Below are positions 1-64,000 of a DNA stretch of 64,000 nt, piece by piece. How positions within the stretch are numbered: the first letter of the stretch is position 1; the number at the start of each line of letters is the position of its first letter. The stretch lies in the NCBI GenBank assembly GCA_964490645.1, contig CAZBCL010000001.1:194334-258333 (forward strand), in the 5' to 3' direction. The notes below the pieces were generated by a model. It was not told the DNA's origin, did not search any database, and worked only from the letters and a program-made list of their open reading frames with translations. Made by a program: the position numbers and the translations under genes. Source of the DNA: an uncultured Spirochaetia bacterium. GTDB lineage: Bacteria > Spirochaetota > JAHITG01 > CAZBCL01.

Positions 1-763
1 TATTATCAAACTCGCCATTGAAGGCGGATGCAATGCCGTTGCATCAACACTCGGTGTGCTCGGTATTGTTGCACGAAAATATGCGCATAAAATTCCGTTT
101 ATACTAAAATTCAATCATAATGAATTAATGACGTATCCGAACACGTATGATCAACGGTTATTCGGCTCAATTGAGCAAGCATTTGATATGGGCGCAATCG
201 CAGTCGGTGCAACCATTTACTTTGGCTCAGAAGAATCACGCCGTCAGATTGAAGAAGTAGCAAAAGCATTTGAACATGCGCATACGCTTGGTATGGTAAC
301 CGTACTATGGTGTTATTTGCGTAATACCGAATTCAAAAAAGATAAAGACTATCATGTTGCTGCTGATATGACCGGACAGGCAAATCACCTTGGAGTAACC
401 ATTCAGGCGGATATTATTAAACAAAAACAAGCGGAAAATAATGGTGGTTTTAAAGCCATTGGATTTGCAAAAACCCATGATGATGTCTACACGAAACTTT
501 CCAGCAGCCATCCGATTGACCTGACACGGTATCAGGTATTGAATTGCTACAGCGGACGGGCAGGATTAATCAATTCCGGAGGCGCATCATCCGGTGATAA
601 TGATCTTGCACAAGCCGTGCGAACGGCGGTTATTAATAAACGGGCCGGTGGTATGGGACTTATCAGCGGACGTAAAGCATTTCAACGCCCAATGAAAGAA
701 GGTGTGCATCTGTTGAATATGATACAGGATGTTTTTCTTTCAAAAGAAATTACAATTGCATAA
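1..763 (+). CDS. Class I fructose-bisphosphate aldolase, DhnA/FbaB type. The 5' end is cut by the window edge: the frame stays open upstream of the listed Met at 56.
   Basis: Translation [39 protein letters not shown]...[27 protein letters not shown] matches the DhnA-type class I aldolase family. No stop codon in frame 2 from position 2. Confidence 0.7.
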
Positions 764-860
764 CAGACACAAATACAAGTATACTATGGTACGGCGGGAT
801 TAATAATCCCGCCTTTTATATATGATTACTGCATATACAATACCGTGAAAGTTAAAACTG

Positions 861-2720
861 ATGAATACTGCAATACAACACCATACCGGTATACTTTCGT
901 TCTTTCAAAACGACCGCATAGGATCTATCGACAGTGATCACCGCACTTCTTCATCAATTACTCGTGAGATAGTCGTACTGACAGTGATTCTCATCACTGC
1001 ATTACTGGTCAGATTGACTTTTCTTACCGGCTTATGTGCATCGGATGATTTCTGTTATGCACGATATGCAGCTGATTATTTGCAAGGACATTTTAATTTT
1101 CTGTTTTATTACACACAATTTACTGAAGGGCATACATGGAATTTTGTCTGGCGCTTTTTAATATGGCTGCCGGTTGCACTCACGTTCAAAGTATTCGGAT
1201 TTACCGCAACCGGTGTTGTAATATATCCGCTGCTCTGTTCACTGCTGACCATTATATTGATATGGTGGATAGGGCGTATCTGTATTTCCCCGACAGCCGG
1301 ATTATCTGCAGCGCTTATTCTTGCCCTCACTCCCGCAGCAGTCAAATATGCAACCTATCTTCTTATAGAACCAATAGGAAACTTTTGGTATACACTGCCG
1401 GTTGCACTCATCATTACTGCTCTCCGCTACCGTGAGCAGCTGCACCGACCATGGCGATTTATATTAATCGGCTGTGCCGGCATCGCAACCGGACTGGCAT
1501 ACTATGTTCGGGCATATATCATTTTACTGCTTCCGGTATTCGGATTACTATTTATTTTTGATATGCTTACCAAACCGAATGAAAAGAGCACGAGCAGCCG
1601 AAACGCAGGATTATTCATACAGGCAATACCATGGATCATGTTTCCATGTGGTATTGCCGCAGCAGTACTGCCCTTTGAATTATGGCAATATAACTTAACC
1701 GGAGTATTTAATCTTCGCTGGCAGGTTGTACAGACCATGGCGAATGGATGGGCATCAGCAACCTCGCCGGACCACATGCATGAATTGATAACATATTATT
1801 CACGATTGCTTTCCGGTTCAACAATGTGGCAGATATTTACCATAACGGCATTATTCGGTGTCGCTCTTCTTATTATTGCTGCTATTAACAAGCGTGTAAA
1901 ACAGATGAATATCGTCATTCTGTTATATGTGATTGGCGTATTTCTGTGTAATGAGTTTATGACATCATCATTATCACACTATCAGCCGCTGCATAAAGTT
2001 GAACGCTTTGCAGCTGTTTTCGCTCCGATCATTGCATTGAGTGCCGGCAGTGGACTGGCAATTATTCTGCCGTATGCTTCACTGCTTCCGGCGATACTCT
2101 ATATCGGCAGTGCTGCAGTAATTATGTTTTTCAATACCGCCGATCCCATGCCGCTGTCAAGCAGTACAATGCCGATTATGAACAGCACCCTCACCGCGGT
2201 CAGCAGTATACTACTATTATTAGCAATTATGTATATTATTCGCAAAACTATATTTAAAAATAATACCGCACTACGATGGATTCATTACGGCATTGCCGTA
2301 CTAAGCACAATAATACTTTTTCAGCTCATGCTGACCGTTACTCGCCGAACTGTCCCGGTCAGTAATTATGCCTTCCATTCTTTCGGCAATGCCACCCGTG
2401 CACTTTGTACGAAAATTCCGCCGGATGCGCGGATTGTGTACCGACCGGGAATTCGATGGAATACAGCAACACAATCGTATCGCAGTGATGTCGATTGGTG
2501 GGAAAATCGTATACTCTATTATAGCGGATATACCATACCTGATGATCATTGTATGCCATTGTATTATCGGCAAAAATTATCTGATATTCACGATGCCTAT
2601 GTTCTTATGGATTCATCATGGATATCACGGCGAAAAGAACTAATGGAATTGGATATGCCGGATCACTTTCACCTGCTGGAATCAAATTGGACGGGAAAAG
2701 TATATTATGCTCATAAATGA
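861..2720 (+). CDS. Polytopic membrane GT-C glycosyltransferase, ArnT/PMT-like (GT83/GT39-type).
   Basis: More than 10 predicted TM helices and an N-terminal DDFCYARYA motif that resembles the DEARYA signature of ArnT-family GT-C enzymes. 619 aa. Confidence 0.5.
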   Translation: MNTAIQHHTGILSFFQNDRIGSIDSDHRTSSSITREIVVLTVILITALLVRLTFLTGLCASDDFCYARYAADYLQGHFNFLFYYTQFTEGHTWNFVWRFLIWLPVALTFKVFGFTATGVVIYPLLCSLLTIILIWWIGRICISPTAGLSAALILALTPAAVKYATYLLIEPIGNFWYTLPVALIITALRYREQLHRPWRFILIGCAGIATGLAYYVRAYIILLLPVFGLLFIFDMLTKPNEKSTSSRNAGLFIQAIPWIMFPCGIAAAVLPFELWQYNLTGVFNLRWQVVQTMANGWASATSPDHMHELITYYSRLLSGSTMWQIFTITALFGVALLIIAAINKRVKQMNIVILLYVIGVFLCNEFMTSSLSHYQPLHKVERFAAVFAPIIALSAGSGLAIILPYASLLPAILYIGSAAVIMFFNTADPMPLSSSTMPIMNSTLTAVSSILLLLAIMYIIRKTIFKNNTALRWIHYGIAVLSTIILFQLMLTVTRRTVPVSNYAFHSFGNATRALCTKIPPDARIVYRPGIRWNTATQSYRSDVDWWENRILYYSGYTIPDDHCMPLYYRQKLSDIHDAYVLMDSSWISRRKELMELDMPDHFHLLESNWTGKVYYAHK

Positions 2721-2875
2721 TTTTAACGATATATTATTACTGCAGACAATTACCGGCGCATAAATTTTAATGGCAACGGCAGTGTAAAACATTCACTATG
2801 TGATCGGTAGTTTTAAACAGTGGAGTTCTCGAAAGGTATTATTATTGTATATACCGACACGGCAGCACTCTATTA

Positions 2876-3640
2876 TTATATATTAATTTCAATGCCTATC
2901 GGACAATGATCACTACCGTATACATCACTCAGAATAAATGCATCGGTTACCATATCTTTTAAATTATTACTGACATAAAAATAATCAATACGCCAGCCGA
3001 CATTCCGCTCACGCGCCCGTGTTTTATAGTCCCACCACGAATAGTATCCGCCCTCTTGTTTAAATATACGAAATGTATCACAATATCCATGTTCAATAAC
3101 ACGATCAATCCATGCACGTTCTTCCGGAAGAAAACCGGAATGATTTTCGTTTTGCCGCGGACGTGCAAGATCAATTTCAGTATGTGCAGTATTAACATCA
3201 CCACAAATAATTATTTTTTTTCCCGTATCACGCACCGCATCAATATGACGAAGAAATGCATCATAAAAATCCATCTTATACTGTAACCGTTCACTGCCGG
3301 AATTGCCGTTCGGAAAATAAACATTAAAGAGAATAAATTTTCCATAATCAGCAATACTAAACCGCCCTTCTGAATCAAATTGAGGGATACCAATACCGGC
3401 TGCAAACGAATTCGGTTTGTTTTTTGATAATATCATCGTTCCGCTGTATCCTTTACGTTCAGCGGAAGAAACAAAACATCGGTAATCCGATAATTCCCGT
3501 AGTGCTTTCGGAATAGTATCATCATTCGCTTTCGTTTCCTGTATACACACAATATCCGGAGACTCAGCAGACAGCCATTCCAAAAAGTTTTTTTTCATGA
3601 TAGCACGTATACCATTTACGTTCCATGATAGTATTCGCAT
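2876..3640 (-). CDS. xth: Exodeoxyribonuclease III (AP endonuclease).
   Basis: MRILSWNVNGIRA...CIQETK...SDHCPIGIEI. Classic ExoIII/APE1 motifs across the full 254 aa. Confidence 0.9.
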   Translation of the reverse strand: MRILSWNVNGIRAIMKKNFLEWLSAESPDIVCIQETKANDDTIPKALRELSDYRCFVSSAERKGYSGTMILSKNKPNSFAAGIGIPQFDSEGRFSIADYGKFILFNVYFPNGNSGSERLQYKMDFYDAFLRHIDAVRDTGKKIIICGDVNTAHTEIDLARPRQNENHSGFLPEERAWIDRVIEHGYCDTFRIFKQEGGYYSWWDYKTRARERNVGWRIDYFYVSNNLKDMVTDAFILSDVYGSDHCPIGIEINI

Positions 3641-3660
3641 AAGCCCGCCTTATAAACCAA

Positions 3661-3679
3661 CGGCGCGGAAACCGCGCCG
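3661..3679 (-). terminator. GC-rich hairpin (GGCGCGG-AAA-CCGCGCC) between gpmA and xth. Weak terminator or attenuator candidate.
   Basis: Perfect 7-bp GC stem seen in the sequence. The T-tract on the minus strand is poor. Confidence 0.3.
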
Positions 3680-3708
3680 TTATGTATCGATTGAATGCAC
3701 TACTTGTG

Positions 3709-4455
3709 CTATTTTGTTTGTGCCTGATTGGCAACGGCGGCGGCGGCTTTTGCCGCTGCTTCCGGATCACCGAGATAATAATGCCGTAATGGTTTCAGAT
3801 TTTCGTCAAGTTCATATACTAAAGGAATACCCGTTGGGATATTCAGTTTTGATATTTCCTCATCGGAAATATCATCAAGATATTTTACCAGTGCACGAAG
3901 GCTATTGCCATGTGCAGCTATAAGAACTTTTTTTCCTTCTTTGATCGTCGGTGCGATAACCGAATGCCAATGCGGTAAAAATCGTTCAACGGTATCCTTG
4001 AGACATTCAGTATCCGGCTGCTCATCAGCGGTTAATCCGGCATAGCGCGGATCATTGGACGGATGGCGTTCATCACTTCTTGCAAGCGGCGGCGGAGGAG
4101 TATCATAGCTCCGGCGCCAAATAAAAACTTGATCAGCGCCATGTTTTTCCGCTGTCTCGGATTTATTTAATCCCTGTAAATCACCATAATGCCGTTCATT
4201 TAATCGCCATGACCGATGAACCGGTATCCACATTAAATCCATTTCCTCAAGTGCAATCCATAGTGTTTTAATCGCACGTTTTAAAACCGAGGTAAACGCA
4301 ATATCAAATACATATCCTTCTTCTTTCAATAATTTTCCGCCCGCATGGGCTTCTTCCACTCCTTTATCAGATAGTCCAACATCAGTCCAACCGGTAAAAC
4401 GATTTTCTTTATTCCACACACTTTCACCATGACGAAGTAAAACAATTTTATACAT
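3709..4455 (-). CDS. gpmA: 2,3-bisphosphoglycerate-dependent phosphoglycerate mutase.
   Basis: [21 protein letters not shown]...RLNERHYG...HGNSLRAL. Strong AGGAGG ribosome-binding site 5 nt upstream of the ATG. Confidence 0.92.
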
Positions 4456-5001
4456 TTTATCCTCCTAAATTGTACCATCACCAGTAATTCTGATACGTTT
4501 TAATATGTAAAACTTTATTTGTGTCCTTTTAATATTGAATCATGCTATACACAATAATTTAAAAACACACGAATTACCGCTATCATAATCATCTTCCTTT
4601 CAAATGCAAGGATTTTTACTTCACAGAAACCAAAAATCAATACGGTTTTAATAAATCATAATACTGCAATAATAGTATGCTTTGTACAATACTCATTTAT
4701 TAAAAATGTGTATATACTGCAAATGGACACGATACCGGGCAAATGTTAAAAGCCATCTCTTCGTTACTGCAATAATGCACAGTCTCCTTCCCCATGGTAT
4801 TTGATATATAAAATGCTCTAATAAAATAAAATAAAATACAACACCGGATATGATAACAAAATACTGATTATTATAACAGACGCATGCATAATAATTTTGT
4901 ATCCGTCAGGATATACCTGCAGCGATTTAAATCACAATGACGAGAGAATTGACAAGCGCAATAATATACGGTAGGTTAACTGAAGAGGGAGGGGTCAATT
5001 C

Positions 5002-6948
5002 ATGACTCATACAACCATTCGGTCAATCACCTATTGTCTGCTTTTTAGTATACTTTGTTTTCTGTGTACAACCTTACACGGCGCACAATCTATTGAAACA
5101 ATACTGAAAAACGCTAATGAATTACTTACCGCTGAAGACTATCATCGGGCATTAGCGGAATTCAAACATGCCCATAGTATTAACGCATATGACCCGCGTG
5201 TATATGACGGGCTTGCTCGTGTTTTTATACAACTTGGACGCACTGATGATGCTGATACTCATTTTAAAAAGGCAATACAAATCGACAGTTCAAGCACTGT
5301 TTTCCGGCTGCACTACGGATATTTTCTTATTGCCATGGCACGCTATGACAATGCCCAGACACAATTCAATACAATTCTCTCATATGAAATTCACAATCCC
5401 GATGCACTGGTCGGTATTGGTCGTATCCGGCTCGCCCGCGGAAACTATCGCGAAGCACGGCACTGGTGCACGGAAGCATTGAAGTTTGATGCCGCCCATA
5501 CAGGAGCACTTCGTCAACTTGGAGAAATCGCATTTGATCTCGAAGAATGGGATATTGCACAAAAGTATTTTACCCGTGCATATCAAATAGACCCGACAGA
5601 TGCAGATGTATTATTTTATCGTGCACGTCTTGCCGAACGGCAGGGCGATATGGAACGTGCTGCCGGATTTTATCGGCAGGCAGTTGATCGTGATCCGAAT
5701 AATGCCGATAAACAACATCAGCTGTATTTATTTTATGAACGACATAATCGATGGAATGATGCACTTGAAACACTTGCTGCCGTAACCGAAAAAGCAAAGG
5801 ATAATTTTCGTGCACATTATATGTATGCGTACGCACTGCTTCAAGCCGGACAAACAAAAAATGCAATGCATGAATTTGAAACATGTCTGCAATTAAATAG
5901 CGGAGATGAGTTTGCACGCTATTCATTGGAAAATGTGTATATTAAAACACAGTCATTCTATTATCCTCCGCGCATAGCTGCTGCACAGGAACATTTAAAA
6001 AAGGGTAATCGTGCATGGCAGCGGGGACATACATTTGAAGGACTTTGGGAAATGCGGCGGGGACTTCAGCTCAACGGTCAAAATGCAGAAGCACGCTATC
6101 GCCTCTCAAAACTATATCAGGATATGTCATTATATGTTTCATATATCCATGAACTGGAAATCGCACAAAAACTTGACCCTTCTGTTTCTTTATATCATAA
6201 TGAACTTGCTCATGCCGCTGATACACAACAGCACCGTTTAGCGGTACAATCCGATATCGATCAATATTCAATTAACCGCGCTGCAACGCGATTGTATATC
6301 GCACCACTGCAGCCGACTGTATATATGAACACGCATATAAACGGCGGGAATCTTCTTACGGATATGCTGCAAAACTGTTTTTATCAACTCGGAAGAATAA
6401 CCGTCCCACAACCGGATGAAGTAATACAAGCACTTCACGCCGCGCATCTTACTGCCGTACAATCACGGGCAGACGCACTTGCGGTCGCTGCACATCTTGA
6501 TGCGGATTATGTTTTGTGGGGACGCTACATAGAATATAATAATGAACTTCAACTTATTCTGCATTTAACGTCTCTGCATACTTTTGCAGACGTACACCAT
6601 TATCAGCTTCATGGCGAAGGCAACGGAAAAGTACACACGGTTATGATTGAACTTGCTGATGCCTTATATCGTGATATCCCGTATCACGGAGAAATCATTC
6701 AACATGATGAATGGGATATTCTGGTCAATATGGGTACGGTGCATGATATACAAAAAGGGCAAACCCTTGAAATATTTCGCGGTAATTTCTTTCAGAACTC
6801 AATACAGCCGATTGCAACAGCACAGGTTGTCGAGGTTGACGAACTTATATGCAAAGCACGCTTAAGCACCTATGCCGCACAAAACACTATCCGCCTGCAT
6901 GATTCTGTTCGTTTTCTCCCTGAAGATAATAACAGGACAGAACAATGA
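5002..6948 (+). CDS. Secreted TPR-repeat protein.
   Basis: N-terminal signal peptide (LLFSILCFLCTTLHGAQS). Multiple 34-aa TPR-like repeats with A/Y/F/L periodicity. GGGAGGGG ribosome-binding site. Confidence 0.75.
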   Translation: MTHTTIRSITYCLLFSILCFLCTTLHGAQSIETILKNANELLTAEDYHRALAEFKHAHSINAYDPRVYDGLARVFIQLGRTDDADTHFKKAIQIDSSSTVFRLHYGYFLIAMARYDNAQTQFNTILSYEIHNPDALVGIGRIRLARGNYREARHWCTEALKFDAAHTGALRQLGEIAFDLEEWDIAQKYFTRAYQIDPTDADVLFYRARLAERQGDMERAAGFYRQAVDRDPNNADKQHQLYLFYERHNRWNDALETLAAVTEKAKDNFRAHYMYAYALLQAGQTKNAMHEFETCLQLNSGDEFARYSLENVYIKTQSFYYPPRIAAAQEHLKKGNRAWQRGHTFEGLWEMRRGLQLNGQNAEARYRLSKLYQDMSLYVSYIHELEIAQKLDPSVSLYHNELAHAADTQQHRLAVQSDIDQYSINRAATRLYIAPLQPTVYMNTHINGGNLLTDMLQNCFYQLGRITVPQPDEVIQALHAAHLTAVQSRADALAVAAHLDADYVLWGRYIEYNNELQLILHLTSLHTFADVHHYQLHGEGNGKVHTVMIELADALYRDIPYHGEIIQHDEWDILVNMGTVHDIQKGQTLEIFRGNFFQNSIQPIATAQVVEVDELICKARLSTYAAQNTIRLHDSVRFLPEDNNRTEQ

Positions 6949-7793
6949 CCCTCGCACGAAAGTATGCTGTCATCGGTCATCCAATACATCATTCAAAATC
7001 TCCCGCGATGCATACTGCGGCATTTGCACAATGCGGTATCACGGCGACGTATGAAGCAATAGATATTGACCCCCATGCTGCTGATTCCATAATTACTGAT
7101 ATGCGCAATCAGGGATTCAACGGTATAAATATCACTATTCCCTATAAAGAAACCGTTCTTTCACAAATTGACACCATTGATACGTTTGCTCAACGTGCCG
7201 GTGCGGTTAATACTGTTCTATTTGATGAGACCGGCTCACACGGATATAATACCGACGGATACGGCTTTATCACAGACTTTAAGGATCATTTTACTGCCGC
7301 ACCGCTTACCAACGCATCAGTTGCGCTCTTTGGCGCCGGTGGGGCAGCACGAGCAATTGCCGCACAACTGCTCACTGAACCGCTGATGGATATTTTTATT
7401 GTTAATCGAACAGTCGCACGGGCAGAAAAACTTGTTGCTGCACTTGCGCCGATTGCCGGCGAACGATCAATAACCTTAACTGCACTGCCGCTTACTGAAT
7501 CATTGTTTAATGATATGTATATCATACCCGGGATTATTATTAATACTACTTCACTTGGTCTTCATCCTGATGATGTCTGCCCGGTTGATTTTTATTCAAT
7601 CCCCCGTACCGGTATCGTATATGATATTGTCTATGGGTCTCATACACCATGCTTTTGTGCAGCAGCACATACAGCAGGATGGAAAACCGCAAGCGGACAG
7701 GGAATGCTGGTACATCAGGCAGCACGTGCATTTACACTTTGGACAGGCAAAAAAGCCCCGATTAAAGAAATGTTTCAGGCATGCATTAATTGA
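6945..7793 (+). CDS. aroE: Shikimate 5-dehydrogenase.
   Basis: YAVIGHPIHHSKSPAMH...NITIPYK...GAGGAARA. The ATGA start overlaps the stop of the upstream TPR gene. Confidence 0.88.
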   Translation: MTLARKYAVIGHPIHHSKSPAMHTAAFAQCGITATYEAIDIDPHAADSIITDMRNQGFNGINITIPYKETVLSQIDTIDTFAQRAGAVNTVLFDETGSHGYNTDGYGFITDFKDHFTAAPLTNASVALFGAGGAARAIAAQLLTEPLMDIFIVNRTVARAEKLVAALAPIAGERSITLTALPLTESLFNDMYIIPGIIINTTSLGLHPDDVCPVDFYSIPRTGIVYDIVYGSHTPCFCAAAHTAGWKTASGQGMLVHQAARAFTLWTGKKAPIKEMFQACIN

Positions 7794-9694
7794 CCGTCAC
7801 GACGTCCAATTGAATAAATTTGTTCTTTACTCAAATACGGCAGTTTAATCGTAAAACGTGTATACTTCTCTTCTTCAGATTCAACACTTATTGTTCCCCC
7901 GTGATTACTGATAATACGATGACTGATACTTAAACCAAGCCCCGTCCCCTGTGCTTTTCCTTTTGTCGTAAAAAACGGATCAAATATTTCTTCAAGCGCA
8001 TCTTTTTGAATACCCGCACCGTTATCAGTAATTATAATACTGCATAACGGAACATTCGATTCTATGATTCGTTTCGTTTGAATACATATTTCTTTAACAC
8101 CACTAACAGCAGTATTATGATATTTTTTATTCAAGGCAAAGATGGCATTATTGAGAATATTGACAATAACCTGCTGAAATTGTTCATGATGCAATGTAAT
8201 CGGCGGCAGCTCCGTATCGTACTCGCGATGTATTTCAATCATTGATGCACTGCATTTTGACGCAACAAATGTACATGCCATATCCAATGACGGATGAATA
8301 TCATGCGATTCAATAGCATGCATATCCTGACGTGCAAAAACCAGCAATTTTCCGACAATATCAGAAATTCTATTACACATTCCAAGAATATTCCGACATC
8401 CGGTCTGTACTTCAGTTTGCGTTATTGTATCATCATCAAGCAGCTGCTCGGTCATGAGCATAATAACATTCAAAGGATTGTTTACTTCATGTGCGACACC
8501 GGCAGCCATTTCACCAACTGAGGCAAGTTTATCCGCCTGCATGAGTTTCATCTGCACTCCGGCTAATTCCTTTGTCCGTTCTTCTATTTTCGCCTCCATC
8601 ATTTCTTTTAAAATCGTTTCTTCGGTTATATCACGCGCAATAATAATTGATCCGAGAAAACGAATATCTCTGTCAAAAAGCGGTCGAAAATAAAATAATA
8701 CATAATGTACGGATTTGTTTTTTATATATGAGACACGAATAGTATAATGATGCGAAGGATGTTCATTCATCTGCGCAATCAAACGGCGAAACTCCTGCTT
8801 TTCCTGAATAACGGATTCGATTGCGGTATATAACGTATCGCTAAATGTTTTTTGCACATGAATGACACCCGGCAGTTGAAGGGTATCAGTAAAATGAGTA
8901 TTACAAAAAACAATACGTCCTTCCATGTTAATAACACAAAGTCCATCCTGTATTTGTTCCAATATGGAGGCTTTTTCTATCTCATTAAAAAAAAGATATC
9001 GATAATACATTATCTGAACGGCAATGACACAAAAGATGATAAATGTTATGCTTTGTACAGCAGTATACGGCGGCGTATCGCCATCAGATAAATGGGCAAT
9101 AATACCGCCGGCGATAATTACGGCACTTACTGAGAAAACCAATAATACGGCAAATTGCCGCAGTACTGCTCTCTTCTTGTTCCGTACATTCTCAATGATA
9201 ACATATACCCAGAGTGATACCGCATAGACGATACCGACAATAAATGTCAACACCCATGTTTGTTTGACTATCCCATAGGTCAAGAACGAATTGCCTGTTA
9301 TTGGTTTGATAAGAATACCGGTTCCAAAATATATATCACTGATACATACTGCCGCTCCTATGACTGCCGGCAGCGGTGAAATAATTTTAATCGTTTTTAT
9401 TCGGGTTAATCCCGGAGCATAAATAGTTATTCCCAATAAAAATAAAAAGTAACCATTTAAACAAAAAGCAATACTGTATGAAAACGCAGAGAGTGCCTGC
9501 ACTGCCGCTGCCATATGAATCGACGGCAACTGCATAGTAAAAAAATTAACCGCTGCATTAAGCATCATGATTGCAAGAAATACTTTATTATAATGCTTTC
9601 GCGGGTTCTGCCAAAATATATAGAAACCGAAAAGCACTTCACTCAGCATAAATAATGCTGATAAATATACATTAAATGGCGCTTTCATAAGCAC
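7775..9694 (-). CDS. Sensor histidine kinase with an N-terminal 7-TM sensing domain, a PAS-like region, HisKA and HATPase_c.
   Basis: H-box ASVGEMAAGVAHEVNNPLN. G-boxes ITDNGAGI ... GTGLGLSISHRII. About 7 N-terminal TM helices. Its 3' end overlaps the 3' end of aroE convergently by 19 bp. Confidence 0.85.
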   Translation of the reverse strand: MLMKAPFNVYLSALFMLSEVLFGFYIFWQNPRKHYNKVFLAIMMLNAAVNFFTMQLPSIHMAAAVQALSAFSYSIAFCLNGYFLFLLGITIYAPGLTRIKTIKIISPLPAVIGAAVCISDIYFGTGILIKPITGNSFLTYGIVKQTWVLTFIVGIVYAVSLWVYVIIENVRNKKRAVLRQFAVLLVFSVSAVIIAGGIIAHLSDGDTPPYTAVQSITFIIFCVIAVQIMYYRYLFFNEIEKASILEQIQDGLCVINMEGRIVFCNTHFTDTLQLPGVIHVQKTFSDTLYTAIESVIQEKQEFRRLIAQMNEHPSHHYTIRVSYIKNKSVHYVLFYFRPLFDRDIRFLGSIIIARDITEETILKEMMEAKIEERTKELAGVQMKLMQADKLASVGEMAAGVAHEVNNPLNVIMLMTEQLLDDDTITQTEVQTGCRNILGMCNRISDIVGKLLVFARQDMHAIESHDIHPSLDMACTFVASKCSASMIEIHREYDTELPPITLHHEQFQQVIVNILNNAIFALNKKYHNTAVSGVKEICIQTKRIIESNVPLCSIIITDNGAGIQKDALEEIFDPFFTTKGKAQGTGLGLSISHRIISNHGGTISVESEEEKYTRFTIKLPYLSKEQIYSIGRRDGQLMHA

Positions 9695-9834
9695 AGTAGT
9701 ACACCGTTTTCGTATATTTTACAATTACGATTTTAAATATTTTTACCGCAATAATAAATCAGTATTTATGAAAAATTAAATATGCCGATACTCTATAGTA
9801 CATACGAAACACGATATACGCTCTATAAGGATAA

Positions 9835-10797
9835 ATGACGATGAATATAGTTCGCATAATATCAATATTAGTCTTCAGTATCTGTTTATTAACCGCTGCA
9901 TTTTATCAGCCCCCATTATCCGACGCTGTTAATTATATTGATATATTCCCAAACAATGAACACTGGCTAACCAGTATTGATTGGACATGGGGAGTGCTCA
10001 CTGTTCGTGCACGAGTCCCTGTTCCGGAACCGATAGTCAATCCTTCAGATCCACGCTATGCCGATCCACGCTATCCGTCTGTACGGAACTATGCACAAGC
10101 GCGACTATGGGCAGAACAGCGTGCACGTGAATTAGTTTATTGTAATATGCTTGAAGATGTTCAAAAATTGCCGGTAACATTCAATTCAAAAATGAATGAT
10201 TACCTTCTGCTGAATAAAAACTTTCAACGCCTTGCACAAGAACGTATTTCAAAATTACCCCTTAACGATTTGCGCTATGAACGTGATGACAATAATAATA
10301 ATTCAATAACCGTTATCGCAGAGCTGAAGCTTTCATTGTACGGCACTGACGGTTTAACCGGCATGATGGATCCGCGCGAACCAATAACGTGGTTTCTTCC
10401 CTTCTCAACACAAAAACTTCCGAAAATTGTTATACCGGAAATAGTTTATAGCGAAGCATATCCCTCAATTGTTATTGATGCCCGCGGATTAACAGTAACC
10501 CCCGCTCTTGCTCCAAATATTCTTGATACACATGGTACGGTTATTTACCGTCCTGAATATGTTCGCCCTGAAGCAGCAATAACACGGGGGCTCGTTGCAT
10601 ATGTTAAAAGTTCAGATTTTCTCTCCGCTGCTCAACGACAGGCACAAAACGGTATTATTGTCCCCGCACTGCGAACGTTACCGAACAATACTACTGATCT
10701 GGTTATCGGTGAAGAATGGGCTCAAAAAATATACTCATCTCCCGAAACGCAACAGGCATTACGAAACTGCATGATAACCATTATCATTGATGATTAA
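9835..10797 (+). CDS. Hypothetical secreted protein, signal-peptide bearing.
   Basis: N-terminal hydrophobic signal (IISILVFSICLLTAAF). No family recognised with confidence. Confidence 0.5.
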   Translation: MTMNIVRIISILVFSICLLTAAFYQPPLSDAVNYIDIFPNNEHWLTSIDWTWGVLTVRARVPVPEPIVNPSDPRYADPRYPSVRNYAQARLWAEQRARELVYCNMLEDVQKLPVTFNSKMNDYLLLNKNFQRLAQERISKLPLNDLRYERDDNNNNSITVIAELKLSLYGTDGLTGMMDPREPITWFLPFSTQKLPKIVIPEIVYSEAYPSIVIDARGLTVTPALAPNILDTHGTVIYRPEYVRPEAAITRGLVAYVKSSDFLSAAQRQAQNGIIVPALRTLPNNTTDLVIGEEWAQKIYSSPETQQALRNCMITIIIDD

Positions 10798-10863
10798 TAT
10801 ATACCGTTATACGCACTTCAGTCATTGAGCACATACCCGCGCAAACCGTCATATACCCGATAA

Positions 10864-11760
10864 TTACGAAGCAAGAAACTCAACTAATTCGGTAGAGTGT
10901 GCATTTTCACGAAGATTATTAATAGCTTTTTTCTCAATTTGACGAATCCGCTCTTTACTAAGCCCGTATCGCGAACCAATTTTATTAAGCGACAAATGAC
11001 GAATATCATTCAGCCCAAATCGCATCTCAATGACTTCACGCTCAATTTTTGACAATGCTGAAAGCATGGAATGCAATACGGAAATAAGCGAATTATCTTC
11101 CGAATGTTTTTCCGGCAATGTAGTATTGTTATCAAAAAGCACTTCACTGAAAGGACGATTGTTTTCTTCATCTGTACCGGAATCCAGCGGCGTATAGTGC
11201 GCTGCGAGATTTATCAGATGACTTACTTCTGATTCATTGATATTCGTCTCCTGTGAAACTTCCGCTGCCGTCGGCATTCGATTAAGGTATCCCGATAATG
11301 AATGTATTGCTTTATCTATTAATTGAAGCTCTCCTGTTTTATTCATTGGCAAACGTATAAGTCGGCTTTTTTGTGATATTGCTTTAAGTATTGACTGACG
11401 AATCCACCATACGGCATATGATATAAAATGATACCCGCGGCGATAATCAAATTTTTCAACAGCCTGAATCAATCCTATATTTCCTTCACTAATCAAATCA
11501 CTGAGGGTAATCCCCGGAACATGATATTTTTTTGCAATAGAAACAACAAAACGAAGATTTGAGGTTATTAATAATTGTTTTGCCGCCTCATCACCATGTG
11601 CGGCACGCCGCGCAATTGTTATCTCTTCTGATCGTGAAAGAACCGGTATTGAATGTATGTCCCGAAGATACATTCGCAGCGAATCGGCACGTGGTGAATG
11701 TATGTTTTTATATATGGCCGTCTCGTCGGTGCTATACTTATTTGATCTCGTTGAATGCAT
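10864..11760 (-). CDS. Sigma-70 family sigma factor, group 2 (RpoS/RpoD-like, 298 aa).
   Basis: Regions 2.1-2.4 (LITSNLRFVVSIAKKY, GNIGLIQAVEKFDYRRGYHFISYAVWWIRQSI), region 3, and region 4 (GLSKERIRQIEKKAINNLR). Too short for a primary RpoD. Longer and more RpoS-like than FliA. Confidence 0.8.
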   Translation of the reverse strand: MHSTRSNKYSTDETAIYKNIHSPRADSLRMYLRDIHSIPVLSRSEEITIARRAAHGDEAAKQLLITSNLRFVVSIAKKYHVPGITLSDLISEGNIGLIQAVEKFDYRRGYHFISYAVWWIRQSILKAISQKSRLIRLPMNKTGELQLIDKAIHSLSGYLNRMPTAAEVSQETNINESEVSHLINLAAHYTPLDSGTDEENNRPFSEVLFDNNTTLPEKHSEDNSLISVLHSMLSALSKIEREVIEMRFGLNDIRHLSLNKIGSRYGLSKERIRQIEKKAINNLRENAHSTELVEFLAS

Positions 11761-11993
11761 AATAATTTTCCTTTCCTGCCGCTAGTATCCTCATCTCTGT
11801 ATCACGTATCAACAATCCGCTCATCAGCACTGATGTGATAATAGCCTGCCTGTTTTGTATATACCTGTCGGCAATCACCGCTACTGCGCGTACACCGCCA
11901 TCAGCATATACGAATATTTTATTGTATACTTTTATGTATACATTCAATACCCATAATACCGCTTTTTAGAATAAACGCAAGTATTATTTTCAA

Positions 11994-12929
11994 TTATTTT
12001 TTTCTTTTCCCGCCCCGATGGAGAGAAAATATTCTCCTGAAAAATGTTTTTATTTTTTTAAAGTGTTTTCCCGGTCGTTCCGAATAATTGTCTTTAAAAC
12101 TTAATGCAGCTTCTTCCATGTCAATTTGTTCATTTCGTTCTTTACTTAAATAAAACTGATGTTCAATTATCCACAAATAAAGATCCGATTCGGTTCGTTT
12201 CGTAAAATCATTAAGAATATTATGCTTGCGAATAATATCTCGAATCCAGCAATACACATTATCATACCAATCACATACCGCATCAGACCATGAGACCTCG
12301 GTGTTATTTTGTTCGGTCATGTAATACCGATGCACGGCAATGTGATCAATCAATTTTTGATAACATCCGATTGTTGAGAACTCTATTTGCTGCTGCGGGC
12401 GCAGCTCATCAAGTTTTGTTTTTTCTAAAAAGTCACTGTATTCAGCTTTAATTGCCAATGTCCGCCAGTTAAGATCTGAAGCAATCGGTATTTTTGTTTC
12501 AATTTCAATTACTTCAGCATCAATGTATTTAATATCTTTTTGCTTTGCAACACTGACACGATGATTTCCGTCTTGTACAAAATAGCTGTCGCCAACTTTA
12601 TATAATACAACGGGCGGTAATTTTTTCTCGGTATACCATGCAGAATATACTGCTTTCCATCGGGAACGTGAATGGTCATTCCGGGGAAGAAAATATTTAT
12701 CAAAATCTGCAAATCGGTTTTCAGAACCGATAATATGCGCGACCGGCACTTCCTGCAAACCACGATAAATCTGTTTTTGTAAACGCAGTTTTTTCCGTAC
12801 ATCATTTAAACTGATAAGTGTATTATTATCGCCTGTTAAATAAGCACGTAATGAATGGAAAAACGAACGAAAACGGGCACGTTCAAAATCTGCCTGTGCT
12901 TTCGTATCCGCTTCAGGATTAGGGCTCAT
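11994..12929 (-). CDS. ParB/sulfiredoxin-fold (ParB-like nuclease domain) protein of unknown function, 311 aa.
   Basis: Central motif VLYKVGDSYFVQDGNHRVSVAKQKDIKYIDAEVIEIE matches the ParB/Srx DGxHR core. The N- and C-terminal regions are not recognisable. Its 3' end sits at a gene boundary after an 11-bp overlap with the upstream phosphoesterase gene. Confidence 0.55.
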   Translation of the reverse strand: MSPNPEADTKAQADFERARFRSFFHSLRAYLTGDNNTLISLNDVRKKLRLQKQIYRGLQEVPVAHIIGSENRFADFDKYFLPRNDHSRSRWKAVYSAWYTEKKLPPVVLYKVGDSYFVQDGNHRVSVAKQKDIKYIDAEVIEIETKIPIASDLNWRTLAIKAEYSDFLEKTKLDELRPQQQIEFSTIGCYQKLIDHIAVHRYYMTEQNNTEVSWSDAVCDWYDNVYCWIRDIIRKHNILNDFTKRTESDLYLWIIEHQFYLSKERNEQIDMEEAALSFKDNYSERPGKHFKKIKTFFRRIFSLHRGGKRKK

Positions 12930-13590
12930 GATTGTTCACCTCGGTATCAATAACAATATGACCGGTTGTATTGATAACACGGGTTCGACCGACCCGTGTT
13001 TCACGTTTCTCATTTGCACCGATATAATGACTATGACCATGTAAAAAGAAACGTGGTTGGTATTTATGTATCAGCCGACGAAATATTTTAAACCCGACAT
13101 GCGATGAATCAGTTCGATCGTTAATACCCAACGGCGGACAATGCGTTACAATAATATCCGGTCCGGCAGGATACCGTATTTTTTTCAGCCATAGTTTCGG
13201 CAGCGTCCGTGCAACTTTAAAAAACATTTCCGTATCAGTATACTGCACCCCTTCATTATTATATTTATGTGACCCTTCAAATCCCATCAGCACCATTTGT
13301 TTATATGCAATCACGCGCTCATCCAAGTTTATGCCGCCGGCAATTTCAGTTATTGCAGCACCATAACTGGTATACTCAACAGGACGAAAATGATTCCCCC
13401 GCACATAAAAGAGCGGTTTATTAATGCTTGAAATAATAAAGTCAAGATAATATCGCGGCAAATCGCCACAGGAAAGTATCATGTCAACATACTTAAACTT
13501 TTCAATTCCGCTGCTGTAAATTATTGGATCTACCTGATCGCTGACAATAAGTATTTTCATGTAATCCTCAATAATACATTGTATACACAC
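12919..13590 (-). CDS. Calcineurin-like metallophosphoesterase (YfcE/MJ0936-like).
   Basis: MKILIVSDQVD, CGDLPRY, RGNHF, THCPP and HGHSH correspond to metallophosphoesterase motifs I-V. Overlaps the ParB-like gene by 11 bp. Confidence 0.8.
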   Translation of the reverse strand: MCIQCIIEDYMKILIVSDQVDPIIYSSGIEKFKYVDMILSCGDLPRYYLDFIISSINKPLFYVRGNHFRPVEYTSYGAAITEIAGGINLDERVIAYKQMVLMGFEGSHKYNNEGVQYTDTEMFFKVARTLPKLWLKKIRYPAGPDIIVTHCPPLGINDRTDSSHVGFKIFRRLIHKYQPRFFLHGHSHYIGANEKRETRVGRTRVINTTGHIVIDTEVNNHEP

Positions 13591-13686
13591 TATAATTTAA
13601 AAATATTCTATAGCATATTAATGTATTGTAAATATAAATACCGTATTAAAAACATTATGATATGCTACAAAACGACGATGGAATAA

Positions 13687-14502
13687 TTAGAGTAATTGTG
13701 ATAAATACGCAATTGCCGCGTTATATCCCGGCGTATAAAATCGATCAAGATGAGTCAGATCAAATGCACTCAATTCAGGCAAATCCGGTTCAATTCTAAT
13801 ATCCGGTATAGTCGTATCGGTTCGTGAAAGCTGCGCCATCATCATCATAAATGAACGTGCAGCAATTGATATTAAGGAATTGCCCCGTATTGACGGATTA
13901 TGCAAACCGCTAAATACATCAACTGCAAAAATAAAATGTGCGCCATACTCATGAACAGGTGTCGTCGGAAGATTAGCGGTTATACCACCGTCAACATAAT
14001 GATGACCATTAATTTCAACCGGTGCAAATAGAACCGGGATAGTACACGAAGCCTGCACTGCCGGCGCAACCGGTCCGGCAGTAAAATAATAAGGTGTACC
14101 GGTATCAAAATCCGTTGTTGCAATAATACAGGGAATTTTTAAATCCCTGAATGATAAATCACCGATTGTCTCTTTAATTAATCTTTTAATACCGTCATTT
14201 TTAACTAATCCGCGCATCGTGTACGATAGTGAAACGATTTTCGGCCAATTTATTTCCTGCGCCAATGCGTATAATTCATCACTTGAAAGACCGGCGGCAA
14301 ATAATGCGGCAATGATTGCACCAATACTCGTCCCGCTGACAACATGTACAGGGATGTTATATTCTTCAAATGCTTTCAGAACACCAATATGAGCGATTCC
14401 GCGCGCAATACCGCCGCTTAAAGTTAAGCCGATTTTATGTGCCGTTATTGCCCGTTTCAATCGACGGCGAAGTTTATGCTTTTTATCAATAAACATTATC
14501 AT
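13687..14502 (-). CDS. Patatin-like phospholipase (RssA-like).
   Basis: Oxyanion GGIARG, nucleophile GTSIG (GxSxG), catalytic Asp in YVDGGITANLP. Confidence 0.85.
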   Translation of the reverse strand: MIMFIDKKHKLRRRLKRAITAHKIGLTLSGGIARGIAHIGVLKAFEEYNIPVHVVSGTSIGAIIAALFAAGLSSDELYALAQEINWPKIVSLSYTMRGLVKNDGIKRLIKETIGDLSFRDLKIPCIIATTDFDTGTPYYFTAGPVAPAVQASCTIPVLFAPVEINGHHYVDGGITANLPTTPVHEYGAHFIFAVDVFSGLHNPSIRGNSLISIAARSFMMMMAQLSRTDTTIPDIRIEPDLPELSAFDLTHLDRFYTPGYNAAIAYLSQLL

Positions 14503-14524
14503 TCCCCATTAATGCAAGCGCCGT

Positions 14525-15616
14525 TTATTCGAGTGCGGTTTGCTCATGTTCAGCAAGTGAATGAAATCCTTCTATTTTGGAATTAATGTGTGAAAGATGG
14601 CGTTCTGATTTATCATACGTATTTTGCGCATTTTGTAAATGCTTCCCGACCAGCTGAAAGGACTCGCTGAATTTTTCTATTTGTTTTTCAAGTCCGCCGA
14701 TATTCGCAAGGATACGTTTTGCGTTTTCTTCAATATTCATACCACGCAGTCCCTCAGCAATGACTAATAAATATGCAAGAAATGAATTCGGGGAGACCGG
14801 TACAATATGGCGATCAACCGCATACTGCGATAAACCTCCAATACCCGAACTCTCTTCGGCTTTGATAAATGCTTCATAATAAATATTCTCCGCCGGAATA
14901 TACATCAAGGCAAACTCATAGGTCCCTTCATCCGGACGAATGTATTTTGACGCAATTTTATCAATATGAGTTTTCATTGCCGTAATAAAAGCTTTTACGA
15001 AACCGCGCCGTTCATCATCATTTTCAGCATGTATCATTTTTTCAAATTGCTCCAACGGAAACTTTGAATCAACCGGAACCATCTTATCACCCAGCCGAAT
15101 AATTGCATCAACACGTTCACCGTTTTTAAATGAATACTGCGCCTGCCATTGATGTGATGATAAAATTTGTGCAAGAAGCTGCTCCAGCATTAATTCGCCA
15201 AGTCCGCCGCGAAGTTTCGGTGCTTTTAATACATTTTTCAGCCCTTCAATATCTTTCCCAAGCAGCAGCATTTGTTCTGTACTGCTTTTAACATCTGTAA
15301 ACATAGTATTAACAATTTCCATTGTCCGGTGATTTTCCTGCAGGCGGCTGTTTACCTCACCGGTCAAACCCATAAACCGATTTTGTATCGTTGTATTCAT
15401 TTGTTCTAACCGACGGTCAAATGACGCTTGTGTTGCATTCATGGTATCAGCTAATAGTTTTATCGTCTCTTTTGATGAATCCTGTTCCTGTAAACGTGTA
15501 ATGAGAGTATTGATATATCGCCGGTTTGAAAGCGTGATAAGGATAACCGCACCAATGACAATAACCCCTGTTATAAGAATATACATCAACATCATTTCAC
15601 TCCCCGCAATTCGCAT
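14525..15616 (-). CDS. rmuC: DNA recombination protein RmuC.
   Basis: N-terminal TM helix, long coiled coil, conserved LRGGLGELMLEQLL and VDAIIRLGDKMVPVDSKFPLE blocks typical of RmuC. Confidence 0.85.
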   Translation of the reverse strand: MRIAGSEMMLMYILITGVIVIGAVILITLSNRRYINTLITRLQEQDSSKETIKLLADTMNATQASFDRRLEQMNTTIQNRFMGLTGEVNSRLQENHRTMEIVNTMFTDVKSSTEQMLLLGKDIEGLKNVLKAPKLRGGLGELMLEQLLAQILSSHQWQAQYSFKNGERVDAIIRLGDKMVPVDSKFPLEQFEKMIHAENDDERRGFVKAFITAMKTHIDKIASKYIRPDEGTYEFALMYIPAENIYYEAFIKAEESSGIGGLSQYAVDRHIVPVSPNSFLAYLLVIAEGLRGMNIEENAKRILANIGGLEKQIEKFSESFQLVGKHLQNAQNTYDKSERHLSHINSKIEGFHSLAEHEQTALE

Positions 15617-16595
15617 CCTTTGATATTATTCGCTTATTCAGAAGCCCCCTGATAGCATATGCTGCAACACCATCAGCAACACCGGTATTAAGAATATGAA
15701 CAGCATGTAACCCCAGTTGTGTCATGAGCTGCATGGTTATTTCAATACCCGTAACAATAATATCACGACGTTCCGCCGAAAGACCGGGAATATGTTCAAC
15801 GGTATACGGCGGGTTTAAATAAAAATAATTACGCAGCTTCAGAACATGCGCATGCGTAAGTGAGAGGTCATCCCGCGGAACACTATATTTTGCACTGATA
15901 ATATCAGCAATTGCATTGAGTGTCCCGCCGATACCGTATGCATTTTTACGGTATAAACCGCCGACATCACGTCGAACCGTTTGCAGGGCTGCACTGATAC
16001 TGTCAGTCATTGTTTGAAATGCCCGTTCATATTCTTGATGATTATCAAGACCGTCAACAGCATTACGCACCGCACCAAGTTCATAACTTATATTTGAAAG
16101 CATCTTTTTTCGTCCGGCACGTATAATTTCAGTTGAACCGCCGCCAATGTCAATAATTAAACTATTTTTAACATCAATCCCTGAAGCAGTCATTACACCG
16201 CAATACGTATACCGGCTTTCTTCTTCCGGGGAAATAATTTCAATAGAAAGACCGGAACGTTTTTTCACAAACGCAATTACTTCCGTATTATTCTTCGCTT
16301 GCCGCATTGCTGCCGTCGCGATAACTCTGAACTCATATATATTTTCATTATGACAGTGTGTCCGAAATTGTATAATACGTTCAGTTAATTTTGCCATCAA
16401 AACCGATGAAATAACACCATGCGTAAAAACATCTTTCCCCAAGCGAACCGGTTCTCGATTAAAATATAACCGCACGAATCTATTATCTGCCTGTCCCCCA
16501 ATAATATGAAACCGAACGGCATTGCTGCCGATATCTATGATACCGACTTTCGTCCAGTGTTCTTTAAATTCATTTCTGGAAATATGCGGTTTCAT
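15597..16595 (-). CDS. Ppx/GppA-family phosphatase (exopolyphosphatase / guanosine pentaphosphate phosphohydrolase).
   Basis: IDIGSNAVRF and IDIGGGSTE ASKHA-fold phosphate motifs. Overlaps the rmuC start by 20 bp. Confidence 0.85.
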   Translation of the reverse strand: MKPHISRNEFKEHWTKVGIIDIGSNAVRFHIIGGQADNRFVRLYFNREPVRLGKDVFTHGVISSVLMAKLTERIIQFRTHCHNENIYEFRVIATAAMRQAKNNTEVIAFVKKRSGLSIEIISPEEESRYTYCGVMTASGIDVKNSLIIDIGGGSTEIIRAGRKKMLSNISYELGAVRNAVDGLDNHQEYERAFQTMTDSISAALQTVRRDVGGLYRKNAYGIGGTLNAIADIISAKYSVPRDDLSLTHAHVLKLRNYFYLNPPYTVEHIPGLSAERRDIIVTGIEITMQLMTQLGLHAVHILNTGVADGVAAYAIRGLLNKRIISKDANCGE

Positions 16596-16761
16596 ACATA
16601 AAAATATATACTGAATTCAAGGTATGTCAATTGGTATCATCTTCACGTAATATACAACCACCTCACCTATACCGGTATCCCCTCATTGAACTCACTGTAC
16701 AGGTGTTTAATATTACACAACAATAATCTATGATAGTGCACGACAGATATTCAGCAACGCT

Positions 16762-18075
16762 TTAATAAATAACGATATTATATTTACTTGCAATGACCCA
16801 ATCACGGCGGATTTTACGAAATATTAATCCGCGACGGCGGACTTCAATACCAACTGAATAAACAATATCATTATTCCGAAGCAGCACCGTTGAACTATTT
16901 ACCAATGCGATTAATTCTTTAACAGATGAAATGTTTTTCCATTCAGCATTTGGTGTTTTTATACGTATTATTTCATCGCCCGGCTTGAGCTTCATCTGTT
17001 TTCCCGCCGAATCAATAACAACTGCTGAACCGTTGCTGTTTGAATGCATTGATACGGTAAAATTGAAGAGTATTTTAAGAAGTACATTCGGAGCAAGGTA
17101 AAATACATCAGGACGAAGCTTTACAGTATTTGAAGGAGAAGATGTACTATACCGGTAATGCCAATAACATTCGATATCAGCAAGCGCACAGGAACGATAT
17201 GTATTTGAATAAATATCGCAGTCAATATCTGAAAAGCACGACGGCAATTCGCCGTCGTTATTCAAATATTCCGCAAGCGGGCTTTGTTCAATCGCCGCCC
17301 ATGAATTGATAACCCCATCAGCAATATCGGTTCGATGTGTTACTAAACCAAGATATGGGAAAAATGCCGGTTCTCCATTGCGGATTGACTGCAACGCCGC
17401 CCATGCTGTGTGAATAGGAATGTAATATCCGTATGGTATATTTGAAAGGGAATAATTGATAACCGCAATACCGGCAAGCGCACCATTTGACGTAAAAAGC
17501 GGCGCCCCGCTATTACAAGACATAAATGCAGGACGAGTCAAATTTCCGACCGGCAATGTATACCCGCGAATATCAAATGTTGTTGTTCGATGTACCGTGC
17601 ACGATGTATGTATCGGCATTTGATTTGAGAGATATCCAAGTAAAGTCAGTGTATCATCAATCTGCACCGGTTTTGTTATCGTGGTGATTTCCGGCACTGC
17701 AGGACTTGTCGGCAATTCAACCAATGCCGCATCAACGGTATCAAGTGTATACACTTTCTGAGATGACGCTGCATCAACATTAATAGAAATCTCCGGTATC
17801 GTATCATTCGCAATAATAATTCGGGAGGCGCCGTCAATAATATGCGCTGCGGTTAATAACATATTACTGATAATAATTCCTGAACCGTAATTGGTCCGAG
17901 TCGTAACCGTATACAGATCGTTAATACTAGTACGGGTAATAATTGTCGGTAATTCTGCAACCGTCCATTCACCGATAATTGTTAATCTGACCACCGCCGC
18001 TTCAGGAAGTGGTTGCGCATATGTACTGACAAGAACAGCAATAATAAGCCCTATAACAAAAATAGTGTATTTCAT
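16762..18075 (-). CDS. Periplasmic trypsin-like serine protease with a C-terminal PDZ-like domain (HtrA/DegP-like, divergent).
   Basis: Signal peptide. His motif MLLTAAHII. Ser motif CNSGAPLF. C-terminal KLKPGDEIIRI PDZ-like segment. Confidence 0.6.
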   Translation of the reverse strand: MKYTIFVIGLIIAVLVSTYAQPLPEAAVVRLTIIGEWTVAELPTIITRTSINDLYTVTTRTNYGSGIIISNMLLTAAHIIDGASRIIIANDTIPEISINVDAASSQKVYTLDTVDAALVELPTSPAVPEITTITKPVQIDDTLTLLGYLSNQMPIHTSCTVHRTTTFDIRGYTLPVGNLTRPAFMSCNSGAPLFTSNGALAGIAVINYSLSNIPYGYYIPIHTAWAALQSIRNGEPAFFPYLGLVTHRTDIADGVINSWAAIEQSPLAEYLNNDGELPSCFSDIDCDIYSNTYRSCALADIECYWHYRYSTSSPSNTVKLRPDVFYLAPNVLLKILFNFTVSMHSNSNGSAVVIDSAGKQMKLKPGDEIIRIKTPNAEWKNISSVKELIALVNSSTVLLRNNDIVYSVGIEVRRRGLIFRKIRRDWVIASKYNIVIY

Positions 18076-18078
18076 TAA

Positions 18079-19383
18079 TTATTCGACGTAAAAATGCACA
18101 GACCGTTCATCACATGCACCGGGGGCAAGTTTCATAATACCGAATTTTTTATCAAACGGTTCTTGGGCAGAGTGATCATCACACCCTTGCCATGGTTCAA
18201 TACAGATAAAAGGAGCATTCGGCGTTGACCAGATGCCAAGATGCGGCATATCGTTAAATTCAATAACTGAAGTTATTTTTGCAGCCGGATCATATAATTT
18301 TACCGTTCGGTTTTTTATATGCGTCATATCAAATGTATACGTCATGCCCAGTTCTTCTTCAGTAACAGGGAAAACCCCGCCAAGTGTTTTTTCTATTGAG
18401 GAACCGGTCATAAAAGAATTATTATCCATTTCATACTGCGTATACTGCCCATGCGGCAACAGCAGCTGAACGTTTGATTTTGTGCCTTTTTCGGTTACCG
18501 GTGATTTCAATCCGGGATGCCAGCCAAGCTGATAATACATATCAGTATTATCAGTATTCCGTACGGTCATCGTTACGGTTAATAAGGTGTTTGCACCGTA
18601 TCGGGAAAGTTCATACCGCACGATAAACTCATGTTTCCATGGATATACACAATCGTTAATCATACGCTCATTAATACCATACTCCGCCCATACGGAAACA
18701 TCAGTTGCGCCCGCACCGTATAATTGAAACTCAGTATCACGAGCAAATCCGTGATTGTTTAATTCAATACGGGTCCCATCAGTCATTACTGATTTTTTAT
18801 TAACCAACCCGCCGACTATCGGAAAAAGAAACGGCGCATGTCGTTTCCATCCGTTATGTGTTGGCGTCGGTTCACCGTCATTCCATAAAAGCGGTATCGT
18901 CGCTCCGGCCTTCAGCGCTCGTATGCTTATTAATTCAGCACCAACTCGGGCAATGGATATACGTAAATGCGGTGCAATCAGTTCATCCCGATCAGATAAT
19001 TGTTGAAAAGAGTATACTGCTTCTATATTATTTTTTTGTTGTTGTTTTGTCTTTCCTGAAAAATATATTAGCCAAATATTTCGGGCATAAACAAATGTCC
19101 CGAACGCCTGCCCGATAATAATAACAATATCCTCACGCCATATTGCATACGACAACAGCATCAGCCCGCCAATCAATGATAAAAACCAAAATGCCGGCGG
19201 CACAACACTGCGTTTTTTCTTTTCTGAGGTAATCCACTGGATAACCATTCTCCCGCCGAACATACACTGCGCAAGAAATCCGAAAAGTATCCAACCGACT
19301 ACTAAGGGATCATCAGAAAATAGTTGCCCTACTGCACGAACGGTATTTTTAATAAGATGACTTAAAATTGATACATACACCAT
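18079..19383 (-). CDS. Fusion protein: N-terminal lipid-A-biosynthesis N-terminal domain (LAB_N, 2-3 TM) plus C-terminal aldose-1-epimerase (mutarotase)-like domain.
   Basis: N-terminal LGWILFGFLAQCMFGGRMVIQWITSEKKKRSVVPPAFWFLSLIGGLMLLSYAIW looks like LAB_N. C-terminal NHGFARDTEF and beta-rich sequence resemble the aldose-1-epimerase fold. Lies 17 bp downstream of the GT2 gene. Confidence 0.55.
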   Translation of the reverse strand: MVYVSILSHLIKNTVRAVGQLFSDDPLVVGWILFGFLAQCMFGGRMVIQWITSEKKKRSVVPPAFWFLSLIGGLMLLSYAIWREDIVIIIGQAFGTFVYARNIWLIYFSGKTKQQQKNNIEAVYSFQQLSDRDELIAPHLRISIARVGAELISIRALKAGATIPLLWNDGEPTPTHNGWKRHAPFLFPIVGGLVNKKSVMTDGTRIELNNHGFARDTEFQLYGAGATDVSVWAEYGINERMINDCVYPWKHEFIVRYELSRYGANTLLTVTMTVRNTDNTDMYYQLGWHPGLKSPVTEKGTKSNVQLLLPHGQYTQYEMDNNSFMTGSSIEKTLGGVFPVTEEELGMTYTFDMTHIKNRTVKLYDPAAKITSVIEFNDMPHLGIWSTPNAPFICIEPWQGCDDHSAQEPFDKKFGIMKLAPGACDERSVHFYVE

Positions 19384-19400
19384 ATCTGTTTTACCACCTG

Positions 19401-20111
19401 TTAATAGTTCTTTTTAATGTGATATACAATATTTCTGTCTTTCATCCACCGTACGGCACGCAAATCCCGTGATGCCCGAAAAACACGATTCCATACGCCA
19501 TACTTTGCACTGCCGTATTTTCGATGTCGGTGATGTACCGGAATCTGTGCAATACGCCCGCCTTCCATTTCTATTAATGACGGGAAAAAACGATGCATTC
19601 CCTGAAACATTTTAATTTTTTGCAGCAGTGAAGTACGAATACATTTAAATCCGCAGCCGGTATCTTTAATTGATTCATGTAAAATCCGATTGCGCCACCA
19701 ATTTGCCAATCGTGATGAAATACGCCGTATAATGCTATCTTGCCGTCGAGTACGAATCCCGCACACAATATCAGCTTTTTGTGCAGCAGTATAAAAAGCC
19801 GGAATATCAGCCGGATCATCCTGTAAATCCGCATCCATAGTAATAACCCACTCACCGCGAACTTCACTGAATGCTGCATCAAGCGCAGATGATTTCCCAT
19901 AATTTCGGTCAAACTGAATAATTCGTATATGCTTATTTTTCTTGTGCAGCTTTTTTAAAACTGCCGGCGAACGATCAGTACTGCCGTCGTCGATACATAT
20001 AATTTCATATGACACCCGCATTCCCTGTAATACCGGAATTAATTCGGAGAACAGCTCCTCAAGGCTTTCTTCCTCATTACAGACGGGAATAATAATACTC
20101 AGTTTTATCAT
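19401..20111 (-). CDS. GT2 polyprenol-phosphate glycosyltransferase (ArnC/GtrB/DPM1-like).
   Basis: SIIIPVCNEEESL, ICIDDGSTD, ITMDADLQDDP (DXD). 236 aa, typical of undecaprenyl-phosphate sugar synthases. Confidence 0.85.
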   Translation of the reverse strand: MIKLSIIIPVCNEEESLEELFSELIPVLQGMRVSYEIICIDDGSTDRSPAVLKKLHKKNKHIRIIQFDRNYGKSSALDAAFSEVRGEWVITMDADLQDDPADIPAFYTAAQKADIVCGIRTRRQDSIIRRISSRLANWWRNRILHESIKDTGCGFKCIRTSLLQKIKMFQGMHRFFPSLIEMEGGRIAQIPVHHRHRKYGSAKYGVWNRVFRASRDLRAVRWMKDRNIVYHIKKNY

Positions 20112-20199
20112 GCAATTATACCTTCATTATTTTATAGTATCCATCAGACACCTGCAGTGTCATGTATTCACAACAGATATCTGTGCCGCTGCTTTTAAC

Positions 20200-22074
20200 C
20201 TATCTGTATTTATGGTTATTTTCCAGTAAATAATACGTCATAAATAATTTCTTTTCATCACCCTTGCCCTTCAGCCAATCAAGTATATCCGCTGTATCAA
20301 CTGAATACTGCCACGTTTTCTCTTCCCGCAGAATGTGCCATGATGGCGGCGGTTGCCACGTATCAGGAATAGTGTTTTTATACCCGCCAAACCATGGTAA
20401 CGGGGGATTGGATATCGGATTTTTTACGCCGCGACTGGTCGCAATAACAAGCCAGTTTGTTTCGTCATTTTTCTTTTCTTCAAGAAAGGCATCCGCTTGT
20501 GCCATCTGATATGGATAATATGCCGCATCAGGACGTTTATTCGCTTCAGCGGTTATCCATGACCAGCGTACATGATTGAGATTAATCATTGCAAATTGAG
20601 CATCTGCCTGTTCAGAAAATATTGTACGTGCCGCACGCGCTAACGATATTTCCGGATCAGGTTTTATTATTGGAAAGACAATCCCATACATGAGTGTCGG
20701 GAGCATGATATAAGTTATGCCAATAGCAAGAAGTGTTTCGTATGCTTTTTTCTTCCGTAATTGTACAAATGCAATTGTGATCGGAATAGGAATAATAAGA
20801 AATACGATAAGCAATGGGGTTATGGAAATATTCCATGGAATAAGTGCACGTCCTGCAGCTGAAAGGATAACTGCAATTATCAGCCCGGCAAACAAACCGC
20901 CCGCGGCAGCTCCCCATACTCCAACAGCAAGAATTGATGACCATATCTTTTGAGTAAAAACACGAGCCGAATGAAGTTTTTCCAGTGCTGCTGCCAGAGC
21001 GAGACTGAAAACAAATGTTAAATAAACCAGATAATTCGGTTTGTTACTAATAAGATATACCGTAAAAAGCATGACGAATCCAAAAAACACACTGTATAGA
21101 GTAAAAAGATTTCGTGTATCAGATAGATATTGTTTTTTTATTTTGCGCGAAAAAAGAATAATGAGTGCCGGTACTGACCAAGGGAAACAATAGCGGAGGA
21201 ACACCATCGGATACCACCATATATGATGCAATAATGTTTCATACGTCGCCCGTAAGCGACCGCTTTCCTCATGTGTAAGCCACCCCAGTAATGGGTCACG
21301 ATACGGGGTTGTCAGTAAAACAAGGTACCAGCCCAGCATTAACAGCACCATACTTAAAAAACCGGGAATACTGATTAAGCGAAGTAAATGTTTCCAACGG
21401 TTTTTACCTTTCGTGAACAGTGCAAATAACGGAAATACACCGACAGCATATAATGGGCCGACCGGACCTTTTAATGCACCACTAATGCCCAGTGATATCC
21501 AGCTTAATAATACAATAGTACGTTGATGCTTTTCTTTCTTTATCATACCAAGATACACTTCAAGAAATCCGTAAAACCCGGCACTCATAAATAAATTGTT
21601 TGCACTGTCAATCATTGCAACACGACTGTATTCAAATGTCAGAAACATGCCGGCATATATAAGCGCAGCAAGTTCACCAACACGATCACGATTATACAGG
21701 CGTTTTCCTGCAATCCAGAGTAATACCATTATCCCCAGCATGGATAATAAAGACGGCAGTCGCGCAACCCATATACGCACCCCAAGCAGTTTATAAAACG
21801 ACGCCACTATCCAATACCAGAGAATCGGTTTTTGGAAACGTTCCCGTTCAGCATAAAACGGCGGATGTACGGTGTCTTTTAAATATTGCGCAACAAGAAA
21901 ATCACCGGTGTCAAGCATACGCATCGGCGCATAAATATAAAAGGTTTCATCGCCCTGATATGATACCGGATTATCAATAACAAAACTAAAAAGAATCGTC
22001 GTTACGATAAGAAGAATAAGCAGCCGGACCGCAGAAGCATCATTGGCGGATAACCGTAATTGTTTCATTGCCAA
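20200..22074 (-). CDS. ArnT-like GT-C family glycosyltransferase (GT83), polytopic membrane protein.
   Basis: YQGDETFYIYAPMRM resembles the ArnT/PMT DE-x-x-Y motif. About 12 TM helices. 624 aa. Lies 12 bp downstream of metG. Confidence 0.75.
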   Translation of the reverse strand: MAMKQLRLSANDASAVRLLILLIVTTILFSFVIDNPVSYQGDETFYIYAPMRMLDTGDFLVAQYLKDTVHPPFYAERERFQKPILWYWIVASFYKLLGVRIWVARLPSLLSMLGIMVLLWIAGKRLYNRDRVGELAALIYAGMFLTFEYSRVAMIDSANNLFMSAGFYGFLEVYLGMIKKEKHQRTIVLLSWISLGISGALKGPVGPLYAVGVFPLFALFTKGKNRWKHLLRLISIPGFLSMVLLMLGWYLVLLTTPYRDPLLGWLTHEESGRLRATYETLLHHIWWYPMVFLRYCFPWSVPALIILFSRKIKKQYLSDTRNLFTLYSVFFGFVMLFTVYLISNKPNYLVYLTFVFSLALAAALEKLHSARVFTQKIWSSILAVGVWGAAAGGLFAGLIIAVILSAAGRALIPWNISITPLLIVFLIIPIPITIAFVQLRKKKAYETLLAIGITYIMLPTLMYGIVFPIIKPDPEISLARAARTIFSEQADAQFAMINLNHVRWSWITAEANKRPDAAYYPYQMAQADAFLEEKKNDETNWLVIATSRGVKNPISNPPLPWFGGYKNTIPDTWQPPPSWHILREEKTWQYSVDTADILDWLKGKGDEKKLFMTYYLLENNHKYR

Positions 22075-22086
22075 TATCCTTATCAG

Positions 22087-24180
22087 TTATTTAACCTTAC
22101 CGACAATATTATTTGTCGGAACAACCGGTTTAGTGCCGGCACGTAATGCGTGGTTATTATAATAAACACCATCTGCACGTGCGGTTATCGGGCACGCAAA
22201 AAAATCATCAATAGTAATTTGTTCCAAGGGGGCAGGTTCAATACCTGCCGCCGTAATCGGGGTTCCCGGTTCAGCCTGCACACTCACCAGTGCCGTTTGT
22301 CCGTCAGCATTACTTGCCGCAAGCAGCATCCCCTGACTTTTTTGACCGCGTAATTGGACCGGTTTTAAATTTGCTACGATGCATATTGTTTGTCCGACTA
22401 ATTCTTCCGGTGTATAAAACGCCGCAAGCCCGGCAACAAGCTGCCGTTGACCAAGTATACCGACATCAATCTGCAGTACTAATAATTTATCGGCATTCGG
22501 ATGTGCTTCACACTGCACAACCTTTGCAGCACGCAAATCAATTGACGCAAACGGATCATGTTCATATAAATCAAAATCCTCTAATTTTTTAATCGGTGGT
22601 GACGGCACACCAATCGTATGACCGCGCAAATCATTGCCAAGATCATCCCACGTAAGCGGGTCAACTTGCAACTGTTGTTCAATTATCTCAGCAACACTCG
22701 GAATAATTGCTTTGAGTGGAATGATTATATCACGCACTAAATGAAGGCATGAGCCAAGCACTGCTTCCGCGTGTGTAGGATTTTCCTTAATAATTTTCCA
22801 TGGTTCATTGTTTTGAAAATATTTATTTCCGGCTGTTGCAATATCCAGAATTGTCCTCACCGCCGCACGCAGATTAATAGCAAGAAACTGCTGTTTCACT
22901 GTATCAAATGCCTCACGTAATACAGCATGCGGACCATCAGCATCAACCGCATTAATCTGTCCGTTGAAATTTTTCTTAATAAACGTCAACGTTCGATTAC
23001 AAAAGTTTGCAATTGTCCCGATAAGCTCACTGTTTATACGGTTTTTAAAATCATTAAAATCCAAATCAATGTCAATCATTTTGCCGGAAAGGTTTGCTGC
23101 ATAATAATACCGCAAATACAGCGGGTCGAATTTTTGTAAGTATTGTGATGCCTGAATAAATGTTCCACGGCTTTTACTCATTTTTTGTTTACCGACAGTA
23201 AGAAATCCATGAACATGAATGGCATCAGGAAGATGCATCCCCGCACCGATAAGCATCGCCGGCCAATAAATGAAATGATGATAGATAATATCGCGTCCGA
23301 TGAAATGAATAAGTTCATTCTTGCTCGGCATAATATACTCTTCAACCGCTGCAGTATGTTCAGAACACCATTTATCACATGACCCAAAATAACCGACGGG
23401 GGCATCCCACCAGACATAATAATATTTATCAGTCGTTCCCGGAACGGGGAAGCCAAAATAAGGGGCATCACGAGTAAAATCCCAATTGCGCAATCCCTCT
23501 TCTATCCAATTATTAATATAATTCACGACTTCTTCCTGAAGACGGGCATTACGCAACCATGCAATTAATTGATCGCGCACTGCATCAAGTTTGAAAAAAA
23601 GATGTCGTGTTTTTTTCAGTATCGGTTTTGTACCGCTGATAACACTACGCGGATCTTTAAGTTCAGTCGGTTTATATGCCGCACTACAGGATTCACAGGA
23701 ATCACCATATTGATCCTCTGCGCCGCATTTCGGACATATCCCTTTTACAAAACGATCCGGCAGAAATATGTTTTCTTTCGTATCAAAAAGCTGTTCTATT
23801 TCTTCTTCAATAATATTACCGGCTTCTTTGTTTTTGGTATAAATATAATCCGTCCATTTTCGTGCTTCATCAGAATGGGTTGAATGAAATGTATCAAATG
23901 TTATACGAAAGGCAGTAAACTCACGTATATGGTCCTTATAACTCTCTGCAATAAGCTGTTCAGGGGTAATTCCTCGTGTACGTGCATTAACCATAATCGG
24001 AGTGCCATGCGTATCATCAGCACAACAGTAAATAATGTCATCCCCAAGCAAACGACGAAATCGTACGTAAATATCTGTTTGTATATATTCCACCAAATGA
24101 CCGAGGTGAATCTGTCCATTGGCATATATTAATGCTGACGTTACCAGTGTTTTTTTTGCAGGGACAGGTGAATTCGCCAT
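22087..24180 (-). CDS. metG: Methionyl-tRNA synthetase with a C-terminal tRNA-binding domain.
   Basis: HIGH-type motif IHLGHLVEY. KMSKS present. Zinc knuckle CPKCG...CESC. C-terminal EMAP/Trbp111-like domain. Confidence 0.95.
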   Translation of the reverse strand: MANSPVPAKKTLVTSALIYANGQIHLGHLVEYIQTDIYVRFRRLLGDDIIYCCADDTHGTPIMVNARTRGITPEQLIAESYKDHIREFTAFRITFDTFHSTHSDEARKWTDYIYTKNKEAGNIIEEEIEQLFDTKENIFLPDRFVKGICPKCGAEDQYGDSCESCSAAYKPTELKDPRSVISGTKPILKKTRHLFFKLDAVRDQLIAWLRNARLQEEVVNYINNWIEEGLRNWDFTRDAPYFGFPVPGTTDKYYYVWWDAPVGYFGSCDKWCSEHTAAVEEYIMPSKNELIHFIGRDIIYHHFIYWPAMLIGAGMHLPDAIHVHGFLTVGKQKMSKSRGTFIQASQYLQKFDPLYLRYYYAANLSGKMIDIDLDFNDFKNRINSELIGTIANFCNRTLTFIKKNFNGQINAVDADGPHAVLREAFDTVKQQFLAINLRAAVRTILDIATAGNKYFQNNEPWKIIKENPTHAEAVLGSCLHLVRDIIIPLKAIIPSVAEIIEQQLQVDPLTWDDLGNDLRGHTIGVPSPPIKKLEDFDLYEHDPFASIDLRAAKVVQCEAHPNADKLLVLQIDVGILGQRQLVAGLAAFYTPEELVGQTICIVANLKPVQLRGQKSQGMLLAASNADGQTALVSVQAEPGTPITAAGIEPAPLEQITIDDFFACPITARADGVYYNNHALRAGTKPVVPTNNIVGKVK

Positions 24181-24345
24181 AATCTATTGCTCCGTATAAT
24201 ACTATCGTTGTGTATACACATGGTATTGTATAGAAAATAAAAAATACTTCAATAGTGAACTTAGCAATGAAATAATAGTTTTTCGATACAATAAATTGAG
24301 CCCCGAACGTATATTGTATAATACTACACCGACATCATAGTACCA

Positions 24346-24374
24346 TAAAAAAAGGAACATTGTACAATGTTCCT
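24346..24374 (-). terminator. Rho-independent terminator for the minus-strand lipoprotein gene: perfect palindrome AGGAACATTGTACAATGTTCCT followed by a T7 run on the minus strand.
   Basis: 22-bp perfect inverted repeat directly followed, on the minus strand, by TTTTTTT. Confidence 0.55.
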
Positions 24375-24482
24375 TAAATCATTCTTCTACTATGCCATCA
24401 GCGAAATGTTTTAAATAATCAGAGTATTGAATAATCCCTACTGCTTATTTTAAAAAGAACTATACGTTATAGGATTATCATT

Positions 24483-24965
24483 TTACGGAGTAATGGTAAT
24501 GTTTTCCATTAAAAAGTTTTCACCAATTTTTAACCCAACTTCAACAGACAGCCCTTCTGCAGGAAGCTCACCCTTATCGGTTGTAATTACTTTTGTAATT
24601 GTTCCGTATATCGGCTGCCCGTCAAAACTTGCAGAGTCAAGACCAAGTGGAAACTGCCATTGTGGAATATAGGTATCACTATCTTCAATAGCAAACCAGA
24701 TACCATTATCATCACATGCACGTAAATAAAGAATAACCCCATCTTCACCCACACTGACAGATTCTGGGGCATCACCGGAGAATTGTTTCGGATCAGCTGT
24801 AATTTTTAACGCTGTTGCAGGACCATGTACAATTTCAACTGCTTTTTCACTAACGTTAATAACCGCTGTCTCACCTACTGTGTCTACTACCCCTTTGTTT
24901 GACTTACAGGCAAACAGTATCATCACTGAACATGCAATCATAATAATAAGTATACATTTTTTCAT
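24483..24965 (-). CDS. Hypothetical lipoprotein.
   Basis: Signal peptide with lipobox (MILFAC). 160 aa. No recognisable domain. Confidence 0.55.
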   Translation of the reverse strand: MKKCILIIMIACSVMILFACKSNKGVVDTVGETAVINVSEKAVEIVHGPATALKITADPKQFSGDAPESVSVGEDGVILYLRACDDNGIWFAIEDSDTYIPQWQFPLGLDSASFDGQPIYGTITKVITTDKGELPAEGLSVEVGLKIGENFLMENITITP

Positions 24966-25240
24966 CAGCTCCTCCTTCTTAAGATTTTTAATACTATAGT
25001 CTCTATTCTCATTTTGTCAATACGTGTTTGTTTAATAGTATAGAACGATAATATCGTCAGTCAGTGCAGGCTTTTATTAAGCTTTCAATTAGTGTTCTTA
25101 TACGATAAAGTATGCTTTATGATGTTCCGGTATACCTGTTCGTATCGTATCTCATATAATGCTATAATTATTAATATGTGCACGTTCCGTATTAATGAGA
25201 GCCCTTGGTATTGCCGTTCCATTTTCCGATGAGTTATAAA

Positions 25241-25269
25241 TTGACAGTATGCTATGAAACTGATAAAAA
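25241..25269 (+). promoter_or_regulatory. Candidate sigma-70 promoter for coaD-pta-ndk-yihY (TTGACA-N17-TAAAAA).
   Basis: Consensus -35 hexamer. The -10 is weak and A-rich. AAGGAG ribosome-binding site follows at 25281. Confidence 0.3.
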
Positions 25270-25292
25270 TAAACACCGATAAGGAGTATCAG

Positions 25293-25769
25293 TTGAAACG
25301 AGCAATGTATTCGGGAAGCTTTGATCCCCCGACAAATGGTCATCTTGACATTATCCGCCGTGCCAGTCTTTTAACGGATAGTTTAGTTGTTGCGGTTGCA
25401 AAAAACCCAAGAAAACAGCAATTATTTACCCCGGAAGAACGTATTGATATGATCAAAAACATTACTGCGGATTTAAAAAATGTTACCCCGGTCATTATCA
25501 ATGGACTGCTCGCCGATTATCTTAAAGAACATAACATTCAGGTTGTTATTCGCGGACTGCGCGTCGGCGCTGAATTTGATTACGAGTTTACACGAGCGGT
25601 TATGAGTAAGAAACTCTATCCGAAAATGGAAACCATTATACTCATGACCGACGAAAAGTATTCATTTGTCAGTTCAAACTTAATGAAAGAAGTAGCACAA
25701 TTTCACGGAGATGTCTCAGCGTATCTTCCCGAATATGTCGTAAAAAAAATGAAAGAAAAAACAGGATAA
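25293..25769 (+). CDS. coaD: Phosphopantetheine adenylyltransferase. Probable TTG start at 25293 or ATG at 25305. The listed ORF starts at 25254.
   Basis: [19 protein letters not shown] (T/HxGH motif). AAGGAG lies 6 nt upstream of the TTG. Confidence 0.88.
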
Positions 25770-25773
25770 TCAT

Positions 25774-26769
25774 ATGTCAATTATTGATACCTTCAAACAA
25801 CGTGTTAAAGAAAATCCCGGAACAGTAGTTCTTCCGGAAAGCAGCGATCTGCGAACATTACACGCAACTGAAATATTACTTAAAGAAAAACTGGCAAAAA
25901 AAATTATTTTAATCGGCACGCCTGATACCATTACCGCGACCGCACAAAAAGAAAACATCAATTTACACGATGCACATATTATTGACCACACCATTGATGA
26001 AAAGCGCGACAGCTATATCAACGCACTCGTTCAACGGCGAAACGGAAAAACAAGTAAAGAACTGGCCGCAAAGCTGATGAATCGTTATCTGTATTTTGGA
26101 GCTTCAATGGTTGCCGCCGGTGATGCGGATGCAATGGTTGCCGGCGGAATCAATGCAACCGGTGATGTGGTAAAATCAGCATTGCATTGTATCGGCACTG
26201 CTCCCGACAGTAAAACAGTATCAAGTTATTTCATTATGATTGTTCCCGATTGTGTGTATGGTGAAGCCGGAACGTTGATATTTGCGGATGCAGCAATTGT
26301 ACCGAATCCGACTGCTGAACAACTTGCTGACATTGCTCTCGCAACCGCGCGTAATACAAAAACAATGCTTGCCATTGAACCGAAAGTAGCCCTGTTATCA
26401 TTTTCAACAAAAGGAAGCGCGGCACATGCTGATGTTAATAAAGTTACAACCGCATTAGAGATACTGCATACACGAAACCCCAATCTTGCCGTTGATGGTG
26501 AATTACAGCTTGATGCAGCTATTGTACCGAGTGTTGGCAAGAAAAAAGCACCGGACAGCACACTCGCCGGATCAGCAAATACCTTAATTTTCCCGGATCT
26601 GGACGCCGCAAATATCGGTTATAAATTAGTACAACGTTTAGCAAAAGCTGAAGCTATCGGACCTATTCTTCAAGGACTGGCAAAACCGGTAAATGATCTC
26701 TCACGCGGGTGTTCAGTCGATGACATTGTCAATGTTGCCGTTATTTCACAATTACAGGCACATCAATAA
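25774..26769 (+). CDS. pta: Phosphate acetyltransferase.
   Basis: About 330-aa Pta catalytic domain: [12 protein letters not shown]...[11 protein letters not shown]...GELQLDAA. Lies 4 bp after coaD. Confidence 0.9.
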
Positions 26770-26793
26770 AATAATGAAACGGGATATATACTT

Positions 26794-27198
26794 ATGGAAC
26801 AAACGTGTATAATTTTAAAACCGGATGCATATAAACAGGGGAACATTGGTGATATTCTCTCTCGTTTTGAACATGCAGGATTGAAAATTAAAGATATTAC
26901 AATCATCTCTATGGACCGCGCCACTGCAGAATCGTTTTATGCAGAACATACAGGAAAAGAGTTTTTCGACCGGTTGATAGCATTCATGACAAGCGGTCCC
27001 TGTGTTCCGGCAATATTAACCGGTGAAAACGTTATTGTTCGTGTTCGGGAAATGGCAGGTGCAACAAATGCCGCAACCGCAGCAAAAGGCACTATTCGCG
27101 GCGATTTCAGCGGACGTTCCGGTCCGCCGAATTGTTTACATGCAAGCGATAGCCCGGAATCAGCCGCACGTGAAATAAACTTCTTTTTCCCTGAATAA
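26794..27198 (+). CDS. ndk: Nucleoside diphosphate kinase.
   Basis: EQTCIILKPDA... with the active-site region NCLHASDSPESA. 134 aa. Confidence 0.92.
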   Translation: MEQTCIILKPDAYKQGNIGDILSRFEHAGLKIKDITIISMDRATAESFYAEHTGKEFFDRLIAFMTSGPCVPAILTGENVIVRVREMAGATNAATAAKGTIRGDFSGRSGPPNCLHASDSPESAAREINFFFPE

Positions 27199-27241
27199 AC
27201 CTTTTTAATGCAAATGCGTTTATACGCACAAGGAGTCCGCT

Positions 27242-28636
27242 ATGACTAAAACAAAAAAAGTATTTGATTTTACAAACAATTTGAAACATTTTCTCTCCAA
27301 AGAAATCTGGTCAATAAACCTGAACAAAATTGAAAACCCCGTTAAACGTTTTTTATATAGTCAGTTGCGGGCATTTATGATAGTCGGACGCGGTTTTTCG
27401 GAAGACCGTCTTGCTATTCGCTCAGGAAATTTAACCTATATCTCTGCATTTTCACTTATACCGGTACTTATGATGGGTATATGGTTTGCAACGGTTATCA
27501 TTGGTGCTGCACAGGTTGAAACGGTTATTCGTCAGCAAGGACATCAATTAGGAGACTTTTTCCAACCCCTCATTGAATATGCAATGCTTGTTGTTAACAA
27601 TGCCGGCACAATTGGTCCGGTTGGTTTTATTGTTCTATTGATCATGATGATAGGAGCGTTCAATAATATCGAACAGACTTTTAATATGGTATGGGGAGTT
27701 CATGAACACCGAAAGATTTATCGGAAAATGACTGATTATCTTTTTATTTCGCTGATTCTCCCAATGCTCTTCTTTGCCGCATTGTATCTGATGACTATTG
27801 TTCAGCAAGCAGGTAATATTGATGAAAATATTGCCGGCACACTGGGAAAAGAAGGTCTAACGTTTGTTGAGTTATTAGGAAAATCATTTATCCTCCGGAA
27901 AATAATGTCAGTTATATCGTATGCCATTGTCTGGCTTGTACTATTGCTGTTTTATTTAATTATGCCGAATACCAATGTTAAATTCGCGCCGGCATTTACC
28001 TCATCCATAATCGCAGGAACCCTTCTGCTGATCGTCTATGAATTTGTAACCCATTTTGCATTTGGACGTACAGCCGGCGGCGAACATCCGGTACTCAGCC
28101 TTTTCGGACCATTTGCCATTATTCCGCTCTCATTGTTATTTATCAATTATGTTTGGATGGTTATTCTTATCGGTGTTGAATTATCATTTGCATATCAGAA
28201 CCTGCATACCTATCGTCAGGAACGAGCAATAGAGCATGCATCTACAGGAGCGCAAGTACGCCTTGGTCTTGCCTGTCTTATTGCAATCAGTCAACGATTT
28301 CATGCCGGTGAAGAGCCATATACCGCGATGGAATTATCAGAACGTTTTAATGTCCCGACACGAACACTGAATGCTGTTTTACACATTCTCACCGAACATA
28401 AATTGCTGTCATTTATAGCACAGCCGAATAATGCATATCTGCCGCTGAAAGATTTCAGCACTTTTACTATTAATGATGTTGAACAGGTTATCACATGGTG
28501 GGGAGACTTTGATCCGGCTGTAAGTGACAGTAAGATACGGCTGCATATAACTAAGGTGTATCAGAAAATTATTGCCGGTGCAAAAAAAGCAGGCGGTAAT
28601 ATTTCCATTAAACAGCTTGCAGAATCATTAAAATAA
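27242..28636 (+). CDS. YihY/BrkB-family inner-membrane protein with a C-terminal extension.
   Basis: LAIRSGNLTYISAFSLIPVLMMG is typical of the YihY/BrkB N-terminus. 6 TM helices. About 130-aa soluble C-terminal domain. Confidence 0.8.
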   Translation: MTKTKKVFDFTNNLKHFLSKEIWSINLNKIENPVKRFLYSQLRAFMIVGRGFSEDRLAIRSGNLTYISAFSLIPVLMMGIWFATVIIGAAQVETVIRQQGHQLGDFFQPLIEYAMLVVNNAGTIGPVGFIVLLIMMIGAFNNIEQTFNMVWGVHEHRKIYRKMTDYLFISLILPMLFFAALYLMTIVQQAGNIDENIAGTLGKEGLTFVELLGKSFILRKIMSVISYAIVWLVLLLFYLIMPNTNVKFAPAFTSSIIAGTLLLIVYEFVTHFAFGRTAGGEHPVLSLFGPFAIIPLSLLFINYVWMVILIGVELSFAYQNLHTYRQERAIEHASTGAQVRLGLACLIAISQRFHAGEEPYTAMELSERFNVPTRTLNAVLHILTEHKLLSFIAQPNNAYLPLKDFSTFTINDVEQVITWWGDFDPAVSDSKIRLHITKVYQKIIAGAKKAGGNISIKQLAESLK

Positions 28637-28774
28637 TACAACCATTAATTGATACGACATTAACAGCACACCCCACAATCATTCGATCATGCAATAACAA
28701 TGCAGATGATGCCATCCCCGAAGATTCGTATATATTAAACACCGATATTTCCATCATGGAAATAGCACGCAGTA

Positions 28775-29476
28775 TCAATATGTATAATTTTTTATTGCAG
28801 TATAAACCTTCTGATAATCAGAAAAATCATTAAAAAGCAGAGCGGGAGAATATTCAGCAAGCGCATTACGATCATACCGACTTGTTGCAACGGCAACAGA
28901 AACCGCACTGCCGGCATGTGCACAGGCAATATCACGCGGTGTATCACCGATAACAAAAATATCTGACGCATCAATTGCTTCTCCGTATATTGCATGATAT
29001 TTTCTTCGGCTTATTGAAACATAGGTGTTCCGCTCCTCACCATCGTCCGCAAATACACCAAATGGGAAAAAATGATTCAATCCGCATCGCTTAATTTTTA
29101 AACGCCCGCCGATTTCATAATTTCCCGTTAACAGCCCAACACGAATACTTTCGTCACTTCCCAATACGGTAAGTAATTCTTTCATCCCCGGCATCGGAGC
29201 AACACGCGGCTCATGGTGTAATAATGACCGCAGTGTTTTAAAATACAGCGGCAATATTTCATCTATTACTTCTTCATATGACTCCACACGTAATCCGGCA
29301 TTCTTCATCATCCCCTTTAATATTCGCACATCTGTATTACCGGCAAGTGTAATACCGGTCATATAATCGCCCGGACCGAAACGTTTTTCAAAGGTAATCT
29401 CAAGTGCACGTTTTCCAACACCGGCTGTTGTAACCAGTGTCCCATCAATATCAAACAACCAAAGTTTTCGCGTCAT
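28775..29476 (-). CDS. HAD-superfamily hydrolase (phosphoglycolate-phosphatase-like). Start trimmed to MTRKLW.
   Basis: LWLFDIDGTLV (motif I). VIGDTPRDI (motif IV). The listed ORF carries a non-homologous 30-aa N-terminal extension. Confidence 0.8.
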   Translation of the reverse strand: MTRKLWLFDIDGTLVTTAGVGKRALEITFEKRFGPGDYMTGITLAGNTDVRILKGMMKNAGLRVESYEEVIDEILPLYFKTLRSLLHHEPRVAPMPGMKELLTVLGSDESIRVGLLTGNYEIGGRLKIKRCGLNHFFPFGVFADDGEERNTYVSISRRKYHAIYGEAIDASDIFVIGDTPRDIACAHAGSAVSVAVATSRYDRNALAEYSPALLFNDFSDYQKVYTAIKNYTY

Positions 29477-29480
29477 AATG

Positions 29481-31508
29481 TTACTGTAAGGGCAAGAGTA
29501 ATAATTTATTTGCGTGTTGATAAGCACAGTATCTCCCATCAGGAGAAACCCCGTAATACTCATCAATATGACTGACCAGAAAAGTTAGATACTCATTAAT
29601 ATGCAACGGTGTCATCCCGCCAACACGATTATAGTAATATCGATAGAAATCAAAAAGAACAAGACTTCGATTATCGCGCCAATCAATAGCTCCATCACCG
29701 GTGGTATCCGTAAACCGCCCAACCAGCAATACCATTGTTGAACCGGGAAGAAGTTCGCAATACTCAATCGCTGCCGGCTCGGGAAGAAAAACAATCTGCC
29801 GGTACAGCATATCATACACCGAAAGCTTTTGTTTATCCTGATGTAAAAATACAATATACCGTCCGTCTGATGACCATATAAATTGATGCGGAACAATATC
29901 ACTGACCTGAAATAATTTCTCACTACTTTGATCATGAACATTAATCAAATAAAACGCCGTATCCTTGATATTTATTTTGCCGTCGCGATTTATATCTTCA
30001 AGCATGAAAAAACCTGAAAGGTCCCTTCCATCCGGAGAAAATTGCGGTATTGACTGACGGAATGTACGAAATCGCAGCGGCGGAAGTGATGGCGTTGAAA
30101 GATCCTGCCAATGAATAACGACAGACGCCGCATCATCTGAATAATACATCCCCAATAAAATACTGTCATTATACGAATACTGCATATCCACTGCCGTATA
30201 TGATCCGGGCATCGCCGCTGACAACCCATTAATACGAGGAAGAATAATACTTCGGTCAAATACCGTGTTATGATCCGGAAGTGCATAGACTGAGCCATTC
30301 ACCAGAAGTGCACATTTATTATCAAGTCGCTCCCAACACAGCGTTTCAGGAATATGAGGACTAACCGTTTCAAGCATATGTTCAAGGTGAGCATTTTTCC
30401 CATCCGATGATTGTATAATACGCTGCGGTAATGAGACCTGTTCTTTATCAGAAATTAAGAGCTCCGAATCATGATAATCAACACGACCATCCTTATTGCG
30501 ATCAGTAAAAAAACCGCTATATGCAAAATAACAACTATCGGAATCCCAACGCACCCCGGTTATATTATCAAAATGACATTCTTGAATAGTTTGTAAAAAT
30601 TGTTTTCCCGCATGACCAAGATACAAACCAGTATCATCTGAAATAATGAATTTCTTTCCATCCGGCGACCACCAGAAACGATATTGCGGACCTACTGCAT
30701 TTCGTATACGTATTGGCGTCCCGATCTGCACTGCTCTATCAGACACATAGGGAGAAAGACGGCGCGTTGAAACCGTGGCAAGATGTGCAATATCATTTTC
30801 ATTGGCCTGCATAATTGCTTGTCCGGATTTTGGACGCTCCCGCATTCGAGTAATAACACCATGCGCCGTATGCGCACTGACATTCGTTACCATGACAAGC
30901 GCTATTGTTTCATCTGCGGCATTCTTCACCGCATAGACATCATGCTGCTGTACAATATAATCCTGTCCCATTGAAAATGTTATTGCAAGATCACGGCGTT
31001 CAGTGATAAAACCATGCAACGGTAAAAATCGATGCAACTGCTCAGTAAAAAATTCAGCTGCTTGTGCGGCAGTACTTCGGTCAGCAAAAAAATACCGATT
31101 CGTAATCAATAACGGCTGCTGTTCCTCCCAATCAACTCCAATTATCGTCATTGTTGCTTGTATACGATTATTCGTTGCACAAATAGTAAAAATTAGTGTT
31201 GCATCGTTTGTTCGAGCAGCTCGCCGGATAAACGCTCTATCAACATCGGGCAGATCAGGAAGGATATTGGTATGACCGGGAGTACGCACATATAATAAAT
31301 TATACCATGGTGTTGTTTTAATCTGATAGGTTATATCAGCAATAAACGTATGAAACAGTGTTTCTTCAGACGTCCCTTCCTGTATATGTGACCCCCATAA
31401 AAGAACCCCAATTTGATTTGTCTGACGTTTGGTATACCGTGTTGATGCAATCGTTGCGATAATTAATAAAATGCTTAATAGTATAATGAAGCGTCCTCGT
31501 TGACGCAT
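29481..31508 (-). CDS. Periplasmic beta-propeller protein (TolB/PD40-like blades) with DxDxDG calcium-binding-type loops. Start trimmed to MRQRGRF behind a GGGAGGGG ribosome-binding site.
   Basis: Signal peptide (FIILLSILLIIATIAS). PD40-like WWSPDGKKF, WSSDGRYIVF, VSPDGRYCAY. Loops DRNKDGRVDYHD, DINRDGKINIKD, TTGDGAIDWRD. Confidence 0.6.
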   Translation of the reverse strand: MRQRGRFIILLSILLIIATIASTRYTKRQTNQIGVLLWGSHIQEGTSEETLFHTFIADITYQIKTTPWYNLLYVRTPGHTNILPDLPDVDRAFIRRAARTNDATLIFTICATNNRIQATMTIIGVDWEEQQPLLITNRYFFADRSTAAQAAEFFTEQLHRFLPLHGFITERRDLAITFSMGQDYIVQQHDVYAVKNAADETIALVMVTNVSAHTAHGVITRMRERPKSGQAIMQANENDIAHLATVSTRRLSPYVSDRAVQIGTPIRIRNAVGPQYRFWWSPDGKKFIISDDTGLYLGHAGKQFLQTIQECHFDNITGVRWDSDSCYFAYSGFFTDRNKDGRVDYHDSELLISDKEQVSLPQRIIQSSDGKNAHLEHMLETVSPHIPETLCWERLDNKCALLVNGSVYALPDHNTVFDRSIILPRINGLSAAMPGSYTAVDMQYSYNDSILLGMYYSDDAASVVIHWQDLSTPSLPPLRFRTFRQSIPQFSPDGRDLSGFFMLEDINRDGKINIKDTAFYLINVHDQSSEKLFQVSDIVPHQFIWSSDGRYIVFLHQDKQKLSVYDMLYRQIVFLPEPAAIEYCELLPGSTMVLLVGRFTDTTGDGAIDWRDNRSLVLFDFYRYYYNRVGGMTPLHINEYLTFLVSHIDEYYGVSPDGRYCAYQHANKLLLLPLQ

Positions 31509-31784
31509 ATGCTGCCCCTCCCGCTGTATTCTTATTGCAGTATACCTAATATTTTGTATTTTGCAAGTCATTTGACAAGTATAGAAACCGAGGGATGAAA
31601 TCCAAGAAGAACGTGCACAGCATGCAACATTCACATAAACTCATTTATTTGTAATTGGAAAACCATCAACACTTTTAGTAACTGCCGCAACCATTTTTAT
31701 ATCCCCGACATTGCATATCCGTAATAATACCCTCTGAATTCAATTTGCATCAATACTATTGTACTACTGATATGAACATACACC

Positions 31785-32113
31785 TTAATTCACGGCGAGT
31801 TTAACTATCCGATACGATTTCATATGAAGCAGGTGAAAATTCGGAATCATGTATATCAACACTCTTCATAAAAAAGATTAATAAATTCTATACTATTTAC
31901 ATTTTATGGCACATATCCCCCGATCTATTATTTAAAATCCTGTTATTATTGCATTGTTATACAGTTTGTTTTGTAGTTGTATTAATATGTTCCAACGATA
32001 ATATAATTGATATACAATACATTTCTTCGCCCCATTTACTATCAGATATACTATTCTGCTGCACTATGAGACTGCCATGAATAATAATTAATTACGTTGT
32101 TTTTATGATTATC
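31785..32113. repeat. Direct repeat copy A (329 bp), 328/329 identical to copy B.
   Basis: Aligned by eye base for base with 33897..34225. Single G/A difference at 32079 vs 34191. Confidence 0.9.
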
Positions 32114-33737
32114 TGTTACTTTTTTCTTTTTTTACAACCACTAAATGCGTATAGTTTGAATCAATAGTATATTTATACTTTTCTTTTAATTGAAACGCGT
32201 CCAGTACTTTTGTTTGAAGCAGCGCCAATTCATCCTTATAAACAATAAAATAATCAGGATCATTCCGTAGAATCGGCTCTATTGTCGGATTTTGAGAAAA
32301 GGAAACCGTGCTATAATTTTCAAAATATTTTAATAAGTACATATTTACACATAAAGTGTTCTTTTTATCAATTTGATTAATAATCTTTTCCACATCTACT
32401 GATATTTCTTTAACTTTCTGATCAGTATGTAATGTTAAAAACCGCCAACACCTACCAATAGGACTGCCGATAATGGCTGTTACTAATAATACTATTACTA
32501 TCCCTGTAAGGATATATAATACAGTTTTATTGTTTTTCGTTGTGCTTTTTTGTATCGTATGCGTATCATTACTTTCATGTGCGGTCTTCCGTGCATTGCA
32601 AAGCAAACAATATTTTCCGGAAATAATACTGCTTGCAATTACTTCTAATCGATGCAAACCAACAACAAACGCCAAAAATGCAAAACTATATATTTGTGTA
32701 AAATGCCAGCTGCATTCTGTCAAAAACGGACAATTTTGCATTAATACTAACTTCGGCAATTGCAGTAATAAAATTTCCGGACATAAAAGACTTATATATA
32801 AAAATGATTTCGTATTGATTAAAATCTTTTTAAGTATAGATATATTTATTATGAGCCATGGATGCATTAACAAATACACACCAACCTTAAAAACGTTATC
32901 CCCGTATTCCCCGTTTTTTGAAACCAGCGCCATATTATACGTCATGCTATGTGCGATTGAATATGAATAGTGCGAATAATGCTTTATTAATAGTGTTGCA
33001 CCAATAAAGTATACTCCACTTATAAGTAATGTAATCAAAGCCGTTTTTCTCATCTCTTTTTTAAGGAAAAGAAAAAACGCAAACAGTATCATATAGACAG
33101 CCATTTCTTCTTTAATCAAAAGAATTGCCGCTAAGCATATATAATATGCAAATTTATTATTTTTTATAATAATAAAATAAAACGCCCATATAATTGCCGG
33201 CAAAAACAGCATATCAGGATGAAAACCGTACACACTATCATTGAACAATCGTATATGATTCGGGATAATCAAGTATAATAATGCAACAAGAAATGGAAGA
33301 AGCCGAAATGTATTGGTATTATCTTTCGGACGTATATCTAACGACGTGATAGTTGTGTCAACTATTGCATAAACTGGAAATAGTGCCGAAACATACGCCA
33401 ATGTCCATAGCACTAAAAGGGCAATTGCCGATTTAAATAACGCAACAACCGGAAGAAAAAGAAGTAATAGTAAATATGCGTGTATCCCAAGCTGAAAACC
33501 ATATATGTTTTCATAAAAAAAATGTCCATGCAATGAGTTATTTAATACTTGATAATATAAAAACAAATCAGAACAATATTTCAAATTATTGAAATGCCAC
33601 AGCTTATAAAATAAAAAGAAAACAAATGCGACACCAAAAAGTATCAATAAACTAAAATGAAAACTTTTCGCGGCAGCTGCTTCATTAACAGCAAGCGCAT
33701 CTGATGACGGAAGTTGTGATTGTACGTTTCTCTTCAT
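32109..33737 (-). CDS. Polytopic membrane protein of unknown function (possible GT-C-fold or DUF2079-like), 542 aa.
   Basis: At least 12 hydrophobic helices. Rich in F/L/Y/K. The stop codon lies inside repeat copy A. Confidence 0.5.
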   Translation of the reverse strand: MKRNVQSQLPSSDALAVNEAAAAKSFHFSLLILFGVAFVFFLFYKLWHFNNLKYCSDLFLYYQVLNNSLHGHFFYENIYGFQLGIHAYLLLLLFLPVVALFKSAIALLVLWTLAYVSALFPVYAIVDTTITSLDIRPKDNTNTFRLLPFLVALLYLIIPNHIRLFNDSVYGFHPDMLFLPAIIWAFYFIIIKNNKFAYYICLAAILLIKEEMAVYMILFAFFLFLKKEMRKTALITLLISGVYFIGATLLIKHYSHYSYSIAHSMTYNMALVSKNGEYGDNVFKVGVYLLMHPWLIINISILKKILINTKSFLYISLLCPEILLLQLPKLVLMQNCPFLTECSWHFTQIYSFAFLAFVVGLHRLEVIASSIISGKYCLLCNARKTAHESNDTHTIQKSTTKNNKTVLYILTGIVIVLLVTAIIGSPIGRCWRFLTLHTDQKVKEISVDVEKIINQIDKKNTLCVNMYLLKYFENYSTVSFSQNPTIEPILRNDPDYFIVYKDELALLQTKVLDAFQLKEKYKYTIDSNYTHLVVVKKEKSNR

Positions 33738-33896
33738 TAATTTATGCTAGTATTTTGATATTAAGAAGTCAAGAATTATAAACTCAACTATATTACTGAA
33801 ATAATAATATCAAAATATACCGATATGATACTATTCTGCACACCGTAAAATAACAAATATTTGAAACTATATAAATCATACATCACTGCTGAATAT

Positions 33897-34225
33897 TTAA
33901 TTCACGGCGAGTTTAACTATCCGATACGATTTCATATGAAGCAGGTGAAAATTCGGAATCATGTATATCAACACTCTTCATAAAAAAGATTAATAAATTC
34001 TATACTATTTACATTTTATGGCACATATCCCCCGATCTATTATTTAAAATCCTGTTATTATTGCATTGTTATACAGTTTGTTTTGTAGTTGTATTAATAT
34101 GTTCCAACGATAATATAATTGATATACAATACATTTCTTCGCCCCATTTACTATCAGATATACTATTCTGCTGCACTATGAGACTGCCATAAATAATAAT
34201 TAATTACGTTGTTTTTATGATTATC
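33897..34225. repeat. Direct repeat copy B (329 bp).
   Basis: See copy A. The two copies are offset by exactly 2112 bp. Confidence 0.9.
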
Positions 34226-34370
34226 AGTTACTTTTCTCAGAAAAAGATTATATCTTATGATTTATAAAAGCAAGCATTAGGTGTACATCAATAATGATTT
34301 ATTGATTTATATATAACCATGAAATACATTTTATGTATATTAATAATTCCTATCACATTGGGAGATTGAC

Positions 34371-35318
34371 ATGTATCAACGAATGCCATGCATTATACGT
34401 ATCGGAATAATTATATTCATACTCGGAACGATATCGATATCACATGCTGAAATCATGCGTGTTGCCGTAATGGATTTAAATCCGCAAGGTGTTGATGAGA
34501 ATACTTCACGTGGTGTCAGCGACCTTATCCGCGGAGAACTCATTGGCCGCGAAAATCTGATTATTGTCGAACGTGGTCAAATGAATCGTATTCTTGAAGA
34601 ACAGGGGTTTCAGCAATCAGGCTGTTCCGATACCGAATGTGCGGTACAAATAGGAAAATTACTAAGTGCACAATACATGATACTCGGATCAGTAACAAAA
34701 TTCGGCACGACATTCACCATATCCGTTCGCATGGTTGATGTTGAAAAAGGGACCGGGATTGCCAGTGAATCGACTGATGCTCATGGTGAATCAGAATTAC
34801 CGGGGACAACACGTTATCTTGTTAATAATCTTGTTGAGAAAATCAATACTGCCCGCTCACAATCAACACAAACACCATCACGCAAAATAAAAACAGACTC
34901 ATCTCAAAAAACACGAAAGAATACATCATTACACCAATTCCGCAACAATGCTCGCCCATTATTACGGACATGCGCATATATTGGTTATGCAGGAGCACTC
35001 GGAATGGGGGTTATGGGAATAATGGCAAATACTGAACTAAAAACATATAAAAACGAATCAGAAGATCTGTATCAGAAATACAACAAAGAACCGAGTTCCC
35101 AAAACTGGGAAAGTTATGAATCGCATTATACTACAATGAAAGACACGCAAAAAAAGCGGAACTCATATTATGCAATGAGTGTCGGTTTTTGTGCAGTCTC
35201 AACGGTTCTTTTCCTCATTCCGGGTCCTGCTGCAACTGCCGGGACATTCATACGTGAACATATTGTTCTTGTACCAACTGCTGATACCACAAGCATTTAT
35301 ATTAATTATAGGTTTTAA
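34371..35318 (+). CDS. Secreted protein with an N-terminal LpoB/CsgG-fold-like domain and C-terminal hydrophobic segments.
   Basis: MRVAVMDLNPQG...LIIVERGQMNRILEEQGFQQSGCSD...AVQIGKLLSAQYMILGSVTKFGTTFTISVRMVDVEKG follows the LpoB/CsgG-type pattern. GGGAG ribosome-binding site. Confidence 0.5.
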   Translation: MYQRMPCIIRIGIIIFILGTISISHAEIMRVAVMDLNPQGVDENTSRGVSDLIRGELIGRENLIIVERGQMNRILEEQGFQQSGCSDTECAVQIGKLLSAQYMILGSVTKFGTTFTISVRMVDVEKGTGIASESTDAHGESELPGTTRYLVNNLVEKINTARSQSTQTPSRKIKTDSSQKTRKNTSLHQFRNNARPLLRTCAYIGYAGALGMGVMGIMANTELKTYKNESEDLYQKYNKEPSSQNWESYESHYTTMKDTQKKRNSYYAMSVGFCAVSTVLFLIPGPAATAGTFIREHIVLVPTADTTSIYINYRF

Positions 35319-35343
35319 TTGATTTGAGGAGGAAAACAGGTAT

Positions 35344-36879
35344 ATGAAAAATACACCATTATTTACCGGTATTATTATATGCGCTATTATTGCAGTACTT
35401 ATTCTCTCATGCACTAAAGTCCCTGAATTAAGCCCGCGTGATGAGAGTCGGGAACAAATAGATCCGTCAGACAGCAATCCCGGTGAACGTCATTTTGGTC
35501 CGGGCATATCATGGAATCCCACAAACGGATATTTTATTCCCGATAGCTGTACAATTGCGTTATGGCATTTTGATAATAATTTCCGTGATGTTTTTAATCT
35601 CCATGAATTCACTAATGAGAATGCGGTGCTGGTTGATTCTCCCTTTGGACGGGGAGTCGAACTGAATGGGGCTGATGCACTCCTGTACTGCAATGCATTA
35701 CGCGGCTATGATCACGCATTAACCATTGAAATGTGGGTTAAACCATATGATCAGACAACATCGGGAATACTGATTGATACATGGGCGGGCGCACCTGTAT
35801 TATACGGACCAACTAATCAACGCTCATTCAGTTTATCATACGCTATGGATGAAACACTGCATCGGAATATTTCACCTGACGGATATAGTATAGCTTCAGC
35901 AGCAACCATGAACGGCATCGGTTCTGAGTTAATGTATGTTGTATATACCTGTGATACCTCCGGCGAAAAAATATACATTAACGGAGAAGAAATTGAAAAT
36001 CTGCATCGACCAACCCCCCGTATCAATGATACCGCAAAAACCTATCTCTCAATAGGCGGAAACCGTCCAAATATGACTGACTTCTTTCATGGTATGATTG
36101 ATATGGTTAGAATTTCATCGGTTGTACGGTTCCCGAATGAAATTCATGAATACTGGAATATGGCATCCTCAAAGGTCATGCAATGGAAATGTCAATCGTA
36201 TATTGATGCGGAAGCAAATACTACCGCAACTTTGAAAGATAAGGCTACTGATCAAACTATGTCAAGTATACAAAATGTTTCTCTCAGTTCTTCCGGTGTT
36301 ATCGGCAAATCACTTGATTTTGCCGGGAATGGTTATATTAACGTCGGAATGAGAACGATAAGCAATGAAATGTCTATCAGTTTTTGGTTTAACCGGCAAT
36401 CTATTCCTCTCAACAGCGGTTTCACCAATTGTATGGTTTCATATAATCAAGGTGAAGGTGAAAACTCACCTAATTATGATTGCCGTATATTTTTAAGCGG
36501 CACCAATAATATTCATGGGCGCACATACACACAACCCCCATCAGCTTCAGACCGCGTTGAGGATATTTTCGCAAATACTATACTGTATAATAGTTCATGG
36601 CATCATGTTGTTATTATTCTAACCAATACAGCAAGTGACTCAAAACTGCACATGATTATTGACAATAAAATAACCTATAATGGAACCGGGACAGCCCCTA
36701 ACCTTCCGCGATTATTTGATTCAACGATAAATGCGTCCTTTTTCCTTGGTGCTTTTGACACTGCAACGCACCTTTACTCCGGAAAACTTGATGAAGTAGG
36801 ATTATGGGATCGTGCTTTAAATGATTGGGAAGTAGAATTATTGTATAATAACGGGTATGGGCGAAATCCGTTTAATTAA
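35344..36879 (+). CDS. Lipoprotein with two concanavalin-A-like/LamG (Laminin_G_3-type) domains.
   Basis: Lipobox ILSC. Two jelly-roll LamG-like blocks (ALWHFDNNF...LTIEMWVKP and KSLDFAGNGYINVG...SFWFN...SWHHVVII...LGAFDTA...LDEVGLWDRAL). GGAGG ribosome-binding site. Confidence 0.65.
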   Translation: MKNTPLFTGIIICAIIAVLILSCTKVPELSPRDESREQIDPSDSNPGERHFGPGISWNPTNGYFIPDSCTIALWHFDNNFRDVFNLHEFTNENAVLVDSPFGRGVELNGADALLYCNALRGYDHALTIEMWVKPYDQTTSGILIDTWAGAPVLYGPTNQRSFSLSYAMDETLHRNISPDGYSIASAATMNGIGSELMYVVYTCDTSGEKIYINGEEIENLHRPTPRINDTAKTYLSIGGNRPNMTDFFHGMIDMVRISSVVRFPNEIHEYWNMASSKVMQWKCQSYIDAEANTTATLKDKATDQTMSSIQNVSLSSSGVIGKSLDFAGNGYINVGMRTISNEMSISFWFNRQSIPLNSGFTNCMVSYNQGEGENSPNYDCRIFLSGTNNIHGRTYTQPPSASDRVEDIFANTILYNSSWHHVVIILTNTASDSKLHMIIDNKITYNGTGTAPNLPRLFDSTINASFFLGAFDTATHLYSGKLDEVGLWDRALNDWEVELLYNNGYGRNPFN

Positions 36880-37218
36880 TACAATTTAAATAACAGCTTA
36901 TTTCTTAATATAAACTTTTAGTTATTCGGCTATACAACGATACTCTTTAAAACTTATCGTGTATTTGCCTGCTTCACTATTTTTAGGAACATTTACCGTT
37001 GACTCTCAACCGTGTTTTATTAAACTAATCATTAATATACTATACATACTATTTTAAATAGTATGCAGTAAATAACATTACCGATACAGTTATACGCTTA
37101 TATCAGCAGTATATCACAATACGCTATCGCAATAAATTATAAATGCCTTCTGCCATAAAAACATATTCATCGCGAGCAGAAAGGAATGACAGCAGTATTG
37201 TACACCGGTGAGGTCAAT

Positions 37219-37689
37219 ATGAAAAAAACAGTTTCATTGGTATTGTGTACCGTTATTTTTCTCTCAGCAATCCCTCTCAGCTGCACATATCGTCCTGTTG
37301 CCCCGAAAGAACGGGCGCTTATTGCTAAAAAAATCCAGCCGCTTATTGCTGAATTGTTTTATACAATAACAATTTCTGATTATGAGGGTTTTATTAAAAT
37401 ACTTGACCCGTCAATACGCACTGCTATGACTGGAAAAAACTTCATTGCTATACGTCAGCAAACTTTTGATATTGTGGGATTTTGTTCTGATTTTGTTGTT
37501 ATTGAAATGTATCGCCGTGGTATACATAACTATTTAATATCCTGCGCCGGCACCTGTGATCGTGATTCTATTACAGTACAGCTTATTGTCAGAAAAAGAA
37601 AATCCGATATTTTTATTATTGGAATTTCAATGGACTCGCCGATGCTTCGTAAAGCAAAGACACCCCCGACAACAAATATCGACAAATAG
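37219..37689 (+). CDS. Hypothetical lipoprotein.
   Basis: MKKTVSLVLCTVIFLSAIPLSC lipobox. 156 aa. Confidence 0.5.
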   Translation: MKKTVSLVLCTVIFLSAIPLSCTYRPVAPKERALIAKKIQPLIAELFYTITISDYEGFIKILDPSIRTAMTGKNFIAIRQQTFDIVGFCSDFVVIEMYRRGIHNYLISCAGTCDRDSITVQLIVRKRKSDIFIIGISMDSPMLRKAKTPPTTNIDK

Positions 37690-37857
37690 AATAATAACGT
37701 ATTACTCTATAAAAAAACGCAGTGCATGTTGATGGATATTGTTCACAAACTGCAGTAGTAAACAATGACAGAGCAGCCATTCTTTACGGCAAGAAAACAC
37801 GCATACGGTATTGATATTATTTTTATCGTGATAGGGTTATAAAAAAAATGCAGTGTT

Positions 37858-38454
37858 TTAATCAAATGCGGCAGATTGTTGTGCCGGGAGTCCATATACG
37901 TTAACGGACATGTGCAATACAGTATTATCCCCGATATGCTGCTGCCAGATACCACGAATACTGTTCATACTATTCATCATAACAGCACCGGGATCATGAT
38001 AATATCCCGTTGATGGAAAGCCCATAAAATCAAATCCCTGTATTGCTGATGCCATCTGCGGTGTATAACCATACTCAAGCATAAACCGACTTTGTGTATT
38101 AGGAGTGTATCCAAGCGATAAACCGCCGATAAAACTTTTCGATGCAACTGCACTCGAAGTAAAAAGACCGCCGGAATGCAGGGTAATTGACCAATTGTTA
38201 TTGTTCAGGGGAAATCCCACACTACCGAGATACATCCCCATATATCCCGACGTGGAACCCATAGTTGACATCATAGACATCATATGCGAAACACGATACC
38301 GTGATAGTGAAGGTTTTAATCCCCCCATGCCAACGGTTGATGAAAATGATTTCGGCGGCGGCAATGAAATACGCGGTGATCCGTAATATGCCATAATCGC
38401 CGTTGCCGTAATTCCTGCTAGTATGATAATGATGCATATTCGCTGAAAACTCAT
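37858..38454 (-). CDS. Secreted Met/Gly/Ser-rich protein of unknown function.
   Basis: Signal peptide. Met-rich clusters HMMSMMSTMGSTSGYMGMY. No family recognised. Confidence 0.45.
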   Translation of the reverse strand: MSFQRICIIIILAGITATAIMAYYGSPRISLPPPKSFSSTVGMGGLKPSLSRYRVSHMMSMMSTMGSTSGYMGMYLGSVGFPLNNNNWSITLHSGGLFTSSAVASKSFIGGLSLGYTPNTQSRFMLEYGYTPQMASAIQGFDFMGFPSTGYYHDPGAVMMNSMNSIRGIWQQHIGDNTVLHMSVNVYGLPAQQSAAFD

Positions 38455-38991
38455 TAACTGCCTCCTGAATTACGCAGTGTCTGTATACAGTGTAATAAAG
38501 GTATACACGAAATACTATTTCGTCAAGATAAAATACCCATTAAAAACAATGCAAAACACATACGGAAATAATCCGCAACGGAAACACTATACTAAACAAT
38601 ATAAACATACTGCCTAAGCCTGTTTAAAACAAAATCAGCAGCAGTACTGCCATACTTATTGTTAAAAACTTTTTTCTCATGATGATAAACCTTTCCCGTT
38701 AAAATTTCTCATTACAATATTAATAGCGATCCTGACAATAACAGAGAGTATATACATTTAAATATAATTTATTTGAGGCAGTCAAGATTTATTATTGATT
38801 ATTTATTTCAGCAAATACGCTGTATTAACATATATTACTGATATTTCGCGAATTATATTAAAACCCCCACACTCTTGTATGCAGAGTATGGGGGTATTCC
38901 GGCTATTATTGATTACATCTTTACATTTATGCTTTTTCACGATATATCTATTCTTAAATGAACGTTCTAAAACGGTAAGGATGGATTAGTT

Positions 38992-41742
38992 ATGCCACAA
39001 AGTTTTGAACCCACTTCACGCCCGCAGAAAAGCGGTTTTGTGAAACGTATCATTATTATCAGTATTATCCTTGTAGTGCTTTTATTCGGATTGTATAGCT
39101 ACATGAAAATTGTTGCATTGAAGGCACCAACCTTTATCGGATCAGATGCAATGATAGTCGCTGAAGCAGACAATCTGCTCAACCTGCTTGAAAATCTTGA
39201 AGCAAGCGACACCGTTAATCTGCTTAAAGATGATAGAGAATATCGCAGTTTGTATGCAATGCTGATTGAATTACAATCTTCGTTTGTCCAGCAAAATAAA
39301 AGTTTCCTTCGCTTACTGAATACACCGGTGCATTTAGTTGTACCAACACATGATGAGCCGCTGCTTATTCTCGATATGGGCATGAAAAGTCTGCTTTTTG
39401 GAGCAGGGCAAAATATTCTGCCATTATTATTCAGCAATAATGAACAATTCAGTGTGAATACCTACGAAGCAAATGGCGCAAAATTACTTGATCTGACCAT
39501 TAAGAAAAACAACAGTGTTGTGCATTTTCACGCTAAAAAAAATATTCTGCTGATTTCTCTTTCCCGTAATTCAATTTTACAGGCATTGGAAGCATATCAA
39601 TCCGGTGTTCATTGGAATAATAATGAAAATTTCCAACAAGTTCGTGCTAATGTTGCCGGCAGCACATCATTGCGCATTTACTATAACGCCGCATATATAT
39701 TAAATATTATTCAAGACAACTCCCCCGCTGAAACCGCCATTGATGCATTATCATTTCTTAATATAGCCGGCATTGCCGTTAATCTGAAAAAAGATTCAAT
39801 TACACTTGATGGTTTTAATTCAACCGGACTCTCCAATAGTGCCGTCAACCGCATTTTTAATTCTCAGCCGCGCACCATTAAAGTCCCTGAAATTTTACCT
39901 GAAGACATTGAAACACTTGCAGTATTTACATTCGACCATTTTGAAGATGTTTATGAAAGTGTAAAAGAATTATTCTGCAATGACCCGAGCATTGAACGGC
40001 AATTTAAAAAGGGTGAACGCAATCTCCGCCGATTGCTGAAAGAGCCATTGGATACATCAATATTTTCATGGCTGGGAAATGAAATCGCACTTGCACAGCT
40101 TCCCGGCAAGAGCAATGCTGTTATTATTATTCATACCGGAAATCCCGGGCGCGCACAAAACTTTCTTAATGACTTTGCACAACGCGGATGGATTAGCGAC
40201 AGTAATGTACCACGCTATCGCAATCAATATGATATTAAAAAAATCAACCTGCCGTTTGCACTTAATCTCATTGCTTCGGTATTTATTCCCAATCTTGAAT
40301 TGCCGTATTTTTCAATTATTGATGATTTTCTTTTAATATCGATGGACTATACTGTATTACAGAAAATAATGGATGCGGCGCTCACTGATGCAGTATTATC
40401 ATTATCTGATGAGTATAAAACCATTGCATTAAACATTGACCGGCAGGCAAATGTCTTTTGTTACTGGAAAAATTTAAATCGTATCGTTTCCTTACCAACT
40501 CGGCACGGCATTCTTCCCTCGCTCATTCGGTCATATCCGGCAGGAATGATGAGCATAAAATTCATCAATAGCGGTATGAAAGAAAAAGTATATCTTATAC
40601 GAAATATACGAACCACTCCTGAACCGGCTGCAGGCTGGCCAATCACCTTAAACGGCAATGCTGCCGGTGAAGCACGTATTGCTGATATTGACGGTAAAGG
40701 GCTTGATGACATTATTGTCGCTGCACAAAATGGAAAAGTATATGTACTGGACTATTACGGCAATAATGTACTCGGATGGCCGATAAAAACAGACGGGAAA
40801 ATAACCACACCGCCGGCAATCGGAAATGTTGATAATTCTGCAGAGCTTGAAATCGGCGTCGTTACTGAAAATGGTATTGTTTCGTTATATTCTAAAAACG
40901 GCACTATGATGGACGGATGGCCGAAAAATATTGAAGAGACGGTTGATACTCGTTTATGTTTTGCCGATATAACCGGCGATCGGAAAGATGATATTATTGT
41001 CGGAACAACTCGCGGCAATGTATATGCATGGACGGCAGACGGCACACCGGTGCAGGGATTTCCTGTCGCCCTTCCCGGACTGGAAGGTGTCGGTCGTTCA
41101 ATAGTGCCGGTCAATATAAAATCCGGTGCTGCAAATGAATTGCTGGTTCCTACTATTACATGGAATGGACATATTTACGCACTTACCGGTACGGGGACAT
41201 TACTGAACAATTGGCCAAAAGAAACAAAAACCGCCAATAAAACTGTCCCGATAATCACGCCTATGAATCCCGGCAACCAATCAGTTATATTATTTTTAAC
41301 CGGAAACGGGACACTGTATGCATGGAATGTTAATGGATCAACCATACTTTCCAATATTACGATAACGTCACGCATAACAGTAAATCCGGCAGCAGCTGAT
41401 ATCAACAACGACGGAATAACCGATATTGTTACGCTTAATGATGCCGGTCTTATTAAAATAAGCGCTCCGAACGGGACAACAATAAAACAATGGCAAGCCG
41501 GTCCCCCGTCACGTAATTCGCAATTATTGATAACTGATATTAATGATGACGGAAAATCTGAAATTATTTATGCATTCCCGAACGGCATCGTACGAGTTTG
41601 GAATAATGAAGGCGTTGAGCTTTCGGCATTACAAATGAACGGATCATTTACACCGAGTATACATGATTTTGATCATGATCATTCACGTGAAGCCGTAACG
41701 GTTAATCGGAACGGAACGGTTTGTGTTTATCAACTTCCATAA
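38992..41742 (+). CDS. Membrane-anchored large protein with C-terminal FG-GAP/VCBS-like beta-propeller repeats.
   Basis: N-terminal TM (IIIISIILVVLLFGLY). About 500-aa unknown region. At least 7 repeats of D-x-[DN]-x-DG-x-x-D-[IL] (DIDGKGLDDIIV, DITGDRKDDIIV, DINNDGITDIV, DINDDGKSEII). Confidence 0.65.
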   Translation: MPQSFEPTSRPQKSGFVKRIIIISIILVVLLFGLYSYMKIVALKAPTFIGSDAMIVAEADNLLNLLENLEASDTVNLLKDDREYRSLYAMLIELQSSFVQQNKSFLRLLNTPVHLVVPTHDEPLLILDMGMKSLLFGAGQNILPLLFSNNEQFSVNTYEANGAKLLDLTIKKNNSVVHFHAKKNILLISLSRNSILQALEAYQSGVHWNNNENFQQVRANVAGSTSLRIYYNAAYILNIIQDNSPAETAIDALSFLNIAGIAVNLKKDSITLDGFNSTGLSNSAVNRIFNSQPRTIKVPEILPEDIETLAVFTFDHFEDVYESVKELFCNDPSIERQFKKGERNLRRLLKEPLDTSIFSWLGNEIALAQLPGKSNAVIIIHTGNPGRAQNFLNDFAQRGWISDSNVPRYRNQYDIKKINLPFALNLIASVFIPNLELPYFSIIDDFLLISMDYTVLQKIMDAALTDAVLSLSDEYKTIALNIDRQANVFCYWKNLNRIVSLPTRHGILPSLIRSYPAGMMSIKFINSGMKEKVYLIRNIRTTPEPAAGWPITLNGNAAGEARIADIDGKGLDDIIVAAQNGKVYVLDYYGNNVLGWPIKTDGKITTPPAIGNVDNSAELEIGVVTENGIVSLYSKNGTMMDGWPKNIEETVDTRLCFADITGDRKDDIIVGTTRGNVYAWTADGTPVQGFPVALPGLEGVGRSIVPVNIKSGAANELLVPTITWNGHIYALTGTGTLLNNWPKETKTANKTVPIITPMNPGNQSVILFLTGNGTLYAWNVNGSTILSNITITSRITVNPAAADINNDGITDIVTLNDAGLIKISAPNGTTIKQWQAGPPSRNSQLLITDINDDGKSEIIYAFPNGIVRVWNNEGVELSALQMNGSFTPSIHDFDHDHSREAVTVNRNGTVCVYQLP

Positions 41743-41753
41743 CAGGACTGATT

Positions 41754-42797
41754 ATGAAGCAAATAACCATATTTTTCATTTTTTGTTTTTTTTCGGCAGC
41801 CGGAATCCATGCCGCATTATGGTCAATTGTTGATGCAACTGAACCATCAGCTGTTTATGATGCTCAGTATATATCTGCTGATCGACAGCATATAATTAAT
41901 ACCGCTGCAGCAACCGGAAATATAAAACCCCTGACACAACTCCTGAAAGAAACAAAAAAAGAAAAATCTTCTCAGAACGATCGTGCAGCAGTATATTGGT
42001 ATACAGCCGGCTGTGAAAAGTATATTCAGGGAAAAACACGCTCGGCACGAAAATATTATAAAACTGCTATGAAAGTATCTCCTGAAAACCCCCTCTTTGT
42101 TTATTACTATGCAAAAACCTTTCCGGCACCAATAACGGAATATAGACGTATTCTTTCCAATAATTCTACGACAGAAGCATTATGGGCGGGGCTGGTCTAT
42201 CTGCAGGTTGAAAACGGACTACTTGCCGATGCATGTGCAACACTGCATGCAGCGCAGAAACACTTTCACCACGCTGAACATACTATTCAAACCGAAATTC
42301 AAAAAATCGCCGCTATTTCTGAGAACACACCAATTGTTTCATCTGAAATCGGTTCTGTTTTAATCAGCAGAGAAATTAATTATATGCAGCTCACCGTGTA
42401 TCTTTCAAAAATACTCGGTGATACTATCGCTGCACCTATTGATAATACCGCACCGGATCAATTACTGCAGTATTATGAGCACCTCGGTATTATCAATGAA
42501 CAAAACCGCGGTTTTATCCGCCCGAATGCAAAAGTATACCGTGAAATCCTTGCCCTTGCATTGCTTCAATCATTTCTGCATATAACCGGTTCTCCGCCGG
42601 ATACTATTGATTATAGTGCTATTGAGGCAGGAATTCCCGACTGTTATACAACGCATTATGCATATACCGCCGTACTCTTTTCTATTGAACGAAATTTACT
42701 GCCGCGGAAAACTGATGGCAGTTTCGGCATGGCTCACCGTGTAACCGGATATGCCGCATATATAGCATTTCAAGAGCTTCGTCGATTAATTCAATAA
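41754..42797 (+). CDS. Hypothetical secreted protein.
   Basis: Signal peptide MKQITIFFIFCFFSAAGIHA. AGGA ribosome-binding site. No domain recognised. Confidence 0.5.
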   Translation: MKQITIFFIFCFFSAAGIHAALWSIVDATEPSAVYDAQYISADRQHIINTAAATGNIKPLTQLLKETKKEKSSQNDRAAVYWYTAGCEKYIQGKTRSARKYYKTAMKVSPENPLFVYYYAKTFPAPITEYRRILSNNSTTEALWAGLVYLQVENGLLADACATLHAAQKHFHHAEHTIQTEIQKIAAISENTPIVSSEIGSVLISREINYMQLTVYLSKILGDTIAAPIDNTAPDQLLQYYEHLGIINEQNRGFIRPNAKVYREILALALLQSFLHITGSPPDTIDYSAIEAGIPDCYTTHYAYTAVLFSIERNLLPRKTDGSFGMAHRVTGYAAYIAFQELRRLIQ

Positions 42798-42817
42798 CTT
42801 CCTATTGCATTGACACA

Positions 42818-42846
42818 TTGACGATTCAGAAACTTCATTGTACTAT
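42818..42846 (+). promoter_or_regulatory. Sigma-70-like promoter TTGACG-N17-TACTAT ending 8 nt before the mnmG ATG. Implies a leaderless or near-leaderless transcript.
   Basis: Hexamers and spacing read directly from the sequence. No Shine-Dalgarno before the mnmG ATG. Confidence 0.4.
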
Positions 42847-42854
42847 CTTGCATT

Positions 42855-44762
42855 ATGAGCAATACTACATTTGACATTATCGTTGTCGGTGGCGGACATG
42901 CAGGAATTGAAGCGGCACTTGCCGCCTCTCGTTCGGGAATGAAAACAGTATTAATAACAATGGATGCCGCACGACTCGGACAAATGTCATGCAACCCTGC
43001 CATCGGCGGACTCGGTAAGGGACAGTTAGTCGTTGAACTTGATGCCCTCGGCGGCGAAATGGCACGTGCTATTGATACAACCGGCATTCAGTTTCGCATT
43101 TTAAACGCAACAAAAGGACCTGCCGTACAATCCCCCCGTGCACAAGCAGATAAATTTGATTATGTTAATTATATGTGCAGATTATTCGGGGTCAGCAAAG
43201 GATCTATACCGGATAATGAAAACCTTTCGGTTATTGAAGACACTGTTTCATCACTCAGTATTAAAAATAATACTATAACCGGTGTCGAATGTATCAGCAG
43301 TGCACATTATACTGCACGTGCAGTAATACTGACAACCGGAACATTTTTAAATGGTCTTATTCATATCGGACTTGAACATTATTCCGGCGGCAGAAATGGC
43401 GAACCAGCCGTTGAAGGACTTTCCGACAGTCTTCGACACGCCGGCTTACAGTTAGGACGATTAAAAACAGGAACGCCGCCGCGACTTGATAAAGAAACAA
43501 TAGATTTTTCAAATCTTGAACGACAGGACGGTGATGAACAACCAACCCCCTTCAGTTTTCATACAGCCGGTATACATATCAAACAGATCCCCTGTCATAT
43601 CACCTGGACTACGACGAAAACACATGACATCATCCGCTCCCATTTTGATCGTTCGCCATTATATGGTCCGAATAAAATTATTACCGGTACCGGCGTACGG
43701 TATTGTCCGAGCATAGAGGACAAACTCGTACGTTTTCCGGATAAATTACGCCATCAAGTATTTATTGAACCGGAAGGACGTCGTACAAACTCAATGTATA
43801 TTAATGGCGTATCAACATCACTGCCGATTGATGCACAGAAAGAATATATCGCTACAATTCCCGGACTTGAACATGCTCGATTTTTACAACCCGCCTATGG
43901 CATTGAATATGATTATGTTGATCCGAAACAATTATATGCAACACTTGAAACAAAAGTCGTTCAAGGATTATATCTTGCCGGACAAATAAACGGCACAACC
44001 GGATATGAAGAAGCTGCTGCTCAGGGTTTTATTGCGGCAATTAATGCGGCGCTAACATTAAAAGGCAAGCCGTCCTTCGTTCCGGGACGTGATGAAGCAT
44101 ATATTGGTGTCATGCTTGACGACCTTGTTACAAAAGGAGCCCCTGAACCATACCGTATGTTTACTTCGAGAGCTGAATTCCGTTTAATGCTGCGTTGTGA
44201 CAATGCTGATAAACGATTGATGCCCATTGGTCATCAACTAGGGCTCATCAGCGATGAGGTTTTCGAATCAATGCGCCGGCGGTATGATAGTGTTGATAAA
44301 ACTATTATTCGCATGGGTAAAACGTTTATTCAACAAAAAGATATTAATGCCGTTTCAACAACCGGACCGCATATTGACCGGCATGTTTCATTGTACCAGT
44401 TATTTAAACGACCCGAAGTTACCGGCACTCTTATGCAGCGCCTTGATACTGCCTATGCACAGTTGGATAAACATACCGCCCGATTAGTTATGCTGCATAT
44501 AAAATATGATGGCTATATTAAACGGCAAGTACTGCATGTTGAACGGTTTCGCCGAAAAGAAAAAACTATAATTCCCGATACGCTTGATTACAGCAGCATT
44601 TCATCATTACGCAATGAAGCATGTCAGCGACTGCAGGAAATTCGTCCGAAAACACTCGGTCAAGCATCACGAATTACCGGTGTTACACCGGCCGATATTT
44701 CATTATTAATGATTTACATTGCACGATTTAAAAAAGACCCTGAACATCATAAATCGGTATAA
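42855..44762 (+). CDS. mnmG: tRNA uridine-5-carboxymethylaminomethyl synthesis enzyme MnmG (GidA).
   Basis: [26 protein letters not shown] motif. Full-length 635-aa GidA architecture. Confidence 0.95.
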
Positions 44763-44766
44763 TATG

Positions 44767-45957
44767 CTATTCCTGTTCAAGAAGATGACGTATCAGCAGA
44801 TGTCCTTTATTGAATACGACACCTGATGCACGACCCGTTGCTTCAGTATAGCGCCGTTCAGCAATACATCCCGATGAGCGTGAATCAAACAAAAGATACG
44901 GAACCAATTCATTTGTATGTTTGCCGATAGCACAAGGTGTCGGATGATCCGGTAAGAATAAAAATCGAAAATCAGTATCCCCTAATCCTTCAATAAGCGG
45001 GCGGATCAGCCGTTGATCAAGATTTTCAATGCCGCGAACTTTTTCTTCGGCATCGCCTGCATGTCCGGATTCATCAGTTGCTTCAACATGAATAAAAATA
45101 AAATCATACTCTTTTTGAGCTTTTAACGCTGCAGCCGCTTTTCCCTCATAATTTGTATCTACCCTTCCGGTTGCACCATCAACAGGAATAATATCAAACC
45201 CCATTCCGACAGCTAATCCCCGAACGATATCAACCGCCGTAATCACCGCTCCACGCAAATTAAACTGTTCCTTAAAGTTCGGAAAATGCGGGCGTCCCCC
45301 ATGCCCCCACAACCACAGTGCATTGGCAAAAGACGTATTTTTCTTACTTTGTTCTTGAACAAGTGTATGTGATGATAAAAATTGCCGTGCACGGTTGATA
45401 ATATCAATTAATTTTTCAGCATGCGGACCGGTCGGCAGAAACTCCTGAATGGGTTTCCCGGAAATATTATGCGGCGGCATTGTTATTATTCCTTCCAATG
45501 GTCCGTCAGGATAAATAAGCAGATTACGATAATCAACCCCGGCATAAAAGGTAAACGAGTCCTTGAAATACATATTTAAATCATTAATAAGTATATTTGC
45601 CTGTTCGCTTGTAATTCCTCCTCCTGAATAATCAACCATGTTATTATCATTGATACACACAAAATTACATCGATAAACACTGTCATTATTACGCAGCACA
45701 ATCGCCGGGTTGGCCAATGCTTCAATAGCACCACGCCCGCATTGATACACTATCGGATCAGCACCAAGAATACTCATATTGCCGATATCCGAAGCAGGGG
45801 GAAGCTCTTCAGGAACCATGTTTGCCATACCGAGTTCACTGCGTGCCGCAAGATAATCAATATAGGGTGTGCGTGCATATTCAAGCGGTGTTTTACCGCC
45901 GAATGCTTCAATTCCCCAATCAGCCATACCATCACCAACAACGATAATATATTTCAT
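44767..45957 (-). CDS. apgM: Cofactor-independent phosphoglycerate mutase, archaeal type (ApgM family).
   Basis: MKYIIVVGDGMADW...GKTPLEYARTP... with C-terminal HVEATDESGHAGD and LPDHPTP metal-site motifs of the ApgM branch of the alkaline-phosphatase superfamily. Confidence 0.85.
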   Translation of the reverse strand: MKYIIVVGDGMADWGIEAFGGKTPLEYARTPYIDYLAARSELGMANMVPEELPPASDIGNMSILGADPIVYQCGRGAIEALANPAIVLRNNDSVYRCNFVCINDNNMVDYSGGGITSEQANILINDLNMYFKDSFTFYAGVDYRNLLIYPDGPLEGIITMPPHNISGKPIQEFLPTGPHAEKLIDIINRARQFLSSHTLVQEQSKKNTSFANALWLWGHGGRPHFPNFKEQFNLRGAVITAVDIVRGLAVGMGFDIIPVDGATGRVDTNYEGKAAAALKAQKEYDFIFIHVEATDESGHAGDAEEKVRGIENLDQRLIRPLIEGLGDTDFRFLFLPDHPTPCAIGKHTNELVPYLLFDSRSSGCIAERRYTEATGRASGVVFNKGHLLIRHLLEQE

Positions 45958-46188
45958 TGTATATATTCCTTTATGTATATGTGTTGATAGAGTGTATCAT
46001 TAAATTAAAAAAAATGGAATAGTGTATGATTCATATTATAGGAGGAAATGTACAAGCGAACAGAAGCACCGTGTGCCCTGTCCGCCGTTGGAAGTTTCTT
46101 TTGTTATCACATACTGACCATGAGCAGCAGGTCTGTATGTTTCCGGTTACTGTTGCCGGAACTCAACCACATTCTCAGTACCGGCAGG

Positions 46189-46428
46189 TTATACTTCCTG
46201 CCGATGTGCAAGATAATCACTCAACTTATTTGCAATTCGGGTAATAGCAGTATCAAGATATTTCGGATTGCTTAATTTTTCCTGAAGTTTCTTCCGTTCA
46301 TCATCAGTAATATGATGAATGTTATACGGACCTCTTACTTTCCCGTTTTGACTATTCATTGTTACATCCTTGTAACCCGGACGAAGCCGGTTAATCGAGG
46401 CGACCATCCATGGTCTTAATCCCTCCAC
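46189..46428 (-). CDS. Small protein, possibly an anti-sigma-28 FlgM-like factor (weak).
   Basis: C-terminal ERKKLQEKLSNPKYLDTAITRIANKLSDYL resembles the FlgM C-terminal helix pattern (G-Y-x-V-D...I-A-x-K-L). Divergent from the cheX-cheY operon. Confidence 0.3.
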   Translation of the reverse strand: MEGLRPWMVASINRLRPGYKDVTMNSQNGKVRGPYNIHHITDDERKKLQEKLSNPKYLDTAITRIANKLSDYLAHRQEV

Positions 46429-46607
46429 TATTTAATATCGACTGATTGATAAAAACCTTAACAGTAAAATTGAAAATATTTCACAGTTGAGAACATTGTA
46501 TAATAATTACCATATTTTATGTTAACTTTATTATCAAACCCGCGCGTATCCATAATCCAATAAATAATATATATAGTGCAGTGTCTTTTAGAAATAATGA
46601 TATTATC

Positions 46608-46636
46608 TTGACACTATATAGAATATGAATTATTAT
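46608..46636 (+). promoter_or_regulatory. Sigma-70-type promoter TTGACA-N17-TATTAT upstream of cheX.
   Basis: Consensus -35 and near-consensus -10 at optimal spacing, about 45 bp before the cheX ATG. Confidence 0.45.
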
Positions 46637-46683
46637 AGGTGTTCACAATGTGAAGCGTGCATCGACACGATACAAGGAAATCT

Positions 46684-47154
46684 ATGCAAGTTGAATATGT
46701 AAATCCGTTTATTATCGGCGCTATTGAGGTATTTGAACAAATTGCGTCAATAGAATTAAAAAAGCAATCAATCGCCTTAAAAGATGATTCACGACCAACA
46801 CATGAAATTGCTATTGTTATCGGTGTGTCCGGATATTTGGAAGGGCAAGTTATTTATAGTTTTAAGGAACATACCGCCGAGCGCATTGTTTCTTCAATGA
46901 TGCCGAATAGTCCTCCTGAAAAACAAAAAGAATATATGGAAAGCGCTATTGGTTCACTCGCAAATATGATAACCGGTCGGGCAACAATCCTGCTCGCAGG
47001 AAAACAACAAGTTCTTCGCATCACTCCGCCGGCAATTATTATCGGTGAAAACATGGATTATAAATTCGTTACCAATAAAACACTTTCGGTATCATTCACT
47101 TCACGCTTTGGAACAACTGAAATCAATGTCGCCTTAACGGTAGCCGGCAAATAA
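46684..47154 (+). CDS. cheX: Chemotaxis CheY-P phosphatase CheX.
   Basis: MQVEYVNPFIIGAIEVFEQ... about 156 aa. CheC/CheX/FliY-family fold pattern. AAGGAA ribosome-binding site. Confidence 0.8.
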   Translation: MQVEYVNPFIIGAIEVFEQIASIELKKQSIALKDDSRPTHEIAIVIGVSGYLEGQVIYSFKEHTAERIVSSMMPNSPPEKQKEYMESAIGSLANMITGRATILLAGKQQVLRITPPAIIIGENMDYKFVTNKTLSVSFTSRFGTTEINVALTVAGK

Positions 47155-47170
47155 AAAGTGGTTGAACAAT

Positions 47171-47530
47171 ATGGCAAAAGTTCTGTTAGCAGATGATTTA
47201 GCATTTATCAAAATGGTTCAGCAGGAAGTACTCAAAGATAATGGATTTGAAGTTGTCGGCGATGCTGTTGACGGTGTTGATTGTGTTGAAAAATATAAAA
47301 AACTGCGCCCTGATATTGTCATTATGGATATTACCATGCCGCGTATGGATGGATTGAATGCATTACGGGCAATTTTAAGTCAGGATAAAAAAGCACGTGT
47401 TGTAATATGCTCAGCATTAGGACAGCAAAAATTGATTATTGAAGCCATAAAAGCAGGGGCAAAGGATTTTATTGTCAAACCCTTCCAGCCTGAACGACTT
47501 CTTTCCGCATTACATAAAGCCATGAAATGA
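47171..47530 (+). CDS. cheY: Chemotaxis response regulator CheY (single REC domain).
   Basis: KVLLADD, DIVIMDITMPRMDG, ICSALGQ, K in DFIVKPF: canonical receiver-domain residues. Confidence 0.88.
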   Translation: MAKVLLADDLAFIKMVQQEVLKDNGFEVVGDAVDGVDCVEKYKKLRPDIVIMDITMPRMDGLNALRAILSQDKKARVVICSALGQQKLIIEAIKAGAKDFIVKPFQPERLLSALHKAMK

Positions 47531-48969
47531 AACGTATCGTCTGGATAATTCTGATAACAGCACTATTTTACTCAACGTCTTCGGCATTCCTCTTTTTTAA
47601 AAAGAAACCTCCCCGCTCGGAAAAAATTACCGTGAGTGTTCATGACAAACCATACCGCCTTATAGCGATACTTCCTTTTACAAACCGTACTGGAAAAAGT
47701 GAGTTTGATTATCTGAGTCTAAGCATACCCCATTACCTGCATTCCGCACTCACCTCAATAACAAACGTTATCGTATCAACGAATGATATTGCTGTTGCAC
47801 CGGCATTACTAACCAATACCAATGTTATACTTTCTTATGACAAAGACTTTAATCGCACGGTGAAGGTTCTTTCAATGAAAAGCGTTGTATCACTCTTAAC
47901 GCAATGCACTGCATGCCATTCGTTAGCGGCAACCGCAACAAACCTTGCGGTTGACTATGTGGTATACGGATCATTTACTGGTTCATCTCGGGATAATCTC
48001 TCATTTAAAACATATTTGTATTTCGTACAGCGCCAAAGCAATGCCGGTCCGTTTGAATTATCGTATCACGGCGATGCACTGAATGCGCCTCCAAAAATAG
48101 CAGCCCAAATAAAAGCAGCGTTTTATCATACACCCGGCGGCGCATTAACCGTTACTTCCGATCCGCCGGATGCCCTCATTTATGCGAATGGACGATACTG
48201 CAATCGCACACCTTTCACCATAGAATATTTGCCGGTTGGCACATATGTTATAACAGTCCGAAAAGACGGATGGCACACACAATCAAATACTATTTGCATG
48301 ACAACAAATGGATATGCCTTAACAAACATTACACTACTGAATGCGCGAACTGCTGCACCAATTGCTATCACGACTTCTCCGACGAATGCATTAATTATGT
48401 TTGATGCACGCCCGATCGGAAAAACACCATTGATCGTTTCAAACCTTGTTCCCGGGCGTTATCGAATACGCTTGAGTGCTCCCGGATATATTAATGAGTA
48501 TCATCGAATACGTATTAATAAAACCGCGAACCGCCCGCTTATGATAACGATGCAGCCGAAAACTCGTACAAATGAAATCGCACGTATTTATCACCAATCA
48601 CGTTGTCTTATGTGGACATTCACGGGGACAGGACTTGCACTGACTATCGGAGCGGTAATTGCTATCGGAGAAGTTGAACGAAATCAGGAATTGCCGGCAA
48701 CGATTGCATATGATAATCCGAACAAGGAGACGCTCATTAATGAATACTATCGAAAAGAAACACTGTGGCGATCTGCAGCAATTGCCTGCGGTTCACTTTC
48801 ATTAGTATCATATGTTACTGCAATTATTTTTATGATAAAAGCAGCGAATTATTCAAGTTATGAATACGGCATGATATTAAATACGCCATCAGATCGTATA
48901 GTGCATCCACTCCCTGCGATAATCAGCCCGCACTACTGTGCCGTACAGCTGATACAAAAACAATTTTAA
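47527..48969 (+). CDS. Secreted PEGA-domain protein with a C-terminal TM anchor.
   Basis: Two PEGA-like blocks (LTVTSDPPDALIYANGRYCNRTPFTIEYLPVGTYVITVRKDGW; IAITTSPTNALIMFDARPIGKTPLIVSNLVPGRYRIRLSAPGY). Signal peptide. ATGA overlap with the cheY stop. Confidence 0.65.
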   Translation: MKRIVWIILITALFYSTSSAFLFFKKKPPRSEKITVSVHDKPYRLIAILPFTNRTGKSEFDYLSLSIPHYLHSALTSITNVIVSTNDIAVAPALLTNTNVILSYDKDFNRTVKVLSMKSVVSLLTQCTACHSLAATATNLAVDYVVYGSFTGSSRDNLSFKTYLYFVQRQSNAGPFELSYHGDALNAPPKIAAQIKAAFYHTPGGALTVTSDPPDALIYANGRYCNRTPFTIEYLPVGTYVITVRKDGWHTQSNTICMTTNGYALTNITLLNARTAAPIAITTSPTNALIMFDARPIGKTPLIVSNLVPGRYRIRLSAPGYINEYHRIRINKTANRPLMITMQPKTRTNEIARIYHQSRCLMWTFTGTGLALTIGAVIAIGEVERNQELPATIAYDNPNKETLINEYYRKETLWRSAAIACGSLSLVSYVTAIIFMIKAANYSSYEYGMILNTPSDRIVHPLPAIISPHYCAVQLIQKQF

Positions 48970-48970
48970 T

Positions 48971-49240
48971 ATGCTATCATATTTCTCAAATGTATCGGCA
49001 TTTCATATTCCGGCGCTGAAGACAGCCGGGTACGGCAAGGGATACCGCAGCGCACACATTCGTTTATTATATAAACACGTAATAATTTATAAAACGATTG
49101 ATGACATTTTAAAACCAACGTGGTATACTATGCTGCATTTTACCTATGCATATACTGTATGCAGCAGCTTTCAGTGCAGCGCAATAAGCACATTATCAAC
49201 ACGCAGTGCGGTTGAGATATTTTTACGGCGGTATACATGA
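48971..49240 (+). CDS. Small hypothetical ORF (89 aa), uncertain.
   Basis: Begins 2 nt after the PEGA gene stop and overlaps the next ORF by 4 bp (ATGA). Composition is unusual (Y/H/T-rich), so it may be non-coding. Confidence 0.25.
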   Translation: MLSYFSNVSAFHIPALKTAGYGKGYRSAHIRLLYKHVIIYKTIDDILKPTWYTMLHFTYAYTVCSSFQCSAISTLSTRSAVEIFLRRYT

Positions 49241-49653
49241 AATTAAGTGTCGCAGAAATTGCATTTATCGTATTTAGCATCATTATCATTGTTATTACCA
49301 TTCATGAGTATGCAGGACGACGCATAGGACCATGTCGCATACTTGACACGGAAAATTATGTATATTCTGTCATGCCGAATGCACCATGTCATCTTAAAAT
49401 ATATTATAACCCCGAAGCGAAACGTGATGTTTATGTAATACCATTAATTTATGATAAAAAACCGAAAAGCAGAAATGATAAATGGAAAGAAATGAGCAGT
49501 TTAGTAAAATATGTTGCTCGGTCTAATATTACCGGATCACCGACACATATCTGTGCATACAGCGGTCGTTATTGTCGCATTCAACATGGTGAACTTATTT
49601 TTATCGACCAGCCCGAGGACATCTCTAATACACGCATTAATTCCAATCAATAG
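49237..49653 (+). CDS. Hypothetical membrane-anchored protein (138 aa).
   Basis: N-terminal TM (IAFIVFSIIIIVITI). Several Cys residues. No family recognised. Confidence 0.4.
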   Translation: MKLSVAEIAFIVFSIIIIVITIHEYAGRRIGPCRILDTENYVYSVMPNAPCHLKIYYNPEAKRDVYVIPLIYDKKPKSRNDKWKEMSSLVKYVARSNITGSPTHICAYSGRYCRIQHGELIFIDQPEDISNTRINSNQ

Positions 49654-49682
49654 ATTAATACGTCGATGCCATGCATTTGAAG

Positions 49683-50270
49683 TTAGGAATCAAATAAAAT
49701 AACTTCTACCAACTCGCAAATAAGATGATATATAATCTGATGCCCTTCTTGAACACGCGGAGTACGCCGAGCAGGAACAATAATCTCATGTGAGCAGACA
49801 CCACGCAATTTCCCGCCGTCTTTACCAAGGAGTGCAATAGTCTTACATTTTTGCGTATGTGCAGCTTTCACGGCTTCAAGACAATTCGGTGAATTGCCGC
49901 TTGTTGTAATAACAATAATGACGTCACCTTCCTGACCCAATCCTTCTACCTGTCGCGAAAATACGGTTTCATATGAATAATCATTACTCCATGCCGTCAT
50001 GGTCGATGTATTTGCTGAAAGAGCGATTACCGGCAATGCCCGCCGCTCGCGTTTTTCAAAACGCCCGATAAGCTCTGCGGTCCAATGCTGTGCATCAGCG
50101 GCACTTCCTCCATTACCGCATATAAGAACTTTATTCTGATTCGCCAGTGCTGCAGCAATTATCTCAGCTGCCGTAATAATATTTTTTGTTAATTTCTTAT
50201 GAATTTCGTCATGCACTCTTCGGGATTCATCAAAAGTTTGCTGTATTATTGTATTAAATATTTCATTCAT
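49683..50270 (-). CDS. gmhA: Phosphoheptose isomerase (D-sedoheptulose-7-phosphate isomerase), SIS domain.
   Basis: LICGNGGSAADAQHWTAEL and IIVITTSGNSPN motifs of GmhA. 195 aa. Confidence 0.9.
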   Translation of the reverse strand: MNEIFNTIIQQTFDESRRVHDEIHKKLTKNIITAAEIIAAALANQNKVLICGNGGSAADAQHWTAELIGRFEKRERRALPVIALSANTSTMTAWSNDYSYETVFSRQVEGLGQEGDVIIVITTSGNSPNCLEAVKAAHTQKCKTIALLGKDGGKLRGVCSHEIIVPARRTPRVQEGHQIIYHLICELVEVILFDS

Positions 50271-50459
50271 TGGTATATTGTAAATGTATTTACTGCAATG
50301 TCAATTATTTCATTTTCCGTATTATGAAATAATATAAGTATCTCCCCCACACGCATTCTCATTTTACAATCTCTGCACTACTGATACCTCATTTTCAATT
50401 TTACTCTTATACAGATGCCCGGATAATACAACCTGAAATAAAAGGAGAATTCAGGGGAA

Positions 50460-53400
50460 TTATAATCGTTTCAATAATTGATATGCCTGCACATTTGCCG
50501 GATCATATCGCAATGCTTGAACACATCGGCGCTGCGCCGTTTTTGCATTGCCCGCAGTCAGATCCAATTCCGCTAATCGAAGCAATGCATCAACATTATG
50601 TGGATCACGCTGCAGTGTTTTTTGATAATACTCGCGTGCTTGTATTTTATCACCGCTGCGTAAATAAATATCACCAAGCTGCAGATCAAAATGAAACCCT
50701 TCATCAGTTTCACGTGATAATGCTTCAAGTTTCGATATTGCAACATCAGGCATTCCAACTTGATAGTATACCATTGCTTCTATTTCACGAATATTAAAAT
50801 TATTACATCGCCGATTATATTCATTTGCCAATATAGTATACTTCTGACATAACGGACCGTATTTTTCCGTATCTTTCGGAATTAAACCGAAATAATGCCG
50901 CGCAAGTTTAATATTTATATTTTTATATGTCGGATCAATATTCGCAATATCTTTGTAGCGTTGTATCATTTCATTAGTATTTCCAAGTCGGCGCATCATT
51001 TGCGCATCAAAATAATACCGATCAATAACAACTTGTGATGCAGAATAATTCGCCGGATTAACTTCTATGAGTTCAGAGCAGAGATTATACATTTTAGTTT
51101 CAAGATGATCATATTCTTTTTGACGCTCATCCGGCGCCATCCGATCAATTGAATTCATTGTATCTAAAATGCCGGTCAACTCAATTAATCTGCCTTCATG
51201 TTCCCACACCCGATCAATTGAACGCAGCAGCCGCATATACTTTTCATCACCGCTTGACGGAGAAATATAATTAAGCACTCTACTGCGATGTTCAAATAAA
51301 TCCCGTAATTCATCAGCTGTTGCTCGTTTATACAAACTCAACGGCATTTGATATGCTGCCCGAATACCGGTATTTTTAATAATCGCCCCTTCTCCTGCCC
51401 ATGCACGCAGATCGGCATCAGCACAGATAAATGTCGAGATAATTGATTCAACGGAATTGAGTTTGTTCAATGCAAGCACGGTCTGTAATGTCATTGTATC
51501 AAGCCGCCGCTGTACTTGCGGAAGATCAAACTCAATCGGAATATCTGCTCCCATAAGAATATATTCCGAACCGTAATGTGCCTGAAACAACGCAGCATGA
51601 TCAAATACCGAAATGAATGTTTGAATAAAAGATTTTATATCAGTATTGTTTATATCATACATCGGCAGCAGAACACATACATATCCATCATCCGACATGC
51701 GTTCATGTATTCCTGATAATACAGAATATGATAATTCTGCACCGGTAGTCAGAGCATTTATTTCATACCGCATAATAATACTGTCATATTTTTCACCAAG
51801 ATAATGTATAGCAGATGGAGTTCCATAGCGGATTTTTAACCGCTCATCGCTCCATACTTTGTATGAGAAGAGGTCGAAATACTCCTTTTGTAATGCGACA
51901 TCATGATATGACGGTGAAAGATAGGTTATTGTTTTTAATTTATACAATCCTGCAGATCCCAAAGTAATTCCGAGACCACTGCCGGCAACCAGCACTGAGG
52001 TCGGTTGTTTATGCAGCAACAACGGTATATGAGCCAATAACTGCTGCATTACAACATCATTGCGTGATGCAAGGCAGGCATATCCGTTTTCCAATAGTAC
52101 TGCATTATTTTCTGACGCTTCATCAATAATCGTAAACGCCGTTCCAAATTCTTCAGCCGTTGTTTCAAAGCGCCGGTTCAGTAATGCCGCACGATGAAGA
52201 AGTGTATCACTCGCCCATGGTCGCTGCTCAAGCAATTCCCCCGCCTGCGACTGCAGTTCAGGAGCTTTATTAAATGCACCAATTGCCATAAGACGTATAT
52301 CCGACGGAATAATGATGATTAAACAAAGGAAAACAATCAGTATTACAAATGGGAAAATCGCTTTTTGAATACGAATGACCGTAGTGCGTGTGAATGCATT
52401 GAGAATTGCCGCTATGCCCAGTATCCCCACTGCACTTATGAACGAATAATATGAACCGATTGCCGCAACACCACATAATGCAATACCACAGACACCGAAT
52501 ACTGTTCCAAGTAAAAACATTCGTGCATTTTTTCTCCGTACTGTCATTGCGTCGCTGATAAAATCCCGCAATAAATGCGGCATACAAAATAATTGCCCAA
52601 GCATTAATCCCCATACAAATGCGGGAATAATAATAATCAGCGCATAGCGATACGTCAGCCATACATAAAAAAACGGCATCATCAGATTGCGCGACGTCAT
52701 TGCTGCTGCCTGATTCATCTCAGAAAATAACTGATTTAGATACATAACCGAATGTACCGGAATACCACGAAGCAGCAATAATGATACAAACACGGTCAGT
52801 ATACTTATCAGTACCACTGCTGATTCTATGTGTGCAGTAGGATTATTCTTTTTAAATGCAATTGAACGTACCAGCCACCCGACACCGACTCCTGTTATAA
52901 AGAATACCAGTATGCGAAGTGTAATTCCCCATGAAGTCCCACCGACAAGATTGCCTAGATACCAGACCAGTAAAGCCGTTCCGGTCATTCCAACACCGAT
53001 ACAAAATGCGGATACCTGCTTGAATATACGTATTATTTGCTGCTGACGCAGTGCATGTATTTCCGGTGATTGACTGGTATCAGATACATGCATATGCTGT
53101 ACACGAGCATCCGAGGCTGATGTATGCTCACCAGCCGGTAATGTCCGTACTCCAAGTGCGCGTCCGCGATAGAGCCATAACAAACCAACACCCGGCAGAA
53201 TACTAACCCCGCATAAAACTGCAATAATAGAAATATCCATATGCGGTAATACCATGAAGCCAACAAGTGCAAAACCAAATGCAGCACTGAGAATAAATAC
53301 CCCTGCAGCTGAAAGCACATGCTGCTCTTTGCGTTTAAAACTAACAATACATTCCCTTATTGCTTGAAATCCAAAGTGTACGGCAAATACCGGAACCGCA

Positions 53401-53771
53401 AAAAAAACAAATGCGCCGATACTCTGAGCAATAATTAACCCCGATAGTGTAGCATTCAGCACATTAAACAACGGAGCATACAACCATGCAACAGCGCGAA
53501 TAATAACCGGTGTTAAAACCGTAAAAATAATAAATACTATCAATGCAAAGAGTGCACTATTTCTCGGACCGTGAAAAACCCGATCCCGCAGGCTCGTCAT
53601 TGAAGAATGTAAACTCATTATACTTAATAGAACAAGTGAACAACTGCCTATTAATACCGGCATTATCGTTCCGTCGCCCCCCAACATTAATGCAAGTGAA
53701 CGAAGCCAAACGGGCAGTATTCCGCCGCAGCCGATACCAAAAAATATTATTGCAAAATAAAATATATTCAT
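50460..53771 (-). CDS. Giant fusion protein: polytopic membrane domain + spermidine-synthase-like (PABS-fold) domain + C-terminal TPR repeats (1103 aa).
   Basis: About 14 TM helices in the N-terminal half. Gly-rich Rossmann loop VLVAGSGLGITLGSAG. TPR repeats at the C-terminus. Its ATG overlaps the TAA of the upstream paralog by 1 nt. Confidence 0.7.
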   Translation of the reverse strand: MNIFYFAIIFFGIGCGGILPVWLRSLALMLGGDGTIMPVLIGSCSLVLLSIMSLHSSMTSLRDRVFHGPRNSALFALIVFIIFTVLTPVIIRAVAWLYAPLFNVLNATLSGLIIAQSIGAFVFFAVPVFAVHFGFQAIRECIVSFKRKEQHVLSAAGVFILSAAFGFALVGFMVLPHMDISIIAVLCGVSILPGVGLLWLYRGRALGVRTLPAGEHTSASDARVQHMHVSDTSQSPEIHALRQQQIIRIFKQVSAFCIGVGMTGTALLVWYLGNLVGGTSWGITLRILVFFITGVGVGWLVRSIAFKKNNPTAHIESAVVLISILTVFVSLLLLRGIPVHSVMYLNQLFSEMNQAAAMTSRNLMMPFFYVWLTYRYALIIIIPAFVWGLMLGQLFCMPHLLRDFISDAMTVRRKNARMFLLGTVFGVCGIALCGVAAIGSYYSFISAVGILGIAAILNAFTRTTVIRIQKAIFPFVILIVFLCLIIIIPSDIRLMAIGAFNKAPELQSQAGELLEQRPWASDTLLHRAALLNRRFETTAEEFGTAFTIIDEASENNAVLLENGYACLASRNDVVMQQLLAHIPLLLHKQPTSVLVAGSGLGITLGSAGLYKLKTITYLSPSYHDVALQKEYFDLFSYKVWSDERLKIRYGTPSAIHYLGEKYDSIIMRYEINALTTGAELSYSVLSGIHERMSDDGYVCVLLPMYDINNTDIKSFIQTFISVFDHAALFQAHYGSEYILMGADIPIEFDLPQVQRRLDTMTLQTVLALNKLNSVESIISTFICADADLRAWAGEGAIIKNTGIRAAYQMPLSLYKRATADELRDLFEHRSRVLNYISPSSGDEKYMRLLRSIDRVWEHEGRLIELTGILDTMNSIDRMAPDERQKEYDHLETKMYNLCSELIEVNPANYSASQVVIDRYYFDAQMMRRLGNTNEMIQRYKDIANIDPTYKNINIKLARHYFGLIPKDTEKYGPLCQKYTILANEYNRRCNNFNIREIEAMVYYQVGMPDVAISKLEALSRETDEGFHFDLQLGDIYLRSGDKIQAREYYQKTLQRDPHNVDALLRLAELDLTAGNAKTAQRRCVQALRYDPANVQAYQLLKRL

Positions 53772-56700
53772 TAATACCTCTGCATTAACGTACGCATTCC
53801 TTCAGCCGCTTCTGCATTATTAGGATCAATACGTAATGCTTTTTGAAAATATCGCCGAGCATTATCGCCGTTTCCTTCGGATAATGCAATGAAACCAAGA
53901 TACGCTAATGCATTCGGATGCCGCGGATTAAACTTCAGCACTGTCTGAAATGCCAGTGCCGCTTCTTTTCTATTTCCCGGTTCAATTTGCTCCATTAACA
54001 TATAATACCTGCCGAGAGCATAGTATCCCCGTGGATTTTCCGGATCATGGGCAACTATTGTACGATACTTTTCTCCTGCCTCAAAATAGTTGCCGGCATA
54101 AAATAATACATCAGCATACGCACCGATAATGTCATCTTCCGTCCAATTTCGATTAAATATAAGCGCTTTATCCAGCATGGTAAATGCCTTCGTATAATTT
54201 GTTCGACTAACATAATAATCTGCCAGCATTACCCAAATGCGTTTATATTCAGGATACAGTTTTGTTATCTTTTCCATATATTCACGGTAAACAGCATCCT
54301 GTTTATAATTCCGCTCAGCGTATTGCTGATAGTAACCTGCCATATATTTCAATGCTTCAGGATGATGCGGATTGTATTCAAGAATCTGCTGCATATTACT
54401 CATTGCTTTTACTGCAAGTAATGAACGATGCAGATGGGAATGCGTCTCCGGAAGCTGAACCGTATCAAGGTAGAGCATACGAGCTTTGTGTATCATATCC
54501 TGCATAAACGCCATACCAAGGTCAAGCCCTGTTGCCGAATAGTGATCAATATAATTGGTAACTGCAACAACATCGCTATATAAGGCACGCTGTTCTTCAA
54601 TAGATACTGTTGTATTCGGATGCCGTAAAAATCGACGTTGCGGCAAATACTGCCCGTCGCTATTTATCTGATAGTGAACCGTATCATGATCAAACACATC
54701 TTCGGGGTCATCAGTAAGAAATGTTGCAAGCAAATACTGCAGCGATACAATGTGCCGGCGTTCCAGATCAGAAAATAAAAATAGATCTGAAAGATTCTTT
54801 TCCGCACGATTATAATCACAGATTGGTTTTTTCTGTGCAGCAAGTATAATATAATCCGTTCCGGCAAGTATTTCAAAAACGAGAATATGTTTAAATTCAC
54901 GCCGCAGTGCGGCAACTGATGATACTAATGCTTCAACACCGCCATCGCGTATCATACAACGCTCAGCATATATTCCGTTCTTGGTCATTCGTCGTTTTAC
55001 AAGTTTATAAAACTCACCGGTCCGACAAACCCCGATATGTTCATCAGGTATGGCGGGAGTATTATTAACAATAATATCATAATGTTTCCTTGTACACTGC
55101 AAATGCATTCTGCCTGAAAGCGGCACCACGGAAACGGCATTTTGTTTATAAACATCGCCGTTCAACAGTTTCGTATACCGCTGATACGTATCGACATACC
55201 CGGGAAACAACGGAGCAACATCAATAGTCATTAACTCACGATATAAACTTGCGCTTGCCGCAGTAATACCAACACCGCCTTCCATAATAAACATACTCAC
55301 CGGACGATCGGCAAATATAATCGGCAAATGTGCAGCAAGAACATTTCCCCGACTGCTGATGCCGGTAGTAACATCATCAGTCCCATTCAGTATAAACTGT
55401 GTAGTATTATCAATTGAAATAAGCTGGGCAAATCCATCCGGGGTCAGTGCAGCAAAATCAACCTTATCAGCAAGAACATCCCATCCTGAATATCCCGAAT
55501 CAGGTGTCCGATATGCACTGCCGGATAATGCTGACAGCGGAAATGTTCCGCGTAGTACAACGGCAAAAACAATCGTGATAATAAAGCCGCTTAATAGCGC
55601 ATAATTAATACCCTGCAGTTTTTCATTAATACGACGAGCGACTGCAATGATATACACTATTGATAATCCTAATACCGCATACCATAGTATTCGAAGCATC
55701 TGCGCATGCATCAATACTCCGCTGAATACATATAAAGCGCCAATACCGATAAGAAGCACGAAAAGACTATTGTAATTAATACGAAGTGCCGACTTTTTTG
55801 CATCAGCATCGAATCGAATCAGTGCCGCATATAATGACAATCCGATACCGATTCCAATAAACGCCATCGTTTTTAATGCAATACTATAACTATGAATAAA
55901 ATAGCCTGCCGGTGTTTTATGAATATACTCCAGCTCATGTATACTAATACGCGGCAAACTTACCGCTGCTATCCAAACCCCGATACCAAGAAGGACTAAT
56001 CCCAATACTCCCGTTATAGAATGCCGACGCAGTATTTGTATATACTGTACAATAATTATGCCTGCAATAATTGCCGTCAGCAATGCTGCAATAAATGCTG
56101 ATCGTTCCAATAGTGTCGGGGCAAGAATAGATTTCAATAATGAACTAAAAACAACTATACTGATAAATCCCCAAAGAACACTTACCGAAGAAACGATACT
56201 ATACCATGACCATTCTGAAGATACCGTTTTTTGTATACTATTGGCAGTGTGATTTTTCAGTGTAGCTCGATATACCACTGTAAGGATAATACAGCCGATA
56301 CCAAGAACAATACGCATCGGCATTAAGCCGACATAGGTCAATAACCATCCGCTTGCCGCCTGACCAATAATTGAACCGACACCGAGAAAAATAACAATCC
56401 GTGTTGTATCGATACTCTCATGATTGGTATGACCGTGCAGCGGAATATGTATGAAAAGACGCATTACCATAAACAGCGGCAGTGTTACCAAACCAATACA
56501 GGAGAGCACCATCCAAATATACATAAACACCATTGTTCGTTCATATGGCTGATATGCATATGTACCAACAAACACGAATAAATATTTAAATAACGGCCAT
56601 AGTATAAGCAAAATAGCAGGTATATATAAACCGAATAATGCATTATATTGTTTCATTCCGACATGCACTGCTGTTCCGGTACGTTGATTTTTAAAATTAA

Positions 56701-56884
56701 TCAGTACTGATGCAGCAATACCGGATAAAATACAGATGATAACAAGAATACGAGGGAACGCATCAAAGCCAAATACAAATCCGGCAGATTGCTGAAGCGT
56801 GTTAATAAAAACAGCAAGCACTGCTCCGACTGTAATATATGGAAGAAAAGTAAAATGTTTATCAGTATGCATGTGTGTTTCCAT
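53771..56884 (-). CDS. Paralogous giant fusion protein: membrane domain + spermidine-synthase-like domain + TPR repeats (1037 aa).
   Basis: Same architecture as the neighbour. FIMEGGVGITAASAS Rossmann loop. C-terminal TPRs (AYLGFIALSEGNGDNARRYFQKALRIDPNNAEA). Confidence 0.7.
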   Translation of the reverse strand: METHMHTDKHFTFLPYITVGAVLAVFINTLQQSAGFVFGFDAFPRILVIICILSGIAASVLINFKNQRTGTAVHVGMKQYNALFGLYIPAILLILWPLFKYLFVFVGTYAYQPYERTMVFMYIWMVLSCIGLVTLPLFMVMRLFIHIPLHGHTNHESIDTTRIVIFLGVGSIIGQAASGWLLTYVGLMPMRIVLGIGCIILTVVYRATLKNHTANSIQKTVSSEWSWYSIVSSVSVLWGFISIVVFSSLLKSILAPTLLERSAFIAALLTAIIAGIIIVQYIQILRRHSITGVLGLVLLGIGVWIAAVSLPRISIHELEYIHKTPAGYFIHSYSIALKTMAFIGIGIGLSLYAALIRFDADAKKSALRINYNSLFVLLIGIGALYVFSGVLMHAQMLRILWYAVLGLSIVYIIAVARRINEKLQGINYALLSGFIITIVFAVVLRGTFPLSALSGSAYRTPDSGYSGWDVLADKVDFAALTPDGFAQLISIDNTTQFILNGTDDVTTGISSRGNVLAAHLPIIFADRPVSMFIMEGGVGITAASASLYRELMTIDVAPLFPGYVDTYQRYTKLLNGDVYKQNAVSVVPLSGRMHLQCTRKHYDIIVNNTPAIPDEHIGVCRTGEFYKLVKRRMTKNGIYAERCMIRDGGVEALVSSVAALRREFKHILVFEILAGTDYIILAAQKKPICDYNRAEKNLSDLFLFSDLERRHIVSLQYLLATFLTDDPEDVFDHDTVHYQINSDGQYLPQRRFLRHPNTTVSIEEQRALYSDVVAVTNYIDHYSATGLDLGMAFMQDMIHKARMLYLDTVQLPETHSHLHRSLLAVKAMSNMQQILEYNPHHPEALKYMAGYYQQYAERNYKQDAVYREYMEKITKLYPEYKRIWVMLADYYVSRTNYTKAFTMLDKALIFNRNWTEDDIIGAYADVLFYAGNYFEAGEKYRTIVAHDPENPRGYYALGRYYMLMEQIEPGNRKEAALAFQTVLKFNPRHPNALAYLGFIALSEGNGDNARRYFQKALRIDPNNAEAAEGMRTLMQRY

Positions 56885-57167
56885 GAGCCTATATTATAAT
56901 GACCATTTTAGTAAAGTCAAATCAAAAGGATAGGCAACACTATATTTTATAGAAAATAAAAAATAGTACTAAAGTATTTTACATGATTTTTATCTCCCGC
57001 GAAAATTATTTTAAAAAAAAATAATCCTGTGATTAAGAATTAATACGTTTCCGACGATACTATGATTAGCCGAAAGAATGCACTGTAAATTCGGAAAAGT
57101 TGTTTTTTCGTTTTTACAGCAGCCGCAGAGGCAAGGACGCTTCTGTGTAATTTCAAGGAGGAAGAAA

Positions 57168-58025
57168 ATGATTATTAATCACAATCTAAGCGCGATCTTT
57201 GCACATCGCACACTCAAATTCACGAACTGGGAAGTTAACAAAAGCATGGAAGCTCTCAGTTCGGGAATGCGCATTAACCGAGCCGGTGACGACGCATCCG
57301 GTCTTGCCGTTTCGGAAAAAATGCGTTCACAGATTCGCGGTCTTCGCCAGGCAGAACGCAATGCCGAAGACGGAATCAGTTTAATTCAGGTTTCTGAAGG
57401 ATATCTGCAGGAAAGCCAGGACATCCTTCAACGCATCCGCGAATTATCAATTCAGTCTTCAAACGGTGTTTACACCTCTGAAGACCGTATGCAGATTCAG
57501 GTTGAAGTCAGCCAATTGGTTGACGAAATCGATCGTATCGCATCACAAAGTGAATTCAACAGGATGACGCTCCTGACGGGTCGTTTCTCCGATCCGCGTG
57601 CCGGCGGTATTCCGCTTGCATCAATGTGGTTCCACATCGGTCCGAATAAGGACCAACGAGAACGTGTCTATGTTGGCACTATGTCAGCAAAAGGACTTTG
57701 GGTACGTCGGCAGGATGACAGCATTGTCTCTATCTCAACCCCGGAATTAGCAAACGCTACTATCGGTGTTGTCGATCGTGCACTGACCAAAGTTTCAAAA
57801 CAGCGGGCAGATCTAGGCGCTTACCAAAACCGTATGGAACATGCTTCACGCGGTTTAATGTCTGCGTACGAAAATATGCAGGCAGCTGAAAGCCGTATCC
57901 GTGACGTTGACATGGCTGAAGAAATGGTTAATTTTGTTACTCATCAAATTCTTGTTCAGAGCGGTACCGCTATGTTAGCACAAGCAAATCTAAAGCCGCA
58001 GACTGTTCTTCAGTTACTTGGCTAA
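57168..58025 (+). CDS. flaB: Flagellar filament core flagellin FlaB (286 aa). The listed ORF carries a 30-aa spurious N-terminal extension.
   Basis: [18 protein letters not shown]...[26 protein letters not shown]...C-terminal [31 protein letters not shown] ribosome-binding site 7 nt upstream. Confidence 0.95.
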
Positions 58026-58071
58026 AAGAGAAGACGTGTAAAAACACACTTCCTTCTTCTCAAACAATAAG

Positions 58072-58099
58072 AGCCGGCCTTTGTGGCCGGCTTTTTTTA
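58072..58099 (+). terminator. Rho-independent terminator of flaB.
   Basis: AGCCGGCC-TTTGT-GGCCGGCT followed by TTTTTTT. Confidence 0.8.
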
Positions 58100-58253
58100 T
58101 TACAATTCTACGCCCGTATATACACTGCTTTGTATATCTTTATATACACCATGTAATTAATACTACTGTATTATACCTTGCCGATCCGTATAAAACGCAT
58201 TATAGTATACCGGTATATATAAATAATCTTTACCTCAATGAAAGGATACTGCA

Positions 58254-58607
58254 ATGACTGATGAAAAAAACACCTCCGAAAAGCCTCAACCCGAGGTCAA
58301 AGAAATTACCTTCGATGACATTAAGCATACTGTTACAATGAAAGTTCGTGCGTTAGAAGAACACTTTACGACATGGAAAGATACCATAAAAGCACAAACC
58401 GATATTAATCAAACTGAATATGAACAACAAATGAAAGTTTTTAATGAAAAAATAGCTGATGTTGAAAGTAAAATAAAAACACTCAAAGACAAAGCTGTTA
58501 CAAAAGGCAAAGAAGTCAGCACAACGATGAAAACCACTATTGCTGCTGCAGAAGAAGAGTTTCAAAAAATTGCCGGGAATGTTAAAGCGTTCTTTTCAAA
58601 AAAATAA
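58254..58607 (+). CDS. Hypothetical coiled-coil protein (117 aa).
   Basis: K/E-rich with heptad periodicity. Candidate TTGCCG-N17-TATAGT promoter at 58178..58206. AAAGGA ribosome-binding site. Confidence 0.5.
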   Translation: MTDEKNTSEKPQPEVKEITFDDIKHTVTMKVRALEEHFTTWKDTIKAQTDINQTEYEQQMKVFNEKIADVESKIKTLKDKAVTKGKEVSTTMKTTIAAAEEEFQKIAGNVKAFFSKK

Positions 58608-58674
58608 TAGCCTCAGTACTGCAATGACAAGTATAGTATTATTGTGAAACATGAGCATGACATATAAAACATTT

Positions 58675-59631
58675 CTATATTCCGGCAAGCTCTTTATATA
58701 GTTTTACAACACTCGCCCATGCCTTCGCCGGTTGTACACATGCTTCATTCGTACCTTCACCGCCGCGATATGACCATGTATACAATGAATCAACACCAAC
58801 CTCAGCAAGTTTTAAACCGCCGGTATATACTTCTTCCTCACGGCCGGCCGGGATCATCCAACAACCAAGCCACACCTGTGATTCCTTGCCGTTCTGTATG
58901 CATAGTTCTTTCATTTCTTGTGTACACGCAACAGCATCATCAATACTTAACGGCGGTATATTAACACTAATCCAGTATGGGTCAGTACCGAAAACATCAA
59001 GGTCGTCAATTGCCGCAGCTTGTTCAAATAATTCCCGATCACGCGGCATCAGGCAGGTTATCGTTTTTAATGACGAATCAAATTCTTTTACCCGACGACA
59101 CAATGTTGCGGTATATCCTGCAACAGCCTCATGGCGAAACGCACGATATGCATCACTTTGAATACAATCATGTAAATTTTTATTATATCGTTCTTTAAAT
59201 TTTTGAACACAGTATTCACAAAAACATTCCTGTGGTGTTGGTTCATCAATAAAAATACCCTTATACCCGTTATCACGAACACGCTGAGTAAACATTAAAA
59301 ATCGTTCAATAAGCGCAGGATTATTAAGACACGCCCGTCCGATTAATGTACCATTCTGTGTACGCTGCCATACATCGGTGTTTTTCAACATAAAACCGGA
59401 CATGCGCCCGCCGCCGAATGTATTGGCAAATCCCCAAACCACTGCATAGGGAATGATCCCGCGCTTTTCAGCAGCACGCGCCCCATACTGCAGCGCCCCC
59501 CGTAAAATATGAAAATTGTTTTCCTGTAATGCAAATAAAACTTCAGTAACCCCCATTGCCGCCATATCATCTAAATCTTTTTCAATATGTTCCGGCAGAA
59601 ATGCGGGAATGTATGATACACCACGTTTCAT
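58675..59631 (-). CDS. Hypothetical TIM-barrel glycoside-hydrolase-like protein. Start trimmed to MKRGVSYIP.
   Basis: Alternating beta/alpha pattern. GIFIDEP resembles the acid/base NEP motif of clan GH-A. Weak assignment. Confidence 0.35.
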   Translation of the reverse strand: MKRGVSYIPAFLPEHIEKDLDDMAAMGVTEVLFALQENNFHILRGALQYGARAAEKRGIIPYAVVWGFANTFGGGRMSGFMLKNTDVWQRTQNGTLIGRACLNNPALIERFLMFTQRVRDNGYKGIFIDEPTPQECFCEYCVQKFKERYNKNLHDCIQSDAYRAFRHEAVAGYTATLCRRVKEFDSSLKTITCLMPRDRELFEQAAAIDDLDVFGTDPYWISVNIPPLSIDDAVACTQEMKELCIQNGKESQVWLGCWMIPAGREEEVYTGGLKLAEVGVDSLYTWSYRGGEGTNEACVQPAKAWASVVKLYKELAGI

Positions 59632-59761
59632 AGTTATTCTCTTTCTCAAGTAAATATCCGTATATAATGCAAATACATTTACCGGCGAATGACATCTGAA
59701 GAGAAGTCTCACTGTATTGTATGCAGCAGTAAAATGTACACGCCACTATTAGCACAGTATA

Positions 59762-60223
59762 TTATAACAGAGTAAATAAGGTATCAATACCTTGTTGTAT
59801 CAGTGAAAAACTTTTTTCAAACAGCTCGTATGAGTGCATATACGGATCAGGCACCTCATTATCAGTACCGTTGGTATATGCCAGAAATGTCTGTATTTTT
59901 TTTGTCGCATCAGGAAAACGTTCCCGTAATACATTTGCATGATTTTCTTCCATAGCTAATATAATATCCGCATCATCAATAAATAATCGTGAAACCGGTC
60001 GTGCGGTATGCGCCTGCATATTAATTCCATTATGTTCAAGGAGCCGTATCATCTCTTCAGCAGCAGGTATACCGCGACGAGCAGCAATACCGGCAGAGCG
60101 TGCACGTATATTAGACCCCTCCTGCATTGCACGATAATTAAAATAGTACTCTGCCGCAGGTGAGCGGCAAATATTACCGTAACAGATAAACAGAATGGTA
60201 TTAACCGATGATATTTTTTTCAT
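59762..60223 (-). CDS. Low-molecular-weight protein tyrosine phosphatase. Start trimmed to MKKISSV.
   Basis: P-loop ILFICYGNICRSPAAE (CX5R). DPY motif near the C-terminus. Confidence 0.85.
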   Translation of the reverse strand: MKKISSVNTILFICYGNICRSPAAEYYFNYRAMQEGSNIRARSAGIAARRGIPAAEEMIRLLEHNGINMQAHTARPVSRLFIDDADIILAMEENHANVLRERFPDATKKIQTFLAYTNGTDNEVPDPYMHSYELFEKSFSLIQQGIDTLFTLL

Positions 60224-60327
60224 TATACTGCCTGCCGTTATTATTGTATAGACGTGAAATACCATTGACACCGACATACAAGCATGTCATTATTTTCACT
60301 ATACGGTTATATCATACAGGGGAGGGG

Positions 60328-61299
60328 ATGCCAATGCCCAAAAAATCAACTGCCGTAACAGTTCCGCGGAATACACTTGCGTGGCTGATTTCAAAAGACA
60401 ATGCACCGGTTCGATGGCTTTCAATGCGTGATTTTCTTAATAAACAGGATTCTAACAAAGAACTCCGTCTTGCAAAATCACTCATCAACGGATACAAACC
60501 AATACAGATTATTCTAAAACATTGGGAAGATGCATTCGGTGATTTTAAAAATAAAACCCTAACCCGTCCGTATAAAGGTGGGTTGTGGTCTCTGATATTT
60601 CTCGGTACATGTTTCGCAAACAGATCTGACGATCGTATTACCGCATCGGTTGAACAAGTAATGCTCTTGAAAAACACTGATTCCGAATACGATTTTTTTA
60701 ATATTACCATGACCGCCCATATTTATCGCGCACTATGGAATCTCGGTTTCCAGGATAAAACCATCATAGCAGATATTGACCGGTTGGCGAAAAGCATTGT
60801 TGCATCCGGTGGGGTTGATAAAAAGAAAGACCTTGCCGTACCGGCTGCTTTACATTCTCCCGCGGCATTACTGACATTGACTGAAATTCCCCGCAATAAA
60901 CAAACCCCTGCAATAAAAAAAGCAATCATGCTGCTGACCGCTTTTATAACCGATACTGCACTGCCGAAAATAATGAAATCCCTAAACAGCAATAAAGGCA
61001 TTCTTCCTTTAAAAGGCAAAAATACCGCAGCACGATTCGGATTCCCATGGGTAGATACGGCTGATGTATTAATGATCGTATATGCCTGTCTGAAAGCAAA
61101 TGCTGCTGATTCGCCGGTAATACAAAGCAGTATTGATTATATTCTTTCAAAAGCTGATAATTATCTACGATGGTCAATGGAAAATAATCATAGTGAAAAA
61201 ATGTGGCAGCCCTTTGAACAACGCAGCGCTGCTTCCCGCTGGATAACGTATTTTGCATTGCGGATTATTAAAAAATACCGTGGTATTGTATTCGGCTGA
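60328..61299 (+). CDS. Hypothetical protein (323 aa). Start trimmed to MPMPKK behind a GGAGGGG ribosome-binding site.
   Basis: No family recognised. Helix-rich composition. Confidence 0.45.
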   Translation: MPMPKKSTAVTVPRNTLAWLISKDNAPVRWLSMRDFLNKQDSNKELRLAKSLINGYKPIQIILKHWEDAFGDFKNKTLTRPYKGGLWSLIFLGTCFANRSDDRITASVEQVMLLKNTDSEYDFFNITMTAHIYRALWNLGFQDKTIIADIDRLAKSIVASGGVDKKKDLAVPAALHSPAALLTLTEIPRNKQTPAIKKAIMLLTAFITDTALPKIMKSLNSNKGILPLKGKNTAARFGFPWVDTADVLMIVYACLKANAADSPVIQSSIDYILSKADNYLRWSMENNHSEKMWQPFEQRSAASRWITYFALRIIKKYRGIVFG

Positions 61300-61405
61300 T
61301 CTACTCATTGAAACCCTTTCATCAACATACGAGCACCGAACAAAGCAACCCCCGAGTATTTTTATATATACGCATAATTCTGTACTTTATTACTGTGAAC
61401 ATTCC

Positions 61406-61433
61406 TTGACACTCTGCACGGTTACTTTATAAT
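61406..61433 (+). promoter_or_regulatory. Perfect-consensus sigma-70 promoter TTGACA-N16-TATAAT upstream of the acetate-kinase-like gene.
   Basis: Both hexamers exact with 16-nt spacing. AAGGA ribosome-binding site and ATG follow within 25 nt. Confidence 0.5.
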
Positions 61434-61456
61434 TCACTATTAAGAAGGATATGCAT

Positions 61457-62668
61457 ATGATATATTTAATATTTGATAGTGAAGTATACGGGCTGAATTT
61501 TATTGTTACGAAAATGCCCGAGAATAAATTGTTATTATACGGTGAAGTTAAGGATATTAATTCGCCGGCAACCTCACTGACATTCAGCAATAAACTGAAA
61601 GGCACTGATGGTCATCATATCGGTTCAACCGAATCATATATTGATGCAATAAGCTGGATATTAAATACACTGACCTCAAAAGAACACGGCGTAATAAAAC
61701 ATCGCAGTGATATTAGTGTTATCGGACACCGTGTCGTTCATGGCGGTATTCAATTTACCAAGCCGACTCAGTTAGACGAACAGATTGTTTCTGAAATTGC
61801 ACATTATAATGAGTTTGCCCCATTTCACAATCCCTTTAATATTAAAAATATCAATGCAGTATTAGAAGAACTCCCCGGTATTCCGCAGTATGCGATATTT
61901 GATACGGCGTTTCACCAAACGATGCCGCCGAAAGCATACACCTATGCCATTAATTATTCACTGGCAAAACGCTACGGTCTTCGCAGATTCGGTTTTCATG
62001 GCATCAGTCATAAACACATGGCTGAAGAAACCGCACAGCATCTGAAAACACCGCTTGAAAAATTGAATCTTATTACATTGCAGCTTGGACACGGCTGCTC
62101 AATCTGCGCTATACAAAACGGCAACTCTATTGATACCTCAATGGGATTAACCCCCACTGAAGGTCTTATCATGGAACGGCGTTCCGGTGATATTGATCCG
62201 CTTCTCATGCTGTATTTATTGAATCATGAAAAGTGGACCTATGAAGATATGATGATGCAAATTAATAAAATGAGCGGCATTTACGGCATGAGCGGTAAAC
62301 TCGTCGGCATAAAACAATTATTATCAGAAATTAATGACGGCAATGAAGAAGCACAAATAGCACTTGATACTTTTATTTATCGAATACAAAAATACATCGG
62401 ATCGTATATTGCTGCTCTCGGCAGTGTTCATGCAATTGTCTGTACCGGAATACATGCAAAGTATTATCCCGTCGTACGTGAAATGATTTTCAACAATTTG
62501 CCTGCTTTCAATATTAAACTTGACCCTCAACGAAATAATAAATACATTAAAGATGTCAGCGGGAAAATATCTTCTGATGATTCTGCAATACCCGTTTTTT
62601 ATATTCGGCAGGCAACGAAACGCGCTATCGCAAAAGAGATATATAATTATCTTCAAAACAAAACATGA
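61457..62668 (+). CDS. ackA: Acetate/propionate kinase family protein with a divergent N-terminal ATP-binding motif. The second ATG is the likely start.
   Basis: VIGHRVVHGG, DTAFHQTMP, FGFHGISH and RRSGDIDP motifs are present. The N-terminal LIFDSEVYGLNF replaces the near-invariant L-V-x-N-C-G-S-S-S-x-K. Confidence 0.78.
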   Translation: MIYLIFDSEVYGLNFIVTKMPENKLLLYGEVKDINSPATSLTFSNKLKGTDGHHIGSTESYIDAISWILNTLTSKEHGVIKHRSDISVIGHRVVHGGIQFTKPTQLDEQIVSEIAHYNEFAPFHNPFNIKNINAVLEELPGIPQYAIFDTAFHQTMPPKAYTYAINYSLAKRYGLRRFGFHGISHKHMAEETAQHLKTPLEKLNLITLQLGHGCSICAIQNGNSIDTSMGLTPTEGLIMERRSGDIDPLLMLYLLNHEKWTYEDMMMQINKMSGIYGMSGKLVGIKQLLSEINDGNEEAQIALDTFIYRIQKYIGSYIAALGSVHAIVCTGIHAKYYPVVREMIFNNLPAFNIKLDPQRNNKYIKDVSGKISSDDSAIPVFYIRQATKRAIAKEIYNYLQNKT

Positions 62669-62937
62669 ATTTTATCAGATCAGGCAATTAAACAAAAATA
62701 GTATAAGCACGATATAAAACTGATAAGCAGCGGCATTATACAGACGGACACAAATACAATGCATACAATAAAAATATATTTTGTGATACCAATAGTGCGA
62801 TGCCCGATTTTATAGAATAATGCACTCTTTATTACACTATTCATCGTATTAAAAAACAAAGAGCATAAGCACATTTATAGCATAGATATAATCGTCGTTA
62901 TAGCATGACAGATATATACGATGCATGCAGTATGTAT

Positions 62938-64000
62938 TTACTCAACAAAATAATTTGGTGCTTCTTTAACAATAGTAATATCATGCGGGTGGCTTTCACG
63001 TAAACTTGCTGTTGTTATCTTTATCAGCTCCGTTTTCGTCTGCAATTCATGAATCGTTTTGCAGCCGGCATAACTCATCCCTGAGCGAATTCCTCCTGCC
63101 ATTTGATGCAATACTGCGGCAAGCTTCCCTTTATACGGCACTCGTCCCTCAATACCCTCAGGAACAAGCCGCTGCTCGTCATCTTCATCAGTTTGGAAAT
63201 ACCGTGTTCGTCCGCCGGCAACCATTGCGCCGATTGACCCCATCCCACGATACACCTTAAAACTACGCCCTTTATAATATATAATTTCGCCCGGACTTTC
63301 AGCGCACCCGGCAAGCATTCCGCCAAGCATTACCGTATCAGCTCCTGCAGCCAGCCCTTTTACAATATCACCGGAATATTTAATCCCGCCGTCAGCAATG
63401 ATTGGAATATTATGTTTTCGTGCAGCCTGAGCACATCCCATTATTGCCGAAACTTGCGGCATGCCGGCGCCGGCAACAATACGGGTCGTACAAATTGACC
63501 CGGGACCTATCCCGACTTTAACGGCATCCGCACCTGCTGCAATAAGCTCTGTTGTTCCTTCATGGGTAACAACATTACCGGCAATAATGTCAACATTGGG
63601 GAAATGCTTTTTACAATATTTAATAATCTCAATTACCTTTATCTGATGTCCGTGTGCTTTATCGATTGTAATTACATCAACACCGGCTTCAGCAAGAGCT
63701 TGTGCACGTTCAATATCTTCTTTTTCACAACCAATAGACGCACCGCATTGCAGTCGCCCTTGCCCATCTTTTGATGCATACGGATGTTTTGTTCGTTTAT
63801 CAATATCTTTAACGGTAATCAATCCGGTAAGCCTATTGTTGTTATCAACAACCGGAAGTTTTTCAATACGATGTTTTTGCAATATTGCCTTTGCATCATC
63901 AAGTGTTGTTCCCAGGGGAACAGTAATCAACTTTACAGTCATTAAATCGCTCACTTTACGATTATGATTCGGCTCAAAACGAAGATCACGATTTGTTAAA
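62938..64000 (-). CDS. guaB: Inosine-5-prime-monophosphate dehydrogenase. The 5' part runs off the window end. The listed start at 63954 is an internal GTG.
   Basis: Catalytic loop [20 protein letters not shown]. Second CBS domain at the listed N-terminus. The reading frame stays open to position 64000 (…[15 protein letters not shown]…). Confidence 0.92.

Follow-up and report, generated by a model that had tools for sequence, protein, structure and literature searches.

In the window, which is the whole 64-kb stretch of DNA that was analyzed, a minus-strand gene run was found in the order metG, GT-C glycosyltransferase, GT2 glycosyltransferase, LAB_N-mutarotase fusion, and trypsin-like protease. 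Its features are as follows:

22087-24180, minus strand: metG, methionyl-tRNA synthetase (Pfam); first gene of the run, context only
20200-22074, minus strand: GT-C glycosyltransferase of the PMT_2/PMT type (ORF and Pfam); predicted periplasmic transfer enzyme
19401-20111, minus strand: GT2 glycosyltransferase, 236 aa (ORF and Pfam); predicted polyprenyl-phosphate sugar synthase
18079-19383, minus strand: LAB_N-Aldose_epim fusion, 434 aa, single ORF (ORF and Pfam)
19027-19383, minus strand: residues 1-119 of the fusion, the membrane part, with an amphipathic helix ahead of three TM helices (Pfam, predicted topology, and model)
19072-19281, minus strand: LAB_N domain, Pfam residues 35-104 (Pfam profile)
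19012-19062, minus strand: fusion junction, residues 108-124 (alignment, start-codon scan, and model confidence)
18082-19011, minus strand: mutarotase beta-sandwich, residues 125-434, Pfam 137-422 (Pfam and model)
16762-18075, minus strand: secreted trypsin-like serine protease, 437 aa, last gene of the run (ORF and Pfam Trypsin_2)

The intergenic gaps are 12 bp between metG and the GT-C gene, 88 bp between the GT-C and GT2 genes, 17 bp between GT2 and the fusion, and 3 bp between the fusion and the protease. The GT-C ORF was taken to start at the TTG at 22074 (624 aa); the public gene call begins at the ATG at 22068 (622 aa), which widens the first gap to 18 bp. The ORFs, their strand, and the 3- and 12-bp gaps were as described in the first-pass annotation, and Pfam supported every domain call made there. 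Its "HtrA-like" label for the last gene was right in its trypsin-like part, with a match to Trypsin_2 and an N-terminal signal-peptide-like segment, but it is loose because a profile search found no PDZ domain in the protein. A homologue of this protease was absent from all 84 LAB_N loci that were searched, and a functional signal from the adjacency of metG was looked for and not found. The three genes in the middle of the run make up a real module, with a predicted role in envelope glycosylation.

The GT2 matched Glycos_transf_2 with an E value of 3.9e-34 and carries the DXD motif ITMDADLQDDP, and its sequence predicts a polyprenyl-phosphate sugar synthase. Its best NCBIfam relatives were ArnC, PgfS, and PpgS. 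The alignment covers only positions 7 to 213 of the ArnC profile, which has 316 positions, so the TM part at the C terminus is missing, and no TM segment was predicted in the 236 aa. The GT-C matched PMT_2 (E = 1.3e-11) and PMT (E = 2.3e-10) and has approximately 11 TM segments, ending in about 150 aa that are soluble. Its acidic motif, GDETFY, is located in the first periplasmic loop, just past TM1, so that a multi-TM GT-C with an acidic first-loop motif is present, as in three-component systems. Both motifs had been quoted beforehand and were confirmed in the translations. The GT-C is otherwise an orphan: its next-best homologue among 5.8 billion proteins was 24% identical, and identity to the GT-Cs of LAB_N loci was 23 to 29%. 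The names "ArnC-like" and "ArnT-like" held at the superfamily level but not for orthologues, with 149 bits versus an NCBIfam cutoff of 529 for the GT2 and 35.5 versus 567 for the GT-C. An Arn pathway proper was rejected, both scores being far under the equivalog cutoffs.

The N-terminal domain of the fusion proved to be LAB_N on profile search, in agreement with the first-pass annotation. Residues 35 to 104 matched PF07578 at positions 2 to 71 of 71 (E = 1.6e-30; 105 bits versus a cutoff of 26.7), and the domain was 44 to 63% identical to the LAB_N of the 84 loci. The membrane part consists of an N-terminal amphipathic helix followed by the three TM helices that make up LAB_N, with the N terminus predicted to be outside and the C terminus inside. 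Loop 1 and the C-terminal tail each hold about 2.7 K+R residues, with 1.3 to 1.5 on the opposite side; some LAB_N proteins place a signal peptide and a soluble segment ahead of the domain; and in the chlamydial-type model NF002173 the LAB_N is followed by a cytoplasmic LpxB domain.

Within the TM helices of LAB_N, residues R45, Q49, S53, E54, R101, and N102 are polar and invariant. Where LAB_N occurs in tandem, the linker between the repeats was TM-like in 51 of 54 proteins, which gives them the same 3+1+3 arrangement as SWEET and PQ-loop proteins. Sub-threshold matches to MtN3_slv, all in register, were obtained for 7 of 17 LAB_N sequences; in the same kind of profile search, no LAB_N sequence matched the PQ-loop Pfam model. 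Foldseek returned only 10 matches from the PDB, led by the E. coli SemiSWEET 4X5M and including a SWEET, a second SemiSWEET, and cystinosin. LAB_N resembles SemiSWEETs in sequence and fold, a weak but consistent likeness in which superfamily membership is indicated only below threshold. The active form of a single-domain LAB_N is, we infer, most likely a parallel dimer of triple-helix bundles.

The genomic neighborhood of LAB_N was surveyed at 84 loci from at least 11 phyla, with 16-kb flanks. A homologue of the window GT2 was located directly upstream of LAB_N on the same strand in 72 loci (86%), and only four more GT2 matches were found elsewhere in the flanks. The GT2s that precede LAB_N, compared in 73 loci, were 29 to 49% identical to the GT2 of the window. 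All LAB_N-linked GT2s lack TM helices, ending at a median of 5 aa past the end of the window GT2, and their genes often abut or overlap those for LAB_N. A GT-C was present within 5 kb at 53 of 84 loci (63%); of the 63 loci that had a linked GT2 and no less than 1.5 kb of sequence downstream, 49 had a PMT_2 GT-C within 5 kb, and about one-quarter of GT2-LAB_N pairs had no GT-C in that range. Pfam confirmed PMT_2 in 10 of 10 representative GT-Cs. The same elements recur in annotated records: LAB_N-GT39-GT2-epimerase/dehydratase in Paracoccus, a two-component system with GT2-LAB_N-dehydratase-UDP-Glc dehydrogenase-GT39 in Cetobacterium, two adjoining LAB_N genes accompanied by a two-component system and GT39 in Hymenobacter, and a GT2 abutting LAB_N in Paenibacillus. 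Tandem LAB_N is also fused to GT-C enzymes of the PMT_2 and GT87 types, extensions that were carried by 8 of 55 tandem proteins. The GT2-LAB_N arrangement is strongly conserved across phyla and is no peculiarity of the window; LAB_N turns out to be a widespread partner of lipid-sugar synthases that is apparently undescribed.

This anatomy recalls the GtrA/GtrB/Gtr*, ArnC/ArnE-F/ArnT, and MATE-dependent GT136 pentofuranose systems, in which the genes for a GT2, a GT-C, and a small membrane protein lie together, as they do here (PMC11127046, PMC8035078). Gtr/Arn-type systems and the window module have in common a DXD motif and an acidic motif in the first periplasmic loop, and some LAB_N clusters resemble arn loci in having two-component regulators and sugar-nucleotide-modifying enzymes. 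In contrast, the third component here is LAB_N rather than GtrA, SMR, MATE, or Wzx, it also bears a mutarotase domain, and the window GT2 has no counterpart of the TM helices at the C termini of GtrB and ArnC. The earlier proposals of a three-component anatomy and of LAB_N in the slot of GtrA or ArnE/F are both borne out. We hypothesize that the TM-less GT2 would use a nucleotide sugar to charge polyprenyl phosphate at the inner membrane face, and that LAB_N, its obligatory neighbor and a SemiSWEET-like three-TM bundle, would dock the synthase and take over the lipid-linked sugar. LAB_N would then most probably carry the head group across to the outer leaflet, as GtrA, ArnE/F, or MATE proteins do elsewhere, and the PMT_2-type GT-C would pass the sugar to an envelope acceptor.

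The tight coupling of LAB_N to a TM-less GT2, however, suits a GacJ-like synthase activator just as well as a flippase. In S. pyogenes, the TM-less polyprenyl-phosphate sugar synthase GacI and the small three-TM protein GacJ, which we take to be of a different family from LAB_N, stand side by side as GT2 and LAB_N do. The eukaryotic DPM1/DPM2/DPM3 complex has a GacI/GacJ-like design, with a cytoplasmic TM-less synthase and small membrane partners. LAB_N might likewise only anchor and activate the GT2, with flipping left to an unlinked or general flippase and the mutarotase merely tethered. The uniform absence of TM helices from LAB_N-linked GT2s, the abutting or overlapping genes, and a pairing with GT2 (86%) that is better kept than the link to GT-C (63%) speak for such a role, for which GacI with GacJ and a separate Wzx-type flippase, GacK, sets a precedent (PMC8035078). 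A plain anchor, on the other hand, would need neither invariant Arg, Gln, and Asn residues within the membrane nor a SWEET-like 3+1+3 tandem architecture, and the tandem form is fused to GT-C rather than GT2, which points toward the donor-delivery side. Moreover, whereas the Gac system has its own Wzx-type flippase, no GtrA-, SMR-, MATE-, or Wzx-like ORF and no other flippase candidate was found in the 64-kb window. We regard an anchor and activator role in place of flipping as less likely than not, and the two roles can coexist.

Presumably, LgmD of Bordetella is a LAB_N protein. Its gene, the fourth of the lgm locus, was reported to be nonessential for the glucosamine modification of lipid A (PMC4993483). 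This would fit an activator, but only if LgmD is indeed a LAB_N protein.

The C-terminal half of the fusion matched Aldose_epim (PF01263) at residues 137 to 422 (E = 4.5e-15; 56 bits versus a cutoff of 27), and the AlphaFold model of the domain had a pLDDT above 94. Foldseek aligned it to 3Q1N and 3DCD with a TM-score of 0.83 at 22 to 25% identity, and sequence matches to the same entries had E values of 1e-17 and 1e-20, respectively. Both belong to the LacX-like "galactose mutarotase related" proteins (3DCD, 3Q1N, and 3K25), which are soluble, stand-alone structural-genomics targets with neither an assigned substrate nor a membrane domain. The motifs HGFAR, GWHPG, and CIEPW are kept, and H211, H289, and E396, invariant across 58 relatives, are present in the fusion, as is the family-invariant D403. 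By motif position (HGF, GxHPxF, and xEP), H211, H289, and E396 would correspond to His96, His170, and Glu304 of GalM. This half retains all family-invariant residues and is a putative mutarotase. The suggestion that it might be periplasmic was not borne out: the K+R counts, the N-terminal extensions of other LAB_N proteins, and the absence of a signal peptide from stand-alone mutarotases all predict a cytoplasmic domain.

The two halves form one uninterrupted 434-aa ORF. At the junction, the K-rich LAB_N tail SGKTKQQQKNN is followed directly by residues that align to the N terminus of stand-alone mutarotases; no ATG, GTG, or TTG occurs between residues ~108 and 140, so the mutarotase half is not translatable on its own. 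Model confidence dips here (pLDDT of 58 at residues 111 to 120), and AlphaFold draws a continuous helix leading into the first strand. An assembly or sequencing artefact joining two genes that are really split by a stop or a frameshift could be suspected, as the relatives of each half are all separate proteins. However, the identical 434-aa protein was found on four contigs of differing length, which may not be independent assemblies, and five sources are given for it (NCBI, JGI/IMG, Logan, ENA, and GEM). This argues against a one-off error, as do the continuous frame, the second half without a start codon, and the modeled helix, and we consider an artefact very improbable.

No second LAB_N-mutarotase fusion came up when 1.84 billion cluster representatives were searched exhaustively. 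The fusion is confined to one poorly sampled lineage, and the view that it had not been characterized is upheld; it was not found beside GT2/GT-C pairs in other genomes. Co-conservation, whose absence the first-pass annotation had named as a refutation, extends to GT2, LAB_N, and GT-C but not to the mutarotase half, as a mutarotase was absent from 84 of 84 LAB_N loci. Six stand-alone mutarotase relatives were encoded beside sugar kinases, oxidoreductases, or glycoside hydrolases or in unrelated syntenies, and never near a GT2, GT-C, or LAB_N gene. The link between a mutarotase and the module comes from a single lineage.

We propose that a LacX-type mutarotase was fused in frame to the cytoplasmic C terminus of LAB_N and would be held by a short helical tether directly below the membrane. 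In the lipid-linked donor, a phosphodiester blocks the anomeric carbon, which puts this donor beyond the reach of a mutarotase; the fused domain would therefore be either a tethered accessory enzyme of sugar supply or a neutral fusion of adjacent genes. In the latter case, a stop was lost between unrelated neighbors and the mutarotase kept a cytoplasmic sugar-salvage role. The singleton status, the LAB_N loci devoid of mutarotases, the unrelated surroundings of the stand-alone relatives, and a clean junction, at which a LAB_N tail of normal length meets approximately residue 2 of the mutarotase, make such an accident a serious possibility, at a little under an even chance. Against it, every conserved residue was kept in both halves, the same protein was recovered on four contigs, and persisting fusions usually mirror a functional link. 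That a sugar enzyme should serve as an accessory at this position also fits a pattern, because LAB_N clusters elsewhere often hold cytoplasmic sugar-modifying enzymes (epimerase/dehydratases and UDP-Glc dehydrogenase).

We consider it probable that the locus is an extracytoplasmic glycosylation module of a widespread, apparently undescribed class, with a cytoplasmic mutarotase as a lineage-specific add-on. A bolder reading starts from MPDU1/Lec35, which shares with the SemiSWEET, SWEET, and PQ-loop proteins the three-TM bundle, conserved TM1 Gln, and tandem 3+1+3 layout seen in LAB_N. All lumenal transfers that depend on Dol-P-monosaccharides, which are GT-C reactions, need MPDU1, a possible "dolichol chaperone" (PMC3281891, PMC7809446). 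LAB_N genes occupy the same functional niche. The cargo of SemiSWEETs is free rather than lipid-linked sugars. Tentatively, LAB_N may be the bacterial counterpart of MPDU1/Lec35, a new and widespread SWEET/PQ-loop-based translocator or donor chaperone that leads polyprenyl-phosphate monosaccharides from the docked TM-less synthase to the GT-C, with the fused mutarotase-fold domain as a working part, either in sugar supply or in head-group binding or gating on the cytoplasmic face. A similar design, an N-terminal LAB_N with a C-terminal cytoplasmic sugar enzyme, is found in chlamydial-type LpxB (NF002173/PRK01021), although the enzyme attached to LAB_N there is a lipid A disaccharide synthase of the GT-B type instead of a mutarotase, and LAB_N is in tandem there but single in the window fusion.

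The run of five minus-strand genes proposed by the first-pass annotation was borne out by the ORF map and by Pfam, with the following features in the order from metG to the protease.

22087-24180, minus strand: metG, with metG domains in Pfam
20200-22074, minus strand: multi-TM GT-C transferase, 624 aa, Pfam PMT_2 and PMT (GT-C fold)
19401-20111, minus strand: GT2 synthase, 236 aa, Pfam Glycos_transf_2 (E = 3.9e-34)
18079-19383, minus strand: fusion protein, 434 aa, Pfam LAB_N at residues 35-104 (E = 1.6e-30) and Aldose_epim at residues 137-422 (E = 4.5e-15)
16762-18075, minus strand: protease, 437 aa, with a signal-peptide-like N-terminus, Pfam Trypsin_2

The gaps along this run are 12, 88, 17, and 3 bp, and ppx, the next gene, is set off by 166 bp and has a strong promoter-like site ahead of it. 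In the public gene call, the GT-C gene starts at an ATG two codons further in, giving a product of 622 aa. Both domains claimed for the fusion were thus matched, and the DXD motif of the GT2 and the DE-x-x-Y motif of the GT-C were found in the translations. The labels "ArnC-like" and "ArnT-like" hold only in terms of nearest relatives: the closest NCBIfam models were ArnC, PgfS, and PpgS for the GT2 and ArnT for the GT-C, but the scores were far below the equivalog cutoffs. The LAB_N part of the fusion aligned to positions 139 to 217 of the 610-position NCBIfam model of chlamydial-type LpxB. The protease, described as HtrA-like, carries the trypsin-type domain, but no PDZ domain was found by Pfam; no homologue of it was present in 84 LAB_N loci of other genomes.

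The closest relatives of the LAB_N half are stand-alone proteins of approximately 100 aa, 55 to 63% identical, and their genes overlap with a GT2 gene at its end. At one such locus (L004), the gene order is GT-C, PAP2, GT2, LAB_N. Species-representative genomes were scanned with a pattern derived from a 7-sequence LAB_N alignment, a 17-sequence alignment being too diverse. At least 598 matches were obtained, of which the best 80 loci were used together with L004 to L007, resulting in a set of 84. The 80 scan loci span Alpha-, Beta-, and Gammaproteobacteria, Planctomycetota, Acidobacteriota, Verrucomicrobiota, Gemmatimonadota, Methylomirabilota, Thermodesulfobacteriota, and others. A homologue of the window's GT2 was located immediately upstream of LAB_N, on the same strand, in 72 of the 84 loci (86%). 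Only four further GT2 matches occurred elsewhere in their flanks, which served as an internal control. The earlier suggestion that LAB_N fills the slot of a small flippase therefore generalizes well beyond the window.

GT-C genes were detected using an HMM iterated from the window's GT-C. A homologue was found within 5 kb of LAB_N in 53 of the 84 loci, in 35 of them immediately downstream; considering only GT2-linked loci with enough downstream sequence, the proportion was 78% (49/63). All 10 representative GT-Cs were confirmed by Pfam as PMT_2. Tandem LAB_N domains covalently fused to GT-C enzymes, of both the PMT_2 and the GT87 type, were also observed. A GT2-LAB_N single ORF in the crude gene map of L009 was not borne out at the domain level.

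The arrangement also occurs in plasmid records. In Paracoccus, the order is LAB_N, GT39, GT2, and an NAD epimerase/dehydratase. In Cetobacterium, a two-component system and a GT39 are followed by GT2, LAB_N, a dehydratase, UDP-Glc dehydrogenase, and a second GT39, a layout resembling that of Arn. A plasmid of Hymenobacter sp. HDW8 (L095, 4614-5282) carries two separate, adjacent LAB_N genes by a two-component system, a sugar-nucleotide dehydratase, and a GT39. This pair is reminiscent of ArnE/ArnF and by analogy suggests a heterodimeric LAB_N pair. In Paenibacillus, which lacks lipid A, GT2 abuts LAB_N directly. The Bordetella lgm-locus product LgmD is a putative LAB_N protein; rgtF, which appears to encode a GT-C rather than a small membrane protein, was dropped as a candidate.

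Additional genes accompany some of these loci. In L004, a PAP2 phosphatase gene (5605-6492) lies between GT-C and GT2, and in Rhodobacterales (e.g., L017, L020, L029, L063, and L069) a 4-6-TM protein of approximately 240 to 255 aa recurs after GT-C. Together with the two-component systems of L089 and L095, these hint that in many LAB_N triads the acceptor is lipid A or LPS, modified once it has been dephosphorylated.

Twelve of the 84 loci were without GT2 (L014, L030, L035, L057, L062, L073, L074, L082, L045, L064, L078, and L084), and only one of these had a GT-C nearby. Their LAB_N proteins have approximately 100 aa added at the N-terminus and constitute a subgroup of their own. In the first eight, together with proteins P0214, P0222, P0232, and P0254, an N-terminal signal peptide or anchor and a soluble extension of approximately 70 to 100 aa precede LAB_N. 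Most of this subgroup comes from Planctomycetota, Verrucomicrobiota, and Acidobacteriota, and its function may differ.

Structure models of LAB_N consist of an N-terminal amphipathic helix and three TM helices (pLDDT 70-85). In 51 of 54 tandem LAB_N proteins, the inter-repeat linker of approximately 43 residues contains a TM-like segment. The resulting 3+1+3 layout is that of eukaryotic SWEET and PQ-loop proteins and implies that the working unit is probably a parallel pair of bundles. Weak matches to MtN3_slv and SemiSWEET, and a putative Pfam clan membership, tentatively place the domain in the SWEET/PQ-loop superfamily. The polar residues R45, Q49, S53, E54, R101, and N102, in the cytoplasmic halves of TM1 and TM3, are invariant, which would not be expected of a passive anchor.

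The best-supported model has three steps. A TM-less GT2 would produce the polyprenyl-phosphate sugar, a LAB_N dimer would dock the synthase and hand on or translocate the donor, and the GT-C would transfer the sugar outside the cytoplasm. The chief competing reading is that LAB_N acts not as a flippase but, by analogy with the small three-TM protein GacJ of Streptococcus pyogenes, as an activator and anchor of the synthase (PMC8035078). The GT2s linked to LAB_N are indeed TM-less, as this reading would have it, and the coupling of the two genes is very tight. However, the SWEET-like architecture, the invariant intramembrane polar residues, and the existence of LAB_N-GT-C fusions speak for donor handling, and no other flippase candidate was found in the 64-kb window. 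The donor-handling and synthase-activating roles may also coexist. Known third components comprise GtrA, SMR (ArnE/F), MATE, and Wzx proteins (PMC11127046, PMC8035078); LAB_N falls outside all of these.

Little is yet firmly known about which proteins carry polyprenyl- or dolichyl-phosphate monosaccharides across membranes. MPDU1 is required in all Dol-P-monosaccharide-dependent lumenal glycosylations (PMC3281891, PMC7809446), although its role and mechanism are still undefined, and the ER scramblases for Man-P-Dol and Glc-P-Dol are yet to be identified (PMC7809446). In the literature searched, which covered few subscription journals, LAB_N was not linked to three-component glycosylation; Saudek 2012, where it goes by its InterPro label, and a chlamydial paper were the only sources to mention it. 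Given its strong conservation across many phyla, the LAB_N-GT-C fusions, and the SWEET-like 3+1+3 layout, GT2-LAB_N(-GT-C) represents a concrete candidate family, and culturable bacteria such as Paracoccus, Cetobacterium, Hymenobacter, and Paenibacillus make it accessible to genetics. Among culturable carriers of GT2-LAB_N-GT-C are Paracoccus marcusii (pCP157_03), Cetobacterium somerae (p1), and a Rhodobacter species.

The orientation of LAB_N bears on the location of the mutarotase half. Loop 1 (SEKKKRS) and the tail following TM3 are rich in Lys and Arg; averaged over the family, K+R amounts to 2.7 in each, versus 1.3 to 1.5 on the opposite side. In several members of the family, a signal peptide that looks cleavable and a soluble segment stand ahead of LAB_N. 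The domain lies N-terminal to the cytoplasmic LpxB domain in the chlamydial-type model, and to TM1 of the GT-C in the fusions. No signal peptide is present in stand-alone mutarotase relatives. Four lines of evidence agree in indicating a predicted N-out/C-in orientation, which would place the mutarotase domain in the cytoplasm. A periplasmic location of the epimerase-like domain, raised as a question in the first-pass annotation, was rejected on this evidence. In the model of the full fusion (mean pLDDT of 91), only a short tether separates the TM3 helix, which continues up to residue 119, from the first beta-strand, which begins at 125.

The C-terminal half is a confident mutarotase beta-sandwich. 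Its closest structures are the structural-genomics proteins 3Q1N (E = 1e-17) and 3DCD (E = 1e-20), with a TM-score of 0.83, followed by GalM, YeaD, and hexose-6-phosphate mutarotases. All residues invariant over 58 relatives are kept, including H211, H289, E396, and D403; the domain is not in decay. The gene surroundings of stand-alone relatives were examined in six cases. Two combine Adenine_glyco, mutarotase, and IspD with arginine-biosynthesis genes; three show the order Yip1-MshEN-T2SSE-PatA_N-mutarotase by GFO/IDH/MocA oxidoreductases and a BadF-type kinase; and one contains a deacetylase, a ROK kinase, an MFS transporter, GH2, and GH20. None of the six has LAB_N, GT2, or GT-C nearby. The subfamily has the appearance of common cytoplasmic enzymes of sugar salvage or catabolism.

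Because C1 carries an ester bond in a polyprenyl-phosphate sugar, the free anomeric hydroxyl (hemiacetal) on which mutarotation depends is missing there, and established chemistry rules out that the mutarotase acts on the lipid-linked donor. The domain may instead supply sugar from its tethered position, similar in this to the epimerases, dehydratases, and dehydrogenase of other LAB_N clusters. Alternatively, the fusion may be neutral. At the junction, a LAB_N tail of normal length is joined to approximately residue 2 of the mutarotase, which suggests that the fusion arose by loss of a stop codon between two abutting genes.

The fusion is genuine and, as far as sampling goes today, confined to this lineage. 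It forms one continuous frame with no ATG, GTG, or TTG in the junction region, and the identical protein, for which five sources are listed, occurs on four contigs differing in size. In a word-indexed search of 5.8 billion proteins, only the query had both domains; the other matches were stand-alone, mutarotase-like proteins of approximately 312 to 320 aa and at most 51% identity. When 1.84 billion cluster representatives (50% identity) were searched exhaustively with phmmer, no second fusion appeared among the best 150 matches, the others aligning to residues ~24-121 or ~130-434, never to both. A second fusion would be expected to rank among these 150 even if each half were only 30% identical. 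In all 84 LAB_N ORFs of other genomes, at most 63 residues follow the domain, and of all LAB_N proteins retrieved the fusion (P0001) is the only one in which a long C-terminal extension comes after a single LAB_N. A different mutarotase fusion was noted in P0205 (532 aa), in which DUF2161, a putative PD-(D/E)XK phosphodiesterase, precedes Aldose_epim. The lineage itself is poorly sampled, as the closest relative of its GT-C in the search for sister loci was at most 24% identical, leaving the GT-C an orphan, and a metagenome scan returned no close relative of the fusion.

Of the first-pass proposal, the module and the idea of a flippase slot stand, but the mutarotase is predicted to be cytoplasmic and is not co-conserved. 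On present evidence, the mutarotase fusion is a unique architecture and a single-lineage curiosity, and the conserved GT2-LAB_N-GT-C arrangement is the more valuable lead.

Elsewhere in the window, a second PMT_2/PMT-type GT-C (861-2720, plus strand; 619 aa, ~12 TM), which lacks a neighboring GT2 or LAB_N, might also draw on this lipid-linked donor. Two abutting, paralogue-like giants of 1,103 and 1,037 aa (50460-53771 and 53771-56884, both minus strand) have an N-terminal half with 12 to 14 predicted TM segments and no Pfam match, and C-terminal TPR repeats. They are uncharacterized and resemble TMTC- or PMT-TPR-type GT-C or O-antigen-polymerase-like proteins. A DUF2079 membrane protein (32109-33737, minus strand; 542 aa, ~10 TM), of a family often regarded as GT-C-like, is encoded in the window's lowest-GC stretch (30%, 32001-34000). 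A CsgG-like lipoprotein (34371-35318), a PEGA-domain protein (47527-48969), and a BrkB-family membrane protein (27242-28636), all on the plus strand, are envelope proteins consistent with a diderm organism. Across the 64 kb, Rfam yielded no family at or above its gathering score, tRNA and rRNA included. GC skew is negative nearly throughout the window, in agreement with the predominance of minus-strand genes.

Follow-up and report, generated by a model that had tools for sequence, protein, structure and literature searches.

The window, by which we mean the whole 64-kb stretch of DNA analysed here, contains two copies (A and B) of a 329-bp sequence in direct orientation, which bracket a single gene for a membrane protein (Table 1). 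An earlier, sequence-only reading of this DNA had described two 329-bp direct repeats, identical at 328/329 positions and spaced 2112 bp from start to start, with one 542-aa gene between them whose stop codon lies inside copy A. Our analysis of the window reproduced this description, the stop codon being located at 32109-32111, although the identity of 328/329 is valid for the window's assembly only. The sole mismatch between the copies in this assembly falls on repeat position 295. A faint similarity continues for about 12 nt past the repeat, up to 32125 and 34237, at the cost of two extra mismatches; the repeat is accordingly given as 329 bp, at most about 341 bp, and the segment between the copies as 1783 bp.

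Table 1. Coordinates of the repeat copies, the enclosed gene and their surroundings in the window.
Feature	Position	Strand	Description
Left flanking gene	29481-31508	minus	675 aa from ATG at 31508; N-terminal membrane anchor
Repeat copy A	31785-32113	none	329 bp; between DUF2079 stop codon and 675-aa gene start
Minimal homogenised tract, copy A	31845-32011	none	167 bp; from comparison of the window with the ENA contig
Retained A/B difference	32079 (G; A at 34191)		present in both assemblies; 35 nt from the repeat's right edge
Enclosed gene	32109-33737	minus	intact; 542-aa DUF2079 membrane protein, predicted GT-C glycosyltransferase-like fold
Enclosed gene's own upstream region	33738-33896	minus	159 bp, 22.6% GC, outside the repeat
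Repeat copy B	33897-34225	none	329 bp; between DUF2079 upstream region and divergent CsgG/LpoB-like gene
Right flanking operon	34371-36879	plus	CsgG/LpoB/TolB_N-like lipoprotein 34371-35318; LamG-domain protein 35344-36879

The repeat has a GC content of 28.6% and its longest ORF encodes 43 aa, in keeping with its earlier description as non-coding and AT-rich; a database look-up of this 43-aa ORF found it not on record. The pair is the sole direct repeat of at least 40 nt within the 64-kb window, and the resemblance of the copies is far beyond chance, as a match to the first 60 nt of the repeat was obtained in 0 of 100 shuffles. The earlier reading had named a multicopy element as the observation that would speak against it, and only two copies were found, with neither a third copy nor diverged fragments (blastn, word size 7) across the ~82 kb of genome scanned. 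An exact 30-mer from the repeat was absent from the JGI metagenome contigs and viral contigs searched, and the 2.4-kb repeat-gene-repeat unit had no plasmid or phage match in blastn searches. The sequences just outside the repeat edges exhibit no significant similarity, which leaves a larger, older duplication unsupported, and a scan for tandem repeats revealed nothing relevant.

The enclosed protein matches the Pfam family DUF2079 (E 4e-24), and its AlphaFold2 model (pLDDT 85, pTM 0.87) consists of a polytopic helical membrane part and a C-terminal soluble alpha/beta domain. Foldseek returned GT-C enzymes as all of the top matches (STT3, ALG9, DPY19, ArnT, and AftA; TM about 0.43-0.50), and a DUF2079 profile search of PDB sequences gave no sequence-level match to solved structures. 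From the Pfam, AlphaFold2, and Foldseek results, the protein is predicted to be a GT-C-fold glycosyltransferase-like membrane protein, which both bears out and specifies its earlier assignment as a polytopic envelope-type membrane protein. An Asp near the first loop, D57, is conserved in at least 90% of a 30-sequence family alignment. The nearest relatives of the protein are only two sequences at 36-37% identity among 1.84 billion representatives; their gene contexts are unrelated and carry no comparable flanking repeats. No relatives of the DUF2079 protein were detected in JGI metagenome contigs, NCBIfam contains no above-cut-off family for the enclosed gene or its neighbours, and literature searches found no papers on DUF2079 or the run accession. 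The gene has a GC content of 31% and a GC3 of 0.276, compared with 0.31-0.39 in the neighbours, and this low GC3 hints only weakly at a foreign origin. The amino-acid composition of a membrane protein accounts for most of the deficit in GC, and low GC as strong evidence of foreign origin was discarded, as the deficit resides mostly in codon positions 1 and 2.

The upstream region of the enclosed gene includes a 13-nt perfect inverted repeat (33751-33763 and 33805-33817) as well as a promoter-like TTGACT-17-TAGCAT. To the left of the repeats, the flanking ORF extends to 31634 (717 aa) in the window ORF list, and the 675-aa protein has no detectable homologues. To the right, the CsgG/LpoB-like gene has its ATG at 34371 and is separated from the end of copy B by 145 bp, a measured value close to the approximately 150 bp by which copy B had been placed upstream of the LpoB-like/LamG operon. 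The CsgG-like protein found distant partial matches only (at most 52% identity, N-terminal domain) and no syntenic relative among the GTDB species genomes. In word-indexed searches, the DUF2079 and 675-aa proteins each retrieved only themselves, and neither P0004 nor the ORF at 9835-10797 was on record when looked up. No close relatives of the organism were present in any collection searched, and the host lineage is essentially unsampled.

Pfam scans of 29 window proteins did not reveal any transposase, integrase, or recombinase domains. There are no terminal inverted repeats at the repeat ends and no target-site duplication at the repeat flanks, and a tRNA scan identified neither tRNA nor tmRNA genes in the window. 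An insertion sequence or composite transposon was rejected for want of a transposase, terminal inverted repeats, and a target-site duplication, and an integrated island with att repeats was rejected since recombinase domains and a tRNA target are missing from the window. The verdict of the sequence-only reading that the unit is not an insertion sequence was thus upheld, in that transposase or integrase, terminal inverted repeats, target-site duplication, and flank homology are all lacking. Searches against Rfam produced no match in the whole window at gathering score and none in 31500-34400 at E<=1. Neither strand of the repeat folded more stably than shuffled sequence (z +0.87 and +0.44), and the Rfam and folding results gave no support to a structured non-coding RNA or riboswitch in the repeat.

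A second, independent MEGAHIT assembly of the same organism (ENA contig ERZ27262693 k141_461477, a k=141 unitig) allowed the copies to be compared between assemblies. Over the 61,468 bases compared, the window and the ENA contig agree at 61,458. Of the ten differences, nine fall inside 167 bp of copy A (31845, 31867, 31908, 31912, 31923, 31962, 32004, 32005, and 32011), a clustering with a probability of ~8e-23 under uniform spread, and at all nine the window carries the base of copy B, which itself has the same sequence in both assemblies. The remaining difference is at 48034, where the window also differs from Logan. In the ENA contig, copies A and B are identical at 319/329 positions (97%), and the ten differences between them comprise eight transitions and two transversions. 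The homogenised tract extends at most over 31785-32078, giving a size range of 167-294 bp, and lies wholly within the repeat, as conversion or collapse demands. Moreover, the Logan contigs of SRR8439058 end exactly at the repeat edges, so that a graph built independently bears out the branching.

In at least one population, the two copies are thus 97% identical, and the duplication is not very recent, as shown by the 3% divergence of the ENA copies. The 99.7% identity in the window is secondary, the centre of copy A having been overwritten with copy B as the template. The difference at 32079/34191 is common to both assemblies; it therefore predates the homogenisation, and the copies had diverged before the populations split. 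Of the two origins that had been offered for the near-identity, recent duplication or ongoing gene conversion, the former did not survive the finding of 97% identity in the ENA contig, and the latter, or else a collapse by the assembler, agrees with the match to copy B at 9/9 positions.

As to the cause of the overwriting of copy A, we slightly prefer biological, RecA-type gene conversion to merging by the assembler. The changes are clustered, match the paralogous copy at 9/9 positions, and are confined to the repeat, compared with one difference in the other 61 kb. A strong competitor, to which we assign somewhat less than an even chance, is that the copies in the window were made near-identical by the assembly, the true copies being as far apart as those of the ENA contig (~97% identity). 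Bulge collapsing is a habit of metagenome assemblers such as metaSPAdes, and a de Bruijn assembler whose k went no higher than ~55 could have merged the copy centres as a strain "bulge" and used the consensus twice via read pairs. At k=55 the diverged copies have 19 k-mers in common, which occupy only positions 1-60 and 228-294 of the repeat and would leave a bubble between these two blocks; at k>=77 they have none, which makes the k=141 unitig trustworthy across both copies. The pattern of loss suits this route as well, since the retained difference lies so near the right edge that at k=55 it can still be tied to unique sequence, and all nine lost differences are at least 61 nt from both edges. 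Furthermore, the 294-bp exact repeat in the window has 154 shared 141-mers and is uncrossable by unitigs alone; spanning it must have taken read pairs or long reads. However, a central conversion tract would leave the identical pattern, and, given the difference at 48034 from both ENA and Logan, the window may come from a population that is not quite the same, one where a real conversion took place. Very improbable, by comparison, is the reverse course of events, in which a recent duplication produced copies that were first identical and copy A of the ENA population later imported nine differences from a diverged relative. Short recombination imports occur in bacteria, and the two assemblies differ only in the tract and one other base, which fits such an import. 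Nevertheless, confinement of the imported tract to a 329-bp repeat would need a coincidence, no donor relative was found in any collection searched, and the difference at position 295 in both assemblies shows that the copies had diverged before the split.

Taken together, we regard the repeat pair as a passive structural scar, with a secondary, copy-B-templated near-identity and no indication of a switch or of a function of its own, a reading that we hold with a probability of about 0.7. The spacer that separates the CsgG-like operon from the 675-aa gene is AT-rich, and a piece of it would have been doubled, leaving one copy on each side of the gene segment. The simplest route may have been that a circular unit of repeat plus gene integrated by a single crossover (Campbell-type integration), or an equivalent event; alternatively, a tandem duplication of gene plus spacer could have been followed by the loss of one gene copy. 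The insert is placed between direct copies with sharp edges and no target-site duplication, as Campbell-type integration would leave it. Secondarily, copy B sequence replaced 167-294 bp in the centre of copy A, through real conversion or through merging by the assembler.

The other readings of the locus assign a role to the repeats or detach them from the gene. One of them, put forward for an envelope protein in the sequence-only reading, is an ON/OFF or copy-number switch that works through RecA; the protein switched would be an envelope glycosyltransferase, and conversion would maintain the identity of the repeats. The arrangement has some of the features expected of it: direct 0.3-kb repeats bracket one complete gene, deletion of this gene would leave a clean divergent intergenic region, envelope glycosyltransferases of the GT-C type are a class that is often variable between strains, and the evidence is compatible with recombination between copies A and B. 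We found no evidence for such a switch, though, and consider it quite improbable. The gene is present in all assemblies seen, the copies have persisted long enough for 3% divergence (10 substitutions), and no recombinase or dedicated machinery is encoded in the window. In addition, the ENA k=141 unitig continues through both diverged copies with no branching. Judging from how unitigs are constructed, deletion or amplification products, if common, should show up as hybrid repeats and branch points, so that recombinant molecules are unlikely to have been abundant in that sample; and a deletion by recombination is irreversible and hence would not make a true switch. As with direct repeats of 0.3 kb in general, the gene between the copies can on rare occasions be deleted or amplified, and there is no sign that this is put to use. 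That frequent RecA-dependent exchange between the spacers, of which a conversion separating two almost clonal populations would be a visible instance, yields subpopulations without the GT-C gene, or with an amplified one, seems to us highly unlikely; if true, it would mean envelope-glycan heterogeneity in an uncultured, deeply branching bacterium. A regulatory role, also raised in the sequence-only reading, is compatible with the proposed passive scar and is somewhat easier to entertain, yet still unlikely, and we found no evidence for it. The repeat would then be a module (promoter, operator, or leader) whose duplication gave the DUF2079 gene a control in common with the 675-aa gene on the minus strand or with the CsgG-like operon on the plus strand. 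Its positions are suitable: read on the minus strand, copy B precedes the start of the DUF2079 gene by 159 bp and copy A precedes that of the 675-aa gene by 276 bp, and on the plus strand 145 bp lie between copy B and the CsgG-like gene. But promoter and terminator scans remained at chance level (21 promoter-like matches observed versus 22.8 expected), Rfam gave no match at E<=1 and folding resembled that of shuffles, and each gene retains unique proximal upstream DNA, the promoter-like site of the DUF2079 gene being outside the repeat. Least credible to us is that the repeat is a dispersed multicopy intergenic element, MITE-like or REP-like, which is found beside the gene by chance. Its non-coding, AT-rich nature would suit such an element and the scan covered ~82 kb, but within this range there are two copies only and no diverged fragments, terminal inverted repeats and target-site duplication are absent, and no matches were obtained in the viral, JGI metagenome, plasmid, and phage collections.

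The biological weight of the locus is small, as dispersed direct repeats and their homogenisation are well-understood outcomes of homologous recombination. The lesson lies rather in the reading of assembled genomes: "328/329 identical" in one metagenome-derived sequence does not amount to a recent event when a second assembly gives 97%, and an assembler can render repeat copies identical. If the homogenisation is real, the locus captures, as it occurs in nature, a conversion tract of 167-294 bp that separates two populations with a single base of difference over the other 61 kb. The locus also provides a confident GT-C-fold model for DUF2079, a family with neither a solved structure nor a known function.

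Several known systems resemble parts of this locus. Composite transposons, IS-flanked cassettes, and MITEs likewise present a gene between two copies of one sequence; here, in contrast, transposase, terminal inverted repeats, and target-site duplication are missing, and the repeat is not multicopy in ~82 kb. The enclosed protein is akin to GT-C enzymes (ArnT, PglB/STT3, PMT, ALG9, DPY19, and AftA) in its polytopic helical part and C-terminal alpha/beta domain, whereas the likeness comes from the predicted fold and not from a sequence-level match to solved structures. Intrachromosomal gene conversion among short dispersed repeats, the concerted evolution known from rRNA and tuf copies, also replaces clustered differences exactly by the bases of the other copy, in a repeat-confined tract that leaves the older flanking difference untouched; the repeats here differ in being non-coding and only 329 bp long, and their homogenisation is known from two assemblies and can be mimicked by an artefact. 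Campbell-type integration structures and merodiploid duplications differ from this locus, which has no known circular donor, vector, or second site and no observed event of integration or excision. The structural likeness is nonetheless close, with a segment between direct homologous copies of a few hundred bp, sharp boundaries without target-site duplication, no need of a recombinase, and reversibility by homologous recombination, and a tandem duplication plus deletion is an equally compatible two-step origin.

The two non-coding repeats, copy A and copy B, bracket a single gene of the DUF2079 family, and the description given in the sequence-only reading holds, as the coordinates, the direct orientation, the 2112-bp spacing and the one mismatch were all confirmed. 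This mismatch falls at repeat position 295 (32079 G in copy A, 34191 A in copy B), and the similarity decays over ~12 more bases to 32125 / 34237, with 2 further mismatches. No other direct repeat of at least 40 nt occurs in the 64-kb window. The repeat has a GC content of 28.6% and contains no ORF longer than 43 aa, and its first 60 bases never recurred in shuffled sequence. The segment between the copies (32114-33896) consists of one minus-strand gene and the gene's own 159-bp upstream region, with the stop codon falling in the final five bases of copy A; geometrically, a 2112-bp period is present 1.16 times, and its edges are sharp.

Features of the repeat unit and its neighbours
Feature	Position	Strand or orientation	Description
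Repeat copy A	31785-32113	direct, with copy B	
Repeat copy B	33897-34225	direct, with copy A	
DUF2079 gene	32109-33737	minus	542 aa
Left neighbour of the repeat unit	29481-31634	minus	717-aa ORF
Right neighbour	34371-35318	divergent	CsgG/LpoB/TolB_N-like lipoprotein gene, followed by a LamG-domain gene

Look-ups by exact protein match led to an independent MEGAHIT contig (ENA ERZ27262693, k141_461477, 330 kb) and to Logan contigs of SRR8439058. Over 61,468 compared window bases the ENA contig differed at 10 positions, nine of which were confined to 167 bp of copy A (31845, 31867, 31908, 31912, 31923, 31962, 32004, 32005 and 32011), a clustering with a probability of ~8e-23 under uniform spread. 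Copy B was the same in both versions, and at all nine positions copy A of the window carried the copy B base. The ten differences between the copies in the ENA assembly (319/329 identical) comprise 8 transitions and 2 transversions and look like natural divergence, while the difference at position 295 is common to both assemblies and therefore predates their split. Because the ENA copies are 97.0% alike, the nine window bases are of copy B type and the position-295 difference is common, the duplication is older than the split of two nearly clonal populations, and the 99.7% identity in the window arose secondarily with copy B as the template, contradicting the earlier proposal of a recent duplication. 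The tenth difference, at 48034 within a PEGA-domain gene (47527-48969), is C in the window and A in both the ENA and the Logan contigs, which shows that the window derives from a population or consensus slightly different from theirs.

In the Logan data (k=31), contig ends coincide exactly with the branching that the repeat imposes. The contig with the gene corresponds to 32084-33926 and the one to its right begins at 34196; on the right side the break precedes the first diverged base by 30 bases, and on the left side it lies 30 bases inside copy B. Genes to the left of the repeat, but none to its right, are found on a contig of the 50-200 kb class, suggesting that a third assembly was also broken there.

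Shared k-mers were counted between the two copy regions in either version. The diverged ENA copies shared 19 k-mers at k=55, in two blocks (positions 1-60 and 228-294), and none at k≥77, including k=141, so that the k=141 unitig running across them can be trusted. For the homogenised window copies, 240 were shared at k=55, 218 at k=77, 168 at k=127 and 154 at k=141; this repeat is uncrossable by unitigs alone, and the window assembly therefore needed read pairs or long reads. We regard real gene conversion, as put forward in the sequence-only reading, and homogenisation of copy A by a bubble-merging assembler as roughly evenly matched, with a slight preference for the former. At k=55 the blocks shared by the diverged copies enclose a bubble. 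Merging it would remove precisely the nine central differences and spare position 295, only 35 nt from unique sequence, as is seen in the window. A real copy-B-templated tract of 167-294 bp yields the same pattern and is plausible, although confounded by the possible artefact, and the extra difference at 48034 shows that the window does not just repeat the ENA and Logan consensus. Import of the nine differences into the ENA lineage from a diverged relative is unlikely, as the tract would have to land entirely inside the repeat by coincidence, and such a donor is absent from all collections searched.

The enclosed gene is intact and most likely encodes an envelope glycosyltransferase of GT-C type using a lipid-linked sugar, judging from its match to Pfam DUF2079 (E 4e-24, profile positions 11-421 of 459), a confident AlphaFold2 model (30-sequence alignment, pLDDT 85, pTM 0.87) and the best solved-structure matches of this model, all GT-C-fold glycosyltransferases (STT3, ALG9, DPY19, ArnT and AftA; TM ~0.43-0.50). 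By sequence, no match was found in the PDB; among 1.84 billion representatives, searched exhaustively with HMMER, there were 431 relatives at E ≤1e-3 and only two at 36-37% identity. Beside one 36%-identical relative (GCA_042568435.1, JBHPIR010000031.1), arrays of ~20-nt units (like ATCCTGAATTCATCATTGTC) at 9564-9732 and 11221-11341 flank an adjoining SLH-like gene (9810-11003). The GC content of the gene (31%) is reduced mostly at codon positions 1 and 2 owing to membrane-protein composition; its GC3 of 0.276, compared with 0.31-0.39 in neighbouring genes, weakly hints at a foreign origin. Upstream lies a 13-nt perfect inverted repeat (TATTTTGATATTA, 33751-33763; TAATATCAAAATA, 33805-33817; 41 nt between arms), and between the arms begins a minus-strand promoter-like sequence, TTGACT-17-TAGCAT (33772-33744), its -10 hexamer overlapping the left arm and ending ~7 nt before the ATG; together they may form an operator pair or a leaderless arrangement.

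The surroundings are ordinary chromosomal DNA: the window carries metG, gidA, ndk, pta, ackA, a sigma-70 factor, rmuC and flagellin together with several envelope and glycosylation genes, and no transposase, integrase or tRNA gene was found in its 64 kb. CheX, flagellin and PEGA genes also occur. Three GT-C-like membrane proteins (861-2720, 20200-22074 and the DUF2079 protein, with 18079-20111 noted alongside; two of PMT_2 type) suggest an envelope-glycosylation theme, together with a GT2 glycosyltransferase and a protein fusing LAB_N to an aldose epimerase. JGI and Logan records begin the left gene at 31508, giving a 675-aa protein (MRQRGRFIILL..., membrane anchor); a word-indexed search of 5.8 billion proteins detected no homologue, and its Pfam matches were all weak and sub-threshold. 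In the right-hand lipoprotein, the CsgG, LpoB, TolB_N and DUF3280 profile matches are confined to the N-terminal ~130 residues, and a weak sub-threshold NCBIfam match to the TP0183 family (Treponema) was noted.

With the insert removed, the left and right genes would be divergent neighbours ~750 bp apart, with the repeat mid-spacer. The observed geometry would result if a circular molecule bearing this spacer together with the gene had recombined with the chromosomal spacer by a single crossover; a tandem duplication of gene and spacer in which one gene copy was later deleted would also fit, and the ~12-nt decaying extension into the 3' end of the gene is compatible with the latter route. No relatives that would reveal the ancestral state of the locus were found in the collections searched, and the organism appears essentially unsampled. 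Against GTDB species representatives, the CsgG-like protein reached at best ≤52% identity and aligned only through its N-terminal domain; the matching genomes belong to Neomarinimicrobiota/Fidelibacterota, Elusimicrobiales, Brevinema and Treponema. Several window proteins are single-member clusters.

Once formed, the repeats would be substrates for homologous recombination, and the conversion signature, if real, would demonstrate exchange between them. In principle the DUF2079 gene could be deleted or amplified, but an ON/OFF or copy-number switch finds no support: the gene is present in all assemblies seen, the copies lasted long enough for 3% divergence, the ENA unitig has no branches although recombinants would make hybrid repeats, and deletion would be irreversible. 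The proposed shared regulation is likewise unsupported, and promoter-like matches in the repeat are at chance level. As the sequence-only reading rightly held, this is not an insertion sequence; a composite transposon is rejected as well and a MITE is unlikely, for want of a transposase, terminal inverted repeats, a target-site duplication and further copies in the ~82 kb scanned. Also rejected are an att-type island (no recombinase or tRNA gene) and a known or evidently structured RNA, and no resemblance to plasmids or phages was found. The flanking repeat is a real but ordinary structural feature.

Follow-up and report, generated by a model that had tools for sequence, protein, structure and literature searches.

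A conserved cheX-cheY-PEGA gene core in an uncultured Spirochaetota clade co-encodes a CheX lacking its catalytic glutamate with a predicted envelope protein

Introduction

Spirochaetes swim by means of periplasmic flagella, and the motors of these flagella bear periplasmic structures that differ between lineages; how the CheY-P signal is terminated and coordinated in these bacteria is still being worked out, mostly in Borrelia. At the locus described here, a cheX-cheY pair runs directly into a gene for a PEGA-family membrane protein, and the question is whether this arrangement reflects a link between the control of swimming and the cell envelope (as proposed in an earlier note on this DNA) or only an inherited gene order. 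As in the spirochaete operons flaA-cheA2-cheW3-cheX-cheY3 of Borrelia burgdorferi and cheA-cheW-cheX-cheY of Treponema, cheX lies directly upstream of a single-domain cheY. In contrast to these operons, no cheA or cheW precedes the pair, here or in any locus of the clade, and a membrane protein gene is joined to its 3' end.

Results and discussion

Locus layout

All ORFs that the earlier note had placed between 46189 and 49653 of the window (the whole 64-kb stretch of DNA that was analysed) were found again at the same positions (Table 1). The near-consensus sigma-70-like site ahead of cheX was likewise recovered and is the sole match with one mismatch or fewer when the entire window is scanned; given that some 1.2 matches of this quality would turn up by chance across the window, its weight rests on its placement in the 255-nt gap upstream of cheX. 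No sigma-28-type promoter was seen upstream of cheX on inspection by eye. In this genome, cheX-cheY-pegA is driven by its own predicted sigma-70-like promoter. The starts of cheX and cheY are probably those listed in Table 1, in agreement with the source gene calls and with all relatives. The cheY stop and the PEGA gene start do share the ATGA at 47527-47530, and there is no terminator-like site at this junction (47490-47560). Terminator-like matches were not more frequent than in shuffled sequence (6 versus 4.1 +/- 2.2) and fall inside cheY (47252-47279), in the PEGA gene and elsewhere.

Table 1. Features of the locus, in window coordinates.
Feature	Position	Strand	Remarks
Divergent 79-aa ORF, possibly 56 aa from ATG 46359 after an AAGGA site	46189..46428	-	Orphan; codon score +0.15 to +0.19
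Sigma-70-like promoter, TTGACA-N17-TATTAT	46608..46636	+	Predicted; 11/12 match; 48 nt upstream of cheX ATG
cheX-like gene, 156 aa, probable start ATG 46684	46684..47154	+	Pfam CheX PF13690, 7.9e-15; non-canonical active site
cheY, 119 aa, single-domain response regulator, probable start ATG 47171	47171..47530	+	Pfam Response_reg PF00072, 1.2e-28; D8, D9, D53, S82, K104
PEGA-family membrane protein, 480 aa	47527..48969	+	Start overlaps cheY stop (ATGA)
Signal peptide or N-terminal hydrophobic segment, aa 1-24	47527..47598	+	Hydropathy 4-22; no lipobox Cys
N-terminal alpha/beta domain, aa 33-200, TolB-N-like fold	47623..48126	+	Motifs YRxIAxLPFxNxT, DY(I/V)xxG
Two PEGA (transthyretin-like beta-sandwich) domains, aa 204-270 and 279-343	48136..48555	+	Pfam PF08308; beta-strands in model
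Two long antiparallel helices, aa 346-393 and 400-441, predicted membrane hairpin	48562..48849	+	Structure model and hydropathy
C-terminal tail and stop codon	48850..48969	+	Alignments; low model confidence
89-aa ORF	48971..49240	+	Codon score -0.009 (neutral); not called in source assembly
138-aa orphan ORF, one N-terminal hydrophobic helix	49237..49653	+	Codon score +0.126; hydrophobic segment 4-22

CheX and CheY

The best solved-structure matches of both regulators come from Thermotoga maritima. For CheY, whose earlier identification is confirmed by its receiver domain, this is 1TMY (3.8e-42, residues 3-118 aligned), with DD, MDITMP, CSA and KPF conserved in the alignment. With its acidic pocket, phospho-acceptor Asp, Ser and Lys, and its closeness to CheYs known to bind the motor, CheY is canonical.

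The identification of cheX stands as far as the domain is concerned (PF13690 at 55 bits, cut-off 27). The CheX chains 1SQU and 1XKO matched at 1e-14, assigning the protein to the family fold at the sequence level, 3HZH_B from the B. burgdorferi CheX-CheY3 complex was matched besides, and NCBIfam CheX_Thtogales scored 3.4e-28, below its cut-off. What had been overlooked is the loss of the catalytic Glu throughout the clade. [quoted passage not shown] Here, the site reads S87-x3-S91-x2-N94-x20-P115: the Ser, the Asn and the Pro (P115/116) are present, whereas Ser91 (46954-46956) takes the place of the Glu. The T. maritima protein has the same spacing, S-x3-[E]-x2-N-x20/21-P, with SAIGELGN aligned to SAIGSLAN in the present CheX and to SAI/LxS/ALAN in the clade. 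Ser or Ala, at the position that corresponds to E96, replaces the Glu in all 16 of the clade's cheX loci, while all 74 other cheX loci examined keep it; counted over CheX clusters, the position is Ser, Ala or Thr in 46 of 64. As aligned, CheX retains the catalytic Asn and is without the acidic residue that as a rule reaches into the active site of CheY, a residue reported to be needed for wild-type activity in the CheC/CheX/FliY phosphatase family (PMC3035606).

The PEGA protein

The two PEGA domains claimed for the 480-aa protein were recovered as two stretches matching PF08308 (2.2e-25, 88.8 bits, cut-off 20.8), which also match the carboxypeptidase D transthyretin-like domain. The earlier domain description was right about this pair and missed the N-terminal domain of about 170 residues with its TolB-N-like fold. 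The likeness is one of fold only, as Pfam TolB_N, LpoB and CsgG gave no match for residues 1-208 even at E<=10. The fold class is common to the TolB N-terminal domain, CsgG, PelC, LpoB and the Vibrio flagellar LPHT-ring protein 8z5n_5, which is probably FlgT. The protein did not show the three-domain architecture together with the sequence homology that would make it a FlgT, and no known flagellar protein matched it by sequence. It has no beta-propeller, is not a lipoprotein (no lipobox Cys) and continues from the N-domain into two PEGA domains and a membrane hairpin.

Hydropathy analysis gave three hydrophobic segments, at 4-22, 360-383 and 419-437, and in the structure model the N-terminus forms a helix (2-18) followed by a low-confidence linker. 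A C-terminal transmembrane anchor had been proposed; a membrane segment is indeed predicted there, but the last two segments and the model point to a two-helix hairpin rather than to a single anchor. The model thus predicts a C-terminal membrane hairpin with a short cytoplasmic tip, although the topology may be single-span, since the first C-terminal hydrophobic segment is weak in several relatives. The protein is predicted to be exported, with its TolB-N-like and PEGA domains in the periplasm, and to be held in the inner membrane by the hairpin. Its best-conserved parts are the periplasmic ones, PEGA2 among them, and conservation is lowest in the putative cytoplasmic loop; G367 and G369 in the first hairpin helix are conserved across the relatives. 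In the C-terminal tail, the relatives carry N-Y-D-D-V-N-I-G and end in R-F, where the present protein ends in K-Q-F.

The family is very divergent (18-24% identity to the present copy), with architecture and motifs kept. Among the best 150 of 1.84 billion proteins searched for PEGA domains, only 10 members carried both the N-domain and the C-terminal module, the other PEGA proteins in this set having neither; as the exhaustive profile search was dominated by multi-PEGA proteins, this is a lower bound on family size. With at least 10 clusters at 50% identity and an architecture that is not in Pfam, we regard this as a new protein family. Word-indexed searches with the protein or the family alignment yielded nothing beyond the identical protein, a single relative and multi-PEGA proteins that are unrelated, and a metagenome scan with a subclade alignment returned two loci. 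PEGA domains, of which there are two here, also occur in other PF08308 proteins such as Treponema pallidum TPANIC_0923 and the Leptospira LIC10124-family lipoprotein; the LIC10124_lipo model matched our protein weakly (2.3e-5, far below its cut-off). In the literature, TPANIC_0923 is only listed as a PEGA domain-containing protein. By its locus number, it lies apart from the che operon of T. pallidum. We found no literature linking PEGA domains with chemotaxis, only T. pallidum proteome tables on the PEGA/spirochaete side.

Gene order in relatives

The coupling of cheXY to the PEGA gene, as put forward earlier, was seen in every relative examined, whether approached from CheX or from the PEGA protein: in each of about 16 distinct relatives, which are Brevinema/Exilispira-like MAGs, the three genes form one closely coupled unit. 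Searching from CheX, the trio was present wherever CheX shares about 59% identity or more with the present one; searching from the PEGA protein, it was present wherever a family member was reached. None of 74 other cheX loci has it. Outgroup cheX genes are neighboured by a tRNA methyltransferase or unknown genes and by neither cheY nor a PEGA gene, and in two Spirochaetaceae cheX-cheY loci (L033, L037) no PEGA gene follows the pair. The PEGA start lies -4 or +1 to +3 nt from the cheY stop in every locus except L008 (13 nt) and L096 (38 nt, by the source gene call).

The cheY-PEGA junction was never broken, whereas both flanks were broken repeatedly. Upstream genes vary (apgM/orphan, yebC, pgpA, rodA, a tyrS/trpS-type synthetase, a methyltransferase, a transposase), and in four loci (L009, L094, L096, L097) the elongasome genes mreC-mreD-pbp2-rodA lie directly upstream. 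Downstream, about 12 of 16 relatives have ftsY as the next gene, 1-3 nt behind the PEGA gene; it has been lost from this position at least three times, the present genome included. This SRP-type GTPase was also considered as FlhF, which would have been a flagellar tie, and rejected: it is FtsY by TIGR00064 (287-308 bits, cut-off 260.7), and FlhF models score far below their cut-offs. By gene order and spacing, the three genes cheX*-cheY-pegA (the asterisk denoting the altered CheX) make up a conserved core with coupled translation that is confined to one uncultured Brevinema/Exilispira-related Spirochaetota clade, where linkage, family origin and CheX substitution are phylogenetically non-independent, being single-origin characters in roughly 16 genomes.

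What the linkage may mean

These data describe a whole clade in which the sole recognisable CheY-P phosphatase at the locus is without a residue held necessary for its activity and in which this altered CheX is invariably co-encoded with a new, previously undescribed exported TolB-N/PEGA membrane protein, a hint that the control of swimming and the cell envelope may be tied together in a way not studied so far. Two questions follow: whether CheX in this clade is still a phosphatase, and whether the PEGA protein forms part of the motor or envelope or instead takes part in signalling.

We tentatively favour, at somewhat less than an even chance, the view that the PEGA protein is a periplasmic, motility-linked scaffold or accessory element of the conserved core. 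It would be made in a fixed ratio to the CheY/CheX output pair, would work with the motility apparatus and would sit near the motor of the periplasmic flagella or near the peptidoglycan. Other proteins with the TolB-N fold, among them Vibrio FlgT, CsgG and PelC, form assemblies in the periplasm that surround machines of the envelope. In favour of this view we count the unbroken linkage of the trio, the preserved family architecture, the loss of the CheX Glu and a flagellin gene nearby. It is weakened by the generic nature of the TolB-N fold, found in many periplasmic lipoproteins including the peptidoglycan-synthase activator LpoB, by the elongasome genes upstream in four loci, by the housekeeping gene ftsY that follows in most relatives, by the phylogenetic non-independence of the linkage and the CheX substitution and by the lack of a match to any known flagellar protein. 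The motility-envelope link of the earlier note is a plausible proposal, in an operon that usually ends with ftsY.

Alternatively, the operon may be one of convenience, the PEGA protein being a general envelope or peptidoglycan-associated protein (e.g. LpoB/TolB-like) with no role in chemotaxis, whose place after cheY, like that of ftsY behind it, is a gene order inherited in compact spirochaete operons. We regard this as a serious rival, if somewhat less likely than the scaffold. Membership of the operon does not imply shared function, as the next gene in most relatives is the housekeeping gene ftsY, and the upstream elongasome genes, the N-domain fold shared with LpoB, PelC and CsgG and a conservation strongest in the periplasmic parts and weakest in the putative cytoplasmic loop all fit this account. 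Given the breaks at the flanking junctions, a rough Poisson estimate leaves ~10% for zero breaks at one junction. On the other hand, it was the cheY-PEGA junction that stayed intact throughout while ftsY was lost, the family has been found only next to cheXY, and it arose in the same clade where CheX lost its Glu. Should the linkage be only historical, the locus would still document a conserved mixed operon, cheX-cheY-pegA-ftsY, and correct an automatic annotation as "CheX phosphatase".

It seems unlikely to us that the PEGA protein instead acts in signalling, tethering or regulating the altered CheX/CheY through a short cytoplasmic segment (the tip of the hairpin or, with a single span, the C-terminal tail) and so coupling the state of the envelope or periplasm to CheY-P lifetime or keeping the pair at the membrane. 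In favour, the acidic residue was lost across the clade in which the PEGA partner appeared, and translation coupled to that of cheY is suggested by the overlapping or nearly overlapping reading frames. Acidic and aromatic residues are also conserved directly behind the first hydrophobic helix, as is an invariant Lys after the second. However, with about 30 residues the cytoplasmic part is tiny, and it is the least conserved region, it has no recognisable known CheY-binding motif, and the coincidence is one of single evolutionary events. Moreover, CheX may simply stay active, as in RapH an amide side chain alone is able to support dephosphorylation (PMC3035606).

In its boldest and quite improbable form, CheX of this clade would be a non-catalytic or partner-dependent CheY-P binder and the TolB-N/PEGA protein its co-evolved partner, the two forming a transmembrane module through which the periplasm, the peptidoglycan or the periplasmic flagellum would, by its state, affect how long CheY-P lasts or where it is located. 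If true, no bacterium has yet been described with such a route of chemotaxis-output control. In the CheC/CheX/FliY family, a protein that may chiefly bind or regulate instead of catalysing has a precedent in Bacillus subtilis CheC, which is a weak phosphatase and serves mainly as a regulator dependent on CheY-P, but it keeps its E-x2-N sites and has a cytoplasmic partner, CheD, whereas the clade CheX is without the Glu and is linked to a membrane protein.

Small flanking ORFs

The suggestion that the divergent 79-aa gene is FlgM-like found no support: neither Pfam nor NCBIfam (PF04316, TIGR03824) nor the PDB gave a match at E<=10, and BLASTP against an approximate Salmonella FlgM sequence gave E=2.1. 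Its cluster holds only members at least 90% identical, and a metagenome scan returned no homologues. The two small downstream ORFs had been read as further members of the operon, which did not hold up either; no homologue of the 79-, 89- or 138-aa ORF was found in any related locus, and the 138-aa ORF occupies the position where relatives carry ftsY. We also considered whether the small ORFs are remnants of ftsY and rejected this, as tblastn with three FtsY proteins returned nothing in the window.

The 89-aa ORF was not found in a collection of 15 billion proteins and, with its neutral codon score, is probably a non-coding spacer rather than a gene. The 267-nt stretch after the PEGA stop showed no terminator or structured RNA (fold z-score -1.57, not significant; no Rfam family). 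The 138-aa ORF, a singleton cluster that matched nothing in Pfam or NCBIfam, is plausibly a real, lineage-specific gene, possibly with its own promoter at 49101-49129, where a promoter-like site matches at 10/12. A flagellin gene lies 7.4 kb downstream of the end of this ORF, 8.1 kb from the PEGA gene.

Layout of the cheX-cheY-pegA locus

The ORFs that the earlier note had described around cheX were all present as described, and profile searches recovered the CheX domain (PF13690, 7.9e-15), the receiver domain (PF00072, 1.2e-28) and the PEGA domains (PF08308, 2.2e-25, in two stretches) claimed for the first three products. The window belongs to a metagenome contig of 330 kb (ENA ERZ27262693, k141_461477), and the likely start codons of cheX and cheY agree with the source-assembly gene calls and with all relatives. 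CheY is canonical, its closest match being T. maritima CheY (3.8e-42). The near-consensus sigma-70 promoter-like site was also found, as TTGACA-N17-TATTAT. No other site in the 64 kb came within one mismatch of the consensus, at a chance expectation of ~1.2 such matches per window, and the site draws its weight from its position, inside a 255-nt divergent intergenic gap and 48 nt 5' of the likely cheX ATG. At the cheY/pegA junction, the TGA of cheY and the ATG of pegA share an ATGA as claimed, and the terminator scan detected no terminator-like site there. The terminator-like sites found elsewhere, two of them inside cheY, were not in excess (6 versus 4.1 +/- 2.2 in shuffled sequence).

Features of the locus and of the remainder of the window
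Feature	Position	Strand	Remark
300-nt direct repeat, copy 1	31785-32084		perfect repeat
DUF2079 membrane-protein gene	32109-33737	-	GC 0.30 (low)
300-nt direct repeat, copy 2	33897-34196		perfect repeat
CsgG/LpoB-like protein, then Laminin_G_3 protein	34371-36879		Pfam CsgG 3.4e-13
72-aa ORF	46026-46244	+	called in source assembly
79-aa ORF	46189-46428	-
TTGACA-N17-TATTAT	46608-46636
Likely cheX ATG	46684		156 aa
Likely cheY ATG	47171		119 aa
Two terminator-like sites in cheY	47252-47279
ATGA overlap	47527-47530		cheY/pegA
pegA	47527-48969	+	480 aa
89-aa ORF	48971-49240	+
138-aa ORF	49237-49653	+
gmhA start codon	50270
TTGACA-N16-TACAAT	50304-50277	-	11/12 sigma-70-like
Two very large proteins and flagellin gene	50460-58025	- (large proteins)	1103 aa and 1037 aa
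Flagellin gene	57078-58025

Conservation of the gene order

In every contig looked up through CheX relatives, cheX-cheY was immediately followed by a PEGA-domain gene, with varied flanking genes. Scanning one genome per GTDB species with a CheX profile gave 80 loci. When the ORFs of these loci were searched iteratively, a PEGA-family protein turned up directly 3' of cheY in all loci whose CheX is at least ~59% identical to the window copy (L002-L014) and in none of the other 74 cheX loci. The trio, or cheY fragments at contig ends, was reached again from the PEGA side by exhaustive profile search; a metagenome scan likewise led to cheX-cheY-pegA, and three additional CheX look-ups yielded the trio in each case. 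The coupled unit proposed in the earlier note was thus syntenic in ~16 of ~16 distinct sequences, with zero exceptions. Spacing between cheY and pegA was -4 (ATGA) or +1 to +3 nt everywhere except in two relatives' loci, L008 (13 nt) and L096 (38 nt, source gene call).

The 5' neighbours of the trio differ: apgM and an orphan in the window, elsewhere yebC, pgpA, rodA (after mreC-mreD-pbp2), a class-Ib tRNA synthetase, a methyltransferase or a transposase. The last, a DDE transposase gene in L013 (70-1605), lies immediately upstream of cheX, which shows that rearrangement can come right up against the trio and still leave it intact. In one subclade (L009, L094, L096 and L097), the elongasome genes mreC-mreD-pbp2-rodA immediately precede cheX-cheY-pegA-ftsY and share its strand. 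On the 3' side, ftsY follows pegA at 1-3 nt in about 12 of 16 loci; FlhF was ruled out as the product of this GTPase gene, TIGR00064 (ftsY) scoring above its cut-off. The ftsY linkage has been lost in L090, in the L004/L095 lineage and in the window, where no ftsY was present anywhere within the 64 kb.

The closest CheX proteins are encoded in MAGs that bear the names Spirochaetes/Spirochaetia bacterium or "Brevinema andersonii"; those of the next tier carry the labels Exilispira and (MAG) Brachyspira. Judged by these labels, the window comes from an uncultured Brevinematales-like spirochaete. In the nearest outgroup (Exilispira-like and 'Brachyspira' MAGs), a Glu-bearing cheX stands without cheY, and the next gene encodes a GCD14/PCMT-type methyltransferase (L015-L019, L030) or a ~263-aa protein without a Pfam match (L025, L026, L028). 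Contexts of cheX therefore shift sharply at the clade boundary.

Altered active site of CheX

[quoted passage not shown] Where T. maritima CheX, whose structure has been solved, reads SAIGELGN, the window CheX aligns as SAIGSLAN. Across all CheX ORFs of the fetched loci, the consensus-Glu position holds Ser or Ala in 16/16 clade loci versus Glu in 74/74 others, and the active-site Asn is invariant in both groups. The protein search gave 64 CheX clusters, 46 of which carry Ser, Ala or Thr at this position. Judged by these residues, the CheX of the clade is non-canonical. The phyletic boundary of the substitution coincides with those of the PEGA family and of the gene linkage; since each probably arose in one ancestral event, this coincidence is suggestive and does not amount to statistical proof.

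Architecture of the PEGA protein

The window PEGA protein is only 18-24% identical to its relatives, yet architecture and motifs are retained; the protein evolves fast. The predicted structure of the full-length protein had a mean pLDDT of 74.8, and residues 30-205 modelled alone reached a pLDDT of 87.8 and a pTM of 0.85. This N-domain, of TolB-N-like fold, had no sequence-level family match in profile searches. It is followed in the model by two PEGA transthyretin-like sandwiches, two antiparallel helices of ~45 residues and a poorly modelled tail. Segment 4-22 resembles a type I signal peptide, as it has no lipobox Cys. Hydrophobic segments 360-383 and 419-437 lie within the two helices, and a C-terminal membrane hairpin is likely; because the first hydrophobic helix falls below a standard threshold in several relatives, the predicted topology is not certain. 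Conservation is highest in the N-domain and PEGA2 and lowest in the inter-helix loop. When the 150 best of 11,979 PEGA-containing representatives were compared, the N-domain and the C-terminal module occurred in none but the ten family members.

In the window, the CsgG/LpoB-like protein shares the fold class of this N-domain but is recognisable by sequence.

Peripheral ORFs

The divergent 79-aa gene, read in the earlier note as FlgM-like, matched neither FlgM nor any other family, and its relatives were solely copies at least 90% identical. Its codon usage is gene-like, with a score of +0.15 for the full ORF and +0.19 if translation begins at an internal ATG preceded by an AAGGA site (56 aa). 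A 72-aa ORF overlaps its 3' end on the opposite strand and is probably spurious, given a codon score of +0.014. The two small ORFs behind pegA, previously counted as operon members, sit where relatives carry ftsY and fall outside the conserved unit. The 89-aa ORF, with a codon score of about zero, is uncalled in the source assembly and absent from the protein collection, and we take it to be spacer. The 138-aa ORF has a gene-like score (+0.13) and one hydrophobic N-terminal helix and is a singleton. The FlgM and small-ORF parts of the proposal should be dropped.

Possible roles of the PEGA protein

The clade possesses a specific, conserved and tightly coupled cheX-cheY-pegA core, encoding a PEGA protein of distinct architecture and a CheX with an altered site, and the gene association first noticed is real and better founded than sequence alone could tell. 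For the PEGA protein we tentatively infer a motility-linked, periplasmic role, because the linkage is unbroken amid reshuffled flanks and because the N-domain fold recurs in periplasmic assemblies, a flagellar ring protein included. It is also quite possible that the operon is a mixed one, in which the PEGA protein has no functional tie to cheXY: ftsY belongs to the same operon, the PEGA protein has an LpoB-like fold, and elongasome genes lie upstream in four loci. That the PEGA protein acts as a direct signalling partner of the altered CheX seems unlikely. Our literature search found no paper that links PEGA domains to chemotaxis or to motility in spirochaetes.

Other features of the window

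A perfect 300-nt direct repeat flanks the DUF2079 gene and could reflect a recent insertion, a duplication or an assembly artefact. Two very large proteins are encoded next to the flagellin gene. One, of 1103 aa, is rich in hydrophobic segments and combines a spermidine-synthase-like region with TPRs at its C-terminus; the other, of 1037 aa, also has TPRs. Both might be related to motility or the envelope. Only ~7 nt separate the end of a second sigma-70-like site from the start codon of gmhA, which suggests that the transcript has a very short leader or none, or that the start codon is wrongly assigned.

Follow-up and report, generated by a model that had tools for sequence, protein, structure and literature searches.

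The locus raises the question of what two adjacent reverse-strand genes of more than 1000 codons each, here called A and B, do in an uncultured Spirochaetia bacterium, given that both join a membrane domain and TPR repeats to a spermidine-synthase-like domain. The window, i.e. the whole stretch of DNA that was analysed, comprises 64,000 nucleotides of contig CAZBCL010000001.1 and contains the following features:

53771..56884, reverse strand: gene A, 1037 aa (1033 aa from the alternative start Met5, as called in one source)
55553..56851, reverse strand: A residues 12-444, 13 TM helices, forming an MFS fold (12 helices) plus one extra helix
54713..55462, reverse strand: A residues 475-724, spermidine-synthase fold with N-terminal beta domain and Rossmann domain, glycine loop EGGVGIT
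54155..54646, reverse strand: A residues 747-910, helical linker of low model confidence with weak ARM/TPR-like matches
53777..54139, reverse strand: A residues 916-1036, about 3.5 TPR repeats modelled with high confidence
53777..53780, reverse strand: putative GAGG Shine-Dalgarno-like site, read from the sequence, within the end of gene A and 5 nt upstream of the ATG of B
53769..53773, reverse strand: TAATG stop/start overlap, in which the TAA of A and the ATG of B have base 53771 in common
50460..53771, reverse strand: gene B, 1103 aa
52314..53765, reverse strand: B residues 3-486, 13 TM helices, forming an MFS fold plus one extra helix
51423..52175, reverse strand: B residues 533-783, spermidine-synthase fold, glycine loop GSGLGIT
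50805..51362, reverse strand: B residues 804-989, helical linker, mostly of low model confidence
50466..50792, reverse strand: B residues 994-1102, about 3.5 TPR repeats modelled with high confidence
56893..56920, reverse strand: predicted sigma-70-like promoter TTGACT-16-TATAAT (11/12; consensus match only)
57168..58025, forward strand: FlaB-like flagellin, 285 aa, divergent neighbour of A, given as context only

The single-base overlap of the two genes described in an earlier note on this DNA was reproduced, and the pair combines it with an upstream ribosome-binding site and the lack of an intergenic terminator, as is typical of coupled genes. A weak terminator-like match (53726..53713) is located inside B; the terminator scan returned 11 such matches compared to 6.6 expected by chance. 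Rfam and tRNA scans of the whole window gave no matches. A and B probably share a transcript, and their translation is probably coupled through the TAATG overlap and the GAGG site of B; this coupling is proposed to provide roughly equal amounts of the two proteins. The predicted -10 element ends only 8 nt before the ATG of A, so that the mRNA of A may be leaderless or nearly so. Both frames are uninterrupted in DNA of 40% GC, and their composition resembles that of the surroundings. Since the A and B proteins are identical in two independent assemblies, a sequencing or assembly artefact is unlikely.

The layout of three modules claimed for both genes (membrane domain, spermidine-synthase-like fold and TPR repeats) was confirmed by profile searches and AF2 models. 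The TPR repeats score above the Pfam thresholds (TPR_19, 56.5 bits for A and 42.7 bits for B; TPR_2, 54.9 and 31.4 bits) and are modelled with a pLDDT of >85. For both proteins, the models contain a spermidine-synthase fold, composed of an N-terminal beta domain and a Rossmann domain, and a 12-helix MFS fold. Their overall confidence is moderate (pLDDT 67 and 70), and they were computed from a shallow alignment of 27 family members, so that, for the membrane part, the fold matches depend on the family. Pfam MFS_1 did not match A or B at E<=0.01.

MFS termini are cytoplasmic. A crude hydropathy and positive-inside count, in which lysines and arginines were summed on the two sides of the 13 helices, favours an N-in/C-out orientation (17 versus 8 for A, 24 versus 6 for B), and 13 TM/C-out is also the modal topology prediction in the family. 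Taken with the MFS fold, these counts suggest that the synthase-like and TPR parts of A and B face the periplasm. Each protein would be inserted into the inner membrane through its 12-helix domain and the 13th helix, the latter bringing the C-terminal modules to the periplasmic side.

Profile comparison places A and B, as strongly diverged members, in the uncharacterised NCBIfam family NF037959 ('fused MFS/spermidine synthase'). Against a profile built from 151 relatives, with A and B left out, their synthase-like domains align end-to-end over 224 positions with 132.0 bits (B) and 115.6 bits (A). An exhaustive HMMER profile search with a limit of E<=1e-10 recovered 2,609 representatives; proteins of 950-1150 aa with the same layout are numerous among them. 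The curated NF037959 model has a cut-off of 40 bits; A scores below it (26.4 bits) and B does not match at E<=0.01, whereas the relatives P0006, P0008, P0012, P0154 and P0155 reach 119-154 bits. For the membrane domain of B, comparison with the family gave a collinear match of 34.6 bits with high compositional bias, and for that of A no match was detected by HMM or hhalign; the models of both proteins have an MFS fold with the same 12+1 helix count. Word-indexed homologue searches, run with residues 1-811 of A and 1-878 of B, returned only self matches and three remote ones. In module order and length, A and B resemble the long form of NF037959 with C-terminal TPRs, which likewise consists of two 6-TM MFS-fold repeats, a 13th helix, a synthase fold, a helical linker and TPRs. 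They differ from the family in the loss of 58-72% of the conserved TM positions: A retains 28% of the family-conserved positions in the TM domain and 40% in the synthase domain, B 42% and 41%, compared to 61-100% in controls. Fisher tests gave no significant sign of complementary degeneration, in which A would retain what B has lost (TM domain, p 0.79; synthase domain, p 0.28). No paper on the bacterial family was found, in keeping with the earlier note, which calls these fusions poorly characterised.

The description of A and B as a duplicated pair was not upheld. Each synthase-like domain is closer to canonical members than to its partner, which appears only at BLAST ranks 146/169 and 157/166, and in a neighbour-joining tree A and B stand apart on the two longest branches. 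By these measures, they are not recent duplicates and a sister relationship is unsupported; since the distances are saturated, an old duplication may nevertheless underlie the pair. The pair was seen in one organism only. For the survey of other loci, an alignment of canonical members served as the query, the alignment of 17 sequences including A and B having no conserved stretch. None of the 80 other loci contained a directly adjacent family pair, relatives either occurring singly or lying 2.9 kb or more from one another, so that the tandem arrangement, whose distribution had been proposed for checking, did not recur. A constant gene partner of the family was likewise sought in 80 metagenome loci, where only weak recurrences were seen: a large adjacent TPR protein (10), a sigma-54 regulator (7), an FGE-sulfatase-like protein (6) and ABC ATPases (11).

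Extreme divergence and the longest branches of the family could mean that A and B are decaying, functionless remnants. We consider this highly improbable: two frames of this length have stayed intact, the Shine-Dalgarno-like site and the stop/start overlap are preserved, the synthase and TPR modules are confidently folded in the models, and the same proteins occur in both assemblies.

In the alignment, the distinctive feature of A and B is that three residues near-invariant in the family have been lost: Glu at beta2, Asp at beta4 and the Glu/Asp at the catalytic position. The beta2 position is E/D in 256/257 other members (99.6%) but P558 in A and S619 in B; the beta4 position is D in all 257 (100%) but S590 in A and T651 in B; and at the catalytic position 239/257 (93%) have E/D/Q, but A has N608 and B has R668. 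Both proteins thus have none of the three acids, and compared to the 257 others they are the only members in which at least two are lacking. Residue-level alignments to Plasmodium falciparum spermidine synthase and to thermospermine synthase agree with this result. On comparison with PABS proteins, which the earlier note had proposed for the catalytic residues, the ribose Glu, adenine Asp and catalytic Asp are all replaced. The replacement of the GGGDGG loop, which the earlier note had pointed out, is real, with Val (EGGVGIT) in A and Leu (GSGLGIT) in B at the position of the GGG(D/E)G acid, but it is not distinctive: an acid is found there in 0/257 family members, the residues present including S (176), T (25) and A (20).

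These losses bear on the possibility that A and B are genuine polyamine aminopropyltransferases, as the JGI name 'spermidine synthase' for their relatives would imply. The fold matches, and there are weak matches to PF01564 (18.0 bits for A and 18.5 bits for B, cut-off 22.9) and PRK00811 (27.2 and 33.7 bits, cut-off 260). However, these cut-offs and that of TIGR00417 speE (19.7 and 26.2 bits, cut-off 249.6) are all missed, and identity to SpeE and to spermidine/thermospermine synthases is 11-19%. All the residues that characterise aminopropyltransferases are replaced: the glycine-loop acid for the amine of dcSAM, the Glu that contacts the ribose, the Asp that contacts the adenine and the catalytic Asp (D-x-x-D-P). 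In contrast to SpeE and other PF01564 proteins, A and B are membrane-anchored, and their synthase-like domains are predicted to be extracytoplasmic. The idea can practically be dismissed, and the doubt already voiced about polyamine synthesis was well founded.

A different catalytic role, based on a remodelled pocket that takes a different donor or substrate or holds SAM in a non-canonical manner, appears rather unlikely. The synthase domain still has its fold core and glycine loop (GxGxT), as well as several motifs of the family (H-x-P, Y-D-x-I-I, G696/G637, F723/F664), and both open reading frames are clearly maintained. Against such enzymes stand the independent loss of three acidic positions in both proteins, to different residues, and the loss of about 60% of the family-conserved positions of the domain. 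A related membrane-anchored enzyme, the fungal methyltransferase NHMT, is inactivated by the loss of a single equivalent Glu (E340A; PMC10349129).

In the explanation that we favour, at roughly even chances of being correct, A and B are NF037959-type proteins that have diverged strongly and lost catalytic activity; they are co-translated and form a periplasm-facing, heteromeric scaffold or receptor. The absence of the three acids from both proteins is proposed to preclude canonical binding of dcSAM or SAM and hence the formation of polyamines or methylated products; a pocket of this kind might nevertheless accommodate a different ligand or cofactor. Aminopropyltransferase folds oligomerise (textbook knowledge), and the synthase folds of A and B may pair in the same way, while the TPRs would hold periplasmic partner proteins. 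The most likely role of the pair would then be a non-catalytic one.

Oligomerisation would equally suit regulators of the prozyme type, with A and/or B pairing with an active canonical member encoded elsewhere and controlling its activity or localisation. Polyamine metabolism offers precedents in which a dead paralogue activates a live one (PMC5201418, PMC6221367). Such a role is unlikely here: a third family member is absent from the roughly 84 kb formed by the window and its two 10-kb flanks, and the tight coupling of A and B points to mutual partnering. The AdoMetDC prozyme of Trypanosoma brucei is such a case, a paralogue without catalytic activity that is kept because its partner requires it (PMC5201418). 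A and B share this concept with it, but fold and pathway step differ, and with both proteins dead there would be no activity left to regulate within the pair. Among the closest known systems are also the SpdS-like domain of human METTL13 and NHMT (AN4663), a methyltransferase of the spermidine-synthase family that acts on the N-terminal His of secreted LPMOs. NHMT is anchored by 7 TM helices and has no TPRs, whereas A and B have 13 TM helices and TPRs, and it retains the essential SAM-binding Glu (E340) that both lack.

The position of A divergent from flaB would be explained if A and B worked on or near the periplasmic flagella, in filament assembly or at the sheath or collar. The divergent arrangement, which the earlier note had stressed, is real at this locus but not conserved. 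The flagellin has its best match (77%) in a Spirochaetes MAG, and in 0/80 spirochaete flaB loci was a homologue of A or B found within 10 kb, the two closest loci having unrelated neighbours; conserved synteny is ruled out by this survey. A and B also have a predicted promoter separate from that of flaB. A link between the synthase fold and the flagellum exists in the Helicobacter pylori SpeE-FliM complex (PDB 5x0z), but there SpeE is soluble and binds the switch complex in the cytoplasm, whereas A and B are membrane proteins for which flagellar contact is conjectural. A flagellum-linked role is therefore quite unlikely.

More broadly, the NF037959 family might constitute an extracytoplasmic protein-modifying system, in which a periplasmic SAM-type methyltransferase acts on substrates chosen by the TPRs with cofactor supplied by the MFS domain, A and B being a doubly dead, obligate heteromeric receptor or scaffold that possibly serves the periplasmic flagella. 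We regard this composite picture as unlikely; if it is true, fungal NHMT would have a bacterial counterpart in this family. One testable idea contained in it is that canonical members may methylate proteins outside the cytoplasm, with cofactor delivered by their own MFS domain.

For annotation, neither A nor B should be named a polyamine biosynthesis gene. The label 'spermidine synthase' carried by thousands of bacterial proteins rests only on a fold located behind a membrane domain, and there are reasons to distrust it: no family member has the glycine-loop acid that dcSAM requires, the domain probably lies in the periplasm according to prediction, and A and B lack even the general cofactor-binding residues. 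As a naturally dead, apparently co-translated pair, A and B would offer a handle for separating the structural role of this fold, in pairing and binding, from catalysis.

Two adjacent genes had been described at 50460-56884 in the earlier note, and two long minus-strand ORFs matched these coordinates exactly. The pair and its candidate promoter are as follows:

56884..53771, minus strand: gene A, long ORF, 1037 aa
53771..50460, minus strand: gene B, long ORF, 1103 aa
56893-56920, minus strand: sigma-70-like promoter, TTGACT-16-TATAAT, near-consensus match (11/12)

In one source, A starts at Met5, giving 1033 aa. Two assemblies made independently, ENA ERZ27262693 (a 330-kb contig) and Logan SRR8439058, carry identical proteins in the same gene order. 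At the junction, GAGGTATTAATGAAT, the stop codon TAA of A and the start codon ATG of B have base 53771 in common, as had been claimed, and B's start codon is preceded at 5 nt by a GAGG; judged from the sequence, the two genes are arranged like a classical translationally coupled pair. The -10 element of the candidate promoter ends 8 nt before A's ATG, upstream of which TAGG was found but no clear Shine-Dalgarno site, so that the A-B mRNA may be leaderless. In base composition, both genes resemble the remainder of the window (GC about 0.39-0.42), which gives no sign of recent transfer.

Hydropathy analysis yielded 13 membrane helices each for A and B. AlphaFold2 models, calculated from an input alignment of 27 rows of family members (A: pLDDT 66.9, pTM 0.66; B: pLDDT 70.4, pTM 0.67), comprised 13 long N-terminal helices, a beta-rich and a Rossmann domain (pLDDT about 85-95) and, C-terminally, a poorly defined helical linker followed by about 3.5 confident TPR repeats. 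PF01564 was matched with 18.0 and 18.5 bits by the two proteins, below the cut-off of 22.9, and the E-values for matches to PDB spermidine synthases were about 1e-3; the resemblance to synthases is thus weak at the sequence level, and the three-module layout proposed before (membrane, synthase fold, TPR), although correct, was made solid only by the fold search. Loop K+R counts favoured an N-in orientation (A, 17 vs 8; B, 24 vs 6), which with 13 helices places the C-terminal part outside, and 13 TM/C-out was the modal prediction in the family (107 relatives). The MFS fold has both termini in the cytoplasm; A and B carry one extra, very hydrophobic helix beyond it, an arrangement with which a C-out topology would agree. 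The family loop motif after TM2, GR..DR, occupies the position of MFS motif A. The synthase-like and TPR modules of both proteins are predicted to be periplasmic. The TM4-TM5 loop of A (residues 141-157, about 56414-56464, minus strand; RLFIHIPLHGHTNHES) resembles the family soluble-domain motif Q.L.AH.P.LLHP.P; it was the only hhalign match, a non-significant one (probability 0.5%), and the likeness is probably due to chance.

Word-indexed homologue searches with A and B found almost nothing. With an A+B profile from which the TPRs had been removed, exhaustive searching by HMMER reached 7,076 representative clusters at E<=1e-3, of which 2,609 passed E<=1e-10, and only five non-self matches reached E<=1e-30; many matches were 950-1150 aa long and had a synthase-like domain from near residue 500, as in A and B. 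Relatives scored 119-154 bits on NCBIfam NF037959 ('fused MFS/spermidine synthase', cut-off 40), and their second TM repeat and synthase domain also aligned to PRK03612. On NF037959, A obtained only 26.4 bits and B gave no match. A synthase-domain profile of 151 relatives, built without A and B, aligned end-to-end with B (132 bits) and A (116 bits), so that by profile comparison the homology of this domain to the family is secure. The family TM profile matched B weakly but collinearly (34.6 bits) and A not at all. Because they fail the NF037959 cut-off and lack the acidic triad of the family, A and B were classed, by these comparisons, as a strongly divergent variant and not as an ordinary member. 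A literature search turned up no paper on this bacterial family, in line with the view that such fusions are poorly characterised. At one metagenomic locus (L084, 6285-12976), the canonical member P0155 overlaps the upstream rotamase-like gene by 4 nt and a PpiD/SurA-like rotamase gene comes after it, a periplasmic-chaperone context on one metagenome contig.

The family consensus reads NGK.DAS..D..Q.L.AH.P.LLHP.P..VLVIGLGSG.TLGS...VEISP...DPR..II.DGRNH...YDVIISEPSNPW. A and B were compared with 257 other domains (151 representatives, homologue-search matches and 83 ORFs from 80 metagenome loci), a set biased at the third triad position, since the pattern used to pick the 83 ORFs covers it. The GGG(D/E)G position was acidic in 0/257 members (S 176, T 25 and A 20 among those present), indicating that the family as a whole is not built for dcSAM; the loop replacement noted earlier is thus real in A and B, but family-wide and not specific to them. 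In class I methyltransferases and aminopropyltransferases, the triad residues bind the ribose and adenine of the cofactor and deprotonate the acceptor. The Glu after beta2 was E/D in 256/257 other members, the Asp after beta4 was D in 257/257, and the catalytic-base position, for which the 83 ORFs are biased, was E/D/Q in 239/257. The corresponding residues are P558, S590 and N608 in A and S619, T651 and R668 in B; compared with the 257 others, only A and B lacked at least two triad residues, and both lacked all three. The same equivalences came out of residue-level alignment with spermidine synthase from P. falciparum and thermospermine synthase from Medicago. In NHMT (AN4663), a membrane-anchored fungal relative, replacing the equivalent Glu alone (E340A) is enough to abolish activity (PMC10349129).

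Both A and B are predicted to be catalytically dead. The pair descends from, and works like, the NF037959 family and differs from aminopropyltransferases in lacking all of their defining residues, which, together with the loss of the triad, upholds the earlier doubt about polyamine synthesis. True polyamine synthases are excluded by the sequence and decaying genes by the intact frames. A rival reading is that the active site has been remodelled for new chemistry. Of the columns with >=85% conservation in 15 relatives, A keeps 18/64 in the TM region and 23/58 in the synthase domain, B keeps 27/64 and 24/58, and control sequences keep 61-100%; by this measure, degeneration is global and extends beyond the active site. 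Which positions one protein has lost is statistically independent of the losses in the other.

The C-terminal 557 residues of A and B are 23% identical (E 1e-17). For the synthase domain, both have nearer relatives among the canonical members than in one another (paralogue rank 146/169 and 157/166), and an NJ tree of 251 domains did not pair them, while no terminal branches in it were longer than theirs (1.36 and 1.12; median 0.30). Of the paralogy assumed before, membership of the same family stands, but a recent duplication is not supported; on these data, A and B both belong to the family and have each undergone very fast divergence, and they may or may not go back to an old local duplication. 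Among 80 metagenomic loci with canonical members (56 with at least one flank of >=3 kb), adjacent or overlapping family genes were absent; two family genes occurred in only three, where they were separated by other genes and by no less than 2.9 kb. The intervening, unrelated genes encode a Kelch-like lipoprotein and a membrane/TPR protein at one locus (L131) and proteins with prepilin-type N-termini at another (L140). Three further relatives were single genes in unrelated contexts. A and B might also act like prozymes and regulate a live paralogue encoded in another part of the genome; no third family member was found within about 84 kb.

The divergent neighbour of A is a flagellin gene, and a CheX/CheY-like/PEGA cluster lies 1.5-4 kb beyond B:

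57078-58025, plus strand: flaB, mechanical ORF, likely start ATG 57168; Flagellin_N match, AAGGAGG
46657-48969, plus strand: CheX - CheY-like receiver - PEGA-domain protein (480 aa) cluster of overlapping/abutting genes

Since the Flagellin_N match begins at residue 33 of the mechanical ORF and a strong AAGGAGG precedes ATG 57168, FlaB probably starts there and has 285 aa, leaving a 283-bp spacer to A. At about 57033-57060 there is a weak sigma-28-like element (TAAG-N15-GACGATAC), and a strong terminator hairpin follows flaB at 58069-58095. A role linked to the flagellum would fit this adjacency, but in the 80 spirochaete loci returned by a FlaB scan of species-representative genomes (best match 77% identical) an A/B homologue within 10 kb of flaB was found in none, and the two closest loci had unrelated neighbours. 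The adjacency is real here and a lead at most. Downstream of B lies GmhA, which has a promoter-like site of its own, and after it come a small unknown ORF, the PEGA protein, the CheY-like receiver and CheX; past flaB come the genes for an XhlA-like protein, an LMW phosphatase and acetate kinase. Large envelope/TPR proteins, A and B among them, abound in the window; the two PMT-type proteins and the 648-aa TPR protein in the following list of further features also belong to this group:

861-2720, plus strand: PMT_2/PMT-type GT-C glycosyltransferase-like membrane protein
5002-6948: TPR protein, 648 aa
20200-22074, minus strand: PMT_2/PMT-type GT-C glycosyltransferase-like membrane protein
32001-34000: low-GC patch by composition, 0.30 vs about 0.40 elsewhere
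32109-33737, minus strand: DUF2079 polytopic membrane protein gene, inside the low-GC patch
38992-41742, plus strand: 916-aa protein with DUF3352 and FG-GAP/beta-propeller repeats
L165 (same contig, about 7.5-11 kb past the window's right end), 17550-21218: giant gene, 3264-aa product with bacterial Ig-like (Big) domains

In the best-supported mechanism, one transcript would be made from the promoter at 56920-56893, with translation of B coupled to that of A. Both proteins would reside in the inner membrane, the synthase fold and the TPRs facing the periplasm, and neither would bind SAM or dcSAM canonically, given the residue loss. In aminopropyltransferases, synthase folds pair. In the weakest step of the scheme, those of A and B would do likewise, and the TPRs would recruit periplasmic partners, making the pair a non-catalytic scaffold or receptor. 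These conclusions rest on one organism and on predictions; what appears to be new is a translationally coupled pair with both partners predicted dead.

The modal predicted topology in NF037959 is 13 TM with a non-cytoplasmic 'spermidine synthase' domain, yet canonical members keep SAM-type binding residues, and we suspect that this domain is extracytoplasmic throughout the family. A periplasmic synthase-like domain would be surprising also for these apparently cofactor-competent members and would raise the question of how the cofactor gets to it; the fused MFS domain may be the supplier.
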